From: Anthoceros angustus
Taxonomy: Eukaryota > Plantae > Anthocerotophyta
Reading direction: 5' to 3'
NCBI GenBank assembly: GCA_010909165.1
Contig: VJWM01000302.1
Location: forward strand, 1 to 64,000
Length of the DNA stretch: 64,000 nt
A program made the translations under genes and the position numbers. The notes under the pieces are model-generated. The model was not told where the DNA came from, did no database searches, and worked only from the letters and a program-made list of their open reading frames with translations. Positions 1-64,000 of this stretch are shown here, piece after piece (position 1 is the first letter of the stretch; each line of letters starts with the position of its first letter).

Positions 1-80
1 GTGAGCGTGAGCGAAGCAGGGCCTTGACAGGTCCTTAAACGTTTAGCCATCACGGACTGTCACGGTGTTTATCGCAGTAG

Positions 81-1330
81 TTAGCGTGAACGTGTGCGTT
101 GGAGGCGAGCGGACGCAAAGTAGGACAAGAATCGCGAAATCAGGCAGGCATTCCCTTGAGAACGGACTCCTTCCCTACAGCGACATGGGATTGTCGCGGT
201 GGCCGTGGAAAGTCGCGCCACATCCACCTTCACCTTTTGGCGAGGCCGTGTACCACCCCGGTCTTCCTCTTTTCTTTGGTAGAAATTTCCTTCTCTTCTC
301 AGGCCCACTGCCACGGACTCCAATTTGTCATTCTCCTCGATTTCCTCCTTGGGCTCCTCCTTCCACTTCACCTCCCTAAGCGGCTTCCACATGTGAAGGA
401 GGCCACAATTCTCTACCTCTGAGGCGGTTAGCATGCGCATAAAGATGAACCAGAAATGGTGAAATTAGAGAGGGCCGAGGGTGGAGAAATCGAGTTCAAC
501 CTCTCTTCATACAACTTGTCAAAAGAATTCGTCCCGATCGATTTTGCCCCGACAACTTCATGGAGGAACGGCAGCAAGTGGTCGGACAAATAATCACGCT
601 TCTTGTAGAAAGCGAGGAGCCATCGGCCAAACCCATCAACTGTCTTTGTTGCCAATTCTCGCGTCGGCCCGTTGGGTTCCCGGATTCGCCCGCCTTAACC
701 GGGCGGTCTTTGCTAACTGTGCTCCTTTTAGGAGGTTCCATCACCAAACCACCTGCCTCCTCCTTTCTGCGCCCATACACTCTCCTAACCAATTCCAGAT
801 CCCAATCCTGAGGCTTCGCTCTAATTCCCTCACCCGGTTGCTTGTCCCTCAAATGGCGAACACACTTCTGCACCAGTCCCAAGTTCATGTAATTCCACCG
901 TTTCTCCATGAAGCTAAGCCCCAACTCTTCCACCAATTTCCCAGCTCGGACTTTCCAATGATCCATGTTTGGCCATTGGGCCAGCGCAATTTCAGCTGTG
1001 ACTTTGGGCGCCATCCCTCTCACTGATTTCCACGGCCTCGCGCCTCAAATCGATATGGCAATTTCTGGTGGGGTCGGTCTCGAGTTCCTACCTCCTCGTG
1101 GCAAGCGCCGTAGCGCCTTCCTCCTTTAGCGTCGCGACTCGCGATGTCGCTGATGGGGGTTCGGAGCTCCCTCCCTTCGTGGGTGCGCCTCGCGCCCTCC
1201 TGCAGATCGCAATGTCCTCCAGACGCAGCTCCTCGACTTCGTCGCGCTCCAGCCGTCGTTGCGCTCCGCTGCTCGCTCAGCCCGTGAGTCGTTGCACTCC
1301 ATTTGTTTGAGCGGACCTGCTTCCTAGGGT
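81..1330 (-). pseudogene. Frameshifted accessory ORF of an Athila-like Gypsy (family C), homologous to the LTR-embedded ORFs of families A and B
   Basis: ORF 496-1023 (LSFMEKRWNYMNLGLVQKC...PQDWDLELVRRVYGRRKEEAGGL) aligns by eye to 39582-40283 (LGWVYGRQWAYTNLELIEEC...PRCWTVRSIRQVYGRPEEESSGI). ORF 428-655 (SDHLLPFLHEVVG...PPSALS) aligns to 32629-33471 (DHLGDNLLVFLHALQRG...PPSALSPFL). Confidence 0.7.
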
Positions 1331-2579
1331 TAAGTTCCCCCAGGTTTCCCTACCCCTGTTCGACCTCTACGACCGCTTGCTCCACACCCCAGTCCACAAC
1401 CCCACACTCGTTCAGCTACCGCCCAATCGATTGACTCCAAGCCTATAGACCTATCATTCCCTAATCATACCAACCCCCTACCTCATATATATAGACTTTT
1501 TAGTGGACATCCCAAGTCCATGGGCCAAGGAACATCGAGTTCCCGGACCATTTATTATCTAACCTAAGAAATAAAAACAAGAAAAACCTCATAGGCCAAG
1601 GACATTTCTTCTATAAATACCTTTGCCTACTGTCAACCTGACTTATTTTCACACCACACTTAACCAAAAAAACAAAAAAAAACACTTCAAGGCACATTCC
1701 AACAGGAGGTTTCCAAGTGCAGATCGTTTACAGCCGCCACAGCGGAAAGAACGAGGACGGAAGGAGCAGATGCTGAGCAAGAGGTACATAAGAAAACCGG
1801 ATGCAGTGAGGGGAAGGTAAGCAATTCGTAAGGTCGTTGTGCACGCCTCTATATGTTGCACATGTATTGAAGGGCATGCTGCGATATATGAGCCGTGGGT
1901 GCGTGCAGAGGGCTGGAAGGGAGATGGATGCGATGGAAAGGGCAAAGCTGGTCGCGGACAAACGCAAGAGGAAGGGGAGGAAGAAAATCGCAAAACAGGG
2001 GGGGGTGTAGGAGGTTTCCTTCTCATGCTTACGATGAGGAGTAGGAAATTAGAAATGATGGGGAGGGCCATGTATGGAGCCTAAACAACCTGCGGTGCAT
2101 AGCAACACGGTTTTGAGCACAAACTCATGATAAGAACAAGCTAGTCGGTGATAACAAGGGCTGGGCGAGCCACGGCAGGAAGCCGACGGGCATGGGGCAC
2201 TGGAACCGTGGCGCCGCTAGAGAAGGTAGGTTGCGCGACACCGGATAGACGAAAAATAGGCCGCTGCGGTGAAATGTGGGGTGTATGTATCCCTACTGAG
2301 GTTTTGAAATGATGAATACAAAATGTACGATTATCACGTGTACAAATTATGTCGTTATCGATTGGCGTATATGGGTATTTTATACAAATGGAATATGATA
2401 TATCACGAATTTATCGTATATTACATATCGCCATGACCAGTATTTTACGAAGAATGTATGCGTACATGTATTTATATATGTGTATTCATACGAGCTACTA
2501 AGTGAAACCAAGTATTCTATATGGTAAATGTAGTAAAGGAGGAAGGTAGATGGGGAGGAGGTTCGGTACCAAGCCTCCA

Positions 2580-2849
2580 AAAGTGTTACAAGACTTTTCT
2601 TGTAACACTTTATATGTTGCAATCGTGTTGCAATCTTGAGAGAGGACAAAAGCGCTTCTCACTTCATCTCAACATAATTGCAACACCCTTGCAACATGGT
2701 TGCAACAAACACTCCGGGTTGGTTTCCAGCCAAAGTGTAACAAGCGGCCCAAAAAGTGTTACATGACCCCAAAATTGCAACATAAGTGTTACATCTAGGG
2801 GTCCAAATCTCAATATAAAGTGTAACATAGGCTGCCTTTTCTGGTAGGG
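2580..2849. mobile_element. Right end of a CACTA/EnSpm-like DNA transposon: terminal inverted repeat plus subterminal repeats
   Basis: TTTTCTGGTAGGG at 2837-2849 (reverse complement CCCTACCAGAAAA, cf. CACTACAAGAAAA). It is preceded by many direct and inverted TGTTACA/TGTAACA/TTGCAACA motifs, including a perfect 14-bp-arm palindrome at 2580-2611. It abuts the truncation point of Copia-1. Confidence 0.6.
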
Positions 2850-5800
2850 TTCCTCTTTGAATCCCAATTCATCTTCAGTCTTCACATGGCACTGCCGTTT
2901 AGGGCATCCAGGAACTGCAATCATGGCCAGGATAGTGAAGGAACAGCTGGTCAGTGGTATGGAATCTATTAAGCACATTCCAGAAAATTTTTGTGAAGCC
3001 TGCATCCATGGAAAACAAAGGAAACAGCATTTCGGTAGTGGAAAGGACAAGCCCAAAACTGAGCTATTGTCTCTTGTCCACTCAGATGTCTGTGGTCCTA
3101 TGTCAGTACCCTCCATAGGAGGTGGCAGATATTTTATAGTCTATATGGATGACTATTCACATTTCACGGTTCTGTATATCCTGAAGGCAAAGAGTGAAGT
3201 TTTCAGGACTACTTGGCCTATGCAGAGCGCCATATTGGCAAGTTGTTGAAGTCTCTTCGCTCGGATAATGGTGGCGAATACCTTTCCAATGAGTTTGAAG
3301 ATTTCTGCAGGCAGAGCGGAATCACTCGTCAATTGACAATCCCCTATAATTCAGAGATGAATGGGAGACCAGAGCGTAAGCATAGATCGCTGCAAGAATC
3401 AGCCCTAAGTATGCTTCATCAAGCAGGATTACCTCTAAAATTTTGGGCCGAAGCTATTGCTACAGCAGCCTGCCTACAGAACATCCTCCCTACTGCTGCA
3501 CTTGCTAAGGTGACACCCTTTGAGGCTTGGCACAATAGGAAGCCGGATGTTTCTTCATTGCGTATATTTGGTAGCCCTGCATATGCACATGTACCTCAGC
3601 AGTTACGCAGAAAATTGCACGCCAAGACTACACCATGCATCTTCATTGGCTATACATTTGGGATTCATGGCTACAAGCTGTATGATCCCCTCAAGCACAA
3701 GGTGTTTCATGAAAGATCAGTCATTTTTAATGAGAAGAGAGCCCTTCAACCTAAGGTTACAAATTCCTTACCTCATGAGACTCTCACATCCTTTGAGGAG
3801 TTTCCCTTGGAGGATGATCTTGCAGATACTGTGGAGGACGAGGAGGATGATACCCTATTAGCACCAGCTCCAGCTGCAGTGGGAGCACCATTTCCAGCAG
3901 GTCAGCAACTTCCATTAGGTCGGCCATTCCCAACTGGTCCCCAAGTCAATCAGCCAATTAATCAAGGTCATACCTCAGATAGTGATTTAGGTAGTGACCT
4001 TGAGAGGGGAAACATAGCTGCAGATTTTATTGATGACTTTGTTGCTGACCAGCCTGTCGGACCTCAACCTGATCATCCTGTCCTCTCAAAACCTCGTCAA
4101 CCAAGAGACAACTTGCAGCCAGTGGGAGCCTTGAGACGCTCCACTAGAAATCGACCTCCTAGATCCCAATGGTCAGAAAAGCCTTACACAGATGCTGAAT
4201 GGCAGTCTTCTAAGATCACACACACCCCAGCTGATCCCTCCAACTCACATTCAGAAGAAGAAAATGAGTCTGGACCTGATCTAGAAAATCTAGAAAACCC
4301 AAGAGTTGAAGCCTTTCTTGTGGCCAATGATGGCCTTGATCCCTTGACAATCGAGGCTGCTAGAACTGGCCCTGATAAAGAGAAATGGGAACCTGCAATT
4401 CAGTCCGAGTATAACTCATTAATGGATAATAAAACATGGGTACTAGTGGACAGACCTAAACGCAGAAAAATCATAAGCTGTAAATGGGTCTTCAAGCGAA
4501 AATTGAAGGCAGATGGCAGTATCGAACGATACAAGGCTAGACTATGTGCCAGAGGGTTCACACAAGTACCTGGTGTTGACTATTTCAACACTTTCTCGCC
4601 TGTGGTAAAACTTCAATCACTAAGAGTTATATTTGCATTTGTGGCCTTCTACTCCATGTTTATCCACTAGATGGATGTCAAGACTGCATTCTTGCAAGGT
4701 AATCTTGAGGAGGATATTTATATGTCTCAACCACCTGGTTTTATCAAAAAGGGACAGGAGGACAAGGTGTGCAAGTTAGTTAAAGCCATCTACGGACTCA
4801 AGCAATCACCTAGAGCCTGGTACCAAAGGCTGGACATATTTCTAATTGCTATGGGATTCAAAAGAAGTGAATCGGACTCTAATGTGTATATACTTGCAGG
4901 CAAAGAGGAGGACTACCTGTTCCTCGCAGTCTATGTTGACGATTGCATTCTAGCAAGTACCACAATGCCTCTATTGATGAGAGTCAAACACATGCTTTCA
5001 CAAGAGTTCGATATGTCAAACCTAGGTGAGTTGCATTGGTGTTTAGGCACACAGTTTAAACATGATAGAAATGCTGGAATTGTAACTATTCATCAAGAAA
5101 CCTATATAAAAACAATGTTAACAAGATATAACATGGCTGATGCCAAGCCAGCTAGTACTCCTATGGCCACTGGCATCAAACTCAGCAAGGATCAGTCTCC
5201 TAGGAACAAAGAGGAGATCAAATATATGCTTAGCGTACCGTACAGCCAAGCAGTTGGCTCTCTGAATTATTGCTCGACTAACTGTAGATGTGATATTTCG
5301 CAGCCTGTGAGTGCAGTGGCACAATTCCTCAGCAACCCTAGACCAATCCACTGGTCAGCCGTGAAAAGGATACTAAGGTACCTAAAATCAACTGCTAGCC
5401 ATGGCATAACATACTAATGAAGGAAACAGGGAGAAAAGCTTACCCTGCTGGGTTACTGCGATGCGGATTGGGCTGCTAACCCGGACACAAGAAAATCAAT
5501 CTCAGCATATTATTTTAAGCTTGCTGGAGGCGTGGTTACCTGGTCCAGTAAAAAGCAGACGTCAGTTTCGTTATCCTCAACCGAAGCTGAGTATCAAGCA
5601 TTAACGAAAGCAGCTAAAGAAGCTATTTGGCTCAGAAGGTTACTTACAGATCTTCAACAGCCACAGACTGAACCTTCCCTCCTTTTATGTGATAACCAAT
5701 CAGCATTGGCTCTAGCTAAGAACCCTATATATCATGCACGAACCAAACATGTGGAGGTGCACCATCATTTTATAAGGGATGCTGTTAGAAACAAGGAAAT

Positions 5801-6900
5801 CAAGCTGGAATACTGTAAAACAGATGAGAACTCAGCTGACTTGCTAACAAAGCCTCTCTCAAAGGAGAAACACCACACACACAAGGAAAACCTGAGTGTG
5901 GTAGACTGTTCAGAAAATCAAGTCACTTCTTAGTTCAGCGTGTCTGCATGCAGGTCTGTAACACTTCACAGCTCTTGTAGGTCAACACACACATGTCACT
6001 TTAGTATTTTAGTTAAGACTCTTGACAGTTCCTGTACACGACACAACAATAGTGTGCAATTTGATCAGTAGGAACTCACAGCTCGTAGCTAGCAAGGAAC
6101 AAGTAAGAATCTGCAGGCCCTTGGTATCCATCTTTCCCCAATCCACTTGCAGCAGCCGAGCACAGACGTGTGCGAATCTGCAGGAGCTGAGCTTGGACAG
6201 AGATGGGCGATTCTGCAGCGCCTTGGGTAGACTCACACAAGTAGCAGCCTTCTCACTCCACAATCCATCCAGATTTGTCAGGATTAAGAGCTGATCACGG
6301 CTCTTTCAGCCAGCGCTCCACCACCATCAGCCCGCGTTTGTAGCAATGGGAGCCATCAGGACATGCTCGCCATCAAGGGCAGGATCAGGCTTCACAGCTG
6401 AGGCACGCGAGATGAAGGATGTGGGCGCTCCAGCTGAGATGTGCGCGATGAGGGATGTGGGAGCGCAAGATGTGGTCTCGCGTCTATGTGAGATAAGCTA
6501 CCCACCAAGATGTGGTACTTGGTGAAGAGCAGTTCCACAGCGTTCGGATCATTTTTTAAATGTGAGTTTAGTCTTTTAAATGGTTTATCCATTTATTATT
6601 TATTTATCCTAATTGATTAATGCTAGTTATTAGCAGTTCAATGTTAGTTAATTACCTAATGGCTACGTAAGTGGGAGTGTTAAAATAGGGTTATCTTAAT
6701 AAACCCTAATTACAGAATATCAATTACTACACCATTAAGTTAATTAATAATTACCCTAATAGGTAAGATACCTAGGGGTACGACGTTTAGCAAACAACAA
6801 CATAAAAACAATTTTGTACTCAACATTTTATTATTATTATTTCTTTCAAGTTTAAGTTTACGTTCTTATATTCTGCCTAAGATGATATTCTAAACTCAAA
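2850..6900 (+). mobile_element. Copia-1: 5'-truncated Ty1/copia LTR retrotransposon
   Basis: Domain order GAG-pre-integrase, integrase, RT, RNase H; then PPT GTGGGAG at 6671-6677 followed by TG at 6678 starting an AT-rich 3' LTR that is cut at about 6900. Confidence 0.93.
2857..5933 (+). pseudogene. pol: Copia-1 pol (integrase-RT-RNase H), one frameshift and three nonsense codons
   Basis: Motifs WHCRLGH, LVHSDVCGP, LRSDNGGEY, CKWVFK, YKARL, MDVKTAFL, YGLKQSPRAW, YVDD, GYCDADWA, SSTEAEY, CDNQSA, ADLLTK. Frameshift near 3210; stops at 4668-4670 and 5415-5420. Confidence 0.95.
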
Positions 6901-7754
6901 CACATGAGCGGGAGATCGAGCGCCTCCAGCTGTGTTGGAGAGGAGAGGAAAGTCGGCGGCGAACCAAGGAGGTAGACATCGCCGAGTTGGAGAAGGAGTT
7001 GGAGGAAGCCGGGAGCCGAGCGAAAGTGCCGGGCCACCTGGAAAGGGAGATGGCGGGCCTCCAGGCAAAGGTGGATGGAGGGGACAGGGCTCTGCGAGAG
7101 GCGGAGGCTCTTGGTCCCATGCGGAAGCGGAGGGGCGAGCTCTATGGCTGACAAGTTGGCGAGTTACAACGGCAGGCGGGAGGAGGAGCCGCGAGGCGGC
7201 AAAAAGGCTGCGGGGGTGTCGAGAAGGCAGCCTTGGCGGCCTCTGAGAGTCGCCCGGCCGGTTAAGCGGGCCTAGCGACGGAGATGGCTCAGCAGGCCGG
7301 CCGACACGCCCAACTACCGGAGCACCTATGGAGGAGGGAGTACCGGGTGCTCCGGGCTCATGTGGAAGAGGCAATTCAACAAGTCAATTCGGACTTTGCC
7401 TATTACCACGCGGAGCTCCTCAAGGCCCTGGAGGTCCTGAGTCACCCTCGGCAGATGGACGGACCCCCGGACGGGTCAAAAGGAGGAGCGAGAGAGGAAG
7501 GCCCGAGACGATGCAACCTTAAGGACCTTGGGAGGCCAGTGGCGATAGCGAGCAGGAAGGATCATCTGGAGGAGCAGGACATAGTGGATGCCACTGCGCC
7601 TGAGGTAAGCACTCCGCACCCCGCCACGGAGGAAGGAGGAAGGCCCGAGGGGCCATGAAGGACATGCCCGGGAACCTTGGAACAACATGAGGGCCCGGTG
7701 GGTGAGGATGAACCTGCGGAAGTCCACGGCGGGGAAGTCCAAGGATTCATGAGG

Positions 7755-7985
7755 ACCAGGGTCCCGGACTCTAGAAAGGCCGGACCAAAGTCAAGGGCAG
7801 TCGGCCGGACCCCAAGTCCAGGACCCCAGTCGAGACCGGGACTCGAGGTCCCGGACTCGAAGAAAAACCCGGACCACTGGGACCCCAATCGAGACCGGAC
7901 CCCGAGGTCCGGACTCCAGAAGGAAGGCCGGACCATGAGGTCCGGACTCCAGAGTCGAGACTGGACCTCGAGGTCCAGACTCAGG
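7755..7985 (+). repeat. Degenerate ~30-bp tandem repeat (core GAGGTCCGGACTC) inside the B-family LTR ORF region
   Basis: Repeated ccggac-cc-cgaggtccggactcc units seen directly; a shorter homologous array lies at ~35740-35885 on the opposite strand. Confidence 0.7.
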
Positions 7986-8022
7986 AGGCGAGAGGGAATC
8001 ACCAACCACCTTTCGAGGAGAC

Positions 8023-8179
8023 CGATAACGATGTGCTAGGCATAGGCAGTGTCGTAACCAACAATGAATACTTAGCGATCAAAATTGTGTCTTATATAGT
8101 TGTATGTTAATGTAACCTAAAGGTAAGGTAAACTAACCATGTGAGGTTAACTAACTGTGGTTAAGTTCTAACCCTAACA
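8023..8179 (-). repeat. Copia-2 3' LTR (~157 bp)
   Basis: Shares acgatgtgctaggcatag...acaatgaatact and taagttctaaccctaaca with 14826-14897; preceded on the minus strand by PPT TAAGAGGAGG. Confidence 0.85.
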
Positions 8180-9022
8180 CCTCCTCTTAACCGAACACGG
8201 TTAACCAGGAGATGTAAATGCAACCAAGCGCATGAAAGCACCGTGACTGCCGCTTGAATTGCTTAAGGAAGGACGGAGCGAGAGCGCGAGGGGATTGTGA
8301 GACTCTAGCTGAGATGGAGATATGTATCCTCCTTGCCCTCGCCATTCTGTGTATCGCGATGGCTTCAGGTGCAGCTCTATCCAGCAACATGGTGTGCAAG
8401 CGGAACGGAGCTATCAGCAGCCAGAAAAGACCTCGGGAGGAGCCTCCATAAATGTGCAACCCTTCAGCCTTGTGAAGAAGAGATGCGAAATGGCCCATAC
8501 TAGTGGCGGAATTTGATCATCATGGTGAAGCGTGAAGAAGTGTGAGGAGGTGGAGGACCTGCTGAAGTCGGCAAAGGGCAAGGTTTTGGAACTACAGGAT
8601 TTGAGAGCAAACGCTCCACCTCGAATCCCTCGCATGTTCCACTCACAGTTACTAAGGTCAGGCACCTTGTGAAAGAGCTCGCGTTACTTGGATTCATCGG
8701 CACAGTTGGGGATGAACCTAGGTTGGCAACTTGTCTGACCCATTCCCTCTGAGGAACGTGGCGCGGTGGTTTTCCTACTCTTTTTTGTTGTGCGTCGATT
8801 GGTTTGGGAGCGACTCACGGTTTGAATGTTCTTTGACGGCTTCATCCACTAAAGCTGTCCACATTGTGACCACCTCTGAGGCTAGATAACTGCAACACCT
8901 CGTGAGGAGATTACCAGCAGCAAATATGTGGCAAGCTGCTGGAGACGTTCATGCTGCCTCTAGCTAGGTCATGTGTCAACATTAGGAGCTAGCAGGAGTA
9001 GGTAGCTGGAACTCTCGCAGCC

Positions 9023-12000
9023 CTAGTGCTGCCATATGTTTATAGTGTTTGGCAGTTGAGAGTCCTTTGGTAAGCACGTCGGCTGTGTTCTCATCATGTT
9101 GATGTACTGAACTTTTGCTACTCCTCTTTCGGATACATCCCGTATGTAATGATGATAAAGCTCTATGTGTTTCGTGCGTGCATGAAACCGAGGGTTTGCT
9201 ACAAGGGCGATGGCGATGGTTATCACCACAGTGGGTAGCGGTCAGGACATGTAGATGGAGTCAAGGAACTGTCTTTCCCACTCCAGTTCCTTGCAGGCAT
9301 CCGTCAATGCCTTATATTACGCTTGATTGGTGAGAGGCTAAAGGCGTTTGCTTTTACGGGACCAATTTACGAGGCAAGAAGGCAAACATATCTGCTGAAA
9401 ATGCGTCAGTATCGACAGAAGCCGGTCGGCATCAGCAAGGGCGGTAAGTATAAACTCTCGTTTCCCACTAGCAGTGTAATGCAAACCATAGGTGATGGTG
9501 CCTTTTAGATATCGATAGATTCGTTTAACTGACCTGATGAGGGGAGTTGTCGAGCCAGGCCACAACAACGGCTGGCGATGTCTGGGCGTGTCCAGTTGGA
9601 TAAAAAGATCAGGCACCCAAAAGCCTCAGCATACGGGACGTCGTGCATACGCTCTTCCTCCTCTGTTGTGCAGGGTGACTGGTCAGCAGTGAGCTTCACA
9701 CCAACCACACACGGAGTAGTCACGGATTTGGCCTCATGTAAGTGAACCGTTTCAAAATTTCCTTAAGATACTTAGTTTGATGCAGGATAATAGTGCCCTG
9801 GTCTCTGTCTCGCAGGATCTGGATACAGACAGGCTGCGAGGGGACCTTGATCGGTCATCTCAACTCACATAACAACAAGGCCTTAACCTTGTCAAGCTGT
9901 TCAGGGCTATTACTCAAGAGGATAGCGTCGTCAGCGTCAGCCAAGACCACAAACAGGCCTCCCTCAGCTAAGTAAAATACATTGGAATCAGCTGGGGATT
10001 GTACAAAACCTGCTTGGCGTAGGAACTTCATAATCCGCTTAAACCAAGCTCTAGGACTCTGTTTAAGACCATAAATGGTCTTGAGTAATTTACATACCTT
10101 CTTTGGCCATTTTTTACTAACAAAACCCTCCGGTTGCATCATGTAGAGAACCTCTTCAAGCTCTCCGTGAAGAAAAGCTGTGCATACATCCATCTGGTGG
10201 AGTTCCAGATCTAGTTCAGCAGCAAGGGCAAGAAGAATACGGACAGATGGAGGTTTCACTACAGGCGAAAAGGTATCCCCATAGTCGATTCCTGGAATCT
10301 GCGAGAAACCTCTGGCCACAAGCCTGCTTTTGTAACGCGCAATGGTACCATCAGACTTCAACTTGGTTTTAAAAACCCACTTACAGGTAATAGGCTTCCT
10401 GCCAGGCGGTAAGTCGGCAAGTTCCCAAGTGTTATTTTTAATAAGGCTGTTGTACTCATCATCGATAGAAACCCTCCAGTGTGCACCATCAGGCCCATTC
10501 AGGGCTTTGTTATATGTATGAGGATCTGGACGAACATCTGGAACATGGATGTCTGTAACATGAGCAGCTGGTTTTCGAAAGTCAATTGATTGATATGGAG
10601 TTTCTAACCAATTTTCCCTTGGCCTCCTCTCACGGATAGGATACCTCGGTTCCTCGGGATCACAGGAGAAGCGGAGTGTGGTTGTGCTTTGCTTTCGGGC
10701 ACCCCTGCTGGAACTCCTCATCACTTCGTGCACCAGCAGAACCGTCATCAGAATCAGAGAAGAACCCGAGATCATCCTTTCCTCTGCAGGGTCACAAATC
10801 GTATCCTGGTGGAGCATCCCCCTCGGGGAATGGAATATCTCGAAGAGGGTTCTATTTGCATCGGTTGGATGGACAGAGCTCAAGACTAACAGGCATCATC
10901 AAGATGACTGATGAGAGGTGGGGCTTCACCATCGGATGGATAATCGGATGAGTTTCCAAAGCCTATGATGAAGGAACATTTGAGCAATAAAGGATTAGGG
11001 GACAGTGTGACTTGGGGGCTATGTAGCTCGTCAAACGTAACACTACGTGCAAGTGTCAACTTAGAGGTCTGTGGGTCAAGCAATTTGTAAGCTTTGGATT
11101 CTTCAGAGTATCCTACAAACACAAGCTGCTTAGACCTGTTATCTAATTTACCTCGTTTGGCTTCAGGTATGAAAGCATAGGCGGGAGAACCAAACACTTG
11201 TAAGTGAGACAAGCTGGGTTTTCGACCCGAGCTTCATAAGGAGTCATGTCGGCTGGACATAAAAGCGATTGTGGATATATGTAGCGGCTACCTGACCTCA
11301 GGAAGGACTTGGGGAGAGGCCCATGTGACATACTCCGAGTCATTCCCATCAGCGTCTCATTTTCCTTTCATCAACTCCATTACAGTTGTTGTGTATAGGG
11401 GACATAAAGTTGCAATGTCGTGCTTCTCAAACAGATCATCAAACTTATGACACGCAAATTCTCCTTCGTTATCTATTAAAACACTTGACTAATCTACATG
11501 CGCCTCGAACCATATGCATCCATGGAGATATGTTCAAGACATCACTCTTGAGTTTGAGAGGAAAAGTCCAAGTGTATCCTCGAGAAATCATCCCGTCAAG
11601 GAAAGGAAATATTAGCACCTCCCAAGCTCTTAATGAAATTTGCACAATGTCGGCATGTATGAGCTCGATTGCTTTAGCCTAGTTGGCTCTTTGTTTCTGA
11701 AGGGTTGCTCCTTTGCTTTGACGAATACATGGAGCCACCACGTCGACAAGTGTTTGAAGCGGTGAGGGAGTTTTTCGATAGAAACTTGAGTTTGGACATA
11801 AGGATCAAGCTTAGACACATTAACATGCCCAAGCCTAGCATGCCAAAGGTTAGCCTTTGAACATATATATGCAAAGCGAGCTCTAGCTTTAGACTTTGTA
11901 ACTGTAACAAGTTGATACAAATCATTAACGAGAATTGCCTTGGCTATGTGTTTATCAGGGTGTGACAGATTGTACATGTAACATTTTTTGTCCTCAAAAC

Positions 12001-13156
12001 GGAAGCCATACAACCTAGTCTGTGCAATGGCTCTAATGGACAAGAGATTTTTGCTCATGGAACATACAAAACGTCTTCAAGATGCAGGGTGGTGCCATCA
12101 AGCAGTGGAATGTTAACGACACCAACACCTCTACCTCAACACCACGTGAGTCTCCTACAAACACTGATTGTGGCATGGACTGTTTGTGATATGTTGAGAA
12201 CATCTGACGATTGTTGCAAACATGTGCTGTAGCTCCAGAATCGATAAACCAGTGATTAGAGGTTTCACGATAAGAGGTAAGGCAAACCGTTAACACAGAA
12301 CTGCTATTCTTGTGTATTGGAGTTGGATTCTGTCCAACTGCTCTGTCCTTAGATGTGACATGTGCTTCAGGTTTGAAGTCACGCTTAGGATCTACCTGCT
12401 TTTTCTTCCGGCAGTCCCTTTCCCAGTGACCCAAAAATCCACACCAGTTGCAGTTTCCCTGGCGTTTAGTGGAGCCAGATGAGTGTCAGTTCTGGCCACC
12501 GTTGTTATTGTTGCTGAACTTATCCTTCTTACTCTTATCTTTCCCCTTCCAAGGGCCTTTTCCTTTTGCAGCAAAAAGGACCTTGTCACCTCTGGCGACC
12601 ACGAACGATCTTCGACTGTTCTTCTTGTAGGAGGGCTCCAACCACTTCATTGAAGTTGATAGTAGCGATTCCGATGGCAAGACATGACATATGAGTCCAC
12701 GAGAGCGAGTTGGAGAACAAAAGTCTGATAGGAGGCAGGGAGGCTGGCAATGAGCTGAGCAGTCATGTCCACCTCCGAGATTTTGCTGTTGAGGGTAGCA
12801 AGCTGTGCTCTAAGATAGCATAGCTTCGACACATGTGCCCCAACCGATTCTCCATCCTTCAAACGCAGAGCATGGAAAGCATTACGGGCAGTAACCAAGG
12901 TAAGTATGTTTTGTACTTGATATGTGTCCGTCAACTGTTTCCAAACTGCAGCTGCTGTATCATGAAACTCCACCTCTGTGACGGTGGTTTCATCAAGTCC
13001 TGACAGCAAGATAGCATAAGCAATCTTGTTGCCCTTCTTCCACTTGTCAATAACATCTTGTGTCGGCTGATTTCCACCAACAGGCACAATGGAAGGATCC
13101 GGGAGAGTGCCATCGGCGTATTCCCACACATCGCAAGCGTTGAGATTGGCCTTCAT
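9023..13156 (-). pseudogene. gag-pol: Copia-2 gag-pol (frameshifted)
   Basis: gag 12647-13156 (VWKQLTDTY); zinc knuckle CNWCGFLGHWERDC; protease WFIDSGAT; LWHARLGH; FGSPAY...FVGYSEESKAY; RT CKWVFK, HQMDVCTAFLHG, YGLKQSPRAW; RNase H FHARTKHIE. Confidence 0.93.
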
Positions 13157-14813
13157 GCAAGCTCTCCAACTTTCAAACCTGGTTTGAGTCCCATCAAATC
13201 TGTCTTTTTCCTTAAATTCTCCTGAGTAGGTAGAACCTATGAAAGTTGTAGTCTGCTGGGCTCATGTAAAACCCATGTTGGCAACAGGGAGAACGGGGAT
13301 AAAAGTGGGGATAATAGGGAGTGGTGGATTTGAGTAGAGCCAGGCAAAAAGTTCAGAGTCTGAGTCACTATCTGAGTCAAACAACGACATATCCTACGGT
13401 AACGCCATTTGAGCTGTGTGTGTGGACTATGCTTCAGCTAACAGTGCTTGCAGGAGATTTGATAGGGACGAGAGCACGGGAAGGAGAGATGAATGTTATC
13501 CTATCCTGTCCGTGATCTTGTCTACTATGCAGATCTCAGGCACAGCGTGTGTTAACTCGAACGAACAATATGTGTGCAGGGACTGTGGGCCAGGGGAAGC
13601 AACGGATAAAAGTTTTATCCTAGCCTACGCTTGCTCTTCCTCTTGGTTCATAGTTCCACCACACATGAAATGGTGAAAAGGTACGTCTGTACTGAACAGA
13701 TACGTAGAAACCCTAAAAACCAGAAAAGTCACGTGAACGCTAACTAACAGGTGCAAGTGACCTTATTTTTCAGGTTGGGAGACACCAAGAGGTGTAGGAT
13801 CTGCGACAGGTCAGATTAGCCAGGCAAACACATGCAGTGCTGGACATCCACCCCAATAGGCACCTTGATCAGGGGCGCCGATTGGATGCTGGAATTGCAG
13901 CTTGCACATTTCCTGGCTATGGAGAGCGTCGCTTCAGATCACCACCTTTGACCTCACAGCATTCCTGCACTTGTGCACTCACGTGTAGGTACAAGTGAGT
14001 CCAAATACAGGGCTGTAGCAGGCTATACCTCTGAGATGGGTGCAGGGCGATGCTGGACAGTCAGGTTGGCCAAGTCATTCGCCACATTCAGCACTTCTCT
14101 TCGAACAGTTTCAATGTCAGAGGAGATTTCCACCAAGAACGGCTGAGTATTTGTGACGAACCTGATCATCAATGATTCAATTACTTCCAGCCAAAGAGAG
14201 AGCCTTTCTGAAGCAAAGGGATCTACTGACAGGAAAGGATTTTCTGCAGCAACCCATTGTGCTCCTCTCGTTGGTGGGGAAATATCCTCCTCTTTCGCGT
14301 CCTCACGCAATGAATTCTGAATTTGTGAATCTTTGTTTAACTGTGCGTGTAGGCGCTGACGGTGGGCAGCAACTCTGGCTTGAAAGCTGTTGGGAGAAGG
14401 CCGCCTTGGGACTCTGCTATAGTAGCTGCTGGGAGAAGCGTCTATTTACAACAAGCCTTTCCCTTCTGTCTACCATTAGTCCAAGAATCTGTGATGAGGT
14501 CATTGTGGCGCCTCTGTACATATACTTCCCTAGAGAGAACCCTTGAAGGAACGTCAGGAGGAGTCCTTTCACGACGTCTCCTGTTCCTTCGAGGCATTTT
14601 TCTTTAAGGCAGATTCATTTAGCAATATGTACCTATCTAAATTCTGACATGTTGAGTGCAGGCAGGTGAGACAGAGCTGTCAGAAGAACACAACATCTAT
14701 CTAAGATGCATGTTCTATGTTGCTGATAACTCTGTTTCGCTTGTCATGCTCAACATTGTCATAGCTACGTGCCATAGCTAGACATTTAGTGCAGCGGAAG
14801 TCGCAAAGCCGTA

Positions 14814-14825
14814 GCTCTGATACCA
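14814..14825 (-). promoter_or_regulatory. Primer-binding site for tRNA-iMet (Copia-2)
   Basis: The reverse complement is TGGTATCAGAGC, directly after the LTR-terminal CA. Confidence 0.95.
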
Positions 14826-14897
14826 TGACACGATGTGCTAGGCATAGACAGCGTATGCAGAACACAAAACAATGAATACTAAGTTCTAACCCTAACA
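14826..14897 (-). repeat. Copia-2 5' LTR, internally deleted (72 bp)
   Basis: TG...CA ends; lacks the ~70-bp central segment present in the 3' LTR. Confidence 0.8.
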
Positions 14898-15557
14898 GAG
14901 CCATCTCTTGAGGGGCCCGCTGAACAAGGGCCCACTAGCAAGGCAAGAGAGGAGGGGGAGGAGGACTTGGTGGTGACCGTTATCGAGCCGCCACGGTGGC
15001 TCAGCAGTTTTGGGAAGGGAAGGGGCCGCCTCGCGGATCATCGATTGGGTGCGCCTGTGATTGTTAGGAGCTAGGGCTTGGGCCGCGGAACCAGGGGAGC
15101 AACCTTGACTAGCAGAGCAGCGTAGATAGGCGGAATAGAGAAATAGTGTTTGAGCTAGGGCCTTGAGCTGGCCACTAGCTAGAATAGGAGTGTAATAAAG
15201 GCGCGACCTTAGGCGCGATATAAAGAGGGCGTGCTCTAGTAAAGCATCTTTCTTTCTTGGGGTGGATCTGCGTTTCCTTGTAGACCCTTGCGTCTTTTGC
15301 TAGCGTGAGTCTGAGTCAACTGGCGAGCACGGCGGCGGAGAGACTAATCAAGGTCCTGGTGACGGACCCTAACGTGTGGTGGTGTGTGCAAGACTGGACG
15401 ATCAGGGACCTGTCGCGCCTTAGCAGCATAGCGGCATGGCACCGGGTTCTCATGCATATGTGTCATCCTACCTTACACATTGCTCATATGCGTTTGTTCA
15501 GGACAATTATGCAAGCTTGATTCCACCCAAGTGAGGGGAAGGGTTCACCCCCAAAAT

Positions 15558-16143
15558 GGCAAAACGCGATCGTTATCCCTTCCAAGCACTCTCGTGGGCA
15601 GCATAGCTTAGAGAGATCTTAGGGCAACCTCGCCGACACCCTCTATCCCTAGCTCACATTCGCCACCCCAACGGGAGCTGTATGGCTGCCCTCTCTACTG
15701 GGCAAACATCAGCAATCCGCCTCGCCCTGCGGATTGCTGCCCCTTAAAACCACCTACACCGGCCAGGCAGCTGTGATCATGAGCGGCGACCGGCGCTGCC
15801 GAACCCCGGTGGCCGTGGCCGTGCCGAGATCAAGCTTGGCGCTTCGTGCTCCATGTGAACCCGTCTCCATGCCTTGGGAATATGCCGTTGCCGCTCCACA
15901 TGACTATACACATCTTTGCTCACATACTATCATGCCATCATGCCTATCACCACACACATGCATCCTTTCTCCTATCTACCCGGCCAAAGCGCCCGGTTGC
16001 CATGGTATCGCGCCTTAGCGACATAAGCGGCATGGCACCGGGTTCTCATGCGTATGTGTCATCCTACCTTACACATTGCTCATATGCGTTTGTTCAGGAC
16101 AATTATGCAAGCTTTATTCCACCCAAGTGAGGGGAAGGGTTCA
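15558..16143 (-). repeat. Complete 3' LTR (Y+X, ~586 bp) of the DNMT-Gypsy
   Basis: Y matches 24236-24680. On the minus strand it begins with TG after a TTTTGGGGG tract (16144-16152, putative PPT). Confidence 0.7.
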
Positions 16144-16278
16144 CCCCCAAAATGGCCCCCCTGCCAAAGTCGCGACCACAATTGATGCTGGTTGTGGCAG
16201 CACTTTGGACACTTCAAATTCCATAGAAGCGCCGGTAAAACCGTCTGAACATCAAATCCATTTGAGGTTCAGGGTTTG

Positions 16279-17055
16279 TCATCTTGCAACCCTCCATGGC
16301 GGAAGGGCCGCCACCCGCCGCTCCTCGGGATCAAAATATTCATCAATCTGTGCCTTGCCTAATCGTTGCCGTTCCCTAGCGCGATGTCGAGCCAATAGCT
16401 CTTCCTCTTCATCACTGTCCAGCTCGGTCTTCACCCTGGGAAGTTGTGTCCCATTTAATCCATTTACATAATATTGCTTTTCAAGGCATTGTGCCCGCAA
16501 GAAATCCCCCACATTGTTATTAAGGAGATACCAACACTCAGACGTTGGTTCGTCCCACTCCAACACTCCCGTCCTCAAACATGCAAACACCCTGTAGAAA
16601 GCCCTAGGATAGCCGATGGCATACCGGCCCGCTCTTTCTCGATGAAAGTGACTAAGCCATACCTTTAAGCTGCGCACGTCGGCTGGCTTCTCTTGCTGCC
16701 GATACATGAGGAAGCCTTCCTTGGGCCAGTGATCGAAAACTTGGTGCATAAACAGATGATGCTCCGGTTTGAAAAACCCATAATAGCTGGTCCACAGTTT
16801 GCTGTTCATGCCCGACTGCGAGTTCAAAAAGGTCCTTGTGATCATAGGAAAATTCTCCACCGGACATGTCTCATGATGCGATTCCACATATAACAAGAAG
16901 GCTTGCAATTCCAGAAAGGTTTCCGGCCGTTCAGGCTTGCCAGGTTGATACTTGCGTACCAACGGGTTGCGCCACTTGTCCTCCCACGGTCGGATGCAGG
17001 TGAGGCCTGTGAGCCATCTGCGGCGAAGCATCATTGACCTCCAAATCCATGTCAA
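16279..17055 (-). CDS. Extra 258-aa ORF of unknown function between integrase-PHD and the 3' repeat
   Basis: Uninterrupted, high-complexity ORF in the same sense as pol, with an acidic/charged C-terminus; no family recognised. Confidence 0.6.
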   Translation of the reverse strand: MTWIWRSMMLRRRWLTGLTCIRPWEDKWRNPLVRKYQPGKPERPETFLELQAFLLYVESHHETCPVENFPMITRTFLNSQSGMNSKLWTSYYGFFKPEHHLFMHQVFDHWPKEGFLMYRQQEKPADVRSLKVWLSHFHRERAGRYAIGYPRAFYRVFACLRTGVLEWDEPTSECWYLLNNNVGDFLRAQCLEKQYYVNGLNGTQLPRVKTELDSDEEEELLARHRARERQRLGKAQIDEYFDPEERRVAALPPWRVAR

Positions 17056-17647
17056 CCCACGATAACCGATGCCCTACACACTTGCAACTGTGTTTGGCCC
17101 TCCAATGCCTCACCGTCAAACTAGGGCAATCCAACTACGCCCCACCTCACGACTTCCGCTGTAAGCTCGACGCGCGTGGTGGCGTCCGTCGTGAATGCCC
17201 ACACGACTCCGATTTCTCAGCAGTGCAATTGGTGCTGTACAACCCTACACCACCTCCTCAAGTGCCCCCTCTTAAGGCACCGTGATCACCACCAATCGGT
17301 TTCAAGTGCACAAGCACACACCCGATGGTCGGAGGACGCCTCTATGGTCTCCTCCGCGTCAGCAAAGATGTATGCCCGTCAGTCCTCTGCTAAGCGAGCA
17401 CCTCGTGTCCGCCGCACCCTCACCTTCACTGCCGTGCGCGCCCTCTGCATTGAGCCGCAAGGCTGGCTGGTTAATGGCCCGCCCATTTGTTACTTCCTCG
17501 TCTCCACTCCTTCGCTCAAACCCGCGCCCGCTATCGTGGCGTGTCGGTGCTGTGTGTAACACACATGGGTTTTTCATGCACCGTTTTGCCCTAGCTAACG
17601 CGCGCCTTCGCGGAGGCCGTTTTTGGCGAGCCATTCCCGGCCATTTC

Positions 17648-19080
17648 TTATTGCTGAACATCACACCGATGACAGTACCACGCGCCATCAGGTATCACTG
17701 TGAGCGGGGGCCGCAAACAAAACGCATGGTACCCTCGGTTACATTTGTCACAAAGCAACATCACTTCTGGATCCGTGATGTGACCACACGATTCGCAAGA
17801 TAAATGAAGCGGAGGCTGCCAGGCCTGTGGTTGAGTCATGGTGTCTAGGTTGGGCAAATGACATGGTGCTAAGTGACGCATGTGCTCCTTGCACCGTCGC
17901 CCGTCCTGGCCTTCCAGCTCAATCACCCCTTGTTCACCCACACTCACCACTCGTAAGATTAAGCGTCCGGTGCTTACATCCAACGTGCTCGACGGTCGGT
18001 GTTGTAAGTACACAAAGTCCCCTTCTTCGAATTTTCTTGCTTTGGGCTTCCATGATCCTCCTCGCGTAAAGGCGTATCGGAGTTGGTCTCGGTGTTGCGC
18101 GACTGCCAAGTTGTCCATAGCCATTGGCATCACCCGCTGAAAAAGCTTCGCTCGCTCTTGCAACTCCACGAGGCAGCCCGGACCATGCCCAATCCACGAG
18201 AATAAGTGTCACACAATGTTTGGCATCGCATTCCGTCCGAACATGATGTAGTCTGGTGAAGTTGCCATGTATTTGCTGCCTGGCGATCACATGCCCCAAT
18301 GCCACGTATGGCGTAATTCATCCCAACACTCGGGTTCGATCTCGGTGCAATACTTGCGGAGAGAGTCCTTGAAAGTTTGCACCAACCGCTCGGCCAACCC
18401 GTCGGCTTGAGGGTGGTCTCGGGAGTCGACGATGATCTATCGACTTGATCCAACGGTGTTTGAAATTCACCTCGAAACTGTTGCCTTGGTTGTCAATACT
18501 TATACGGCTCCCATGCCTAAGCACACCTTGAAATGCCCTTATACTTGGAGCTTCTAATCGGCGAAGGCCAATTCCACCCATTCGAAGTGCTCTATCATCA
18601 ACATGCAATGCTTGTTACCTTGCCTAGTGTGGGTAGTTCGGCATCAAATCGACGGACCACACGAAAAACAATCCACGATGGGCGGTGCAACACCACGTCT
18701 GGGCCAACCTTGCTTTCACAGCATCACGAAGCGCGCATCGCGACACTGCTCCACATCGGCATGCCATGCGGACCAAAAGTATGCGGTTTTCAGCGTGATC
18801 GCTTCACCAAAGTGTCACATCTTGTGCACCTTGGTTACCAATGGTTTCCTTTCTTCCACAGGCGGCACCTCTTTGTTGATCCCTCGATCGACTATGAGCA
18901 CCTTACCATCCTTGTCGCATAGCGAGCAATTCTTCGCACTTTTGGAGAGATACTTCATCCGTCGGGCATATCCGTCTCTCAACAGCGGAATGGCGTGTTC
19001 GAGCTTCCATATGTCTCGAGTCCCCTTGGAGTGGTTCTTTGTTAGTTTACCTTCTATGGCCATCATGGCGGCGAGCACAT
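17648..19080 (-). pseudogene. Gypsy DDE integrase with C-terminal PHD finger
   Basis: Zinc-binding region VPPVEERKPLVTKVH; core HPQADGLAERLVQTFK (frameshifted); C-terminal CESC...MLLCDKCNRGYHAFCLRPPLTVIPDGAWYCHRC is a canonical C4HC3 PHD. Confidence 0.92.
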
Positions 19081-19149
19081 CTTGGCGGTGTCATTCCGTA
19101 GTCTTATCGCGATGGTGTCCGCCGCCACACACGGGTTCTGAGCCCATCT

Positions 19150-20330
19150 GCATTGAGATGCACTTTTCCTGCCCGATGCACTGTCGCATATCATATTCGA
19201 CAAACACAAGGCCCATCGCTTCCCTTCGACTTCATGTCATTAGCGGTGCGAGGTTGATGGTGCGTGACCGGTAGCTTCGACCAAATAGGTACACTCTAAA
19301 GTGCGGGACCGCCCACCCAGCGAGACATTCTCCTTCATAAGGCAGTAGTTGGCCTCTGCGGTGTTGTTCGATCTACTTCATATGCCACGACCCTCTCTCT
19401 TCCTTCCTCATCCTGCGCAGCCCCTATGCCTCACTCCGGTCCAGTATACAAAAGCGAAGGGCCTTTCGAGTTGGGCCTTCTAAGCATTAACTCTCAGCTG
19501 CTCTTTTAGCTCTTGCCATGCTTGCTCCTGCTCCTGCTCCCAGTGCCAATGGACATCTTTTTTGAGCAACTCATACAACGGCTTGCAGGTGCCGCTCATG
19601 TTTCTTATGAACCGGCGATAATAGTTCACTAGCCCCAGGAATGCCCTCAGGGCGGCCACATCCTTGGGTCTAGGCATGAGATTCACTGCCTGCACCTTGG
19701 CCAATTGTGGCAACACTCCTCCTGGTACAATTTTGTGCCCCAAGTAGTCGATCTCTCTAGCAAATTTGCTTCACAGGATGGGCTTCGGCCGGTTGTGTAC
19801 CGTTGTAGCAACATCTCCAAGTGCTCAAGGTGTTCTTCAAACTATCAGAACACGATGTCATCGATGTAGCACTTGACAACGCCTTGCGACTCAAGTCGCT
19901 ACTGTTGAAAATATATGGACGTTCTTTAATCCGAATGGCATGGTCTCCCATTCCATAAGCTCCTTGCCCCAAAATGCCGTCTTACACTGTCTTTCTCCTC
20001 AATCACAATCTGGTTGAATCCGGACCCGAAAGTCAAGTGTGGTGAAGTATTTGGCCTCTGGAGCGTCAAAGATCTCGTCGGGGGTAGGCATGGGATACCG
20101 TTCCGCGTTATCTCATTCGAGCTCGATAATCCCCACATTCTCTGTCCTTCCATTCCCGTGTTCATCCTTTTGGCCGGAAGCATGCTGCGACATATTGCGA
20201 GGTTGACTTCTGATCGGACCGACTCTGCGACTCATGCCGTTTGTCCACGATGTCCCTCCATGGGGCTCAACTTGTCTTCGTGAACACCGGTTCGCCGGTG
20301 GTGGTGATCTTGAACTTGATGATCATATCG
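19150..20330 (-). pseudogene. Gypsy reverse transcriptase and RNase H (frameshifted)
   Basis: SGFNQIVIEEKD, MPFGLKN, CYIDDI, LGHKI, LRAFLGLVNYYRRFI and WHWEQEQEQA. Confidence 0.9.
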
Positions 20331-20559
20331 AATTGGCCCAATGAGCGCATAAAGGTACCTCGGTTTACGAGTAGCATCTCCGAATCTTTTCTTTGCTCGG
20401 TTGCAGCTCTTCACATATTTGCCACTCATCGTCCGGACTTGCGTGGTTCCCTTCCGGTAGCAATGGGGCGTGCTTCTTATGAGCTCGCTCACGGCTTCTC
20501 GCGTGAGGATCCAGATCTATCTTTGTCGTCACATATGAGCAGACGCTCCCTGCTGTCCT

Positions 20560-21530
20560 TTTGACACATGGCCAGTTGTATGGCCAACCCTGTGGTCAGC
20601 AACCATTGCATACAAGTGATATCAAAGGCTTGCCCGATCAATCTGCACCGGAAAGATTCAGACACGCCAGGTGTATAAGTGCCCCCTGCACCATATCCCA
20701 TGGCCCGCTCTCGTTCGGTTACCGTGGGCTCCCCAACTTCATTTCCCTCATTGACTGACCATGCCTCCTCCTCCTTTCCACGAGCATAAGTTGGATGGTC
20801 TTGACAAGCGTGGGCCAGGCCCTTCTTGGCTTTCCAACCACATTCACCGGGTAATGAGGCAGTTTGTCCCTCTTACGCACTTGTTGTGAACATCGCCCAG
20901 GCTCCAGGATGTCATCTACATAACAGTTACTGCGTCAATGGGTGATGCCTCAGGTTGGTCACACTACCCACATTGGTCCAGAAACTTCGTACCCGGTGTG
21001 CATATGAGCCGGTTTGCACAGCATCGACAATGAACTCTTCTCCCAGCCAACCTCTGAGTTGCGCATATTGTCTTCTCACACACGCTTGTCAAAAGCACCA
21101 CACACATTTTCAAGCACGTACCAACAGGACGGGTTGACTGCTTGCACTTCCTGTAGGATCCGAATGACCTCCACAGCCAGTTCCATGCCATTGCCTGAGC
21201 CACGCCCAGCTTGGGAGAAGGTCTTGCACTCCCATCCTGCGATCAACAGGTCTACCTTGCACCCAATGACCCCAAGCTGTCGCTTACCCACCAGTCGGAT
21301 GTCCGCGGGCAGTCTGCTCTGACAGCCTTTAATGGCTTCCCTGCTCAACAAAGTGGGGTTCTCCCTTTGTAGCCGAATGATCCTGGCCCTTAGCCACCGC
21401 GCGCGTCCTTTCATCCAGCTCGACACACGTGTACTTCTTGATCGGAATGCCACTTCTTAGTGCCGCTTCCAACCCGCTGCTGATCCCAGAGCACAGTTCC
21501 ATCAAGTGAATGCCTCGTCCATCCGCTGCC
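20560..21530 (-). pseudogene. C5 DNA cytosine methyltransferase domain (Dnmt3-like) embedded in Gypsy pol
   Basis: Motifs in canonical order: I LMELCSGISSG; II CVELDE; III PADIR; IV VDLLIAGWEC; VI YVLENV; VIII VDAVQTGSYAHRVRSFWTN; IX EPTVTERERAMGY; X RLIGQAFD. Apparent frameshifts near 21390 and 21070. Confidence 0.92.
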
Positions 21531-21849
21531 CATTGAATCACCTTGTTGTTGATTCGCAGCCTAGCCGGGTTCAAGGCCGGCATCTTCGGCAGGCTTTTCT
21601 CCGGACATAAGCGGGTCATCGGGCATTCCGAGGTCTGCCTACGTCGGGTGTCTTCTCGCACCACCGCCCGCACCAACTGTGGAGTTCTTTTGATACACAG
21701 GTGGGCACTTACCTCACGACCCTCCTGTGACTCTTCCCTCATTAATTCCTCGGTCTCTTCCCAAACTTCGGCTCTATGGACGCTTCCCACTGCGTATGCG
21801 ACCACTGCTGATGTACTGCCTGGTTCCTCCCCAGCTCTTTTCATGCTAA

Positions 21850-23855
21850 GCGGAATCCTGGCCATGTGCGAGAAGTCCCCGTCTCTCCACCGAGGTCGGT
21901 AGAATGCCACTGAATGTAGTGGGTCCACCCCCATCGCCGGTCCATGCGTGGCGTCAGCTCCGAGTAGCACATCATAGTTGCTTGCATTGGATACCAGGCA
22001 ATGAACCTCAATGACCGAAGCATCCTTGGTGCCTGGTTTGAGCTCTATGCGGATGGGGTCTCGAGTGATCCCCATCACTTGTTCTTTGGTGCCCGCCGAC
22101 GTAGTGATCGCTCCAGCTCAACTTTGTCCCCATACTGGAGTGCATACTTTCGGGCACCAGCAAACGGATCCGCACCGTGTCTACGGCCACACGTGCAGCG
22201 AACCCATTCACCATGACTTCCCGACCACGGTTGTCCACCTTGGCGACTCCCCCTTTTCCTCTGGCAGCTGGCTTCAGATGTTCACCACACAAGCTAGTGA
22301 GCCCGGACACCACATCGACTCCGGCGGATGCTTTCTTCATCCAATCTTGCATTGCCGACTTGAACGCCTGTGGCTTGACTCCCAGATCGCGCAAGCTAAC
22401 CATGGGCACGTCCAACGCTTTGTCCAACAGCAACTCGTTTGGCGACTTCCTTTCTGGGGGGTTGAAGGCTTCGTGATCTTCCAGTTGCCTGAAGGACGCG
22501 GGCATTTTGAGTTGATTCCTAGCCCCAGCCCCTTTTCTCTTAACACCTTCTCCCATGTCAAGGTGATTTTTCATACCGGTGCTCACCCCCATGGTCATCA
22601 GTGCATACACCTCCTGATCTGAATCGTACTCTTCACAAGTGGCATTCGCAACTCCTGGTGTGCTGGCATTCATGGCTAACTGCTCCTGCAGGTGGTGCAC
22701 CTCACTAAGCAGTGCCTTCCGAGTATAGTTCACTGATGATTTCATCTTATCGCCCTGCCGATCCCCAACTCCTTTGGGCTTGAGTTCTGGGTGACCTTGC
22801 CAACAGGCCGCTTCCGTGTGGCCCATTCTGGCACAAGTCCTGCACGGTTCCTTCTCCTTCGCTCCACCCACTCGGTACTCGCACTCAGATGCTCTGTGCG
22901 CACCTCCGCACCGCAGACACTTCATCATGGCCTTGGCATTCACCGCACTGTTGGCCGTGCGTTCCCTAATGGGGGAGCCTCTCCGGGTTATGCTCCCTTG
23001 TGGCTGTTCCCGTGGAGCAGTCCTCCCATGCGCCTTGTGGGCATTCGCAGCATGCTGATGTCCCTTGACGAGATTGTGCTCTTCCCAATATGCACTAGTC
23101 ACGGCATCCCCTTTCATGACCCTCTCTGCCATTTCATAGGCCTGATCCAGCTCATAATCCGCACCATGCATCATGTGCAGAAAGTTGGCAATCACTCTTC
23201 TCTGTCTTCCGGAGGCGGCTGTAGATTTGGGCGGCCTCCGCGCCTCTTCTGAGTGTCCTTTACCAGCCTTCTTGATCGCCCGACCCAGGTGGCTCATTGG
23301 GCTTGATGGCGAATCTCGACAACTCCTGGATCTTCTCTATGGAGGACACTGGGAACATTTCCGCGAACTTGTTGAACATCTCATCCACCAAAATGTAGTG
23401 GCAGCCGCTTGCGTCACACTGGATGACGTCCCCTCTTCGTCTCCTTTTAGCGTCCTTTTGGCTCTGTCTGCCCGTGCCAAGGACCGTGCATCTTGCAGAA
23501 TCTGATCCTTACAATCGCGGTAGCATGTGAGTGCTTCTCCGGCCAAGAATGTGCTCATTTTCCTCAAGGCCATCTCGGGAGTGAACTTCGATTTGTACTT
23601 GAGGACCATCTCATCAATCGCCCATCTGAATTTCTCTTCGAAGTCAGCCAACGACATACTGCCGTGTCGGCCCGTGAAGACGTCATTCTTACTAGGTGAT
23701 GGCTCATACTCCATCCTGATCTCACCACCGCTTTCTTCAAATGCGATGGAGCGAATGGGACTTCGACTCCACTCAAACCGGCGCTCCTGCGACCCAAAGA
23801 ATGTTGAGCTGCGGGGCTGCGAACTTCCTGCACCGGGGTGCTTTCGTTTGTCCAA
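21850..23855 (-). pseudogene. gag: Gypsy gag (two zinc knuckles) and aspartic protease
   Basis: gag N-terminus FTG...DFEEKF...FLAGEALTCY; knuckles CLRCGGAHRASEC and CRTCARMGHTEAAC; protease VAVDT...YDVLLGAD. Confidence 0.85.
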
Positions 23856-24223
23856 CCTGAGCGTAAGAGTACCATCACCGTGTCAATCTCGCCCCCTGCG
23901 TGACACTATGTACGGCATTGCGTCAAAGTTAGTGTTGGTCCCTTCGCTGGTCCAGTCCGCCAGCCAGGCCAATTTATCTATCACTTCTTCCCACAGCCTT
24001 TGCCACAGGTAAAAAGGTTCTATCTCTGCCAAGACTGCTAACTCAACGATGGAGCGACCAGCATAAAACAGCAAAGAATAATCCACAGTACTCCCTGCAA
24101 AGTCCACCATCTACTTGGCTGGGTTGGCATCCGTGGGCCCCCTTTGGCTACGTCAGTGGTGATGCCGGGCGCTCCGCGGGTCTCACTACGTGGGTGGTCG
24201 TAATGTCAGGCTCCAGAACAAAG

Positions 24224-24235
24224 GGATTGCTGATG
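24224..24235 (-). promoter_or_regulatory. Putative self-priming PBS of the DNMT-Gypsy
   Basis: Minus-strand CATCAGCAATCC directly follows the LTR-terminal CA and is perfectly complementary to LTR sequence at 15707-15718; no TGG tRNA-type PBS is present. Confidence 0.7.
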
Positions 24236-24680
24236 TGCAAAACGCGATCGTTATCCCTTCCAAGCACTCTCGTGGAACGCGAAGCCGCGCAACGCCTTCG
24301 GAGAGATCTTAGGGCAACCTCGCCGACACCCCTCTATCCCTAGCTCACATTCGCCACCCCAGCGGGAGCTGTAGCCATGGTCGCCCTCTCTTCGGCAAAC
24401 ATCGCCAATCCGCCCGCCCGCGATTGCGCCCCTTAAACCACCTACACGCGGCAGCTGCAACGGTCGCGGGCAAAAGCGATCGCGGCGCACGAACCGGTGG
24501 CCAGTGGCCGTCGATCACAGCGCTTCGTCTCCATGTGAACCCGCCTCATGCCTCGAATATGCCGTTGCGCTCCACACATGACTATACACATCTTTGTTTC
24601 ACATACTATCATGCCATCATGCTATCCACCACACACATGCATCCTTTCTCCTATACCTATACCCGCCAGCTTGATTGCCA
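24236..24680 (-). repeat. 5' terminal repeat (Y only, 445 bp) of the DNMT-Gypsy
   Basis: Direct repeat of 15558-16002; begins TGCAAAACG and ends TTGCCA on the + strand. Confidence 0.88.
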
Positions 24681-25101
24681 TGTGGAGACCCTTGCTGCGT
24701 CCAGGAAGCGGCGGCGGCGTCGGACGGACGAGCAACGTGGTGGGGGAACTCGGGAGGCGTGAAGAGCCGGACGGAGGCTAGCGGAGCAGCGGAGGAGGTC
24801 CGGAACATGACCCACCACTCTTTTTCCAAGTGTGATCGTCGGGAGGGTGAGGGAGAATGGACTAGGCGGACGAGCAGGCGGTGGGTGCAGACGGTGAGGT
24901 CCTTAAACGTTTGGCTGCTGGGCTGATCGGTGAAGACGTTAAGAGTGGTTAGTCGTGGGGTGTGCACGCTCAGGTCAGCTTGGTCACTCGTGGGGTGAGA
25001 ATCGGTTGGCGTGCCAAGCCAGACCTATCATTCTCTTGGGAGCGGACCCTTGCTGGCGACACGGGATTGTGCGCGGTGGCCGTCGTGATCGCGCCACATT
25101 T

Positions 25102-25119
25102 TTGCACCGTTGCCGGGGA
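25102..25119 (+). promoter_or_regulatory. tRNA-Asp-type PBS (Athila-like) of Gypsy B1
   Basis: TTGCACCGTTGCCGGGGA versus the Athila-type TGGCGCCGTTGCCGGGGA, 3 nt after the LTR end CCACA. Confidence 0.8.
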
Positions 25120-25299
25120 ATGAGATCGTTCCGTAGCATAGTGCGAAGGTAAGGGTGAATCGTGAAGGGGCGTGGTGGTCAAGAACAAATCGTGGGGTGA
25201 GGGCGGACGTCGTGTATAAGGCCTTCGAGCTCGGGAATGCAAGCTGACAAGCTCAACGAGGGTTCGGACCCGTAAGCGGTGGCGTGAAGCGCGGTAGAT

Positions 25300-26589
25300 T
25301 TGTCAGACCGTGAGGAGGACGTAGTGCAAAGTCCGGCGACAGTAAGGGGGACGGTGAATCCTCAACCACTGTTGGCTGCGGCGATGGCTACGACGTCGAC
25401 AAAGCAAGCATACTCCCTCTTTGGGGGAAAGAAGGAGAGGGACGCGGAAACTTTCGTGGAGGATTTCTTGTCTCGTGCAAACTTCAACGGAGAAGGCTGG
25501 ATTTAGCTCATTCAAGCATTTAGGGGTCGCCGGGGCGGCGGCTCGGTGATGCTTGGAGAAATGCTGGGCACCCGACCCCCTCCTCCAAACTTTGAAGCGT
25601 TGAAGGATGCCTTCCTGGAAAGATTCCGCGAGATCGACCAGGAAGGCTACGTCCTGTCCAAGCTCGAGAATGCAGGCGGGGAAAAAGCGGAGGCTGCAGG
25701 ATCGTACATCGGCGGTTCTACACCCCTCGGGACCGGCACCCCACTCACCACCATGCGAGGCGTGCGATGGTTGTGACGACCTACCTAAGCCAATGGCCAA
25801 GCATGTGCTGCTGCTCGCCGAGAAGGATGTGAGTAAAGCGGTCCGGGCAGAAGAGAACTACGAAGAATCGATGCACCAACGAAGAACGAGGACGACTCAA
25901 GGAGGGAAGAAGAAGAAGAAGAGATGGAGTTCGGAGTCTGAAGATGAGGAGCCCTCGGAAGAGGAGGGTGAAGAGATTGAGGTTACTTCGGAGGAAGAGG
26001 AGGAGATCTCCGAGGTAGAGTCCGAAGTCTCTACGGAGGAGGAGGAACCCCACCATAAAAATAAAAAGAAGAGGCCCGTGGTGAAGCGAAGGGTCAGAAG
26101 GTTGTGATGCTTGGCGCGAGGCTCCACGGATCGGCCCCTTAAAAGTAGCGGGTTTGAGGAGGACATGGAGAGTAATGAAAGGTGGAGGAGTTAACGATCA
26201 ACGGTGAAAGATCGCGGGAAGGCAGCCCTGCAGTCCGGACCCATTTGTATGGTGTGCGGTGTGCCACCAGCACCGGGCACTTTCGAGAGGCTACGCCCCT
26301 CGGCCCGTGAACCAAGTGGAGTCCGACTACGAGGAGGTCGGAGGAACAATGGGAGGGCGCAACACCACCAGAGTGCGGAGAGTTCCTCAGGGGCGCGATA
26401 TCCAAGGCGATGTATCCTATATAGGCGGGGGTCCGTCATGCCCGTACCGATGCAACACACATGAGGCACCCGAAATTCTCGAGCGATGGTGCAGTGAGGT
26501 GGGGAAACCAGGCACCACTCAGCACGCTTGCCCATACCCACCCAGGCAAGGTAATTGGAGATTTTGAGCAGCACAGTGGGGATTGCAAG
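25300..26589 (+). pseudogene. gag: Gypsy B1 gag (frameshifted, truncated by element A1)
   Basis: FGGKKERDAETFVEDF and NFEALKDAFLERF (retrotransposon gag-like). LLLAEKDVSKAVRA.ENYEESMHQRRTRT is nearly identical to 59309-59506 on the minus strand. Confidence 0.8.
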
Positions 26590-29279
26590 TGTGGGAGGAA
26601 AACCACAGGGCTTCAAGGCTTCCCCCTCTAAGCGGCCACACTTATCCCATTTAGCCCGTCACGTTGGGTTTCGTCCCATGAGACTCGTGTGAAAGTTCGA
26701 GTCTTGTGATAATAGATCGCTACTGCGGTGACACAACTACCGACCTTCTAAACAAGCAGGCGCCCTCTACTCACCCTCTTCACGGTGCACAGCTTGCCTT
26801 TCAGAAAGACTACCAATTCTCAACCTACAATGACACCATTGCAGGTCCTGCCTTAGCAGCAAGGAGCCTACCACGGGCGCCGGGGACCCCAGTCCACACA
26901 CACAATTTCGTCCCTACTTCTAAGACCAATCTTCTCCACTCGAGGCGCCCTTTTACTTGCAGTTGGGATTCGTCCCTTAGGCACACAGCCTTCCACTAAC
27001 GTCTACACTCTAATCCTCTACTCGTCTCCTCCTCTTCCTCCTATTCTAACCTCAGTTCGGGCTTACTGGATTCGGCTCGCCTTAGCTGTTGCACGGTCGG
27101 CCTCCACCAGCAAGTTCTTCATTGGGCCAGTTGCTATGAGTTTGACACGGCAGAGCACCTCCGGGGAGTCTTTCCTGGATTAACCTCAAGAGAGTTCCAC
27201 AGGCATTGCCACACACCCGAGCAAAGCAATTTCACGGCAACCATTCACAAAGAGCAACTCGTTTAGGCACTTGCAGGAAGCAAGCCCTCCACCAAACCAC
27301 GACTTCCTCTCTACCCTGACTGCGTTGGCTCACGGTGACACGAAATTCCTTTACAAGGGCAAAGGACTCGGGGGTATGGAGCGCAAAGACATGATACTTT
27401 ACTTTGAAATCCTCCTCTCCTCTTATAGGAGGCCTTCCACATACAACCTCCCTTGGGTGACCCTCAGTGGGTCACCTTTTCCAATATTCTATTATTTCCT
27501 ACACTTGCATTTAAGGCACGGCATCTAAGTCTCTTGCCTGATTCGAGGTAAATTCTATTCTAGCAACTTCACCTAAGATCATCCTTAAGGATGTCGACTT
27601 ATCTCACCTATCCTTTCTATTCTCCTACTCACATTTATGGTCTTTGACCATACCTAGTCCTCACCTTGCTGGGATAGTGGCATGTCCTTTGTGGATTGGC
27701 TCCCTCGCCCTCCTTTTGCTCTGCCTTCCCGATCACATCGTCATCTTCCTAGTGTGGGGCAAGTACAATTTTGCCCCTTCCTCCATTCCAGCGGTGGCTG
27801 ATTCCCCTCATCATCCTCGTGCTTTTACCCCTTCCGTCGTAGCCCTTTCTTCCGGCTTTGGCTCCTTCTTCAATCACCCTACGTGAGTGGCGGACTCAGA
27901 GTAACGACTACCATGGTAGTCTGGTCCCCTTCTCCTTTCTTCCTTCCTTTTCATTGGTGGTGACCCTTGGGTTGGAATCCTCTTTGCTTCTTTCCTCCTG
28001 TTTGGTTTGTCCATACCGATCATGGAGCATCTTCAAAGAGTCTTGAAGAGTCTAGAGGAGTTAATAGCGACATCTTCATGGTCGATGTCGCTATTAACTC
28101 CTCCGGACCCTTTTTTATAGAATAATTTGGATGAATGTAATAGATAGTACAAAAGAGTGATCCCAGTTGGTTCAAAACCCAAGGATGTGTTAATTGATCA
28201 ATTCATTTGTTGATTGATTAATGGATTTATTTTCTTTTCCTTCCATTTTGGTAGATCACGTGAGGTCAAGATCCAAGGAGATAATTGTATGGTATTTATG
28301 TATGTCCTAGTAGAAAAGTCTATCATAAAAAGTAATTACACTTCTAGGATACTATGCTATACATGCATGTCATAGTATGAAAGACTACCATGAAGAGTGA
28401 TTCCTCACTTGAGATAGTATGCTATATATATGTATATCAGAGTAGGAAAGACGATATATCATATAAAGTGAGTATCTGATTCTTGCAAAATTTAGCACTT
28501 GTTCTTGCGACCGCAAATTTGATAGTTCAAAATGAAATCAAAACAAAACTCCATGAACTTTCTTAATGGAAGTGGCCCGAAGTTGATGATCTCCAAATGC
28601 AATATCATAGCTTGGGGGCTCACCTCCAAACCGAATTTTGAAGGCCAACAATGAAGTCTTACGATTGGCCAGAGGAGGACATTGGGTCCTCCATGATGAT
28701 GACGAGGAAGCTGCGGCAAGTGAGCGGAGGCCTCAGAGCTTTAGACGAGGGCCACGAGTGACACGGACTCAGGAGTCAGGGAGGAGATGGAGGCGGTGTG
28801 CAAGGGGAAGAAGATGAGTCGGAGGCAAGGAGGGGACAGCCCGCCCTCCGCGGTCACGCTACCACGGTGGTGCCGGACTACCGTGGTGGCTCCTCGCATG
28901 TCGCGGACTGGGGCGTGGCCGGTACCAGCCAGGCGAGGGGCACGAGGGGGAGTCGGGCCGTGAAGGCACTGGTGTGGTGAGCCAGGGGTCCGGTGGCATA
29001 CCCCACAGAAGGAGATGAGGCGGTGGAGAAAGCTTGCCGATTGGAAGACAGAGCCTATCACTGAGCTCGGGGGGACCCCGCCGCAATTTCGTCCCTACTT
29101 CTAGACCAATCTTCTCCCTCGGGCGCCCTTTTACTTGTAGATTTGGGATTCGTCCCTTAGGCTGCACTGTGGCCTTCCATTAACACCTACACTCTAATCC
29201 TCTACTCATCTCCTCCTCTTCCTCCTATTCTAACCTCAGTTCGGGTTTACTGGCCTCGGCTCGCCCTACCAGGTTCTTC

Positions 29280-31070
29280 GCAATTCTTCTTCCATGTCCC
29301 GGATCTTGATGGCTTGAGTAGCCATCACTTGTTCTTGCGCATCCACTTCTTTGGACACTTTGCTTTTCTCGTCCTAGAGCCTCGTGCTTGCTCTTCCTCT
29401 CCACGCTCTAGGTGGGCAAAGTGCTCCTCGCCTTTTGCCTCCATGAGTCCCTTTGGGTGGTGGCTCGAATAGCCCTCTCCTCCGTTTGGGACAGTTTCCC
29501 CTCCAGGACCTTCTCCGCCTGCCGTTGATCCATAAGGTCGCTGGGTTTCCCCGGCCTTTTCCAACTTGGCTGCCTTCTCACTTTCGTTGATCCATAAGGT
29601 GTGGCTGGGTTTCCAGCCTTTTCCAACTTTGAAGCCTTCTCATCGGACTCCATGGCCTCCAATTGCCATTTGGTCCTTGCTCTTCTCTCTGTCATCTCTT
29701 GGGCCTTATTCGCTCGGACTTCCTCTTGACAGGCCCATAAGGAGGCTGCTAGGTCTCTAGCCCCCTTCAAATCCACAGTGAGTGCCTCTGGCACTCGGAC
29801 AAATCTCTAGGGGCCCCAATTTTGCCCCATGACCTCTTCTTTGGAAATTTCCAGCCTTCCCACACTCCTCGGGCCATCGCGCGGCGGCGTAGGCCCTCGC
29901 ACCGTCGCCCCATCTGCTCTCCACGGTAGTGATGGTGTCTGGGCGCTCATGAGCGCCTCAGCTCCTTCCTTCCTCTTCCCTACCGTGGGCTGCGCCTCTG
30001 CGTGGGGTGCCTCCGCGGTGGCACTGTATCTCGTGGTGGGGTGGCTCACGGTGAGCGAGGGTGGTGCCTCCCCTTGGGGTGGGCTGCCTCCCCTCTTGGG
30101 GTGGGGTGCCTCCTCTGGGCACTTGCGAGATGGTGGGGACTCCTCCCACCCTTGGGGTCACCTCATGGTAGTCTCGGCCTTAGACTACCACAGCCCTCTG
30201 GCGGATCTTGCTCTTCTTGTGGGGAAAGGCCTCCCACTCCGGAACCTTGTTGCCTCCGCCACTCTCTGCTCTCGGTCACAGGGTCCTTGTGGAGTTTGTC
30301 CTCCCATGGTCTTCCTCGGTATGAAAGGGTGAGGCCTCTCTAAGCTTGGCTGGAGGTGGATGATCTCAAGGATGCCAAGCATCCTCAAACTCTTCTTGGT
30401 CAGAGCCCTCGTTTCCTGCACCAAATAGGTCTTTGAGGTAACAGCCTTGGCTCATCCACGAATTGCTAAGGAGCTTCTCCACATGATGGATGTAGGCCTC
30501 ATACATGAAAGTGCCCCAATCGGCTTGGCTCCTGAGATCTTCCACAAAAACTGGAGGAAGTTGGTCTTTGAAATAAGAGGTCGTTGGTAATTCACCAACC
30601 AACACAATTTTGGCAAGGCCTGCCACTTGACTCCTTGATCTGTCGGTCTTCCGGCCATTCTTGGCGTGGGCCTTCACTCCTCCGTCCATCATGTCAGGAC
30701 CTCTGCGGAATTTCGAGAAATCCTCTTCCCTCCATTTGTCCTCTCGAGAGAGCAATTCTGAGCTCTCCTCCTCGGTCTCCCATACACTTGGCGAATGCTC
30801 GGGGACATCGGCAGCGGATCCGTCGAGCATTCCTCTCCACGGCTTTATTGATGGAGGTTGATGTAACACTCCTCAATCAACTCCAAATTGGTGTAGGCCA
30901 TTGGCGGCCATACACCCATCCCAGTGGATGTTCTCCTCTTAGCCCATTGCGAAATCTACCAAATCGCGGGGTTGTTGCTGCAAAGCAGTGAATTGGGCAT
31001 TCAAATCCTCTCCTCACAGGTGGCGACCTCCTGCCGCCTTCTTTTCCTTCCTCCTCGTGAGGAGGAACCT
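29280..31070 (-). pseudogene. LTR-embedded accessory ORF of A1 (frameshifted)
   Basis: LGWVYGRQW, DGGVKAHAKNG, ADWGTFMYE and a coiled-coil tail; homologous to 38123-40283. Confidence 0.75.
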
Positions 31071-32047
31071 GGCGGTTCCTTCCCTTGCCCTTCCTTGAGG
31101 CATGGCGTCTTTCTTCCCAAGTGCTTCTAGGGGGTGAATTACTTCCCAAGTCTTGAGGAGAGCTACTTCCCAATGGCTTGTTCCCAAGTGCTTCTCCTCC
31201 TCTTGGGCGGCCAAAACCTCTCGAGACACAATTCAACGTTAGGCTGTGATGCTTCGGTTATGCAATTTTCCTCGAGCTCTCCTTCGGGCAAGCGCCTTGG
31301 GTGTAGTCGCGCGTTCTTCTTTAATCCCTTCCACAATTCGAGGTTATAGTGTGTTCAACCTGCGCCTCCCGGCGTTGGCGTCGCCTCGCCTCAAAGTTGC
31401 TCCTCCCTCCACTCCGTTCGAGGCTCGGAAGGTTCCTTCACGTCGCTCACGGCTTCTTCTCTTCTCCTTCCTTAGCCTCCGCTCTTCAATCGAGTTTCCT
31501 TCCTTCTCGGTGGCGACTCCCTCTTGTGCTCAACTTGTTCGCGTGGTGGTGGCGGCGATGGCGGTTTCTCCTTCTCCTCTTGCGCTTCTCCGGCTCAGTC
31601 TGATCTTGGCAGTGGGGCGCCCAATTGGTGGTGCCCCAAAGCGCACTTTGCCCTCCTTGGATGGACGGGCGCTCGACCCTAGATTTGGTTCACCATCCTA
31701 AAATACCTAATCCTCCTAACCTACCTGTATCCTTGTTTACTACCTCTAATTAATCTAATTATCTATTTATCTATTCCCTATTGGTGAGCATATATAGTGG
31801 ATATCCCCTATATTAATTTCTTTTGCGAGATCTCGTCGACCTACCACGGTAGTCTGCTTGACCTATCATGGTCTGCTTCCTCTCGCCCTCAGGCATAGTG
31901 TGGCGACCCTCTGATGATGCTTGACCTGCCTTGGTGCCTTCCCGTCTCGCCTAGGAGTCGTTTTGACCTATTTCTTTTCCTGCGATATCCTCGCCTTCCT
32001 AACAATATTCCCTAGCTCACGGTTCTCGAAATTTCCTAGCATGTCCT

Positions 32048-34370
32048 TGTGGACAACGGACTCTCCTTAGGGTTAGGAAATAGGTGTTTGATTTCGTAGG
32101 TATGGAGTGTAAAATAAAGCGGAAAGGGAGGAAGAACACGGATGGCACTCGGGGTGTACATGCACTCACGGACTCGGGGTGAGTAGCGGACCACAGAGCC
32201 CACTCAGGAGGACCTTGGACTACGCCGAGTATCGGGATAATCGGACCCCCCCTCGGATCAAATGGGACCGTCGCAAGTAAAGTAACTTAGAAGTTGGGCG
32301 TGAGTTAGGCAGGCGGTGCCACATGGGACATGCGAGAGGAGGGCGGGCATCTGCGGACTAGGACCCGCGGGGTTGCCGATGGCGTTGGGTGCATTCACGC
32401 TCAGTACAGGTTCGGCGTAAGGTTAAATGCCTGTGGCATGGCGAGTAAGCGGAATCGTAAGGCGGGGAGTAGCGTATGCGGACCTCGGCGATTCACAGGC
32501 GGCGAAGGACACCCTCCGCTCATGCTACTCGGCGTCGCACAGGCTAGACCATTTCTCTTTGTGACCTCGCGCGGCATGATCTCGCGCTCGCCACCCCTCT
32601 GGCGCTATCTCTTGGGCACCCGGGCACCTTGGCAGCTCACCTTCGTGGTTGGAGGCGTGAGCAGCGAAGGCGTAGCGCCCGATTATCACAGACAATTGCC
32701 TACAGCGGAGGGGAAAGAAGGCGGCAATGGGACCCAAGAAGGCGGCGGAAGTGTAGAGCCACAGGCGCTGGTGGAGCGCAACATCGTCACCCGGAGATAT
32801 CCCGACTTGGACCACCGGTTGGCGGAGGCGGAGAGGACACAGTGGAGAAGTGGCACCTTGACATCTTGAGCGGTTTGGGACGTTTGGCATCACGTCGGAA
32901 TCAGAAGATCTTTGGCGTTGCCAATAAGAATGCGCTCAAGAGCCTAAGGAGGACCCGGAGGTGGACGTGGAGGTCTGAGGAGGTATGCCCGGTGGAGGAG
33001 ATTGGGGGTGTAGTTCCAGAGCCCCTCAAGGTGAGAGGGAAGGTGGAAGCGGCAAAGGCGGCGATGCTGAGGCCAGGGACCCAGCGGTCGTCCAATGGCT
33101 GGCTGATGTCGGACCTACTGGATAGGCGCGTGAGGGCAGTGGCTAAGGTCATTGTCCATTGGAACATGCTCACCAAGGTGGATCACCTTGGTGACAATCT
33201 GTTGGTTTTCCTGCACGCCCTCCAGCGAGGCAAACGGACCGATTGGGGAAGAATCATCCTCGCTCGGATCAATCAGGAAGCCAGGAAGCTACGGAGTGAG
33301 AAGCCGCCTCCTTCGGCGTTGTCCCCCTTCCTCATCCATGTGTGGGGCCACCTCAACCTCACGAAGGAGAGGAGGCAGGCGCTTGAGGAAAGGGGTGGCG
33401 GCACTGAGGCGGAGGCGGGAAGGGGTGGCGCCAGGCGAGCCCGGCCAGGCCAAGCAGGTCGGAGAAGATGATTGGGAGGATTCGGACTCCATTCGGAGCG
33501 GACACCCTCGCCGCCGGAGGTATGGGAGGATATTCCGCCTCCTCATTCAGTTCGAGACGGAGGCGGGCCTTGACGGGTGCACCCAGGAAGGGAGGCTGGC
33601 CCGTGGCGGCGCACGGCAACCCGCCACAACTCCGGCGGAGCCACGCGGGGGCAAGCAGTGATCAAGGCGGAAGGTGGCTCCCCTGCGAGCGCCAAGGCTT
33701 CCCGGTGCCTCTGCCTGCCTGGTGGGCGAAGGGAGGCGATAAGCGGCGAGGGGCGGCCCAAGGCGGGGGCCCTTTGGCGGCCACATCGAGCCCGTCATGT
33801 CTCCGGCGGGAAGGCAGCTAGCTCGAACTCCCTCACCCCCTCCGAGCCCAGAAAGAGGCGGAGAAGGTGGCGGCCAAGAGGGCCAAGGAAGGTGAGGCTC
33901 GGGACCTCATTTTCGAGACCTAAGAGGTCTGATTAGGTCCGAGAGAGCCCGGTCAGGACGCTCGACTCAGTATGGGTCCTTAGCGGGCCAAGGAGATGCC
34001 GCACCACAGCGGACTTCTTGGGTGCCTCACGGTGGCGGCCGTGGAAGAGACACGGCGGGTTTTAGCTACTCATGGGCATCTCTGGTCTCTGTGGGGCCCA
34101 GAGAGAAAGACCCGAGGAGGTAACAGGCGCATGGTGCTCCTCCGGGAAGCGGATGGAGGCGGCCAGGCAAGAGAAGGCGGAATCCCTCGAATTGAGGAGG
34201 AAGCCTGGGAGGCGGAAGCAGGAGAGTCTGGTCCATTCGGCAGGACCAGACCAAGGTCCTTCAGTTGTGAATGGTGAAGAGCCTGGGAGGCCCAAATGCA
34301 GGCGGACCTCTGCGAGAAGGAGGGAGTGGCCTTGAGCCGAGAGGAGGCGGAGGGCAAGCGGGAGAGGCCG
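32048..34370 (+). mobile_element. B3: 3'-truncated B-family LTR inserted into the A1 LTR
   Basis: Starts TGTGGAC..GGACTCTCC, matching the B2 LTR start (reverse complement of 47344-47534), and continues collinear with the reverse complement of 41750-43927. Confidence 0.82.
32629..33471 (+). pseudogene. LTR-embedded accessory ORF of B3 (best-preserved segment)
   Basis: SNGWLMSDLLDRRVRAVAKVIVHWNMLTKVDHLGDNLLVFLHALQRGKRTDWGRIILARINQE...ALSPFLIHVWGHL; homologous DNA at ~42900-43500 on the minus strand. Confidence 0.72.
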
Positions 34371-37300
34371 GGACCTAGTTCAAAAAAAAATCAAGTTCGT
34401 GCTTCCTCTGGCTCTTTTGGGCTGGTTGCCCAAACTTTTGCATTCACATACTCCCTCCTCCTGTCGCGTCCTCGCAAACAAGCAGTGGTGAAGGTACTTC
34501 TTAACCTTCCACCCATTCACTCTAGTAGGCAGTAATTCTCCTCCCGGCACTCGCGATTGCGGATCCATTCTGGTATCGCCACCACCTCATAAGGTCCCAT
34601 CCATCTCGACCTAATCTTCCCAGAAGTCCAGTGCAAACTATCGTATAGGAGACAAATCCCGACCACAACCTCACCTTCCTCATCTTCCCATCATGCCGGT
34701 CTTTCCTGAGTTCTTGAATCCGCTGGGTTTCTTCTAAGGCGTCTTCTCTACGTTCCTCCTGTTCTACGAAAGACTCTAACCTAGCTACTTGACTATCTTC
34801 TACGGTCATTGTGGCGCGACTTTCGCTGACGGTCAACTGGGCGCGCACAATCCCGTGTCGTTGTAGTAAGGAGGTCCGTTCCCAAGAGAATGATAGGCTC
34901 CGTTGGCCACGTTTCAAGCGTTTCTCACCTCACGTAGTACCCGTCTTAGACTCCGCACACACATTCATCGTTTTCGACTTCGTATCATTCACCGGACGGG
35001 CCAGCGTGGCGACGTTTAAGGACCCGTTCGCGTCGTGTCATTCAAGTTGTCACTCGCCCTCTAGTCGTTCCTCTCATTCACACTTCACTCACTATCCTTG
35101 GGAAAAATCGCGTGGCTGCGTGATCGGGACCTCCTCCGCTTTGCTGGGCCTCCGTCCGGGCTCTACGCCCTCAGGAGTTCCCCTAGCTCCACCACGTTCC
35201 CGGTCAGGTGGCCTTTGGGTGTTGCTCGGGACAGCAAGTCGGGTGCCTTCCCTGCACACACCACCACGTTAGGGTCCGTCACGGGACCTTGATCGATCTC
35301 TCCGGGGCTGTCGGCTTGCTTTCGGATGACTCGGGACTCCGTTCGAAGGCACGCAAGGGCCGCAAGGCATCAACACCAAGAGAAAGATACTTTGCCGAGG
35401 CAGCCTCGGCCCTCTTGTCTCGCGAATGTCGGCGTCTTTGTCCCACCTATTGCAGCGTGGCCATTCGGTGTGCCCTAATCGGCCGCCTACCATCTTCGCC
35501 TCCCCTATCTCGTCGTCGGTAGTGGGCTGGGGATGCCTTGGTTCGCCTCGGCCGGTAACCCTCCTTGCCTGCGGGTGCGCCCCATGGATGATCCGGCGAA
35601 CCTTCCCCTTCCTAGACTGTCGAGGTTGGGCTCGGCGTGATCGGCCCGCACCACCACATCTTCCTCCTGGCCCGGTGGGTCCCCTCGATGGGGCCCGTGG
35701 CTGTTCCCCTTGCGTGAGTGGGAGGGGTCCCCCTCACCTCTGTCGGACCTGGAGGTCGGTCTCGGCTCCAGTCGGCAGTTCGAGACTTATTTCCCAGTCG
35801 GTCTTCCAAGTCGGTCTCATCTCGAGGTTACCCTCAAGGTCGAACACCAGTCATCCTCAAGTCCGGACCCCCAACCTCCGGACCACCTCTTGGAAGTGTC
35901 TCATGACCTCCTTCCATGGCGGATCCAGTTGGTTTCCTCCTTCCTCACCTCCTTGGGACCCTTGTCCCTATCCTCCTTGTTGATTGGTTGCGGCTGTCTT
36001 ACCTCCAAGTCGGTTGTGTTGGCGCGTCCTTGCTCCTCTGGGGCTCTTCTCCGCCCGCTGCCGTCGTCCCCAAGCAGGGGCCACCAAGGCCCCGTCTTTG
36101 TCCCCATGCCCTTCTTGCCAGACCTTGAGGTTCATCCGATTGCGGTGGCCGGGAAGCTTCGATGCCTTGAGGGCTCGGGGTAGTATGCGAAATCAGGTCC
36201 ATTCTTTGGATTGCCTTTTCCACACATGCGGGTGATACTCCCTTCGCCATAGGTGCTCACGAGGCTGACGTCTTGTCACGGCTTAGGTCCGTCTCCCTGC
36301 GTTTGTCGGTGGAGCCCGGTGTGGTAGGAAAACACAGGGCACTCGGTCCTCCCACTATGGCGGCCACACTTATCCCACTGTGTCGTTGGGTTTCGTCCCA
36401 TGAGACTTGTGTGAAAGTTCGAGGTCTTGTGATCACCAATCGCTACTGAGACACAACTCTCGGCCTTCTAAACAAAGGCGCCCTCTACTCTCCCTCTTCG
36501 CAGTGCACCGCACCTTTGCTTGAAAAATCGCCAATCCTCGACCTACAGCGACACAAACAATTGCGGTCGCCTCGGCGAGCCTATCACGGGCGCCGGGGAC
36601 CACAGCGATTTCGTCCCTACTTCTAAGACCACTCTTCTCCACTCGGGGCGCTCTTTTACTTGATTTGGGATTCGTCCCTTAGGCTGCACTGTGGCCTTCC
36701 ACTAACACCTACCTCTAATCCTCTACTCATCTTCTCATCTCCTCATCCTCTTCCTCCTATTCTAACCTCGATTCGGGCTTCGGGACTAGCCCTTACTGGC
36801 ACAGGTCGGCCTCCACCGGCAAGTTCTTCCTTGGGCGGTTGCTTGTGAGTTTGACACCACTCGGCGCCACGAGTCTTTCACATGGTGGTCTCCAGTGTTC
36901 ACAGGCATGCCACACACCCAAAGCAAAGCAATTTCACAACAACCATTCACAAAGCAACTCGTTTAGGCACGAGCAAGTCCTCCACCAACACTCAGACCAC
37001 GACTTCCTCTCTGCAGACTGCGTTGGCTCACGGTGCACGAAATTCCTCTGTAATGGCAAAGGACTCGATGAGGGTGGGCGCAGACATGATACTTTACTTT
37101 GTGAAATCCTCCTCCTCTTATAGGAGGCCTTCCACATACAACCTCCCTTAGGTGACCCTCTGCGGTCTATTCTAGTCCCACTATGATCCTTGTGTCTATC
37201 TCGATCCTTATCTTCTGGGGTGGTCTGACCATGTCTCTTGGGTGGTGACATACCTGCTTCTCCTTGCTCCTGTCCCTTCCCCAGATCTTGTCGCCTTCCT

Positions 37301-38122
37301 AATGTGTGGGGCAAGTACAATCCTGCCCCTTCCTCCATCTCCGCGGGGCGGCGCCTAAAGTCCTGTTACCTTCCATCAATCGCGCCCCCTCCCGCGCACC
37401 TAGGCGCCCTTTTCTCCAGCCTCCGCCGCCTGGTCGCGCCCCGTTCATCAGCACCCTACCGCGGTAGTCGGCGGACTACGTGTGTCTGATCCCTTTTCCT
37501 TCTTTCTCCATCGGTGAGGACTTCTGGGTCAAGATCTCCATTGCTCTTTGCCTTCTGTTTGGTTTGTCCATACCATAGAGCATCTTTAAAGAGTCTTCTT
37601 CCCCAATTGTCACCATGTCTAACTTCTCGGGCCTTTTTGCATTGGTCTCTCTCGGCCCTGGCTCCTCCCTTATCGTGGGGAGGAACTTCTCACCCTCCTT
37701 CCTCGGGGTGGTCGTCCAGTCTCCTCCGGTGGGGTTGTCTCTCCCACCTCAGCTGCTCCTCGGTATACTACGGACCCCGGCTCCTTCATCCTCGGCCGGG
37801 CCTCCTCGGCCCGGCCCGCTCCCGCCCGCGGCACACCACCCCGGTAGTCGCGGACTAGGCGTGGTGCTACCAGTGGCGGACTACCGTGGTTGGTCACCAC
37901 CATGTAGGTTGACCCCGGAGGGCTGTCCCCCTCCTTGCTCTTGCGCCATCTTCCACCTTTGGCGCTCGGCCTCCCTCATCTCGACTCCTCAGTTCCTCGA
38001 GTCCATTTTGATGGCCTCATCAAAATCGGAGGCCTCTGGCTGCACTGTTCGACTCCTTCATCATCATGAGGACCCAATGTCCTCCTCTTGGCCGCAAGAT
38101 TTCATTGTTGGCCTTCAAAATT

Positions 38123-40283
38123 CTATTGTGGAGGTGAGCCCCAAGCTATGATATTGCATTTGGAGATCATCAATCTCGTGGGCCACTCTCCATCTTCACA
38201 CCTACCTTTGTAGGCGTCCCTTGAGGTGGTCAATTCCCCCACCTTGACATGGAGGGTCACATTCTCCTCCCTCACTTCCTTTAGCTGGCTGGCCAATTTT
38301 GCCTGAAGGGCGTAGTCTGCCCAAAATCGCCGCTTCCTTACTACCAGCATTCGGTGCACCACCTTCTTGTGATGCTCCTCCTCTTGGAACCTCCTTTGTT
38401 CCAGCTCAGCCATTTGCTTGGCAAACTTTTCCTTCTCTTCCTGCCAAGCAGTCCTCTCGCGCTCCATTTCTTGCAGTTGTAGGTCTTGAGCTTCTAGCTC
38501 CGAGCGCTTCTCCTCCAAATTGAACCTGATCCTTCGCAATTCCTCTTCCATGTCCCGGATCTTGATGGCTTGGGTAGCCATCACCTGCTCCTGCGCTTCC
38601 AATTGCTGGACCGCTATCTCTCTCCTAGCCTCTGTTTTGCCCTTTCGTTCTTGCTCTAATTGGGCAAAGTGCTCCTCATATACATCTCCATGAATCCCGT
38701 TGGGTGGTGCCGAATAGCCCTCTCTTGACTGCGACACCTTCCCTTCAGGACTTTGCCGCCGCTCATCCATGAGGCGTTGGAGCTTCTCTGACCTTTTCCG
38801 GTTTGGCTGCCTTCTCGTCGGACTCCATGGCCTCCAATTGCCATTTGGTCCCTGCCTTCCTCCCATGTCTTGGGCTTTCACTTCCTCTTGGCCCACAAGG
38901 AGGCTGCTAGTCTCTAGCCCCTTCAAATCCACAGTGAGTGCTTCACAAGCACTCGGCCAATTCTCCTAGGGGTCCTAATTCCCTCACCTTCTTTGGAAAT
39001 TTCCAGCTCTCACGCCGTGGCCATCATGGCGGCCTTGGTCCCCTCACCGCTCCATCCGCTCTTCCTCCCAATGCGGTGGTGGCCTCGGCGCCCGCGCATG
39101 GCGCTTCTCTCCTTCCCTTCCCCTCCGCGGTTGCCACCGTGGGGTGCTGCTACCGGTGGGCTGTCCCCTCGGTGATGCTACCTACCCTCTGGCGGTGGTG
39201 ACTACCATGGTGGTCGCCCACCCTTGGGTGGGCGCCTCCCTGGGTGAGGTGCCGGGGTGCCTCTTAGGCACAAATGAGATGGTGGGGACTCCCCACCCTT
39301 GGAGCCATAGTTCTCCTCTCATAGAACCACTACTTGGCCTTCTTGGCGCTCTCCTTCTCCCTTGCTCTGTGGGAAAAGCCTCACTCCCGGTTGCCTCCAC
39401 TTCTCCTCCTCTAGCATGCTTGTGGAGTCGACCTCCCGTCTTCCGCAATGCAAAAGGCAAGGCCTTTCCAAGCTTGGTGGAGATGATGATCTCAGAAGGA
39501 TGCCAGCATCTTCAATTCCTTGAGAAGCCCTTCGGTTTCCACAAATGCACCAAATAGGTGCTGAGGTAGCTGGGCCCTTCCTCATCCACGAATTTGGCTT
39601 GAGGAGCTTTCTCGGTGGTGGATGTCCTCATTCATGGTGCAATCGCTTGGCTCCTCTTGAAATCTTCCACAAAATTGGAGGAAGTTGTGAAAATGCGTCC
39701 TTTGGTAATTTACCAACTGCACAATCTTTGCGAAGAGCCTCCACTTCAGCTCCTTGATGCTTTCTATCTTCCAGCCATTTTTGGCATGGGCCTTCACTCC
39801 TCCGTCCACCATGTCGAGGAGCTCCTGCGGAATTTCGGAAAGGGCCGTTCTCTTTCCTCCATTTGTCCTCTCGAGGAGGGCAATTCCAGAGCTCTCTTCC
39901 TCCGGTCTCCCATAGACCTGTCGAATGCTCCTTACGGTCCAGCAGCGGGGATCCGTTCGAGCATTTCTCTCCGGTAATGCGGCAAGGGCTGCCTCAGACT
40001 GATGAAGATTGATGAAACATTCTTCAATCAGCTCCAAATTGGTGTAGGCCCATTGGCGGCCATACACCCATCCCAATTGGATGTTATCCTCTTCTGCCCA
40101 CTGCCGAAAATCAACCAAATCCCGAGGGTTAAGCTGCCCAGCAAAGCAAGTGAATTGGGGCATCACAAGTTCACCTCCCCCTGGCGGCGCAGCCCCCGCT
40201 GCTGCCTTCTTTCCTTTTTCTCCTCGCGAGGAGGAGCCCTTGGCAGGCGGTTCCTTCCCCTTGCCTTTTCCAGCTCGAGGCAT
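38123..40283 (-). pseudogene. LTR-embedded accessory ORF of A2: conserved globular domain plus long coiled coil
   Basis: ORF 39582-40283 (233 aa) and ORF 38123-38932 (269 aa, heptad-rich E/K/R/Q), joined by frameshifted low-complexity sequence. Confidence 0.78.
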
Positions 40284-40997
40284 GGTGCCTTTCTCTTCTC
40301 CAAATGCTTCAAAGGAAGGGAATTACTCTCCGAATTGGCAATCTCGAGGCTTGCTCTCAAACGCTCCTTCTCCCAGTCAGCAAACCCCTCATGAGGCACA
40401 ATTCCCACGTTAGGCTTGATGACGCTCCTACACTGCTGCCAATTTTCCTTGCGATTCCTCTCTTCAGGGCGGGGTGCCGCCGATGGGTGGTCGAGGTCCT
40501 CCTCCCTTCAACCGTCAATTTCCTCAACCTTGCGCCTTCTGCCCTTGACGTCTCCTTCCAATGCTCGCGGCGTTGAGGAGACTTCCCTCCTCTGGTGGCG
40601 CACAGCGTTCGGCGTTCTTCTCTCTCCTTCCTCCTCTTGGCGCTCAACTTGTGGCTAGGGTTCTCCCTCCCCTTCAGCTGGCGCGCAATCTCCTTTCCCT
40701 CCTTCGCGCTCCGTAGCGATGGCGATGGCGTTGGTGATAGCAACCTTCCTTTTCTCCCTCCGCCTTACGCTCCAGCTCCAGTCCCAGTTCTTCGCGAAGT
40801 GAGGATGCCTCCGTTCAAGAGTTGGCGCCCAAGCACTTTGCCCTCTTGGATGCACCACAGAGTTCCCAACCCTGGATCTGGTTCAACATTCTAAATTACC
40901 TAAGCCTTCCTAAATTACCTATTTTCCTGCCTTATCCGCTTCCCCAAATTAGTCACCTTCTAATTAATCCTATTTATCTACTCCCCTATTGGTGAGC

Positions 40998-41016
40998 ATA
41001 TATAGTGGATATCCCC
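40998..41016 (-). promoter_or_regulatory. Conserved TATA-like box upstream of the LTR-embedded ORF
   Basis: ATATATAGTGGATATCCCC is identical at 31790-31808 and similar at 1485-1513, in each case upstream of the minus-strand ORF. Confidence 0.5.
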
Positions 41017-43927
41017 TCATATTAATTTCTTTTTCCAGGTTAGTCAACCTACGTGATGCACTTACCACGGTGGTGCTTCTTTTCCGGCGTGGTGTGGCGA
41101 CCTACGGGTAGTCACGACCTACCGACTTCGGTGCCCTCACGCGCCAAATGCGCGTTTTGTTCTTCTTCACAGGATATCCTTTTCACTTCCTAACAATATT
41201 TTACAACTCCTTCAAGATTCTCGGAAGTTTTCTTGGCATGTTCCTTTTCAATCGGTCTTAGCGAAAAATCAAACACTTGTCCTTGGCGGTTTGAATGGTT
41301 GCCCAAACACTTTACGTTCCACACGAGTCTCGCGAGGACAGCCTCATTTTCTTGAATGGCGATGCTTTCATGCCTCGGCTCCGTCGTTTCAACTCATGCC
41401 CGACTTACGCCAGGCACGGCGTTCCCCCTGCTTTCATAGCTGGGCGGTAGCTTCTCTGCGTAGGCTCTTCTTCCGTTCATTCGGCACGGGCTCGCCATCT
41501 CTCTTTCGAGGCTGGCGATTCACTTGGTAGCGCTTCATCCAGTTCTTCTCCATCTGGCGTCTGCTCCTTGTTCCATGCCTTACCTCCTCGATGCCGGTGA
41601 GCGCTCTATCTCGCTCGTGATCGCGATCACCCGTGAAACCCGCGCTCGATTGTCTCTTAAATTGCGCTCAAGGTTTCCTGCGGTCTTCCATCTCTACCCG
41701 TTGCTCTTCCACCGCGCAAAGAGTCGGAGATCCTCCATCTCCTTATTGCTGGCCTCCTTCTCCCCTCATGACCCTAGCACCTCCGCCTCTGTTAGAGGCT
41801 AGCTGGCGGTCCTTGCCGTCTCCTCAGGTCAGGAGTCCCTTTAGTGATCACAGTCGGTTTTGGCACACTTCCTCTGCCGCCTTCACACCTCCCGCGGCTT
41901 GGTGTTGTTCGCCCTAACCCGCCTGAGGTGCCCTCTCACTTGCCCTCGGCCTCCTCTGCTTCCTTCTGCGCTGCCCCCTCCTTCTGGGTCCTCTGGTCTT
42001 GGGCCTCACAATGCGTGTGATTGTTCACTGGCGAAGGACCTTAATACAGTCTGCCCGAATGGACAGACCTCCTTGCCTCCCGCGCTTTCCCTCCTCAGTG
42101 GCGAGATTCGCCTTCTTCTTTGCCTCACAGGCCTCCATCGCTCACGGAGGAGCACCATCGCCTCCTTGTTGCCTCCACCTCAGGTCTTTTAGTCCCACGG
42201 GGCCAGGCGTCCATGGATGCCAAAACTCCCGCCGTGTCTCTTCCACGGCGCCCTGAGGCACCCAGAAGTCCGTCGTGGGTGCGGGCATCTCCCATCCAGG
42301 ACCGCCATAGTCCGGGCAGTCGGGCTCTCCGGACCTAATCGGGACCCTTAGGTCACAGTGCGAGTCAGGAGCCTCCTTGGCCCTCTTGGCGCCAATTCCT
42401 TCTCGCCCTCTTTCTCCACAGGGCTCGGAGGGTGAGGAGTTGAGAAGCGCGTTCCCTCTCCCGTCGGAGCAGGGCGGGCTCCGGATGTTGCGCGGTGGCC
42501 CCAGGCGTCCCTCTCTGCTCGCCTTCTGCCTCCTCTGCCTCTTGCCACTCAGGTGAGGCGGGCTGTGCGCTCCTTGGCGCTTTGTTGGTGGAGCCACCTT
42601 AGCCTCTTATTTTCGTTTCGTCCGGCGTGGCTCATTGCGGGTTGTGGCGGTTCTTTGGTGGCGTCGCCTTGACTCCCTTCCGTGGGTGCACCCGTCTGCT
42701 CGTCTCGGGAACCCGAGAAGGAGGCGGGAATATCCTCCCATACCTCTCGGGCGGCGGTGTCCGTTCCAGTCGAATGGAGTCCGGAATCCCCTCCCAATCA
42801 TCTTCCTCCCGGACCCGTTTGGCCTTGGGCGGTCGGACCGCCTCTGGCCTTCACCTTCACTCTGCCTTGGTGGTCGCCCAAGCGCTCCTCCTCTCCCTCC
42901 TTGAGGTTGGGGTAGCCCCACATGGATGAGGAAGGGGACAGCCGAAGGAGGCGGCTTCTCACTCCGTAGCTTCAGCTACAGGCAGTCAGGCGAGGATGAT
43001 TCCCCAATCGGTCCGTTTGCCTCGTTGGGCGTGCGGGAAAACCAGTTGTCACCAGGTGATCACCTTGGTGAGCATGTTCAATGGACAATGACCTTAGCCT
43101 TTGCCCTCACGCGCCTATCCAGTAGGTCGACATGACCATTGGACGACCGTGGGTCCACAGCCTCGGCATCGCTTCAGCTTCCACCTTCCTCTCACCTTGA
43201 GGGCTCGGAACTACACCCCAATCTCCTCCGAGGCGGTTGTATACCTCCCTCAGGACCTCCACGGTCCACCTCCCGGGGTCCTCCCTTAGGCTCTTGGAGC
43301 GTACCTCCTTATTGCAAGCGCCGGCATCTTCTGGCGTATTCACGGCAGGCGTGATCTTTGTCAAGCGTCAAGCTCTCAAAGATGTCAAGGTGCCACTTCT
43401 CCACCAGGTCCTGCCTCGCCAAGGTCAGTGGGATATCTCGGGTGGCGATGTTGCGCTCCACCGAGGCTCACACTTCGCCTTCTTGGGTCCCATTGCCGCC
43501 TTCTTTCCCCTCAGTGGGCAATTATGCATGATAAGCGGGCCTGCTCCTCTTCGCCCAGCGTTGCTCCAACCACAAGGTGAGCGGGTGCTGGGTGCGAGAT
43601 GCGCCCAACGGGGTGGCGGGCCCAGGCTAATCGTCGGTCAAATGGTCTCCCGAGCGGCGTCGGGAGTAGTCGCGGAGGCTGTCCCGCCGGTTGCCGTGGC
43701 AGCCAGTGCGCATGGCCTACTCCTTGCGATCGCTTCTGCGGCCTTACCCGGCGTATAACCTTCTGGCGCAGCGTACTCGGGCGTGACCAAGATAACGGCT
43801 CCTGGCAACCCTGCGGTCCTAACTGCATGCCGTCCTCCTCGAGTCCAACGTGGCACCACTGTCTAACTCACGCTCCAACAAGTTACTTTACTTGGGTCTT
43901 GTCCCATTTTGGATCCGGAGGGTCGAC

Positions 43928-46900
43928 TAAAGAATTTGTGGCCTAGGATCGCATGTGTGCAATGCGTGATGATCGTGCAAGATGAAAGCAAGGAGACAAG
44001 AGCAAGTTGGGATTGTAAGATGTTCAACTAATGCACGAAAAGGTGTCTTATACAAAAAGCGGTTATTATTGTTATTGATTGATTTATTAATTAACTAATA
44101 ATAAAACTAAACCTAATTCTAATTGTGACTTAAATCACTATTATGTTTTAACACATTTTGTTCAAATAAGCTATATTCCATTACTCCCACTTAGTTGCAA
44201 TTAGGAGTTAATTAATAAGCTTGAAAATATCTTGAAGATGAACTTCACTAGGAAGTGTACTCCCATTTGTATAAGCGAAAAGAGTTTTGACAAGTGTGAA
44301 ATAAACAATAAGGCTTCATCCAATCACCAAGCCAAATAAAGGTGAGAATCAACTAATGAGTCGCTTCTGCTTTGTTCACTGCGGTATAGTTTGTAGCCCA
44401 CCAAAGTATGCTTCTCATGTACTAGCTTTGGCAAAGCTTTGTCAAAAGATCAGCCACATTCTCAAGTATCAACATAGTCCACTATTACCTCTTTACTCTG
44501 CGCTTGTCTTATAAAATGATGAGCAATCTCAATATGCTTGCTCCTAGCATGAAAACCGGATTCTTCGATAAAGCAATGGCGTGGATTGTCGCAAAGCGAG
44601 TTGGTCCTTCATGAAGTGCTTAAGTCCACATAAGAAAGATCTAATCCAAATAACCTCTCTAGACTTGTGTCATAGCACCATATTCCTTGTAGAGGAAGAG
44701 ACAAATAGTGGTGAGCTTTTACTAGACCAAGAAATAACGATCCACCTAAAAACGTAGTGGTGCTACACTCGTCTAGTGTCCGGGTCTCCAATCGGCATCA
44801 CAAAAGGACATAAGCAAACCATCCGATTGCTTAGAAAACGTAAACCTTTGCGTCTGTTCCTTTGAGGTACCTAAAATCCTCTTCACGCAGCCCAATGTGG
44901 CAAGCGGGGTTCTCTAAAAATTGACTAACATTACTAAGCTGCGCGTGTGTCTAATCTAGTCCAACGATAGATAAATTAAACAACCAACGACATCGATAAG
45001 GCTTGAGTGCCATCTCAACTTTTCTTCTTCTCTTGTTGGGCATTGTTCCTTAGATAGCTTTTCACCTATAGACATAGGTGTCGTGATCGTGCATCCTCCA
45101 TCTTGAATCTCTTAAGTAGTTGATGTACAAAATGCTCTTGATGAATATCAATAGTATTATCACGGGTGTTAAAATGAAATTGAACACCAAGAGAAAATGA
45201 TAACTGCCCCAAATCAGTCATATCAAATCTCGCCAAAAGAACTGCTTTTATTTTTGCCATAAGAGTTGGTGAAGTGCTAAATAAAATATTATCATCAACA
45301 TAAACAGTTAAAATGATAAAATCATTGCCATCCCATAAAATATATACGCTGGTATCAGCGTCCAAACATGTGAAACCCAATTCTATGAGCAATGCATGAA
45401 ACACTTCATTCCATGCACGGAGGATCATTTAAGACCATAAAGTGTTTTAAAAGTGACACACTTTATTAGGGTCTATAATAAAACCTTCCTTGGGCCATGT
45501 AGATGACCTCATCTAAGGTGCCATTAAGAAAAGCGCTTACGCCTAATCGATGAGGAGATTGTAGTGAGCAGCAAGGGCCAAGAGTATTCTTATGGAGGTA
45601 GACTTAACAACTGGGGCAAATGTTTCATTGTAGTCTAGTCCGCTACTTGACTATAACCCTTTGCCACGAGGCGAGCCTTATACCTACCAACACTACCATC
45701 GATTAAGTTTCTTCTTGAAGACCCACTTACAAGCAACCTGGTTTTGCGACCGGAGGAGATCAACGAGAACCCAAGTTTTGTTAGAAATGAGAGATTGATA
45801 TTCGGACTCAATAGCCTTTTGCCAAAAGGAAGCTTCAGGCCCTTCAATTGCTTCTCTATAGGTGGCGGTTCACCTAATGATTCTACAACACTAAAAACAT
45901 AAGGAGGTGGAAAAAGGGATTCCTCACGAATACTGCGACATATGGAGGCTCTTTCCACTGACCTTGGAGGACGGTGTCTAGTGGAACGCGTACTTGAGGA
46001 GGCTCTTCATTGGCTTCATTAACGCCATCTGTCTTTGGATCAAGCACAATGATGTCATTAGCCACCGGATGTGCGGGTGAACATCATCAACTACAACCGT
46101 TGGAGCGACAGGGGTAATAGGAGCACAAGCCAAAGAGGAGTCATCCTCAAAAATAGTAACACAAGAATCATCAAACGCAAAAGAGTCAAGGTGGGTCCAA
46201 ACACCGATATAGATGCCGGAGGCATAGTTGCGCCGGAGGAAGTTGAGGAGCATGTTGACGAAGCAAAATATCTTCAAAAACCACACTTGGGAAATGGTCA
46301 CTGGCGTGTAATCGGATCAAACAACTTGTAACCCTTCACATCATCTGAGTAACCCACAAAAATTCTGACCGCCTTCAAATCCGATTATGACGAATAGTCA
46401 GAGGGACATAAGCATAAGCGGTGATCCAAAATACGTAGATGCCCTATACGGGCTTCTTTCCACCATCTCTCATAAGGAGTTGTCAATCCAAGCTCCTTAG
46501 TAGGCGATTGAGAACATAATTTGCACCATCAATGCCCCAATATCCACGAGAGGTCAAAAGTAAGAGAGGCCAAAGTAGCCTCTTGCGGTCCGTTTTTCCT
46601 CTCAAAGAAAGGAGTTCGAAAAGCGAGTATACGACAGTGAGTCGGTGTTGTATCCCTTCCAAAGAGCAAAATTCGAAAAGCATTGTGATGTATTCGCCGC
46701 CATTGTCATCACAGAAAATTTTAACCTTGTGACCTGTTTGCCGGGATGCCAACCGCACATAGGTTTGAAAACACATAAAAGCCTCGCTTTTATTTCTTAA
46801 CACATAAACAATACAATAGCGGCTCCATTCATCTATGAATGTAATAAAATAAGCAGCTCCTCCAAATGAGCTGGTGGACATAGGGCCACAAATATCACTA

Positions 46901-47343
46901 TGAATAGTATCCAAAAGGGCAGAGGCCCTTGTTGAGTGGAGATCCGTATATGGCTTAGAAAATGCTTTACTAAGTCGAGTGGAGTCACAAAAGGGGTGAC
47001 CAAGGGACATAGGTAAGTGGATCTCTAAAGTATCACCCTTCGTAAGAGATGCTAGACGCTGGAAATTTACGGGCGAGGCAGGGGCTCGATACCATAAAGA
47101 ATTTGTAGGCCTAGGATCGCAAAGAATGTAATGCGTGATGATCGTGCAAGATGAAAGCAAGGAGACAAAACAAGTTGGGATTGTAGATGTTCAACTAATG
47201 ACCGAAAAGGTGTCTATACAAAACGGGTTATTGTGATTGCTATTGACGGTTTATTAATTAACTAATAATAAAACTAAACCTAATTCTAATTTAAATCACT
47301 ATTGTGTTTTAACACATTTGTTCAAATAAGCTATATTCCATTA
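43928..47343 (-). mobile_element. Copia-3: internally deleted Copia (no gag/protease) with non-canonical TA...TA LTRs
   Basis: LTRs at 43928-44183 and 47095-47343; PBS 47084-47094; PPT 44184-44192; integrase IHSDICGP and DDNGGEY; RT YKARLVAKG and YVDD. Confidence 0.9.
44400..47080 (-). pseudogene. pol: Copia-3 integrase-RT-RNase H remnant
   Basis: ORFs 46483-47160, 45635-45958 and 45066-45428, plus RNase H fragments near 44450-44800. Confidence 0.88.
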
Positions 47344-47702
47344 CTGGACTTATCCGATGCATGTAGTCCGAAGGTCCTCCAGGCTGGGCTCGGTCCGATT
47401 ACCCCGAGTCAGTGCATCTGGGTCCGAAAGTGCCATCAGTGCTTCTTCCTCCCTTTCCGCCTTATTTTACACTCCATACCTCTGAAAAAATCAAACCCAG
47501 CTTATTTCCAACCCCAAGGGAGAGTCCGTCCACATACTCCCTTCTCATCACATTGGCCCGCCAACACCAGTATGGTACTTCTTCACCCGCCACCGTTTAC
47601 CCGGTGGAGCAGCGATTCACCATCTAGCGCCATGAGCGACCACATTCGCTGTAGACTGCACTACATGTGGCCCCATCCATCGCAAGTGAAGCTTGCCCGG
47701 GA

Positions 47703-50700
47703 TGATGAGTCATACAAGCTCTAGCAATATGTGTTGCATTACATTCATAATAGAAAGTACATGCCTTTATGTAGGCAAGGTAGTTGTAACCAATAAGTGG
47801 TTGTAACAACTAACCAATTAAATAACTACTAAAAGAAACTACCTAGAGCCCTAAGGACTAAATTAATTATTAAGTCCTAGGTGCCCTAGTGAAGAGTGCC
47901 CTAATAGTAAGCTATTTTATCACTCCCACTCACTATGAACTAGGGGTGATTTTCGACCAAAAGAGGTCTAGGAAAAACTAGTCTAGTAAAAACTAGTCCC
48001 TAACTAAACTTTACTTAAAGGCATAAAGTAAAACTTAAGGTAAAACTGAAAGTAATAATCACTATTAAAATAACTCCCACTTAAGGAGAACCGAGATGAG
48101 AAACTAATAACCCAACTTCAAGAAATAGGTGGAATTAAAACTAATTAAAAGTATTTAAGCGGATTTATATATAGAGGAAAATCCAGAAAATACCTAATTT
48201 CCGAAAAGGAAAATCAAAAGGATAATGGATAATACCCTTCTTCCTCAAACTTCACAAACGCGATCCCGACAACTTGGTGGTTGGTACATGTGATGGCGAT
48301 GGGAGGGTGGCTACCCGCAGCAAGGCGCGCAATCCCCCCGGAGGAGGCGCCACGGGGCCATCGCCCACGAGCCCGCGGCCTCCCCGCGCGCCGCCGGCCG
48401 TAGGGCGGGCGCGCCTTCCAGCCGCCCAGCGCCCTGCAAGGACGCCACGGCGCGGCGCCCAAACAAAAGGAGAGGCGCCTACCGATGCATCTAGTCGTGT
48501 CCCCGCTGGTGATGAAGAGTCTCGCCTCGCACTCCCTTCCCGCACCGTAAAGAAATCCCTGCATTTGTCATTGATCCGACCTCATCCTCGGAGGATGGCG
48601 AACCAGAGATGCCTAAGGATCCTGGGACGGCCCAGCGAAGAGGGAAAGCTGAAGTCCGAGTGTAAGATTGCGTCTTCATTTTCTCGCCATGTCTTCATTT
48701 CCGCCATGTCTTCATTTGTGAAGCAATTCTGGATGTGCTCACCAAAGGGGAGGAAGCGCGCCTAGGTGATGAGGACGTGCCCTCCTCAATGAATGATGCT
48801 CCGCCGCAAAATGCCCACCTGCCAAAAGTGTTTGTAGGAAAGATTGCCGCCATCTTATGCTTCTAAGAAGAAGCTATGACACAAGTGGATTACAAGGATG
48901 CTATTTTGATGGATAAGAGGTCGACACTTGTGTGACGCTTGGTGCGATGGGTGGAGACGGCATGGGAGGATATGACAAGGAAGGAAAAGAAAGGTGCAAT
49001 ATATTAAATAAGGGTTATCCGATTTAAGCATCCTAATTTCTATATGAGTTTTAGGATCGAATAACCTAGCATAAATTTTCAGCTTGATGCGTAAACACAT
49101 TTTGTTTCCTAAGTGTATTAAAGACAAAAACATGGGCTATTATAAGCGAATTCTACCAAAAGGTGACCGGAAAATAAAGTATACATACTCACCTTAGGTT
49201 TAAGTGAAAAGGAGATGTCCGACTCCTATATATGTGAGGAAACTACCATCCACATGATAAAAATAGCAAGTCTCCCATGTGAGGAATTTCAGGACATATC
49301 AAACATATTTTCCGTAGGTGCCTTTGGTGCTAAGGGAATTTATTGTTTTAATCACATAAATACTGCTTAAATATTATTTTTATTTTTAATATAAATATTC
49401 CAGGTTCTATGTTGGCCGTCTATGAAGAGGAAGGGGATGATGACCTAAGCTATTTTGAGATAGAAGAAGAAAAATGTTCAGAAAAATAGTAAGACAATAA
49501 TTTTTGGGCTAAGATTTTAAGGTTATCTTAAATCGGCCCTAAGGCGCTAGGGTGAGTATTAGGTTAAAGGTTTGGACATGTGTCCATTATACCCAAACAT
49601 TTCATGTGTTTCCTATGTAACTCAATTCCCAATGACTTTGTTAATAAATCGACATTGTCTAAAGTTTGAACATAACTAATATTTATGGTTTGATCTTCTA
49701 ACTTTTCCCTTATGTAGTGATACTCAATATATATGTTTAGTTCTAGAATGAAAAGCAGATTTCGCAAGTGCAATGGCACGGCTATCACTAAACAAAGATG
49801 TAGGCTTAAGTTGAGGATGGTGAAGTTCACTCAAAACTAACTGGACCACACTATGTCTTTAGAACCGAGGTTAGTACCACAGTACTCGATTCGATTGACA
49901 AAGCTATAGTAGGTTGTTTCTTACTTGACCAGATATTGGTGCTCCTCCCAAGAGTAATACATACCCATGATTGTGTGTGTCGGGTCACAAAGATAGTCGG
50001 CATCGATATGCCGTTAGAGTTAATGTGTTGATAGCGGTGTATGCTTGAACATCGATCTGTGTACATAGTGCCTTTAAGGTATCGAATATACGCTCAGACA
50101 TCCGCTCACGCCCGTGGTTCTCCAAGAATTGTGAGCGTGGAACCGACTTCAAAAGATATATCCGGTCTCGTAAAATTGCATAAATATATTAGAGTGCCAA
50201 CGATGTCGGTATGGAACTGACATTTCTAGCTTTTCTTCATTGTTTTGGGACTCATATCCGAGGTAAGCCTAACACCACTTGCAAAAGGTGTGGGTGCTTT
50301 TTGCATCCTCAAGTCCAAATTTAGCTAAACTCTCCTTAATATACTTGGTTTGAACTATACTTAGAGTCTTATTACCTCTATTTCGTATAATATTAACACC
50401 AAGTGCATATGTCATTTCTCCTAGATCGGACATCTCAAATAGAGTCCTAAGCCATGCTTTAGTTTCGGCTAGGAGAGTGAGGGAGTTTGTTGCCATAAAA
50501 ACATCATCAACATAAAGTAGAAGATAAAATATATCATTGCGGATATTAGGATGTACATACATCACACCGGCTTTGCTTAAATCCTCTCCCAATAAGTTGT
50601 ACATGTATGGTTAATTCCAATTCTTGCTCGACCGCTTAAGGCCATACAAACCTTTGATGAGTCGGCATACCCAATCTTCTTTGCCTTTGACAGTAACCTC

Positions 50701-53700
50701 GGGTTGTCTCATGTATATTTCCTCTGCGCCATACAAATATCTTCTTAACATCCATCATGTGGAGTTCAAGATCATGTTGGGCACATAAGGCAAATATCAT
50801 TCAAGTGTGGCAATTTGGCATCATAAGTGGCCCAAGGTATGTAATCTAGACCGAGAATTTGTGTAAAACCTCTCGCTACTAGGCGTGCCTTATACCTTTC
50901 TATAGAACCATCTCCTTTTCTTTTAATTTTGAATACCCATTTGCTGGTTACTATCTTCCTACCCCTAGGTGGTTTGACCAATTCCATGTAGAGTTATTAA
51001 CTAGGGAATTATATTCGAATCTGACTACCTTCCATAAGTCTTTTCGGAGAAGAGAAAGCTTGTTTTAAGGTAAGAGGTTCTTCCGGGTCTATAGTTGCCT
51101 TGTAGACAGCTTGAGAATAAAGTGATATAGGGGTATAGGATCATCAAAAGCTAGGTATCCTAAAGGAGGTTCCTTCCAACTGCAGGACACGAGATAGTAG
51201 GTCGGGATCTAAGGTTGTACCTTTGTGCAGTGCATCATCCACGGGAGGCGGGATCAACAGGATCTGGCTCCACAATGTCATCCTCCGGAGGGTCATCAAA
51301 CTCATCATCATGAGTGTCAAGGCGCCCGCCGGGATGTCAACATCGTGTCTGCTTGAGTTGTACCGTTGTGGAATAGATGCTAACCTCCTCCTCCTGCATA
51401 ATAGGTTCAACTAAAGGAACACGAAGCGTGAATGGGAAATGGAGTGAAATAATCGATCATCAAAATAAGAAGGGTCAATGGTCTCATCAAGAGGAGGACC
51501 AAGCCTATCAGCTCCTGGGGAAAAGAGGTAAGACTCATGAAAAGTAACACTCGATATAAAAGTTGCCTTGTAGAAGGGTTGAACAATTTGTACCCTTTGA
51601 TACCTTGTAGCCAATGAAAAGTGTACTTAGTCGCTTTGGGATCCAACTTACGCAATGCTTTGGGAATAAAAACATATGCGGGATCCAAAAATTCAAGGTG
51701 GTCAATAGAAGGCTTCTTGCCAATGAATGCTTCATATGGAGTCATACCTTGAGCTGATGTAGGCAATCGATTCATGAGATAGGTTCTTAGGAGGGCCTCG
51801 CCAATAAGCCTTAGATAACTTAGCTTGTACCAATAAGCAACTGTGATCTCTTGAGGCGTAGATTCTTGTTCTCGGCTACGCCATTTTGTTGAGGAGTGTA
51901 GACAATCAGAAGTTGTTGAGCTATACCTTCACTCGACAAAAATCCTCAAATAGATGTAAACTCTCCACCATTGTCGGAACGTAAGGTCTTGAGTTTGTGA
52001 TCCGTAAGTCTCTCACCCATTTCATGTAGTCCTTGAAGAAGTGAAAGGCATCACTCTTGTTTTCGGGATGTAGGAAAAGACAAACGAGAGAAATCATCGT
52101 GAAGGTCAAAAATATCTACTACCACTAAAGGAGGGTGTAGACAAGGGTCCACAAATGTCTGTGTGCACTATCTCTAAAGGTGACTTGGCCCTTTGTGGAG
52201 ATTTATTTTGAAAGGCTCTTGATGTCGTTTAGTGAGGACACAAGATTCGCACCAAGGTAGGTGTTCAACCTTTGCAAGGCAAGGGTTCTATATAAAGCTC
52301 CCTTAGACATTTGGATTAATTTTTGACTATTAGGATGACCAAGGCGACAATGCCAAAGCATGGTTTGGGTAGGTGTCATGGTTTGGAATGGCAACATTAG
52401 CGAATGGGTGGCTCCCACTTGTACCGACAATCTATAGAGACCATCATCTAAAGTGCCATGATTGTATAGTTTCTATCACTTATGAAAGAGAGAAGACAAC
52501 TATTCGCATAAAGGATCACTGCAGAGTGTGTTCTTGACAAAGACTTGCTGATACTAGATTCTTGCACATTGAAGGAACATGGAGGACGTGATGAAGATGA
52601 AGAACTGACCGAATCACACTTGAATACAATCAACCGACACCGCAATGGGTAGGTTGTGATCATCTCCGGAGGATGACCGATGTCCTGGGGTGAGTAAGAC
52701 TCAAAAGAGTTTCATTGTAACAAATATGTGAAGTAGCTCCTTGCCTAAGTACCATGAGGTATTGGAGGGCTTGGAAGAAGCCAAGCACACAGTGAGCACC
52801 GCTGGAGTTGAGGAAGATTGTTTCACGCAATGTTAGCTCGTGTGGGCCTCCCCGAGGTTCCCATTCTTCTTCTTACGACAATCCTTTTCCATGTGATTTG
52901 GGATTACGCACCAATTACATATAATCCATCTTCTTGTTACCTCTTGCGGTGTTGAAGAAGATGCCTCTCCATCATGGAAAGTATGTGGATATGGGGTCGG
53001 AAAGTAGAACCTCGGCCTCGCCTCGTCCTCTTCCTCTACCCCTTTGTGAATACATCACCACCGCTTGTTGGCTCGGAGTGATGATGACGTCGCTTGCCTC
53101 CTCCGTAGCAATGCTCCAATAAGTTCGGAAACACGATGTCCGGCTCTTCATTTGGATCTTCATCTGCATTTTTCGACATTGAATCACGCATTTTGAGTTG
53201 TAATGAAAGCCCTATAAGAAGGTGGCAATGAAGATAAGAGAATGACGTAAGCCTCCATCTACGAGATAGGTACGCTTGAAGATTCCAAATGGGATCGTGC
53301 CAAAATGCATTAACATGATGTTCGATGGTGTCGGACTCCTTCATTGAGAGGTTGCGGAAGTTACGTGAAGCGCAACAATACTCATTACATCTCGAGATGA
53401 ATATAATTGAGCAAGGTGAGTCCACATATCCTTGGAGGTCTTTATGCGACATGTCTCACCATATGTTGAGAAAGTCCACGACCAATAAATCTTGTGCCTT
53501 CGCCCCTGGGCGTCCCGGAAGGTTGAAGTTCACGTTCAAATCGGGCGTGTGGCCTTGGAATTGATCCATCGACGATGCCCCAAAGGTCTCTTTGCCGCAA
53601 AGCTCCTCGCATTCTCAATGACCGATGTCATAATCCCTTCCATTGAATCTCTTTCTTGAAATGTCACCATAATGATAATGCAATGAAGTGTTAGCATTAT

Positions 53701-54756
53701 CATTACCCAATGGGGAATTAGGAACAGTTGTTCTTCATCATTGATCACTCCAGCCATTGTAGGTGATTTAGAGGACTAGGCCTCGCCGTACACCTCATCT
53801 TCTATTGCACGAAACTCTTCTCTTGCATCATAATCGATTCGGATGATGATAGCATGCTCTCAAATCTCTGCGCATTATCAACCTTAGAGAGAATAGACAA
53901 TTTTGTCCTTAATTCAGATAATTCTCCCTTAAGATCAAAGGATTGGATTCTAAGAGTTGCTAATTGACTATCAATTTCTTGAAATCTAAGAGTTTCTATG
54001 CTATTTTGTCTTGTGACTAGAAGATAAAGGAGTACTAATACCGATTCAAATTTGGGATATGTTGGAGAGCTAATTCTAATGCCTTGACGTGAATTGGACT
54101 AAAACTTCTAGCAAATCACGTCTAGCTAGCTTGATAAACTTCCCTTGATCCGGTTTAGAAATTAAAATAGATGCAATGAAGTTTGCTATACAAGAGGAGG
54201 TTTCTACTATCTCTCCTCTATAGCTTGTTGTCTTCTATTGCTTCTATGTGTTGGGCTCCTAATTTGTTCTTGTTGTCTTGCAGACTACTTCTCTTCTTAA
54301 CTCTATGCCTTCTCCTTCTAAGGAACACAAATCCATGGAGGAAGGAACAAAGAATTAGTGCATAAAAGCATTGTTAGAAGAGAAATGTTAGCATAAAAGA
54401 ATGCATGCAAAGATAGCAATTCTAGGATAAACACAATCCATCTAGGCAAATGCTAGATTAGAAAGTGTCTCCTAGATAAGCTACTTAGATGCATGAGGAT
54501 GCAAGCAAACAAAGAGCAAGTGTGCTCGATACCATGATGAGAATCATACACAAGCTCTAGCAATATGTGTTGCATTACATTCATAATAGAAAGTACATGC
54601 CTTTATGTAGGCAAGGTAGTTGTAACCAATAAGTGGTTGTAACAACTAACCAATTAAAATAACTACTAAAGAAACTACCTAGAGCCCTAAGGACTAAATT
54701 AATTATTAAGTCCTAGGTGCCCTAGTGAAGAGTGCCCTAATAGTGTTATTTTATCA
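47703..54756 (-). mobile_element. Copia-4: full-length Ty1/copia element with perfect TSD
   Basis: Near-identical TG...CA LTRs at 47703-47922 and 54535-54756; TSD CGGGA at 47698-47702 and 54757-54761; PBS 54524-54534; PPT from 47923. Confidence 0.95.
49564..53460 (-). pseudogene. gag-pol: Copia-4 gag-pol (heavily frameshifted)
   Basis: LSMKESDTIEHH; CNWC..PNHMEKDC; LWHCRLGH; TPYEAF; SKWVFKIK...YKARLVARGF; LLYVDD; WSSKKQ; YHYIRE...DLLTK. Confidence 0.9.
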
Positions 54757-57700
54757 CGGGAAGTGCATATTTGGCGGTCATCGTGAAAGGGCGATCTCCC
54801 TCCTTCACATACTCCTCGCGGAGTCGCCATAGCTTCCACCGTTTTGTACCGTTGCATTACTCGCTGCGCCTCTTCTCGGCCTTCCGTCTTTGGACAAACC
54901 TCTAGCGATCGCCTATTAGCTTTCATCAGATTAAACGCGTCCCTCCATCATGACTCGGAGCGTTGGTACCTCAAACTCCACAGGCATAACCGGCGAATGC
55001 CCATAGGTTAAGTAATACGGAGTTCAGTGTATTACCTTCTCCGTCCTCAAGGCCCATAGCGGATGGTAGCTTGGTATCCCAACATGCAGTTAATCGTAAG
55101 CTTATTGTGATGCGCAGATAAGTCTGGTCTTCTCCGTTAACCCATTGGCCTTCGGGTTGTATGGGGCGTCTTGGCGATGAGTTATCAAATAGTCCGTCAT
55201 TGCGCTTATCACATCATTGAAATGAGTTCCCCTATCACTTACCAACCGCAACGGGCACCCACCATCTTTGTGATGATGTTCTCATAGAGGAACTTTGCCA
55301 CCGTCTTGCAGAAACTGGTCCTTGTTGCCAGCGCCTCCACCCATCGGGGTGTGAGTCCGTTGCCACCAGGATGTACCTCTTCCTGTGTGTCTCATAGGTC
55401 GATAGTCGATGCCATCTTCAAAGGCGCTAGTGCGAGTGGGCTCCATCTGGTTAGTGAGCGTTGGCCTGATCCGCCGACAAGCATCACATCTCTTCACAAT
55501 TGGTGTGTTCTCCATACATGGTGGGCCACCAGTATCCGGCCTCCAAGATTTTCTTGGTGGTGACCTGCGCTGCATAATGGCCACCGCCCAGGCCTTCATG
55601 CATCCCTTTTATGACTACCTCCGTTTCCGCCTGTTGAAGGTACCTACGCTCCACGCCGTCCGGTCCCACCTTAAAGATACATCCGTTGTACATCCTGAAG
55701 GGCCGAGCGTAGTGTACAAAGGCCTGTTGCTGGGCACGGTTTAACCCACTTGGAATCTCCATCTCCCATGTACTGCTCCAGCCCACATAGGTGGGCCGCA
55801 CGCCCGCCTCCTTCTCCGCTTCGCTACTTCTACCTTACAAGTTTGGGGTTCCTACCGCGCCTCCTCCGCCTCCAATGCGGCCACCAATTCCTCATCCGGA
55901 AAGTCATCCTCGATCCCGCAGGTCGGCCTGCCTTTCAACTCGACAAGAAGTCGATTTTGGTGTTGCCTCGCTCGGTCTCCACCTCAAAGGTGAACTCACA
56001 GCGAGAATCCACCTCGCACGGCCGGACAGTCCGCTTTATTCACCATGCTTGAGCGCCAAGTGATCACATAGAACACAAACTCATGTGTAAGGTAGTGCCC
56101 CAATTTCACGATACCATTCCTAACGCCTCGCCTCCGTAGTAGTGTACCTGCTCGCATGCGTGAGCCGCCTTCCGCATAGTAGATTGATGATCCCTCCGCT
56201 TGTCGCCCTTTGGCCGAGCACTACCCGATGGCGGCCGACACATCTACATACACATGGAATCGCTTACTCCTCCGGACCTTTAACATCGAGCGCTTATCGT
56301 GGTGGTCTCAGATGCAATGCTCCTTCTCGTGTCCAGTCCACTCCTCCTTCCCGAGTAACCTGCTAGTTGGCGCCCGCTTGCAAGTCCCGGATGAACGCCT
56401 GTAGTAACCCACCATGCCTGAATCTCAGCCTTCAGATTCGGGTGGCTGCAGGGATCGAATGACCCCGACCTTATCTTGGTCCACCTCTATCCTCGCTACG
56501 ACACACGGTGTCCACAAGATTCCTCCGGCCATTCCAAAGTAGCATTTCTCCTGGATGTAGACACGGGGTTTCCTTACAACGCCCAAGCACTTCCAGTGCC
56601 CAACGTGCTTGTCTTCCTCTCCATGTACGCAAAAGTCGCCAGAATACCCATGAAGTCCTCGAAAATCCTCAAGACGTTGGTCACCATCCGCATGAATGAT
56701 CCGGTGCCCCGCTATCCCAAAGGCGCTAAGCGAACGCCCCCACTCCGTGGTGAACGTTGTCTTATCCCATCGACTCCCTTAGGTGCAGCTTGGTTGTAGC
56801 CGAGTATCCATCCAAGAAGGAGGCACTCCCCGCCACCTTGTCCAAGATGTCGTCCACGAAGGGCATGGGGAAATGGTCCTTCTCGGAGTGCTGAGTTTCC
56901 TCCAATCTCGATAGACACGGATCGCCTGCGCTTCTTGGGCACGAACGATGGTGCTACCCATTCTGCTTTCACGATTGGAAAGATGATGTCCGCCTCCAAA
57001 TATTTGTCCAGGACCTCCTTGACCTTGAGCGAGTGCTTGGGATTCAGCTTTATACCGCCAATCCGAGCACCGCCTCCCCGGCTCAGTCTATCCGTGTTCG
57101 CCAATCGTTGAATGCCTTCATATCCGTGACCTTGAAAGCAAACACCTCGCTGAATTCCCCAACAATCGCGGTGAGGTCTCGCTCAACTCACGGCATATCC
57201 TTGCGGAATTTTAGAATTTTCCGGACCTCCACGCCTTCCACATCGTCGGATTGACCGCCTCCCTTTCCCCGGCCTACGCCCAAAGCCATCATCCTCCATC
57301 CGGTTCATCCTCACGCATCCCCACTCTAAAAGCTCGTCTGAGGTAAACCGGGTCACTTCTTGGTCCTCCACCTCCTGCTGGTCTCCCTTGCCCTCGTCCT
57401 CCTGGCTAGGCGCGGCCTCACCGAAACAATTGACCACCTCCGCTCCAAAAGTGTCCCTTCGGTAGTCCATCTCTTCTTCGGACCACGAGATTTTTGGAAA
57501 GGGGTAGTCATCATTCGTATCCTCGCGTTCATCGTCCCCACTGTCCTCGGCGGAGGTGTACCCCTCTGTGGTGCTTACGGTTTCCCCGCAGTAGGTGTCC
57601 TTGCTCCAGGTGATCGCTACCCGTCCCTCCCTTACCTTCGGATCCCAGTCAACTGGTTTGAAGTGTATCTCCTTCCTTCCGAAGTGTAGTTTTGTCTGAG

Positions 57701-57950
57701 CGAGTCCCACCCGTGGACGCCCAACAAGACTGCACCCCCGAGGTCCCGGGCTTGATGACCACTAAGTCCAATGTAGGGTGCCCCGCTATGGTTGCTTGAC
57801 TCGACACCTCACGGCGCCGTGACATGTCCGCCATCCCGAGGGTTTTGGTGGATGGCTCAAATGGAACCCCAACCGCCTCGGCCTCCGTGATGAGGTTGAC
57901 TCGACTGCGTCCGGGCACGCTTAATCACGCACCCCGATTTCACCAACCAC
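54757..57950 (-). pseudogene. pol: Gypsy B2 pol (PR-RT-RH-IN), frameshifted
   Basis: VNLITE (protease flap); VKEVLDKYLEADIIFPI..AEWVAP and GYNQ (RT); HEGLGGGHYAAQVTTKKILEAGYWWPTM (integrase zinc-binding region). Confidence 0.88.
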
Positions 57951-58114
57951 CGGCGCCCGGTCCGTGATGAGATACCACTCTTACCTCCATGTTCTTGGTC
58001 CCACGACCGAGGCGTTTCGCGTGGTTGTGTCTCCTTGATGGCCTCGGACTTCGCCGATACTGGATTGTCTAACAACTCCCGAGTGACACCAGGTGTTGTT
58101 GGTCCATCATCAAG

Positions 58115-59570
58115 TCAGCCACCTTGAAGGGCGGGCTTCTCACGAGTCACGGTCGCCGTGATTCTTCCACCGCCACCGCCTGCGTGGTGGGCCCACCGGT
58201 CCGCTTGGATCTCCTCCTGAAGCATCTCCGCCACTTCTCGAACCACATCCGGTGGAAACTGGGGTGTTGCCTTGGGTGGGTCCGTTTCCTCTACTATCGT
58301 TTCAGGAGGTTTCTGGTCGGGTGATTCCTCTGGCAGAGCTGCCCGATTCAACTCGCCTTCCTTGGCTGGCTCTCCCTCCTTCGCGAGAGTCCCGTCCTCC
58401 GTATCCGTGGTGCTCTCTCCATTTTTCTTCCTCTTTAACTGCCTTCTCTCCTTTCGCTCCTTCCGGCGGCTTCGGGTTGACACCTCCAGTACCTCCAGGT
58501 CTACCTTCTCCTCCTTAGCCGAACCCGCCTCGTACCACTCCGCCCCAAGTTCCTTCGGCGCCTCTTCCCACTCCGCCAGCTGTGCATCTTCAATCTGTAG
58601 CACCGCGCTTAGGGAGAGGGGCGAGGGTCGGGCTCTCCACCGGGTGGCATAGCGCACGCCCCGAGCGAGGGTTCTGGCTGTGGTACCGCCCGCCATGTGT
58701 CCTCTCGCCTTGCAATCCCGCATAGGCTCAAAGTCCCCTCCCTGCCGAGTGGGGTATGGGCACGATTGGAGTAGTGCCCGGTTCTGGGCCCAAGCAGATA
58801 CCGCCGCCTGAGAATTGGAGGGCTCCCATATGTGCCGGACGGGGTCGATGCATGGATGGTCCGGCCGCCGTAGGGTACATGCCTTGGGATACCGCTGCCT
58901 GTGGTGCTTCTTGCACGCTGGCCCTCCCACCTCCTACTCTTCCCGTAGTCGCACTCCACTTGGTTTACGGGTCCGAGGGCGCTTAGCCTTGAATGCCCAT
59001 GTGGCACACCGCACACCATAGATGGTCCGAACTGGCCGCCCGCCTGCCTGTCCTTCACCGGTTGATCGTCAATTCTTCCACCCTCTTCATTACCGTTCAG
59101 ATCTTCCCTCAACCCCACTTTCAAAGGGGTTGGATCGCGGAACTTCGCGCAAGGCATCACGACCTCCTTCTTTCGACCTCCTAATCGCAGCTTTTCTTCT
59201 TATTCCTCTCGGTGAGGTTCCTCCTCTTCGCGCCATCCTCGGATTCTTCTTCGGAACCCTCCTCCTCTTCCTCCGAAGTAACCTCGGTTTTCATCCTTCC
59301 GAGGCTCTTCATCTCGGATTCGACCCCGTTCTTTTCTTCTTCCCGCCTGGAGGCGTCCTTGTCCTCCGTTGGTGCATCGATTCCTCGTAGTTCTCCGCCG
59401 CTCGGACCGCCTTACTCACATCCTTTTCTGCCAACAGCAATGACGTGCTTAGCCATTGGCTTGGGTAGGCCATTGCGAAGGCCAGCGAACCAGCCGTGCA
59501 CGTCACTGCGTAAAGTCAGGCGGCTCGTCTGGGGCCTCAAGCCCAGCGCTAGCTCGATTTTTTGGCCAGG
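58115..59570 (-). pseudogene. gag: Gypsy B2 gag, 5'-truncated
   Basis: Inverted homolog of 25740-26589, followed by an acidic linker in ORF 58115-58930. Confidence 0.75.
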
Positions 59571-62500
59571 GGTGAGGGTAGATTTCTAGAAAGAAAATTG
59601 ACCCACCATTTGGTCATTTTAACTCAATATAGTAAAATCTATTACAATAGAGTAGAAAACATGGCATGTCGGGTGAAATGCATCCACCATAAATGTTGAA
59701 AACCAAAAGTGAGGGTAGAAAAAATTGACTCCAAGTGAATACCAGGTACATCTAGATGAAAGCTCATTCTAGAAATCCCACCAAACCTTCATCTGGCATA
59801 AAAGAACATATTCAAGTAAATACCATACCATTCGAGAGTGAACACCCAGAGAAAACAAAAGGTCAATAATGTCAACAACACATTAAGGTAACAAAATAGC
59901 GGTAATGTGACACAATGAGAGAACGTGAAGAGCATGCAACACTTGACACAAAGATGAAAACATACCACTATTGCCTGCGAGAATTTTCGTGTTTCTCGTG
60001 ATCTTGTTCAAGCCCCCACACTCTCCGCCGCCAAGACATAGTAAGCAAGCGAAAAGCACCAAACAAAGCTAACAGCAAACTGAAAACTCCACAAACAAAA
60101 CAATGAAACTATAGTCCTGAAATGACACACAGTCAAACAAACAGTTGGACACAAAGAATGCAATCGCACCCAAATTACTTCCTGCAGTATTATCCAGTTA
60201 TGGCCGGATATCCTTCAAGCCACCCAAACTCTTCTGCATGACAAAACATACTGGAAATAATTAACTGAAAGGAAGCTACAAAGTTGACAAAACTTTATTG
60301 CTAGTCTATAAGACAATGAATGACAGAGATAAGCAAACTTATGAGCTGAGGAGAAAACAAAACCAACACAAAGGTAAGACCACAACGCAAAAGAAAGCTA
60401 TACAATGGATGACAACACGGAAATCAATGGTGAGGCTTGAAAACCCTAAACTAAGACGCAACCAAACAAAACAACGATCGCATCGCTTATTACTTTCCAG
60501 TATACATTCAGTTAAGTCCGGATCTTTTCAAGCTTCCGCAAACCCTCAGATCGAAACATACGAGGTGAGAAACGAAAGAAAGATCGAAACTCACAGGAAG
60601 ATGCATAACATCGAGGACAATCAAGCCAAATGTTAAACGAAACAAATAACTGAAACCTTCACAAACTAGACAAAGAACATACATAAAACTCTATGTTCTA
60701 CGATGGACGAACACAAGGTGACAACTGAAACAAAAATAGGAGATAAAGATGGAAACTTCTTTGTGTATCCAGAAACGCGGTAGCAACAAAATAAGAAGAC
60801 TTACGGTGAATAAAGAGGAACATCGTGAACACGCAAACTCCAACAAAAGATAAAAGACCAATTTTCCATCTAAACAACCGAAAGCCGCAGACGTGAGCGT
60901 AAATGGAACACAAAAGCGCTCATACTTCAATGTCCAACCACAGGCCTTACAGTGCCTTTAAATTGATTTCAAGGGAAGTAAAAAGAAAGACAAAGACACA
61001 GCATGCAGAACAAAAAAAGACACAGAAAACGCATAGGAAACGACTTCACACACAGAAGAGCTTAACGCACCTTATTGGCGCAATAGACTGAACACACATA
61101 AACAACTGTGATTCAAGTAAGGTCATCAACGGCCCGGGAGAGGAAAAAGAGGCATGCACAAAACAAACTCGAACACCAACTCAACAACCGCCATGAAACG
61201 CAACAATGTAACAAACTACAGACACAAACTAAGAGAAGAGCGACATACAAGAGTAGCTAAAAAGAGCGGAGAAAAGCCGCACAAAAGACCAAGACACTCG
61301 AAACAAATGACATCGGCCTTTAAGTCGAAACCTTGGCCTTGAGGCAAACAACTTTGGCTTTTGAAGTAACAACTTCACACAACAAAAAGCAATTGCTCAA
61401 ACTACTCAAATCGATAAAGACCACGGACTTGGACATGCGGAAACCTTGGGACTACAAAACAAAATACCTGGCCTTGAGCTACCCTAGGAAAAGACAATAC
61501 CATCCAAAGAAAGAGTTTATATAGCATACAAAACCCTAACTCCTCTCCCTCCATCGGCGCCGCCATTCTCTCTCTACCAGACCTTGTTTGAATTTACCGA
61601 ACCTAGAATTCCAAACCAAATTCCAAACCTACCTAAATCTATGATTGGTTCACCGCCGCCGCCCTAGCTGCCAAACCTAAATTACACTTACCAAACCTAG
61701 CTTGACCACACCAAACCTAACCCCGAACCTCGAACGAGTAAACGCTGCCGACCAATCAAACAACACGAGGTCATCCGCAAGAAACTTCAGAACCCTAACC
61801 CGCTATGCTGTCTCGCATCGCAGTCCCCGGGTCCTCGATCCTTGCCGATTGCGATGGGCAATCGGTGATGGGCGATTGGATCGGAAAGGAATACCGCCTC
61901 ATTGCGACTCATCGGCCCCCGCCTCAACTGCCGCCCAGCCTGCTCCCACTGCCGCCTGCCTCACCGGCGGTCGTGAGAACCGCCATGCTTGAGCAAGAAC
62001 TCTTGGGAGGCAAGCTAGGGTCATGGGATCGATCCAATAGTGGCCTTGATGTCTTCACCAATCTTCGGCTCGCACCTCATGGCGGTGGGTCTCTTGATCT
62101 TGATGTGCGCACCACCTCGTGTAGGCACCCGATCTCTCCCCAAAGGGCGCCGAGGAAGTTTATGTCCACATTGGTGCCACTGCAGGTCACCAAGCTCTCC
62201 GCCGCCTCCTTGAGCTTGAGCCGGAGTCCCGGGGTCAGCTATGGTGTGCACCACGATGTCGCCCTTGTGGCGGAGTGGTCCATTCCTGCTGCGAATGGAG
62301 GGTGAATGGCTTCTCAAAGCCCGAGGGTGCTGATGGGACGTGAGCTGTTCTTATCTTGAGAGGGCTTGCGCGGTGCTGGAGTCACATGCGGGCTCGCCTA
62401 ATGGGTGTGATGGGACGAGCCTGATGGGGTGATGAAATGCCCCCGCCATTGAGCAACGTGATGCCATGGCCCGCTGAGTGTTGGATATTTATGTGGAGCG

Positions 62501-64000
62501 ATGGTGGCGTGTGGGGTTTGAGGATGTCGCGACAACGGTGGCCCTGGGCGAGGTGCACCGCTCGCCACTGTCTGGGAACTGCCGGGTCACTGCGTTTGAT
62601 GAGGTGGATTCAGACATATTGCCACCGCAGATTCATGTCGACGAAGATGGCTTTCGGTAGATTCTCGGGAACTTGCCGATCGGATTCGAGCGGTGGTCAC
62701 TGATTCTGACCACCGCGATCACCGATGGTGCGAGGTTGTAAGCACTCGAGGAAGCCGATGCTTCATGAATGTCAGGAACAACGCTTCGTGTGATGAGTTG
62801 CATAAGTCATGACACGCTTGTCGGCATGGCTCATTTTGACAAAATGTGCTTTTGTGGGTGCTCCATGGTCGATGACAGGCTCATCTTGTTTGTTGGCTCC
62901 GAATCTTGTCATTCGGGCGATTGGTCTGTGCTTCCACGCGGTTGCCTGCGTCAGGTGTGCGGCCTTGGGACGACGATCTGCCGCGGCATGGCGGCCTACC
63001 ACGACTGGGTACCCAAGGGGCTTGAGCTGTAAGAGCCTCGAACACGGCCAAGCTCGCAACTTCCTTGATGTGTGACCGCCCCACAAGATCAACAAGATGT
63101 CGATGCGTCGCATGTCTAGATTTGTTGATGCAAGAACTTTAGCTACGAGGAGTCATTGGAATTGTGCATTGAGATTGCAATGTTTTTCAAATTGTTCACG
63201 AAATGGCGATACATGTGAGTATTATGGTGGCTACTGTGGTTTTGGCGTTAGTAATGGGGTCAACCCATGTGTTCGTCTGCTGAAATGTTTTTGCCTTGTG
63301 GACTTAAAGGTTGCGTTGGCGGTTACACATGAGTTTTGCAGACGGATCCACTAAGGATGTTGCTCCAATGGCATACATTGAGTATTTTTCTTGCCCCGTA
63401 TTCATATTCCTACCATTGATGTCCATGATCCAAGGCTCTCGTGCGAGAGAATCTGGTAAAAATGCTTCTTCATGTGTGTGGAGAGAAGTCGAGGTGAACT
63501 ACCAGTTTGAGCTTGTGGGATAGTGCCCGGATGCCCCCTTGCAATCAATTTCTGCGTATCGTGAGATTAGCCTCGCTAGGATGTAAAGCATGTCGTCATG
63601 CTCTAATGCTATTGTCTTCTGCAGATTGTGGACCGCCTAATTAATCGAGGGAAGCCAAACCACCAGAAAGCCAACTCCTCCTCAAAATCCGTTGCCACCA
63701 TGGCTCAAATCGAGGCATGTGCAATGTCGGGCTCCTTAAGTTGCTACGATGACCAAATTGTTAGTGTGTATCTTCATCGTCATGGACTTGTTTAACTTGT
63801 AAGCTTCTCTTGATCATTCCCAAGTTTGAGATAGCAACCCGACGCAAAACTGACTTGCAAGTGCACGTGGATGTTTTTGTTTGCAATTTCGAACGCATAG
63901 GGGCTAGGGATGGGCCATCGATGAGTGAAGTTGAGCACAACACTATGTGATCTTGTGACCTCCTGTCGACAAGGGTGTTAAGGAAATGATGAGTCTTTAT
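59570..64000. other. Unidentified inserted segment, possibly a DNA transposon end with a degenerate spliced gene
   Basis: Abrupt junction in B2 gag; repeated GTGAGGGTAG..AAAATTGAC at ~59573 and ~59709; A/C-skewed 59760-61510; TATA/telo-box region ~61515-61800; GC-rich exon-like blocks with GTGAGT...TTTTGCAG intron-like signals. No protein family recognised. Confidence 0.3.

Follow-up and report, generated by a model that had tools for sequence, protein, structure and literature searches.

The window analysed here, a 64,000-nucleotide stretch of Anthoceros angustus DNA (contig VJWM01000302.1), harbors on its minus strand a Ty3/Gypsy retrotransposon carrying a DNMT3-like cytosine methyltransferase (DNMT) domain between the protease (PR) and the reverse transcriptase (RT). 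The element runs in the order gag-PR-DNMT-RT-RH-INT-PHD, followed by an orphan ORF (Table 1), and keeps the Ty3/Gypsy succession PR-RT-RH-INT with a DDE integrase. Paired LTRs are absent, and split repeats in the DIRS-like layout A-coding-B-A-B are present. The 5' end is placed to within a few bases (24680-24686), and the 3' terminus reads ...GCGCGACA, with the terminal CA present; GGTC directly follows the 3' end and recurs 7 bases ahead of the first TG in A1. The two flanks align with consecutive stretches of a single older repeat elsewhere in the window (34810-35460), which supports these ends. A Pfam scan of the gag region returned no gag family match, and Pfam Asp_protease_2 was found in the relative P0005.

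Table 1. Features of the Gypsy-Dnmt3 element in the window.
Feature	Coordinates	Strand	Evidence
Whole Gypsy-Dnmt3 element, ~9.3 kb	15411..24686	-	repeat ends and flank matches
Repeat A1, 5' end of element	24235..24686	-	361 of 390 columns shared with A2, 27 gaps
gag with two zinc-knuckle-like Cys/His motifs, CLRCGGAHRASEC and CRTCARMGHTEAAC	22300..23880	-	translation; tblastn of P0003 and P0005
Aspartic protease, frameshift-split	21827..22300	-	own PR profile, E 1.2e-11; 66% identical to P0003 across 94 aa
DNMT3-like C5 cytosine methyltransferase domain	20576..21544	-	PF00145, relatives' profile, frameshift-aware alignment
Reverse transcriptase (YIDD) and RNase H	19140..20400	-	homology to relatives, frameshift-aware alignment
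DDE integrase; D, D and E residues present	17830..18883	-	homology to relatives; 8 frameshift steps, 2 stops
PHD finger, integrase C-terminus	17663..17797	-	PF00628, E 5.6e-11; 5vab_A, E 1.6e-16
Orphan ORF2, 264 codons without a stop	16279..17073	-	open reading frame inside element
G-rich polypurine-tract-like run, just 5' of B1	16156..16165	-	sequence; G run before B1 at the same place in relatives
Repeat B1	16008..16156	-	144/148 identical to B2
Repeat A2, joined to end of B1	15559..16004	-	repeat comparison
Repeat B2, 3' end of element	15411..15560	-	repeat comparison

Six-frame translation recovers the DNMT motifs in their proper order within 21500-20620 of the minus strand, switching back and forth between two frames: ELCSGISSG (motif I, ~21499), GWEC (motif IV, ~21237-21226), ENV (motif VI, ~21111), AHRVRSFWTN (motif VIII, ~21001), ERERAMGY (motif IX, ~20716), and LIGQAFD (motif X, ~20641). 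This order on the pol strand had been proposed in a sequence-only reading of the locus, and it is borne out both by a profile of relatives, matched from position 4 to 332 of 334 as four pieces in two frames (E 5e-29 to 3.5e-9), and by a frameshift-aware alignment over 21544-20576 that scores 383 against 26.5-28.5 for three shuffles. The domain contains five frameshift steps (near 21385, 21080, 20935, 20799, and 20750) and zero in-frame stops. PF00145 matched a single one of the 13 window fragments scanned, at 21076-21456 (E 2.8e-6, 27.5 bits against a cut-off of 22). The same reading had put motif I and the protease C-terminus YDVLLG in one ORF, which the stop-to-stop ORF 21329-22117 confirms; it had given no frame split of the domain, no PHD finger, and no split repeats. 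Judged from its sequence, 20576-21544 is a whole, non-permuted DNMT3-like C5-methyltransferase domain.

Retention of the catalytic Cys and of ENV, also claimed earlier, held in both the translation and the frameshift-aware alignment, and RxR and the SAM motifs I and X are kept as well. Motif I reads C-S-G, with Cys variants found in relatives. The canonical PCQ is absent, the window reading WECK rather than WECQ, with Lys replacing Gln after the Cys. The loop that follows the catalytic Cys is three residues shorter than in the family, a reading that comes from a noisy stretch of the assembly, and the family loop signature GL..RS.LF, present in 107 of 171 domains, was not found in the window domain. 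Among the matches listed, the best named one is Marchantia Mp_4g09160 (41% over 319 aa), and identity to the best matches is only about 40%. A word-index search with a 126-aa window fragment yielded nothing among 155 candidates, and direct PDB searches with window fragments gave nothing useful, so the connection of the window domain to DNMT3 runs through its relatives.

A HMMER search with the motif-bearing frame against 50%-identity cluster representatives recovered 284 proteins at E<=1e-3 (150 of them listed), and the description of such elements as very rare is thus not upheld. Domain mapping separates two orders: PR-DNMT-RT-RH-INT(-PHD), as in the window, with named members in Klebsormidium nitens (GAQ93235.1), Closterium, Marchantia polymorpha, and Calypogeia fissa, and the chlorophyte-type order RT-RH-DNMT-INT-PHD, in which the DNMT lies between RNase H and the integrase, with named members in Haematococcus, Scenedesmus, Chlamydomonas eustigma, and Cymbomonas. 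Homology thus points to Gypsy-Dnmt3 relatives spread over green algae and liverworts, although most matches are unnamed and the taxon split therefore rests on about 20 named proteins. In a quick DNMT tree that took 35 of 105 chlorophyte-type rows, the two orders split on one branch (38 vs 35 rows, SH-aLRT 98), as they do in an RT-RH tree with 22 of 65 unnamed and 7 named chlorophyte-type rows (8 vs 29 rows, SH-aLRT 99), both trees being built without a non-DNMT Gypsy outgroup. The window RT falls inside the PR-DNMT-RT clade (support 97-99), nearest to plant-like metagenome loci and P0199 (52% identity). The window DNMT forms a long branch (1.41) outside the chlorophyte-type clade, as K. nitens GAQ93235.1 also does, its nearer position being unsupported. 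A scan of IMG/VR gave 80 loci (21-37% identity) resembling ordinary viral methylases, which were set aside.

The chlorophyte-type relatives show further domains. P0033, P0161, and P0164 carry a G-patch between DNMT and integrase, and in P0156, P0171, P0216, and others a conserved tail of ~300 aa after the PHD resembles an amino (N6-adenine/N4-cytosine) methyltransferase. Pfam MethyltransfD12 matched this tail below the cut-off (E 0.003) in 2 of 13 proteins scanned; a DPFAGSG-like motif occurs in 9 of 55 tails and an SPP/SPW-like motif in 13 of 55.

That the methyltransferase is part of the Pol polyprotein is supported by the single-ORF relatives P0199, P0032, P0233, and P0236, the first of which encodes the exact window order PR-DNMT-RT-RH-INT-PHD in one 2358-aa ORF. 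The window DNMT is in frame with PR, and the DNMT-to-RT link, open in relatives, is broken in this copy. In a metagenome set of 80 loci, mostly of one family, PR and DNMT share a frame in 38 of 54 loci and DNMT and RT in 33 of 58; in L081, L103, L127, L131, and L138 the stretch from DNMT to RT is free of stops. The DNMT is intronless within the Pol ORF.

Several proteins end 70-135 aa past the DNMT, which suggested a programmed stop separating DNMT from RT; this was rejected for the metagenome locus family, where no stop is common to most copies, a rejection that covers this family and not the Marchantia-like group. The Gag-PR-DNMT proteins P0198 and P0214 (Marchantia Mp_4g09160 and Mp_8g17980), P0193, and P0202-P0208 end 71-136 aa after the DNMT, several of them at the same place, and these shared ends may mark a programmed frameshift giving DNMT at Gag levels.

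The earlier assignment to Dnmt3/DRM-type enzymes stands in its first half. A profile of 31 relatives finds DNMT3A/3C/3B first (1e-24 to 6e-17), ahead of DRM (1e-14 to 5e-11) and M.HhaI (2e-9), and the model of relative P0054 (pLDDT 93) is best matched by DNMT3A/B (TMq about 0.7). The modelled relative shares its fold and motifs with the mammalian DNMT3A/3B catalytic domain (PDB 2qrv, 6w89, 6kda), from which it differs by identity of only 22-24% and by a WEC/WPC motif IV; unlike the mammalian enzymes, the Gypsy-Dnmt3 domain has neither PWWP nor ADD. A DRM identity was rejected because motifs I to X stand in plain order, free of circular permutation, and DRM also scored lower.

GWEC had been singled out as an oddity of this copy, whereas EC is the commoner family state. 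It occurs in 86 of 171 domains, against 70 with PC, so that GWEC is a family trait and not damage; GWECQ is the commonest form in full domains (40/105, followed by GWPCQ, 33/105) and is present in both clades. Across the 105 full domains, the catalytic Cys is conserved in 99%, the motif VI Glu in 100%, and the two motif VIII Arg residues in 100% and 99%. This conservation persists while window identity to the best matches is only ~40%, and we read it as probable selection on catalysis. For the Gypsy-Dnmt3 kind, purifying selection on the DNMT was defined as Ka/Ks < 0.2.

The Klebsormidium precedent cited in the sequence-only reading is genuine: GAQ93235.1 (P0026) is among the matches (E 3.2e-14) and has the PR-DNMT order. 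De Mendoza et al. 2018 (PMC5890265) described KnitGypsy-Dnmt3 of K. nitens, which, as presented there, shares with the window a Dnmt3-related, unpermuted, intronless DNMT in a Gypsy Pol ORF and DIRS-like A-coding-B-A-B repeats. The window differs in host and lineage, in its long branch and roughly 40% identity to the nearest proteins, in having EC where GAQ93235.1 has PC, and in its extra 264-codon ORF2. The hypothesis that the enzyme is packaged and methylates the cDNA or the insertion site, raised again in the sequence-only reading, was already proposed in PMC5890265; yeast expressing the K. nitens domain showed no methylation there, a result its authors called inconclusive. The available text is silent on a PHD, on EC in motif IV, on members from land plants or chlorophytes, on target-site duplications (TSDs), and on the junction. 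According to the same article, the DNMTs of SymbioDIRS-Dnmt3 in Symbiodinium, an independent capture, are alone among retrotransposon DNMTs in having shown de novo CG methylation, in yeast. These elements resemble the window in having a Dnmt3-type domain in Pol and the same repeat layout, but are described as tyrosine-recombinase DIRS elements without the protease-DDE integrase architecture.

Other described elements combine some of these parts. The EpiLTRs of Cymbomonas and Euglena (bioRxiv 10.64898/2026.05.21.726589) likewise pair a cytosine methyltransferase with a chromatin reader in an LTR element, but their DNMT is reported as sister to DNMT4 and accompanied by DAM and a chromodomain, and the preprint sets them apart from streptophyte Gypsy-DNMT3. 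Chlorophyte-type elements with the post-PHD tail would combine a DNMT3-like enzyme, a PHD, and a second methylase, unlike the EpiLTRs as described. PHDs in retrotransposons are already known from algal Gypsy-7a_cRei (PMC9940879) and REM1; in the former the PHD lies in the Gag-Pol polyprotein, as in the window, and was proposed to bias insertion, but no methyltransferase is named in the available account of these algal elements. In the available text of PMC12344493 and bioRxiv 10.64898/2026.05.21.726589, Gypsy-DNMT3 elements are mentioned for streptophytes only. In open PMC and bioRxiv, we found no publication on land-plant or chlorophyte Gypsy-Dnmt3 members, none naming Marchantia Mp_4g09160 or Mp_8g17980, and none reporting the EC motif, the two placements, a cage-less PHD, or integrase-type ends on DIRS-like repeats.

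By homology and architecture, then, the window locus is a member of the published Gypsy-Dnmt3 kind and not a new system, and since the kind is published, the concept of a Gypsy-borne DNMT is not new; the predicted family extends well beyond what has been published. With intact natural ORFs, the members found in Marchantia polymorpha, Closterium, Haematococcus, and Chlamydomonas eustigma bring the question raised in 2018, what a retrotransposon does with its own DNMT, into model organisms, where it is now testable. Annotated Marchantia genes of this kind may also be mistaken for host DNMTs.

Both clades retain the PHD finger on the integrase, and the closest solved relative of the window PHD is that of ATXR5 (5vab_A). 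In PHD fingers, an aromatic cage Trp governs the binding preference for H3K4 methylation; the cage-position Trp occurs in none of 69 family PHDs, 66 of which have Gly. The A-coding-B-A-B layout recurs in relatives L125/126, L144, L154/155, and L120/135. Two independent insertions (L125/126 and L154/155) have TG...CA ends and exact 4-bp TSDs (ATAA, AAAG), and we therefore attribute insertion to the DDE integrase despite the DIRS/PAT-like repeat layout; a tyrosine-recombinase element of the DIRS/PAT type was ruled out by the DDE integrase, by an ORF2 without a Pfam match, and by the 4-bp TSDs of relatives. An internal CA-N(1-3)-TG-like junction is found in 22 of 38 loci, often palindromic. Palindromic B|A junctions such as GACA-GC-TGTC or GACA-AT-TGTC lie 230-760 bases downstream of the PHD in L104, L105, L124-126, the chlorophyte-type L129, L138, and others.

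Taken as a whole, the locus is best read, in our view and with some reservation, as a Gypsy-Dnmt3 retrotransposon whose Pol-borne DNMT3-like enzyme, placed between PR and RT, likely methylates the element's own new DNA copy. The DNMT would be packaged with Pol and work in the particle or the pre-integration complex; its substrate would be the cDNA, because both placements, before RT and after RNase H, keep it beside RT-RH. New element DNA would then arrive already marked like host DNA, and if so, a transposon would be writing the very mark that hosts use for silencing it. Host DNMT3 pairs with chromatin reading by its ADD domain, a reader-writer pair that the element's PHD and DNMT may rebuild, with the cage-less PHD steering integration to chromatin without H3K4 methylation. 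In the simplest reading, the internal B-NN-A junction would template a CA-NN-TG circle junction opened by the DDE integrase.

Base composition bears on self-methylation. A footprint of CG or CWG depletion was looked for in the window pol and was not seen (CG o/e 0.82 and CWG 0.84, vs CG 0.34 for a Copia element in the same window), which counts against heavy, long-term self-methylation in the window lineage. Plant-type relatives are CG-poor (0.31-0.40), and host silencing explains this equally well. Measured on the elements alone, the chlorophyte-type L128, L129, and L139, with all domains in one frame, show CG o/e of 0.42-0.44 and CWG of 1.8-1.9, a CG-deamination pattern that L137 does not share (0.74).

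A different timing, in which a PHD-tethered DNMT acts after integration on the insertion site or on rival elements and not on cDNA, would suit the position of the DNMT directly before the integrase in the chlorophyte-type clade and the shared PHD; DNMT3 enzymes, moreover, act on chromatin. We consider it unlikely, as RT-RH lies between DNMT and integrase in the window clade, where the link to the PHD would be lost after processing. Quite unlikely, in our judgment, is that the window-lineage DNMT has become weak in catalysis and serves as a module that binds DNA or SAM, or as a decoy that draws off host methylation factors. The short post-Cys loop, WECK, the long branch, the lack of CG or CWG depletion, and the negative yeast result for the K. 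nitens domain (PMC5890265) would fit such a loss, but the window retains Cys, ENV, RxR, and motifs IX-X, and the loop is read from the noisy stretch noted above.

An accidental fusion, whether through a fragment of a host DNMT3 gene lodged in a dead element or through chimeric assembly, has almost nothing left to recommend it beyond the indel-rich assembly of this region: the same intronless, in-frame fusion recurs in many independent proteins and loci, the RT and DNMT trees are congruent, and the single-ORF relatives already refute it. The preferred reading, self-methylation of the new copy, can be extended to an ancient green-lineage Gypsy-Dnmt3 clade that packages a de novo DNMT and an unmodified-H3K4 reader and integrates via a palindromic CA-NN-TG circle junction, with a functional EC site, a chlorophyte branch bearing an added amino-methyltransferase-like domain, and a recent, possibly intact window copy with an extra SUKH-like gene; this fuller picture is offered tentatively, and as a whole we doubt it.

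ORF2 had no match in a Pfam scan, no homologue among 497 candidates, and no match to the profile of the relatives' post-PHD tail, and it was not found in the 80 relatives' loci or in 232 proteins. Its AF2 model, with a pLDDT of 41, is unusable. The only look-alikes of the ORF, of the SUKH/Knr4-Smi1/DUF5066 type, are weak (0.91-0.93, 167 shared features at best). The frame is unbroken although it lies in a noisy region.

The state of the window copy is a separate matter. RT-RH (20143-19140) shows 13 frameshift steps and 4 stops; with INT added, the stop count comes to six. Real decay of a long-dead copy would account for these stops and for the 29 of 390 columns at which A1 and A2 differ, and a Copia at 3198-5933 with 2 stops and no frameshift indicates that the noise is patchy. 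We nevertheless rate such decay as the less probable course, if one to be taken seriously, and are fairly confident that the breaks follow a long-read indel error pattern. The frameshift-to-stop ratio in DNMT plus RT-RH is 18:4 in the window vs 12:219 in 23 decayed relatives, which were hand-picked with near-duplicates avoided from loci ranked by tblastn, a ranking that favors few frameshifts. The A1/A2 differences show no transition bias (14 transitions, 15 transversions), and 22 of their 27 gaps span 1-2 bases; A pairs of six relatives of the main family have 26-41 transitions, 2-9 transversions, and 0-4 gaps. The Copia at 47702-54757 serves as an internal control for indel errors in the assembly, since its LTRs are identical at 218 of 219 columns yet have 5 small gaps, and its ORFs are shattered. 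Read as assembly errors, the breaks leave room for a young copy rather than a dead one, and the element is probably young and mis-assembled and no old ruin, though the patchy noise and the six remaining stops mean that it may still be defective.

The surrounding window is a nest of elements, at 3198-5933 (plus strand), 9855-13261 (minus strand), 25300-44200, and 54900-55800, among them two more Copia, a further integrase remnant, and GC-rich repeats whose pairs are 70-89% identical. Many stretches of the window are depleted in CHG (o/e 0.4-0.7), a hint of a streptophyte host. None of 38 other long window ORFs scanned matched a host gene family.

Follow-up and report, generated by a model that had tools for sequence, protein, structure and literature searches.

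Two Athila-like retrotransposon families of Anthoceros angustus with long terminal repeats of 4.3 and 5.0 kb that likely carry an accessory gene in U3

Introduction

The Athila/Calypso elements, which are non-chromovirus OTA Ty3/gypsy retrotransposons carrying a sense open reading frame (ORF) called eORF-3'F (PF03078, ATHILA ORF-1), are the known system most similar to the elements described herein. The extra polypurine tract (PPT) of Athila sits upstream of the env-like ORF. Athila long terminal repeats (LTRs) are typically 1-2 kb, and the elements' primer-binding site (PBS) is of the tRNA-Asp/Asn type and follows an AT-rich spacer of 3-6 bp (bioRxiv 10.64898/2026.03.20.713144). The accessory ORF is described as internal (PMC7264820), and 166 matches are classed as eORF-3'F in PMC6317226. 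Longer LTRs of 2.5-5 kb occur in the plant elements Ogre, BAGY-1, Retrosat2 and Diaspora, for which the accessible text of the same sources reports no gene inside the LTR (PMC1142308, PMC6317226, PMC3485330). Extra promoters within U3 are described for the retrovirus MMTV (PMC12789967, PMC2664473).

Plant LTRs are usually treated as non-coding, and the formation of solo LTRs as host removal of element genes. Here we describe a 64,000-nucleotide stretch of A. angustus DNA (contig VJWM01000302.1, positions 1 to 64,000; hereafter the window) that holds copies of two families, A and B. We consider it likely that these Athila-like families have LTRs of 5.0 and 4.3 kb, respectively, with an accessory gene residing in U3.

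Results

Families A and B resemble Athila elements

In copy B2, gag-pol (47547-59469, minus strand) is interrupted by a copia element at 47703-54757. Reading its pol in three frames yields the order protease, reverse transcriptase, RNase H and integrase. An Integrase_H2C2 match was obtained at E=9e-5, which is below the curated cut-off; the remaining domains were recognised by motifs that we take to be diagnostic, and the likeness of the reverse transcriptase motifs to those of Athila is likewise our presumption. In this frameshifted copy no chromodomain follows the integrase, which ends at the PPT, and no archaeal RNase H was seen in pol, where there is no room for one between RNase H and integrase. 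The spacer between protease and reverse transcriptase is acidic and without a Pfam match. TG...CA termini, a PBS after the 5' LTR and a PPT before the 3' LTR are all present across the copies in the window, with the tRNA-Asp/Asn-type PBS seen in B only. Taken together, these sequence features point to two Athila-like Ty3/gypsy families. However, the sense ORF that in Athila lies internally between pol and the 3' LTR is located here beyond the PPT and the TG that follows it.

LTRs probably begin next to the tract that follows the integrase

A preliminary description of this DNA had placed a PPT and TG near the integrase end in copies B2 and A1, with the accessory ORF downstream, and we could reproduce this by reading and aligning both junctions. 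The B2 tract (47535-47546, minus strand) comes directly after the integrase end, such that the minus strand reads GAGAAGGGAGTA at 47546-47535 and continues with TGTGG from 47534. In A1, the integrase C-terminal end (34462-34809, minus strand) is followed by a tract at 34449-34461 (minus strand), where GGAGGAGGGAGTA at 34461-34449 adjoins TGTGA from 34448. Aligned to one another (score 68, null 21), the two integrase C-termini match through the tract and no further than its final base. The string GGGAGTA has 11 matches in the window and is immediately followed by TG in only two, which are the A1 and B2 tracts. The match at 36242 was considered as a PPT and rejected, as it is coding (EHLWRREY in both B1 and B2) and has no TG after it.

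Two further copies begin at the same point in unrelated surroundings. B3 (32048-34380, plus strand; ORF start codon at 32727) is a 3'-truncated B LTR inserted within A-LTR sequence, and its alignment to B2 starts exactly at 32048/47534, which is the PPT-adjacent TGTGG. A2 (36320-41323, minus strand) lies inside the B2 accessory ORF, and its alignment to A1 starts no more than 3 nt from the TG. The outer flanks of A2 and B3 do not align to the PPT or integrase (18 versus a null of 18.6; 28 versus 26.2). A2 and B3 are two independent insertions that begin at the post-integrase TG in foreign flanks. At the other boundary, CCACA is the terminus of all five LTR ends found in the window, each in a different flank. 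No element has both of its LTRs within the window.

A2 had been described earlier as a TGTGG...CCACA unit with the accessory ORF alone, and this holds for the entire 5,004 bp. This solo-LTR-like unit lacks a terminal direct repeat (29 versus a null of 27), no gag or pol frame was seen in its translation, and comparison of its flanks revealed no recognisable target-site duplication (TSD). All three nested copia elements carry a TSD, exact or nearly so, recognised by visual reading no more than 1-2 nt from the ends.

The net B LTR, obtained from B2, measures 4,303 bp and lies in three pieces on the minus strand. The first (47346-47534) starts with TGTGG and aligns to B3 from its first base; it is followed by a nested copia element with short LTRs (43928-47345, minus strand; recognised by its LTR pair and flanks), which interrupts the B2 LTR. 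The second (41324-43927) carries the frameshifted accessory ORF from the ATG at 43493. The last (34810-36319) holds the ORF 3' end together with R/U5, and its CCACA end is inside the A1 integrase. The sizes given previously therefore stand for B and for A2; the LTR of A1 is rearranged and is not a clean 5 kb. Its start (34381-34448, minus strand) is homologous to that of A2, and it continues at 29268-32047 (minus strand) with the ORF from the ATG at 31103 and a rearranged leftward part, where 29051-29268 is a U5 piece and 28566-29029 an inverted ORF end. Two other LTR ends with CCACA are insertions: an A-family end in the B1 gag (26590-28044, minus strand), and a B-family end, B0 (27-222, plus strand), in the distant ORF copy C.

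Copy B1 provides a view of the 5' LTR. The 3' half of its accessory ORF had been reported to lie upstream of the LTR end and PBS, and colinear alignments to B2 agree. In the piece with this ORF half (6903-8021, plus strand), 6903-7210 aligns to B2 41619-41339 with a score of 127, where shuffles reach at most 84, and 7267-7995 to B2 36318-35601 with a score of 199, where they reach at most 117. A middle piece (14897-15412, plus strand), with TATAAAG at 15219, and a last piece ending in CCACA (24683-25098, plus strand) follow; 14909-15428 and 24691-25098 align to the B2 LTR end. The LTR end reads CCACA and then TTT, a short T run after which comes a PBS of the tRNA-Asp/Asn (Athila) type (25102-25119, plus strand); 25099-25119 matches with two mismatches. 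Beyond it, a gag-like region (25400-26589, plus strand; start approximate) is homologous to B2 59469-58700.

These junctions could also be read in terms of an ordinary Athila element, wherein the tract after the integrase would be the known extra PPT, the ORF would occupy an internal position, and the LTR would be short, with a length of about 0.85 kb in B. An extra PPT is found in the linker between pol and LTR of Athila4 and Calypso (PMC2829016), and family B offers a candidate for the working tract. At 35668-35658 a run of purines gives way to TGTGG, and B1 has a corresponding 21-nt run at 14945, which precedes the TATA by about 250 bp; a second PPT may lie at this purine run. Purine runs are frequent on that strand, with 41 of at least 10 nt in A2. 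The lack of a TSD at A2 is also consistent with this layout, and the far-upstream part of B1 is missing, so B1 could be part of a tandem. Indeed, B1 would have to be a tandem sharing an LTR, and A2 and B3 would have to be truncations or occasional products of the extra PPT. This amounts to three separate oddities, two of which would share the same start base. Moreover, our window scan found no internal GGGAGTA followed by TG, and the similarity of the A copy ending at 26590 to A2 extends from U5 toward the ORF end, uninterrupted by any second PPT, well past any short-LTR start and up to 37597. Nor does the window show any solo LTR of short length whose start could be mapped. On balance, we regard the ordinary layout as unlikely.

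Candidate promoters and the extent of U3

If the LTRs begin at the post-integrase tract, then the position of the U3/R border determines whether the ORF is a U3 gene. In A2, a candidate main LTR TATA box (CTATAAGA; 37116-37123, minus strand) is kept in the A copy at 27428; the U3/R border that it predicts would be separated from the LTR end by about 0.8 kb. The predicted layout of U3 thus runs from the LTR start at 41323 through the ATG at 40283 and a frame extending to 38126 to the main TATA at 37123, with R presumably starting shortly thereafter, such that the whole ORF would fall between the LTR start and the putative border.

A separate TATA-like box, a candidate promoter element for the accessory ORF itself, is located at 40998-41004 (minus strand) in A2, occurs in the same context in A1 (31796), and has a similar counterpart in C (1493). 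The box is 0.5-0.7 kb upstream of the ATG in A1, A2 and C; a search upstream of the B ORF revealed no such box. We also searched with a 19-nt U5 pattern, and took the two metagenome loci recovered, which match over only 22 nt, to be chance.

The accessory ORF encodes a predicted soluble protein family

The A2 accessory ORF (38126-40283, minus strand) spans at least about 720 codons with several frameshifts, and its product has a helical N-terminal domain, a low-complexity middle and a C-terminal coiled coil. Copy C (223-1704, minus strand; ATG at 1014) is a third and distant version, whose 5' end near 1704 is a guess by eye; this end was excluded as an LTR boundary, since it looks A2-like by eye and its alignment score equals the null. 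The ORFs of A and B had been called the same, and are better described as distant homologues; at the DNA level they are different ORFs. Frameshift-tolerant comparisons gave z=11.7 for C-B3, 8.2 for A2-C, 4.6 for A2-B2 and 4.2 for C-B2, against no more than 2.4 in four controls; A2-B3 (z=1.2) and A1-B3 (z=1.8) were not significant. Judged from these comparisons and the predicted features, the A, B and C ORFs form one distant family of putatively soluble, helical, coiled-coil proteins.

The selection check suggested at the outset (dN/dS) was informative for A and gave no support for selection on B, where the B3/B2 ORF core has 4/6/2 changes by codon position, with one synonymous and seven non-synonymous. 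For the A ORF, dN/dS values of 0.14 and 0.35 were obtained. Substitutions by codon position number 22/16/42, which is a third-position excess (p=3e-4) that is absent in six of six non-coding control frames, and single changes comprise 28 synonymous versus 24 non-synonymous where a synonymous share of 22% is expected. The synonymous-share test alone reaches p<0.05 at some margin in three of six control frames. Periodicity tested without regard to frame did not reach significance in the A ORF (p=0.12-0.33), although it did in both positive controls. We conclude that the A accessory ORF is under purifying selection.

Database comparisons offered few leads. The accessory ORF has no Pfam match at E values up to 10, and an Atlas lead is weak (PF03078 at 0.90, with 155/256 features and low recognition; PF20167 at 0.88). 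The B ORF core gave pointers to unnamed Streptophyta clusters and DUF1985. A word search found no relatives of the A2 N-domain, nor did phmmer over 1.84 billion representatives, and protein searches with the B ORF core and an integrase fragment also returned none, although the collection is mostly microbial and so these results are weak evidence of novelty. Two predicted folds are poor (pLDDT 34 and 50), and a PDB fold search gave no match at E 0.001. Hydropathy resembling a transmembrane segment over 19 residues is absent in 14 of 15 frames of these frameshifted copies (Kyte-Doolittle maximum <1.2); one A2 window, not mapped to the ORF, reached 1.62. Because there is no clear membrane segment, and given the helical N-domain, low-complexity middle and coiled coil, the product is most likely, with a probability just past one half, a soluble trans-acting regulator of the element (acting in transcription, anti-silencing, or as a particle or integration helper) rather than an envelope. 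The term 'env-like' should be read as a label given by position and weak similarity only.

Reads and assembly quality

Short-read contigs from run X1 cover A2 60-140 bp inside its start and also cover the ORF; run X2 contributed only six partial records. Summed contig depth, which is not copy number, is 5575 over the A2 LTR end, 3417 over the ORF 3' part and 700-1100 over the ORF N-terminal part. The higher depth at the LTR end than at the N-terminal part would be expected if both tracts prime, with most copies having short LTRs and the window sampling a long-LTR minority. The candidate second tract in B fits such mixed priming, as does the statement that strands primed upstream are reportedly outcompeted kinetically (PMC2829016). 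In contrast, A2 and B3, the two LTR starts observed next to foreign sequence, are of the long form, and the depth of the ORF 3' part is close to that of the LTR end. Mixed priming therefore strikes us as quite improbable.

Even less credible is an origin of the apparent units by mis-assembly or nested rearrangement. The sequence is rich in indels of 1-3 bp, as evident from a young copia LTR pair with one substitution and five gaps and from contigs that differ by indels at 240 places. In addition, the A1 LTR is scrambled and no contig bridges the A2 start (41284-41560). However, the element copies are 65-80% alike, which is too divergent for collapsed or duplicated reads, TG/CA termini are present at the junctions (two starts and five ends), and the nested copia elements retain paired LTRs and TSD-like flanks.

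Discussion

Our preferred reading remains that of LTRs of 4.3-5.0 kb with the accessory gene probably in U3, because plus-strand synthesis appears to start at the purine tract after the integrase. The genomic RNA, extending from R to R, would include a single copy of the ORF at the 3' end, which is the arrangement of an ordinary Athila element. Priming at the post-pol PPT would turn the env-like region into U3, and a plus-strand strong-stop DNA of 4-5 kb would be copied to both ends, so that the gene is doubled in DNA with RNA length unchanged. Only the 3' copy would be inherited, and recombination between LTRs would leave a single gene copy, as may have happened at A2. We infer that each full element would have two gene copies and each solo LTR one. 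With the conserved TATA-like box and its own 3' end, each A LTR could serve as a transcription unit complete in itself.

More tentatively, the post-pol tract might be the sole plus-strand primer, the solo LTRs might be expressed trans-acting cassettes, and the extra PPT of Athila4 and Calypso might be the other state of the same switch, possibly a relic of an ancestral giant-LTR boundary. We hold this extended proposal to be conceivable and somewhat doubtful. If the layout is as we propose, then a leftover A LTR keeps a selected gene of at least 720 codons with a candidate promoter. The choice of plus-strand primer would offer a way, open to testing, in which a gene could enter the LTR, and could give meaning to the Athila extra PPT. 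We also predict that tools with LTR limits of 1-2 kb (the ATHILAfinder default) miss such families.

A gene borne by the LTR is a layout known from a mouse retrovirus, and its variant in plant retrotransposons is apparently undescribed: we found no plant LTR-borne gene among the matches of open-literature searches or in the papers cited here. As with MMTV sag, and with the HIV nef overlap, the whole ORF would be in U3, and it is doubled in the LTRs of MMTV. Unlike MMTV, the elements are retrotransposons with LTRs about four times the 1.3 kb of MMTV, and the product of at least 720 codons is not a membrane superantigen; no homology is implied. LTR size is in the range of Ogre, BAGY-1, Retrosat2 and Diaspora, and in Diaspora pol also has a PPT and a long LTR close after it. 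However, as far as the available descriptions go, ORF0 of Retrosat2 is upstream of gag-pol and internal, and Diaspora has no lengthy ORFs in other frames. Tat, Ogre and Retand elements have an archaeal RNase H, whereas none was seen in B2 pol. Retand and Grande resemble A and B in having an accessory gene (TRP28, gene23) with its own promoter, which is a candidate one here, and a nuclear regulatory role has been proposed there; unlike in A and B, these genes are antisense and internal, and the LTRs are 0.3-1.2 kb. The closest resemblance is to Athila, with its gypsy domain order, lack of a chromodomain, PBS type and spacer, and sense ORF 3' of pol. Families A and B differ from Athila in that the product of their accessory ORF is without a Pfam match or clear transmembrane segment, and in that this ORF lies beyond what is probably the working PPT, inside LTRs of 4.3-5 kb.

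Element anatomy and sequence quality

The window consists of nested LTR retrotransposons with a GC content of approximately 50%, and its coding frames are interrupted every 100-300 bp. One copia LTR pair differs by a single substitution and five short gaps, gaps are about as numerous as substitutions in the remaining LTR pairs, and short-read contigs show indels relative to the window at 240 places. Given this near-identical but gapped copia pair and the contig indels, many frame breaks are probably assembly errors, and thus broken frames are a weak guide to whether a gene is alive. Across the window, indels of 1-3 bp exceed substitutions in young LTR pairs, which suggests an under-polished long-read assembly.

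We resolved the nesting by self-comparison of the window. The gag-pol region of B2, a copy of the Athila-like Ty3/gypsy family B (59469 to 47547, minus strand), has gypsy domain order, with no chromodomain or archaeal RNase H (aRH) visible in pol. An acidic spacer of ~190 codons between its protease and reverse transcriptase (57186-57761, minus) has no Pfam match. A purine tract (47546-47535) is followed by TGTGG at 47534, where an LTR begins that extends to CCACA at 34810. This LTR is split by a copia element (43928-47345, minus), whose own LTR ends are apparently TA at both sides rather than TG...CA, and by A2 (41323-36320, minus), a 5,004-bp unit of family A. Its net length is 4,303 bp, as the preliminary description had estimated (about 4.3 kb). 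B2 is inserted in the integrase of A1, another family A copy, which likewise carries a purine tract (34461-34449, minus) with TGTGA next. The integrase ends of A1 and B2 align through the tract and no further (score 68, null 21), bearing out the claim that a polypurine tract (PPT) and TG closely follow integrase in both.

Copy B1 (plus strand) is interrupted by two insertions. Its accessory ORF piece (6903-8021) matches the 3' half of the B2 ORF across the A2 site, and is followed by two pieces matching the B2 LTR end (14897-15412 and 24683-25098), an Athila-type primer site and gag; the ORF 3' half thus lies in the 5' LTR, as first described. A2, reported to be an LTR-like unit with an accessory ORF alone, resembles the A1 LTR at its start and the A copy at 26590 at its end. 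In the A1 LTR (28566-29268), the ORF is joined to a second U5 piece and to an ORF end in inverted orientation, either a real rearrangement or a mis-assembly.

A separate gypsy element with LTRs of ~450 bp (15559-24682, minus) carries a C5 DNA methylase stretch (PF00145; 21079-21456, minus) and, after integrase, a PHD finger (17651-18208, minus), and resembles the Klebsormidium DNMT-gypsy elements described in the available text of PMC5890265. This resemblance, together with Atlas neighbours from the Streptophyta, makes a land plant or streptophyte alga the likely source of the window. A 264-codon open frame (16282-17073, minus) between its integrase-PHD region and 3' LTR has no Pfam match and is unrelated to the A and B ORFs. 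A 149-bp direct repeat (97%; 15413-15560 and 16008-16156) brackets its left LTR, and is perhaps a small element or nested solo LTR.

Where the LTR begins

In Athila4 and Calypso, the linker between pol and LTR contains an additional PPT (available text of PMC2829016), and so the main rival explanation is that the post-integrase tract is such an extra PPT and not the true LTR border. We examined this border through the start points of independent insertions. Both LTRs that start against foreign flanks, A2 and B3 (a truncated B LTR at 32048-34380, plus, within A-LTR sequence, beginning at the first LTR base of B2), do so at the TG that follows integrase; the sequence outside them resembles neither PPT nor integrase. 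Only two of 11 GGGAGTA matches have TG next, namely the two post-integrase ones, and the A copy at 26590 shows unbroken similarity to A2, from U5 to 37597. An extra PPT would nevertheless fit the absence of a detectable target-site duplication at the A2 flanks, and a B purine run with TGTGG at 35668-35658 has a counterpart in B1, such runs being common on that strand. Furthermore, the far end of B1 is absent from the window, the A2 start is outside short-read contig coverage, and the apparent start of C, a third and distant ORF copy, scores at the null. We conclude that the A and B LTRs are probably giant and bounded at the post-integrase TG. The observation of an LTR-borne ORF is confirmed, and its interpretation as giant gene-carrying LTRs is supported.

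All five A/B insertions with readable flanks (222, 26590, 32048, 34810 and 36320-41323) lie inside A, B or C relatives, the first being B0, a B-family LTR end (27-222) inserted in C. The hosts comprise ORF, gag, LTR and integrase sequence, which may reflect targeting or a mere TE island.

Coding potential of the ORF

The A, B and C proteins have motifs in common that occur in the same order, among them WTVRSIRQVY / WTVEVLREVY / WDLELVRRVY and PSYLSTYLVHLW / PSALSPFLIHVW / PSLISPFLVHLY. With frameshift-tolerant scoring (25 shuffles each; all four controls at 2.4 or less), A and B are linked via C, with z above 4 in four of six pairs; the A2-B3 and A1-B3 pairs are not significant. Pfam returned only coiled-coil matches, and searches with the A2 N-domain and B core in a mostly microbial collection found no relatives. 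Atlas gave weak leads to PF03078 and PF20167 (A) and DUF1985 (B). No clear transmembrane segment appears in the frames scanned, and predicted folds with fold search were uninformative.

The A2 ORF starts at ATG 40283 and is at least 2,158 nt long. Substitutions between A1 and A2 by codon position are 9/7/22 in the N-domain (dN/dS 0.14) and 13/9/20 in the coiled coil (dN/dS 0.35); the middle part is near neutral. The pooled codon-position test is significant (p=3e-4) and holds at three gap margins, and none of six control frames has a third-position excess. A frame-free test is not significant for A, whereas both positive controls are. The B2 and B3 N-domains differ in 6/117 columns, versus 24/113 upstream and 72/214 downstream, yet synonymous excess is absent despite this conservation; B1 versus B2 is borderline. 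The dN/dS comparison across copies proposed in the preliminary description points to constraint on the A ORF.

Proposed mechanism and origin

U3 is set by the PPT cleavage site and duplicated to both ends during reverse transcription (available text of PMC12789967). The ORF lies between the LTR boundary and the candidate main TATA (37123 in A2; also 27428; 15219 in B1). The RNA would hold the gene once and the DNA twice, and recombination would leave one copy. A short GGGGCA...TGCCCC inverted repeat (37305-37336 and 27755-27790), located ~200 bp 5' of the main TATA, is kept in both A copies amid diverged surroundings, and is a possible cis-element.

A1, A2 and C each have a TATA-like box 0.5-0.7 kb 5' of the ATG, but none was found upstream of the B ORF. 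By analogy with the extra U3 promoters of MMTV, the box suggests a separate transcript ending in R. The ORF product would most likely be a soluble trans-acting helper, by analogy with the roles proposed for Retand and Grande accessory genes and with the plant mobile domains carried by gypsy elements (available text of PMC5418596). Most simply, an Athila-like ancestor that had two tracts would have switched its plus-strand primer, in either direction.

Comparison with known systems

LTRs of up to ~5 kb are known among non-chromoviruses (PMC6317226), and extra ORFs of plant elements are described as internal (PMC7264820; PMC6317226), as far as the accessible portions of these sources extend. The literature searched, largely freely accessible papers, yielded no case of an LTR-encoded gene in a plant retrotransposon. 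Families A and B share with Athila the primer site type and the absence of chromodomain and aRH, but the Athila ORF is internal and theirs is not; the name Athila-like thus denotes these shared features rather than phylogenetic placement. The layout resembles that of MMTV sag, a gene within U3, here on an Athila-like chassis.
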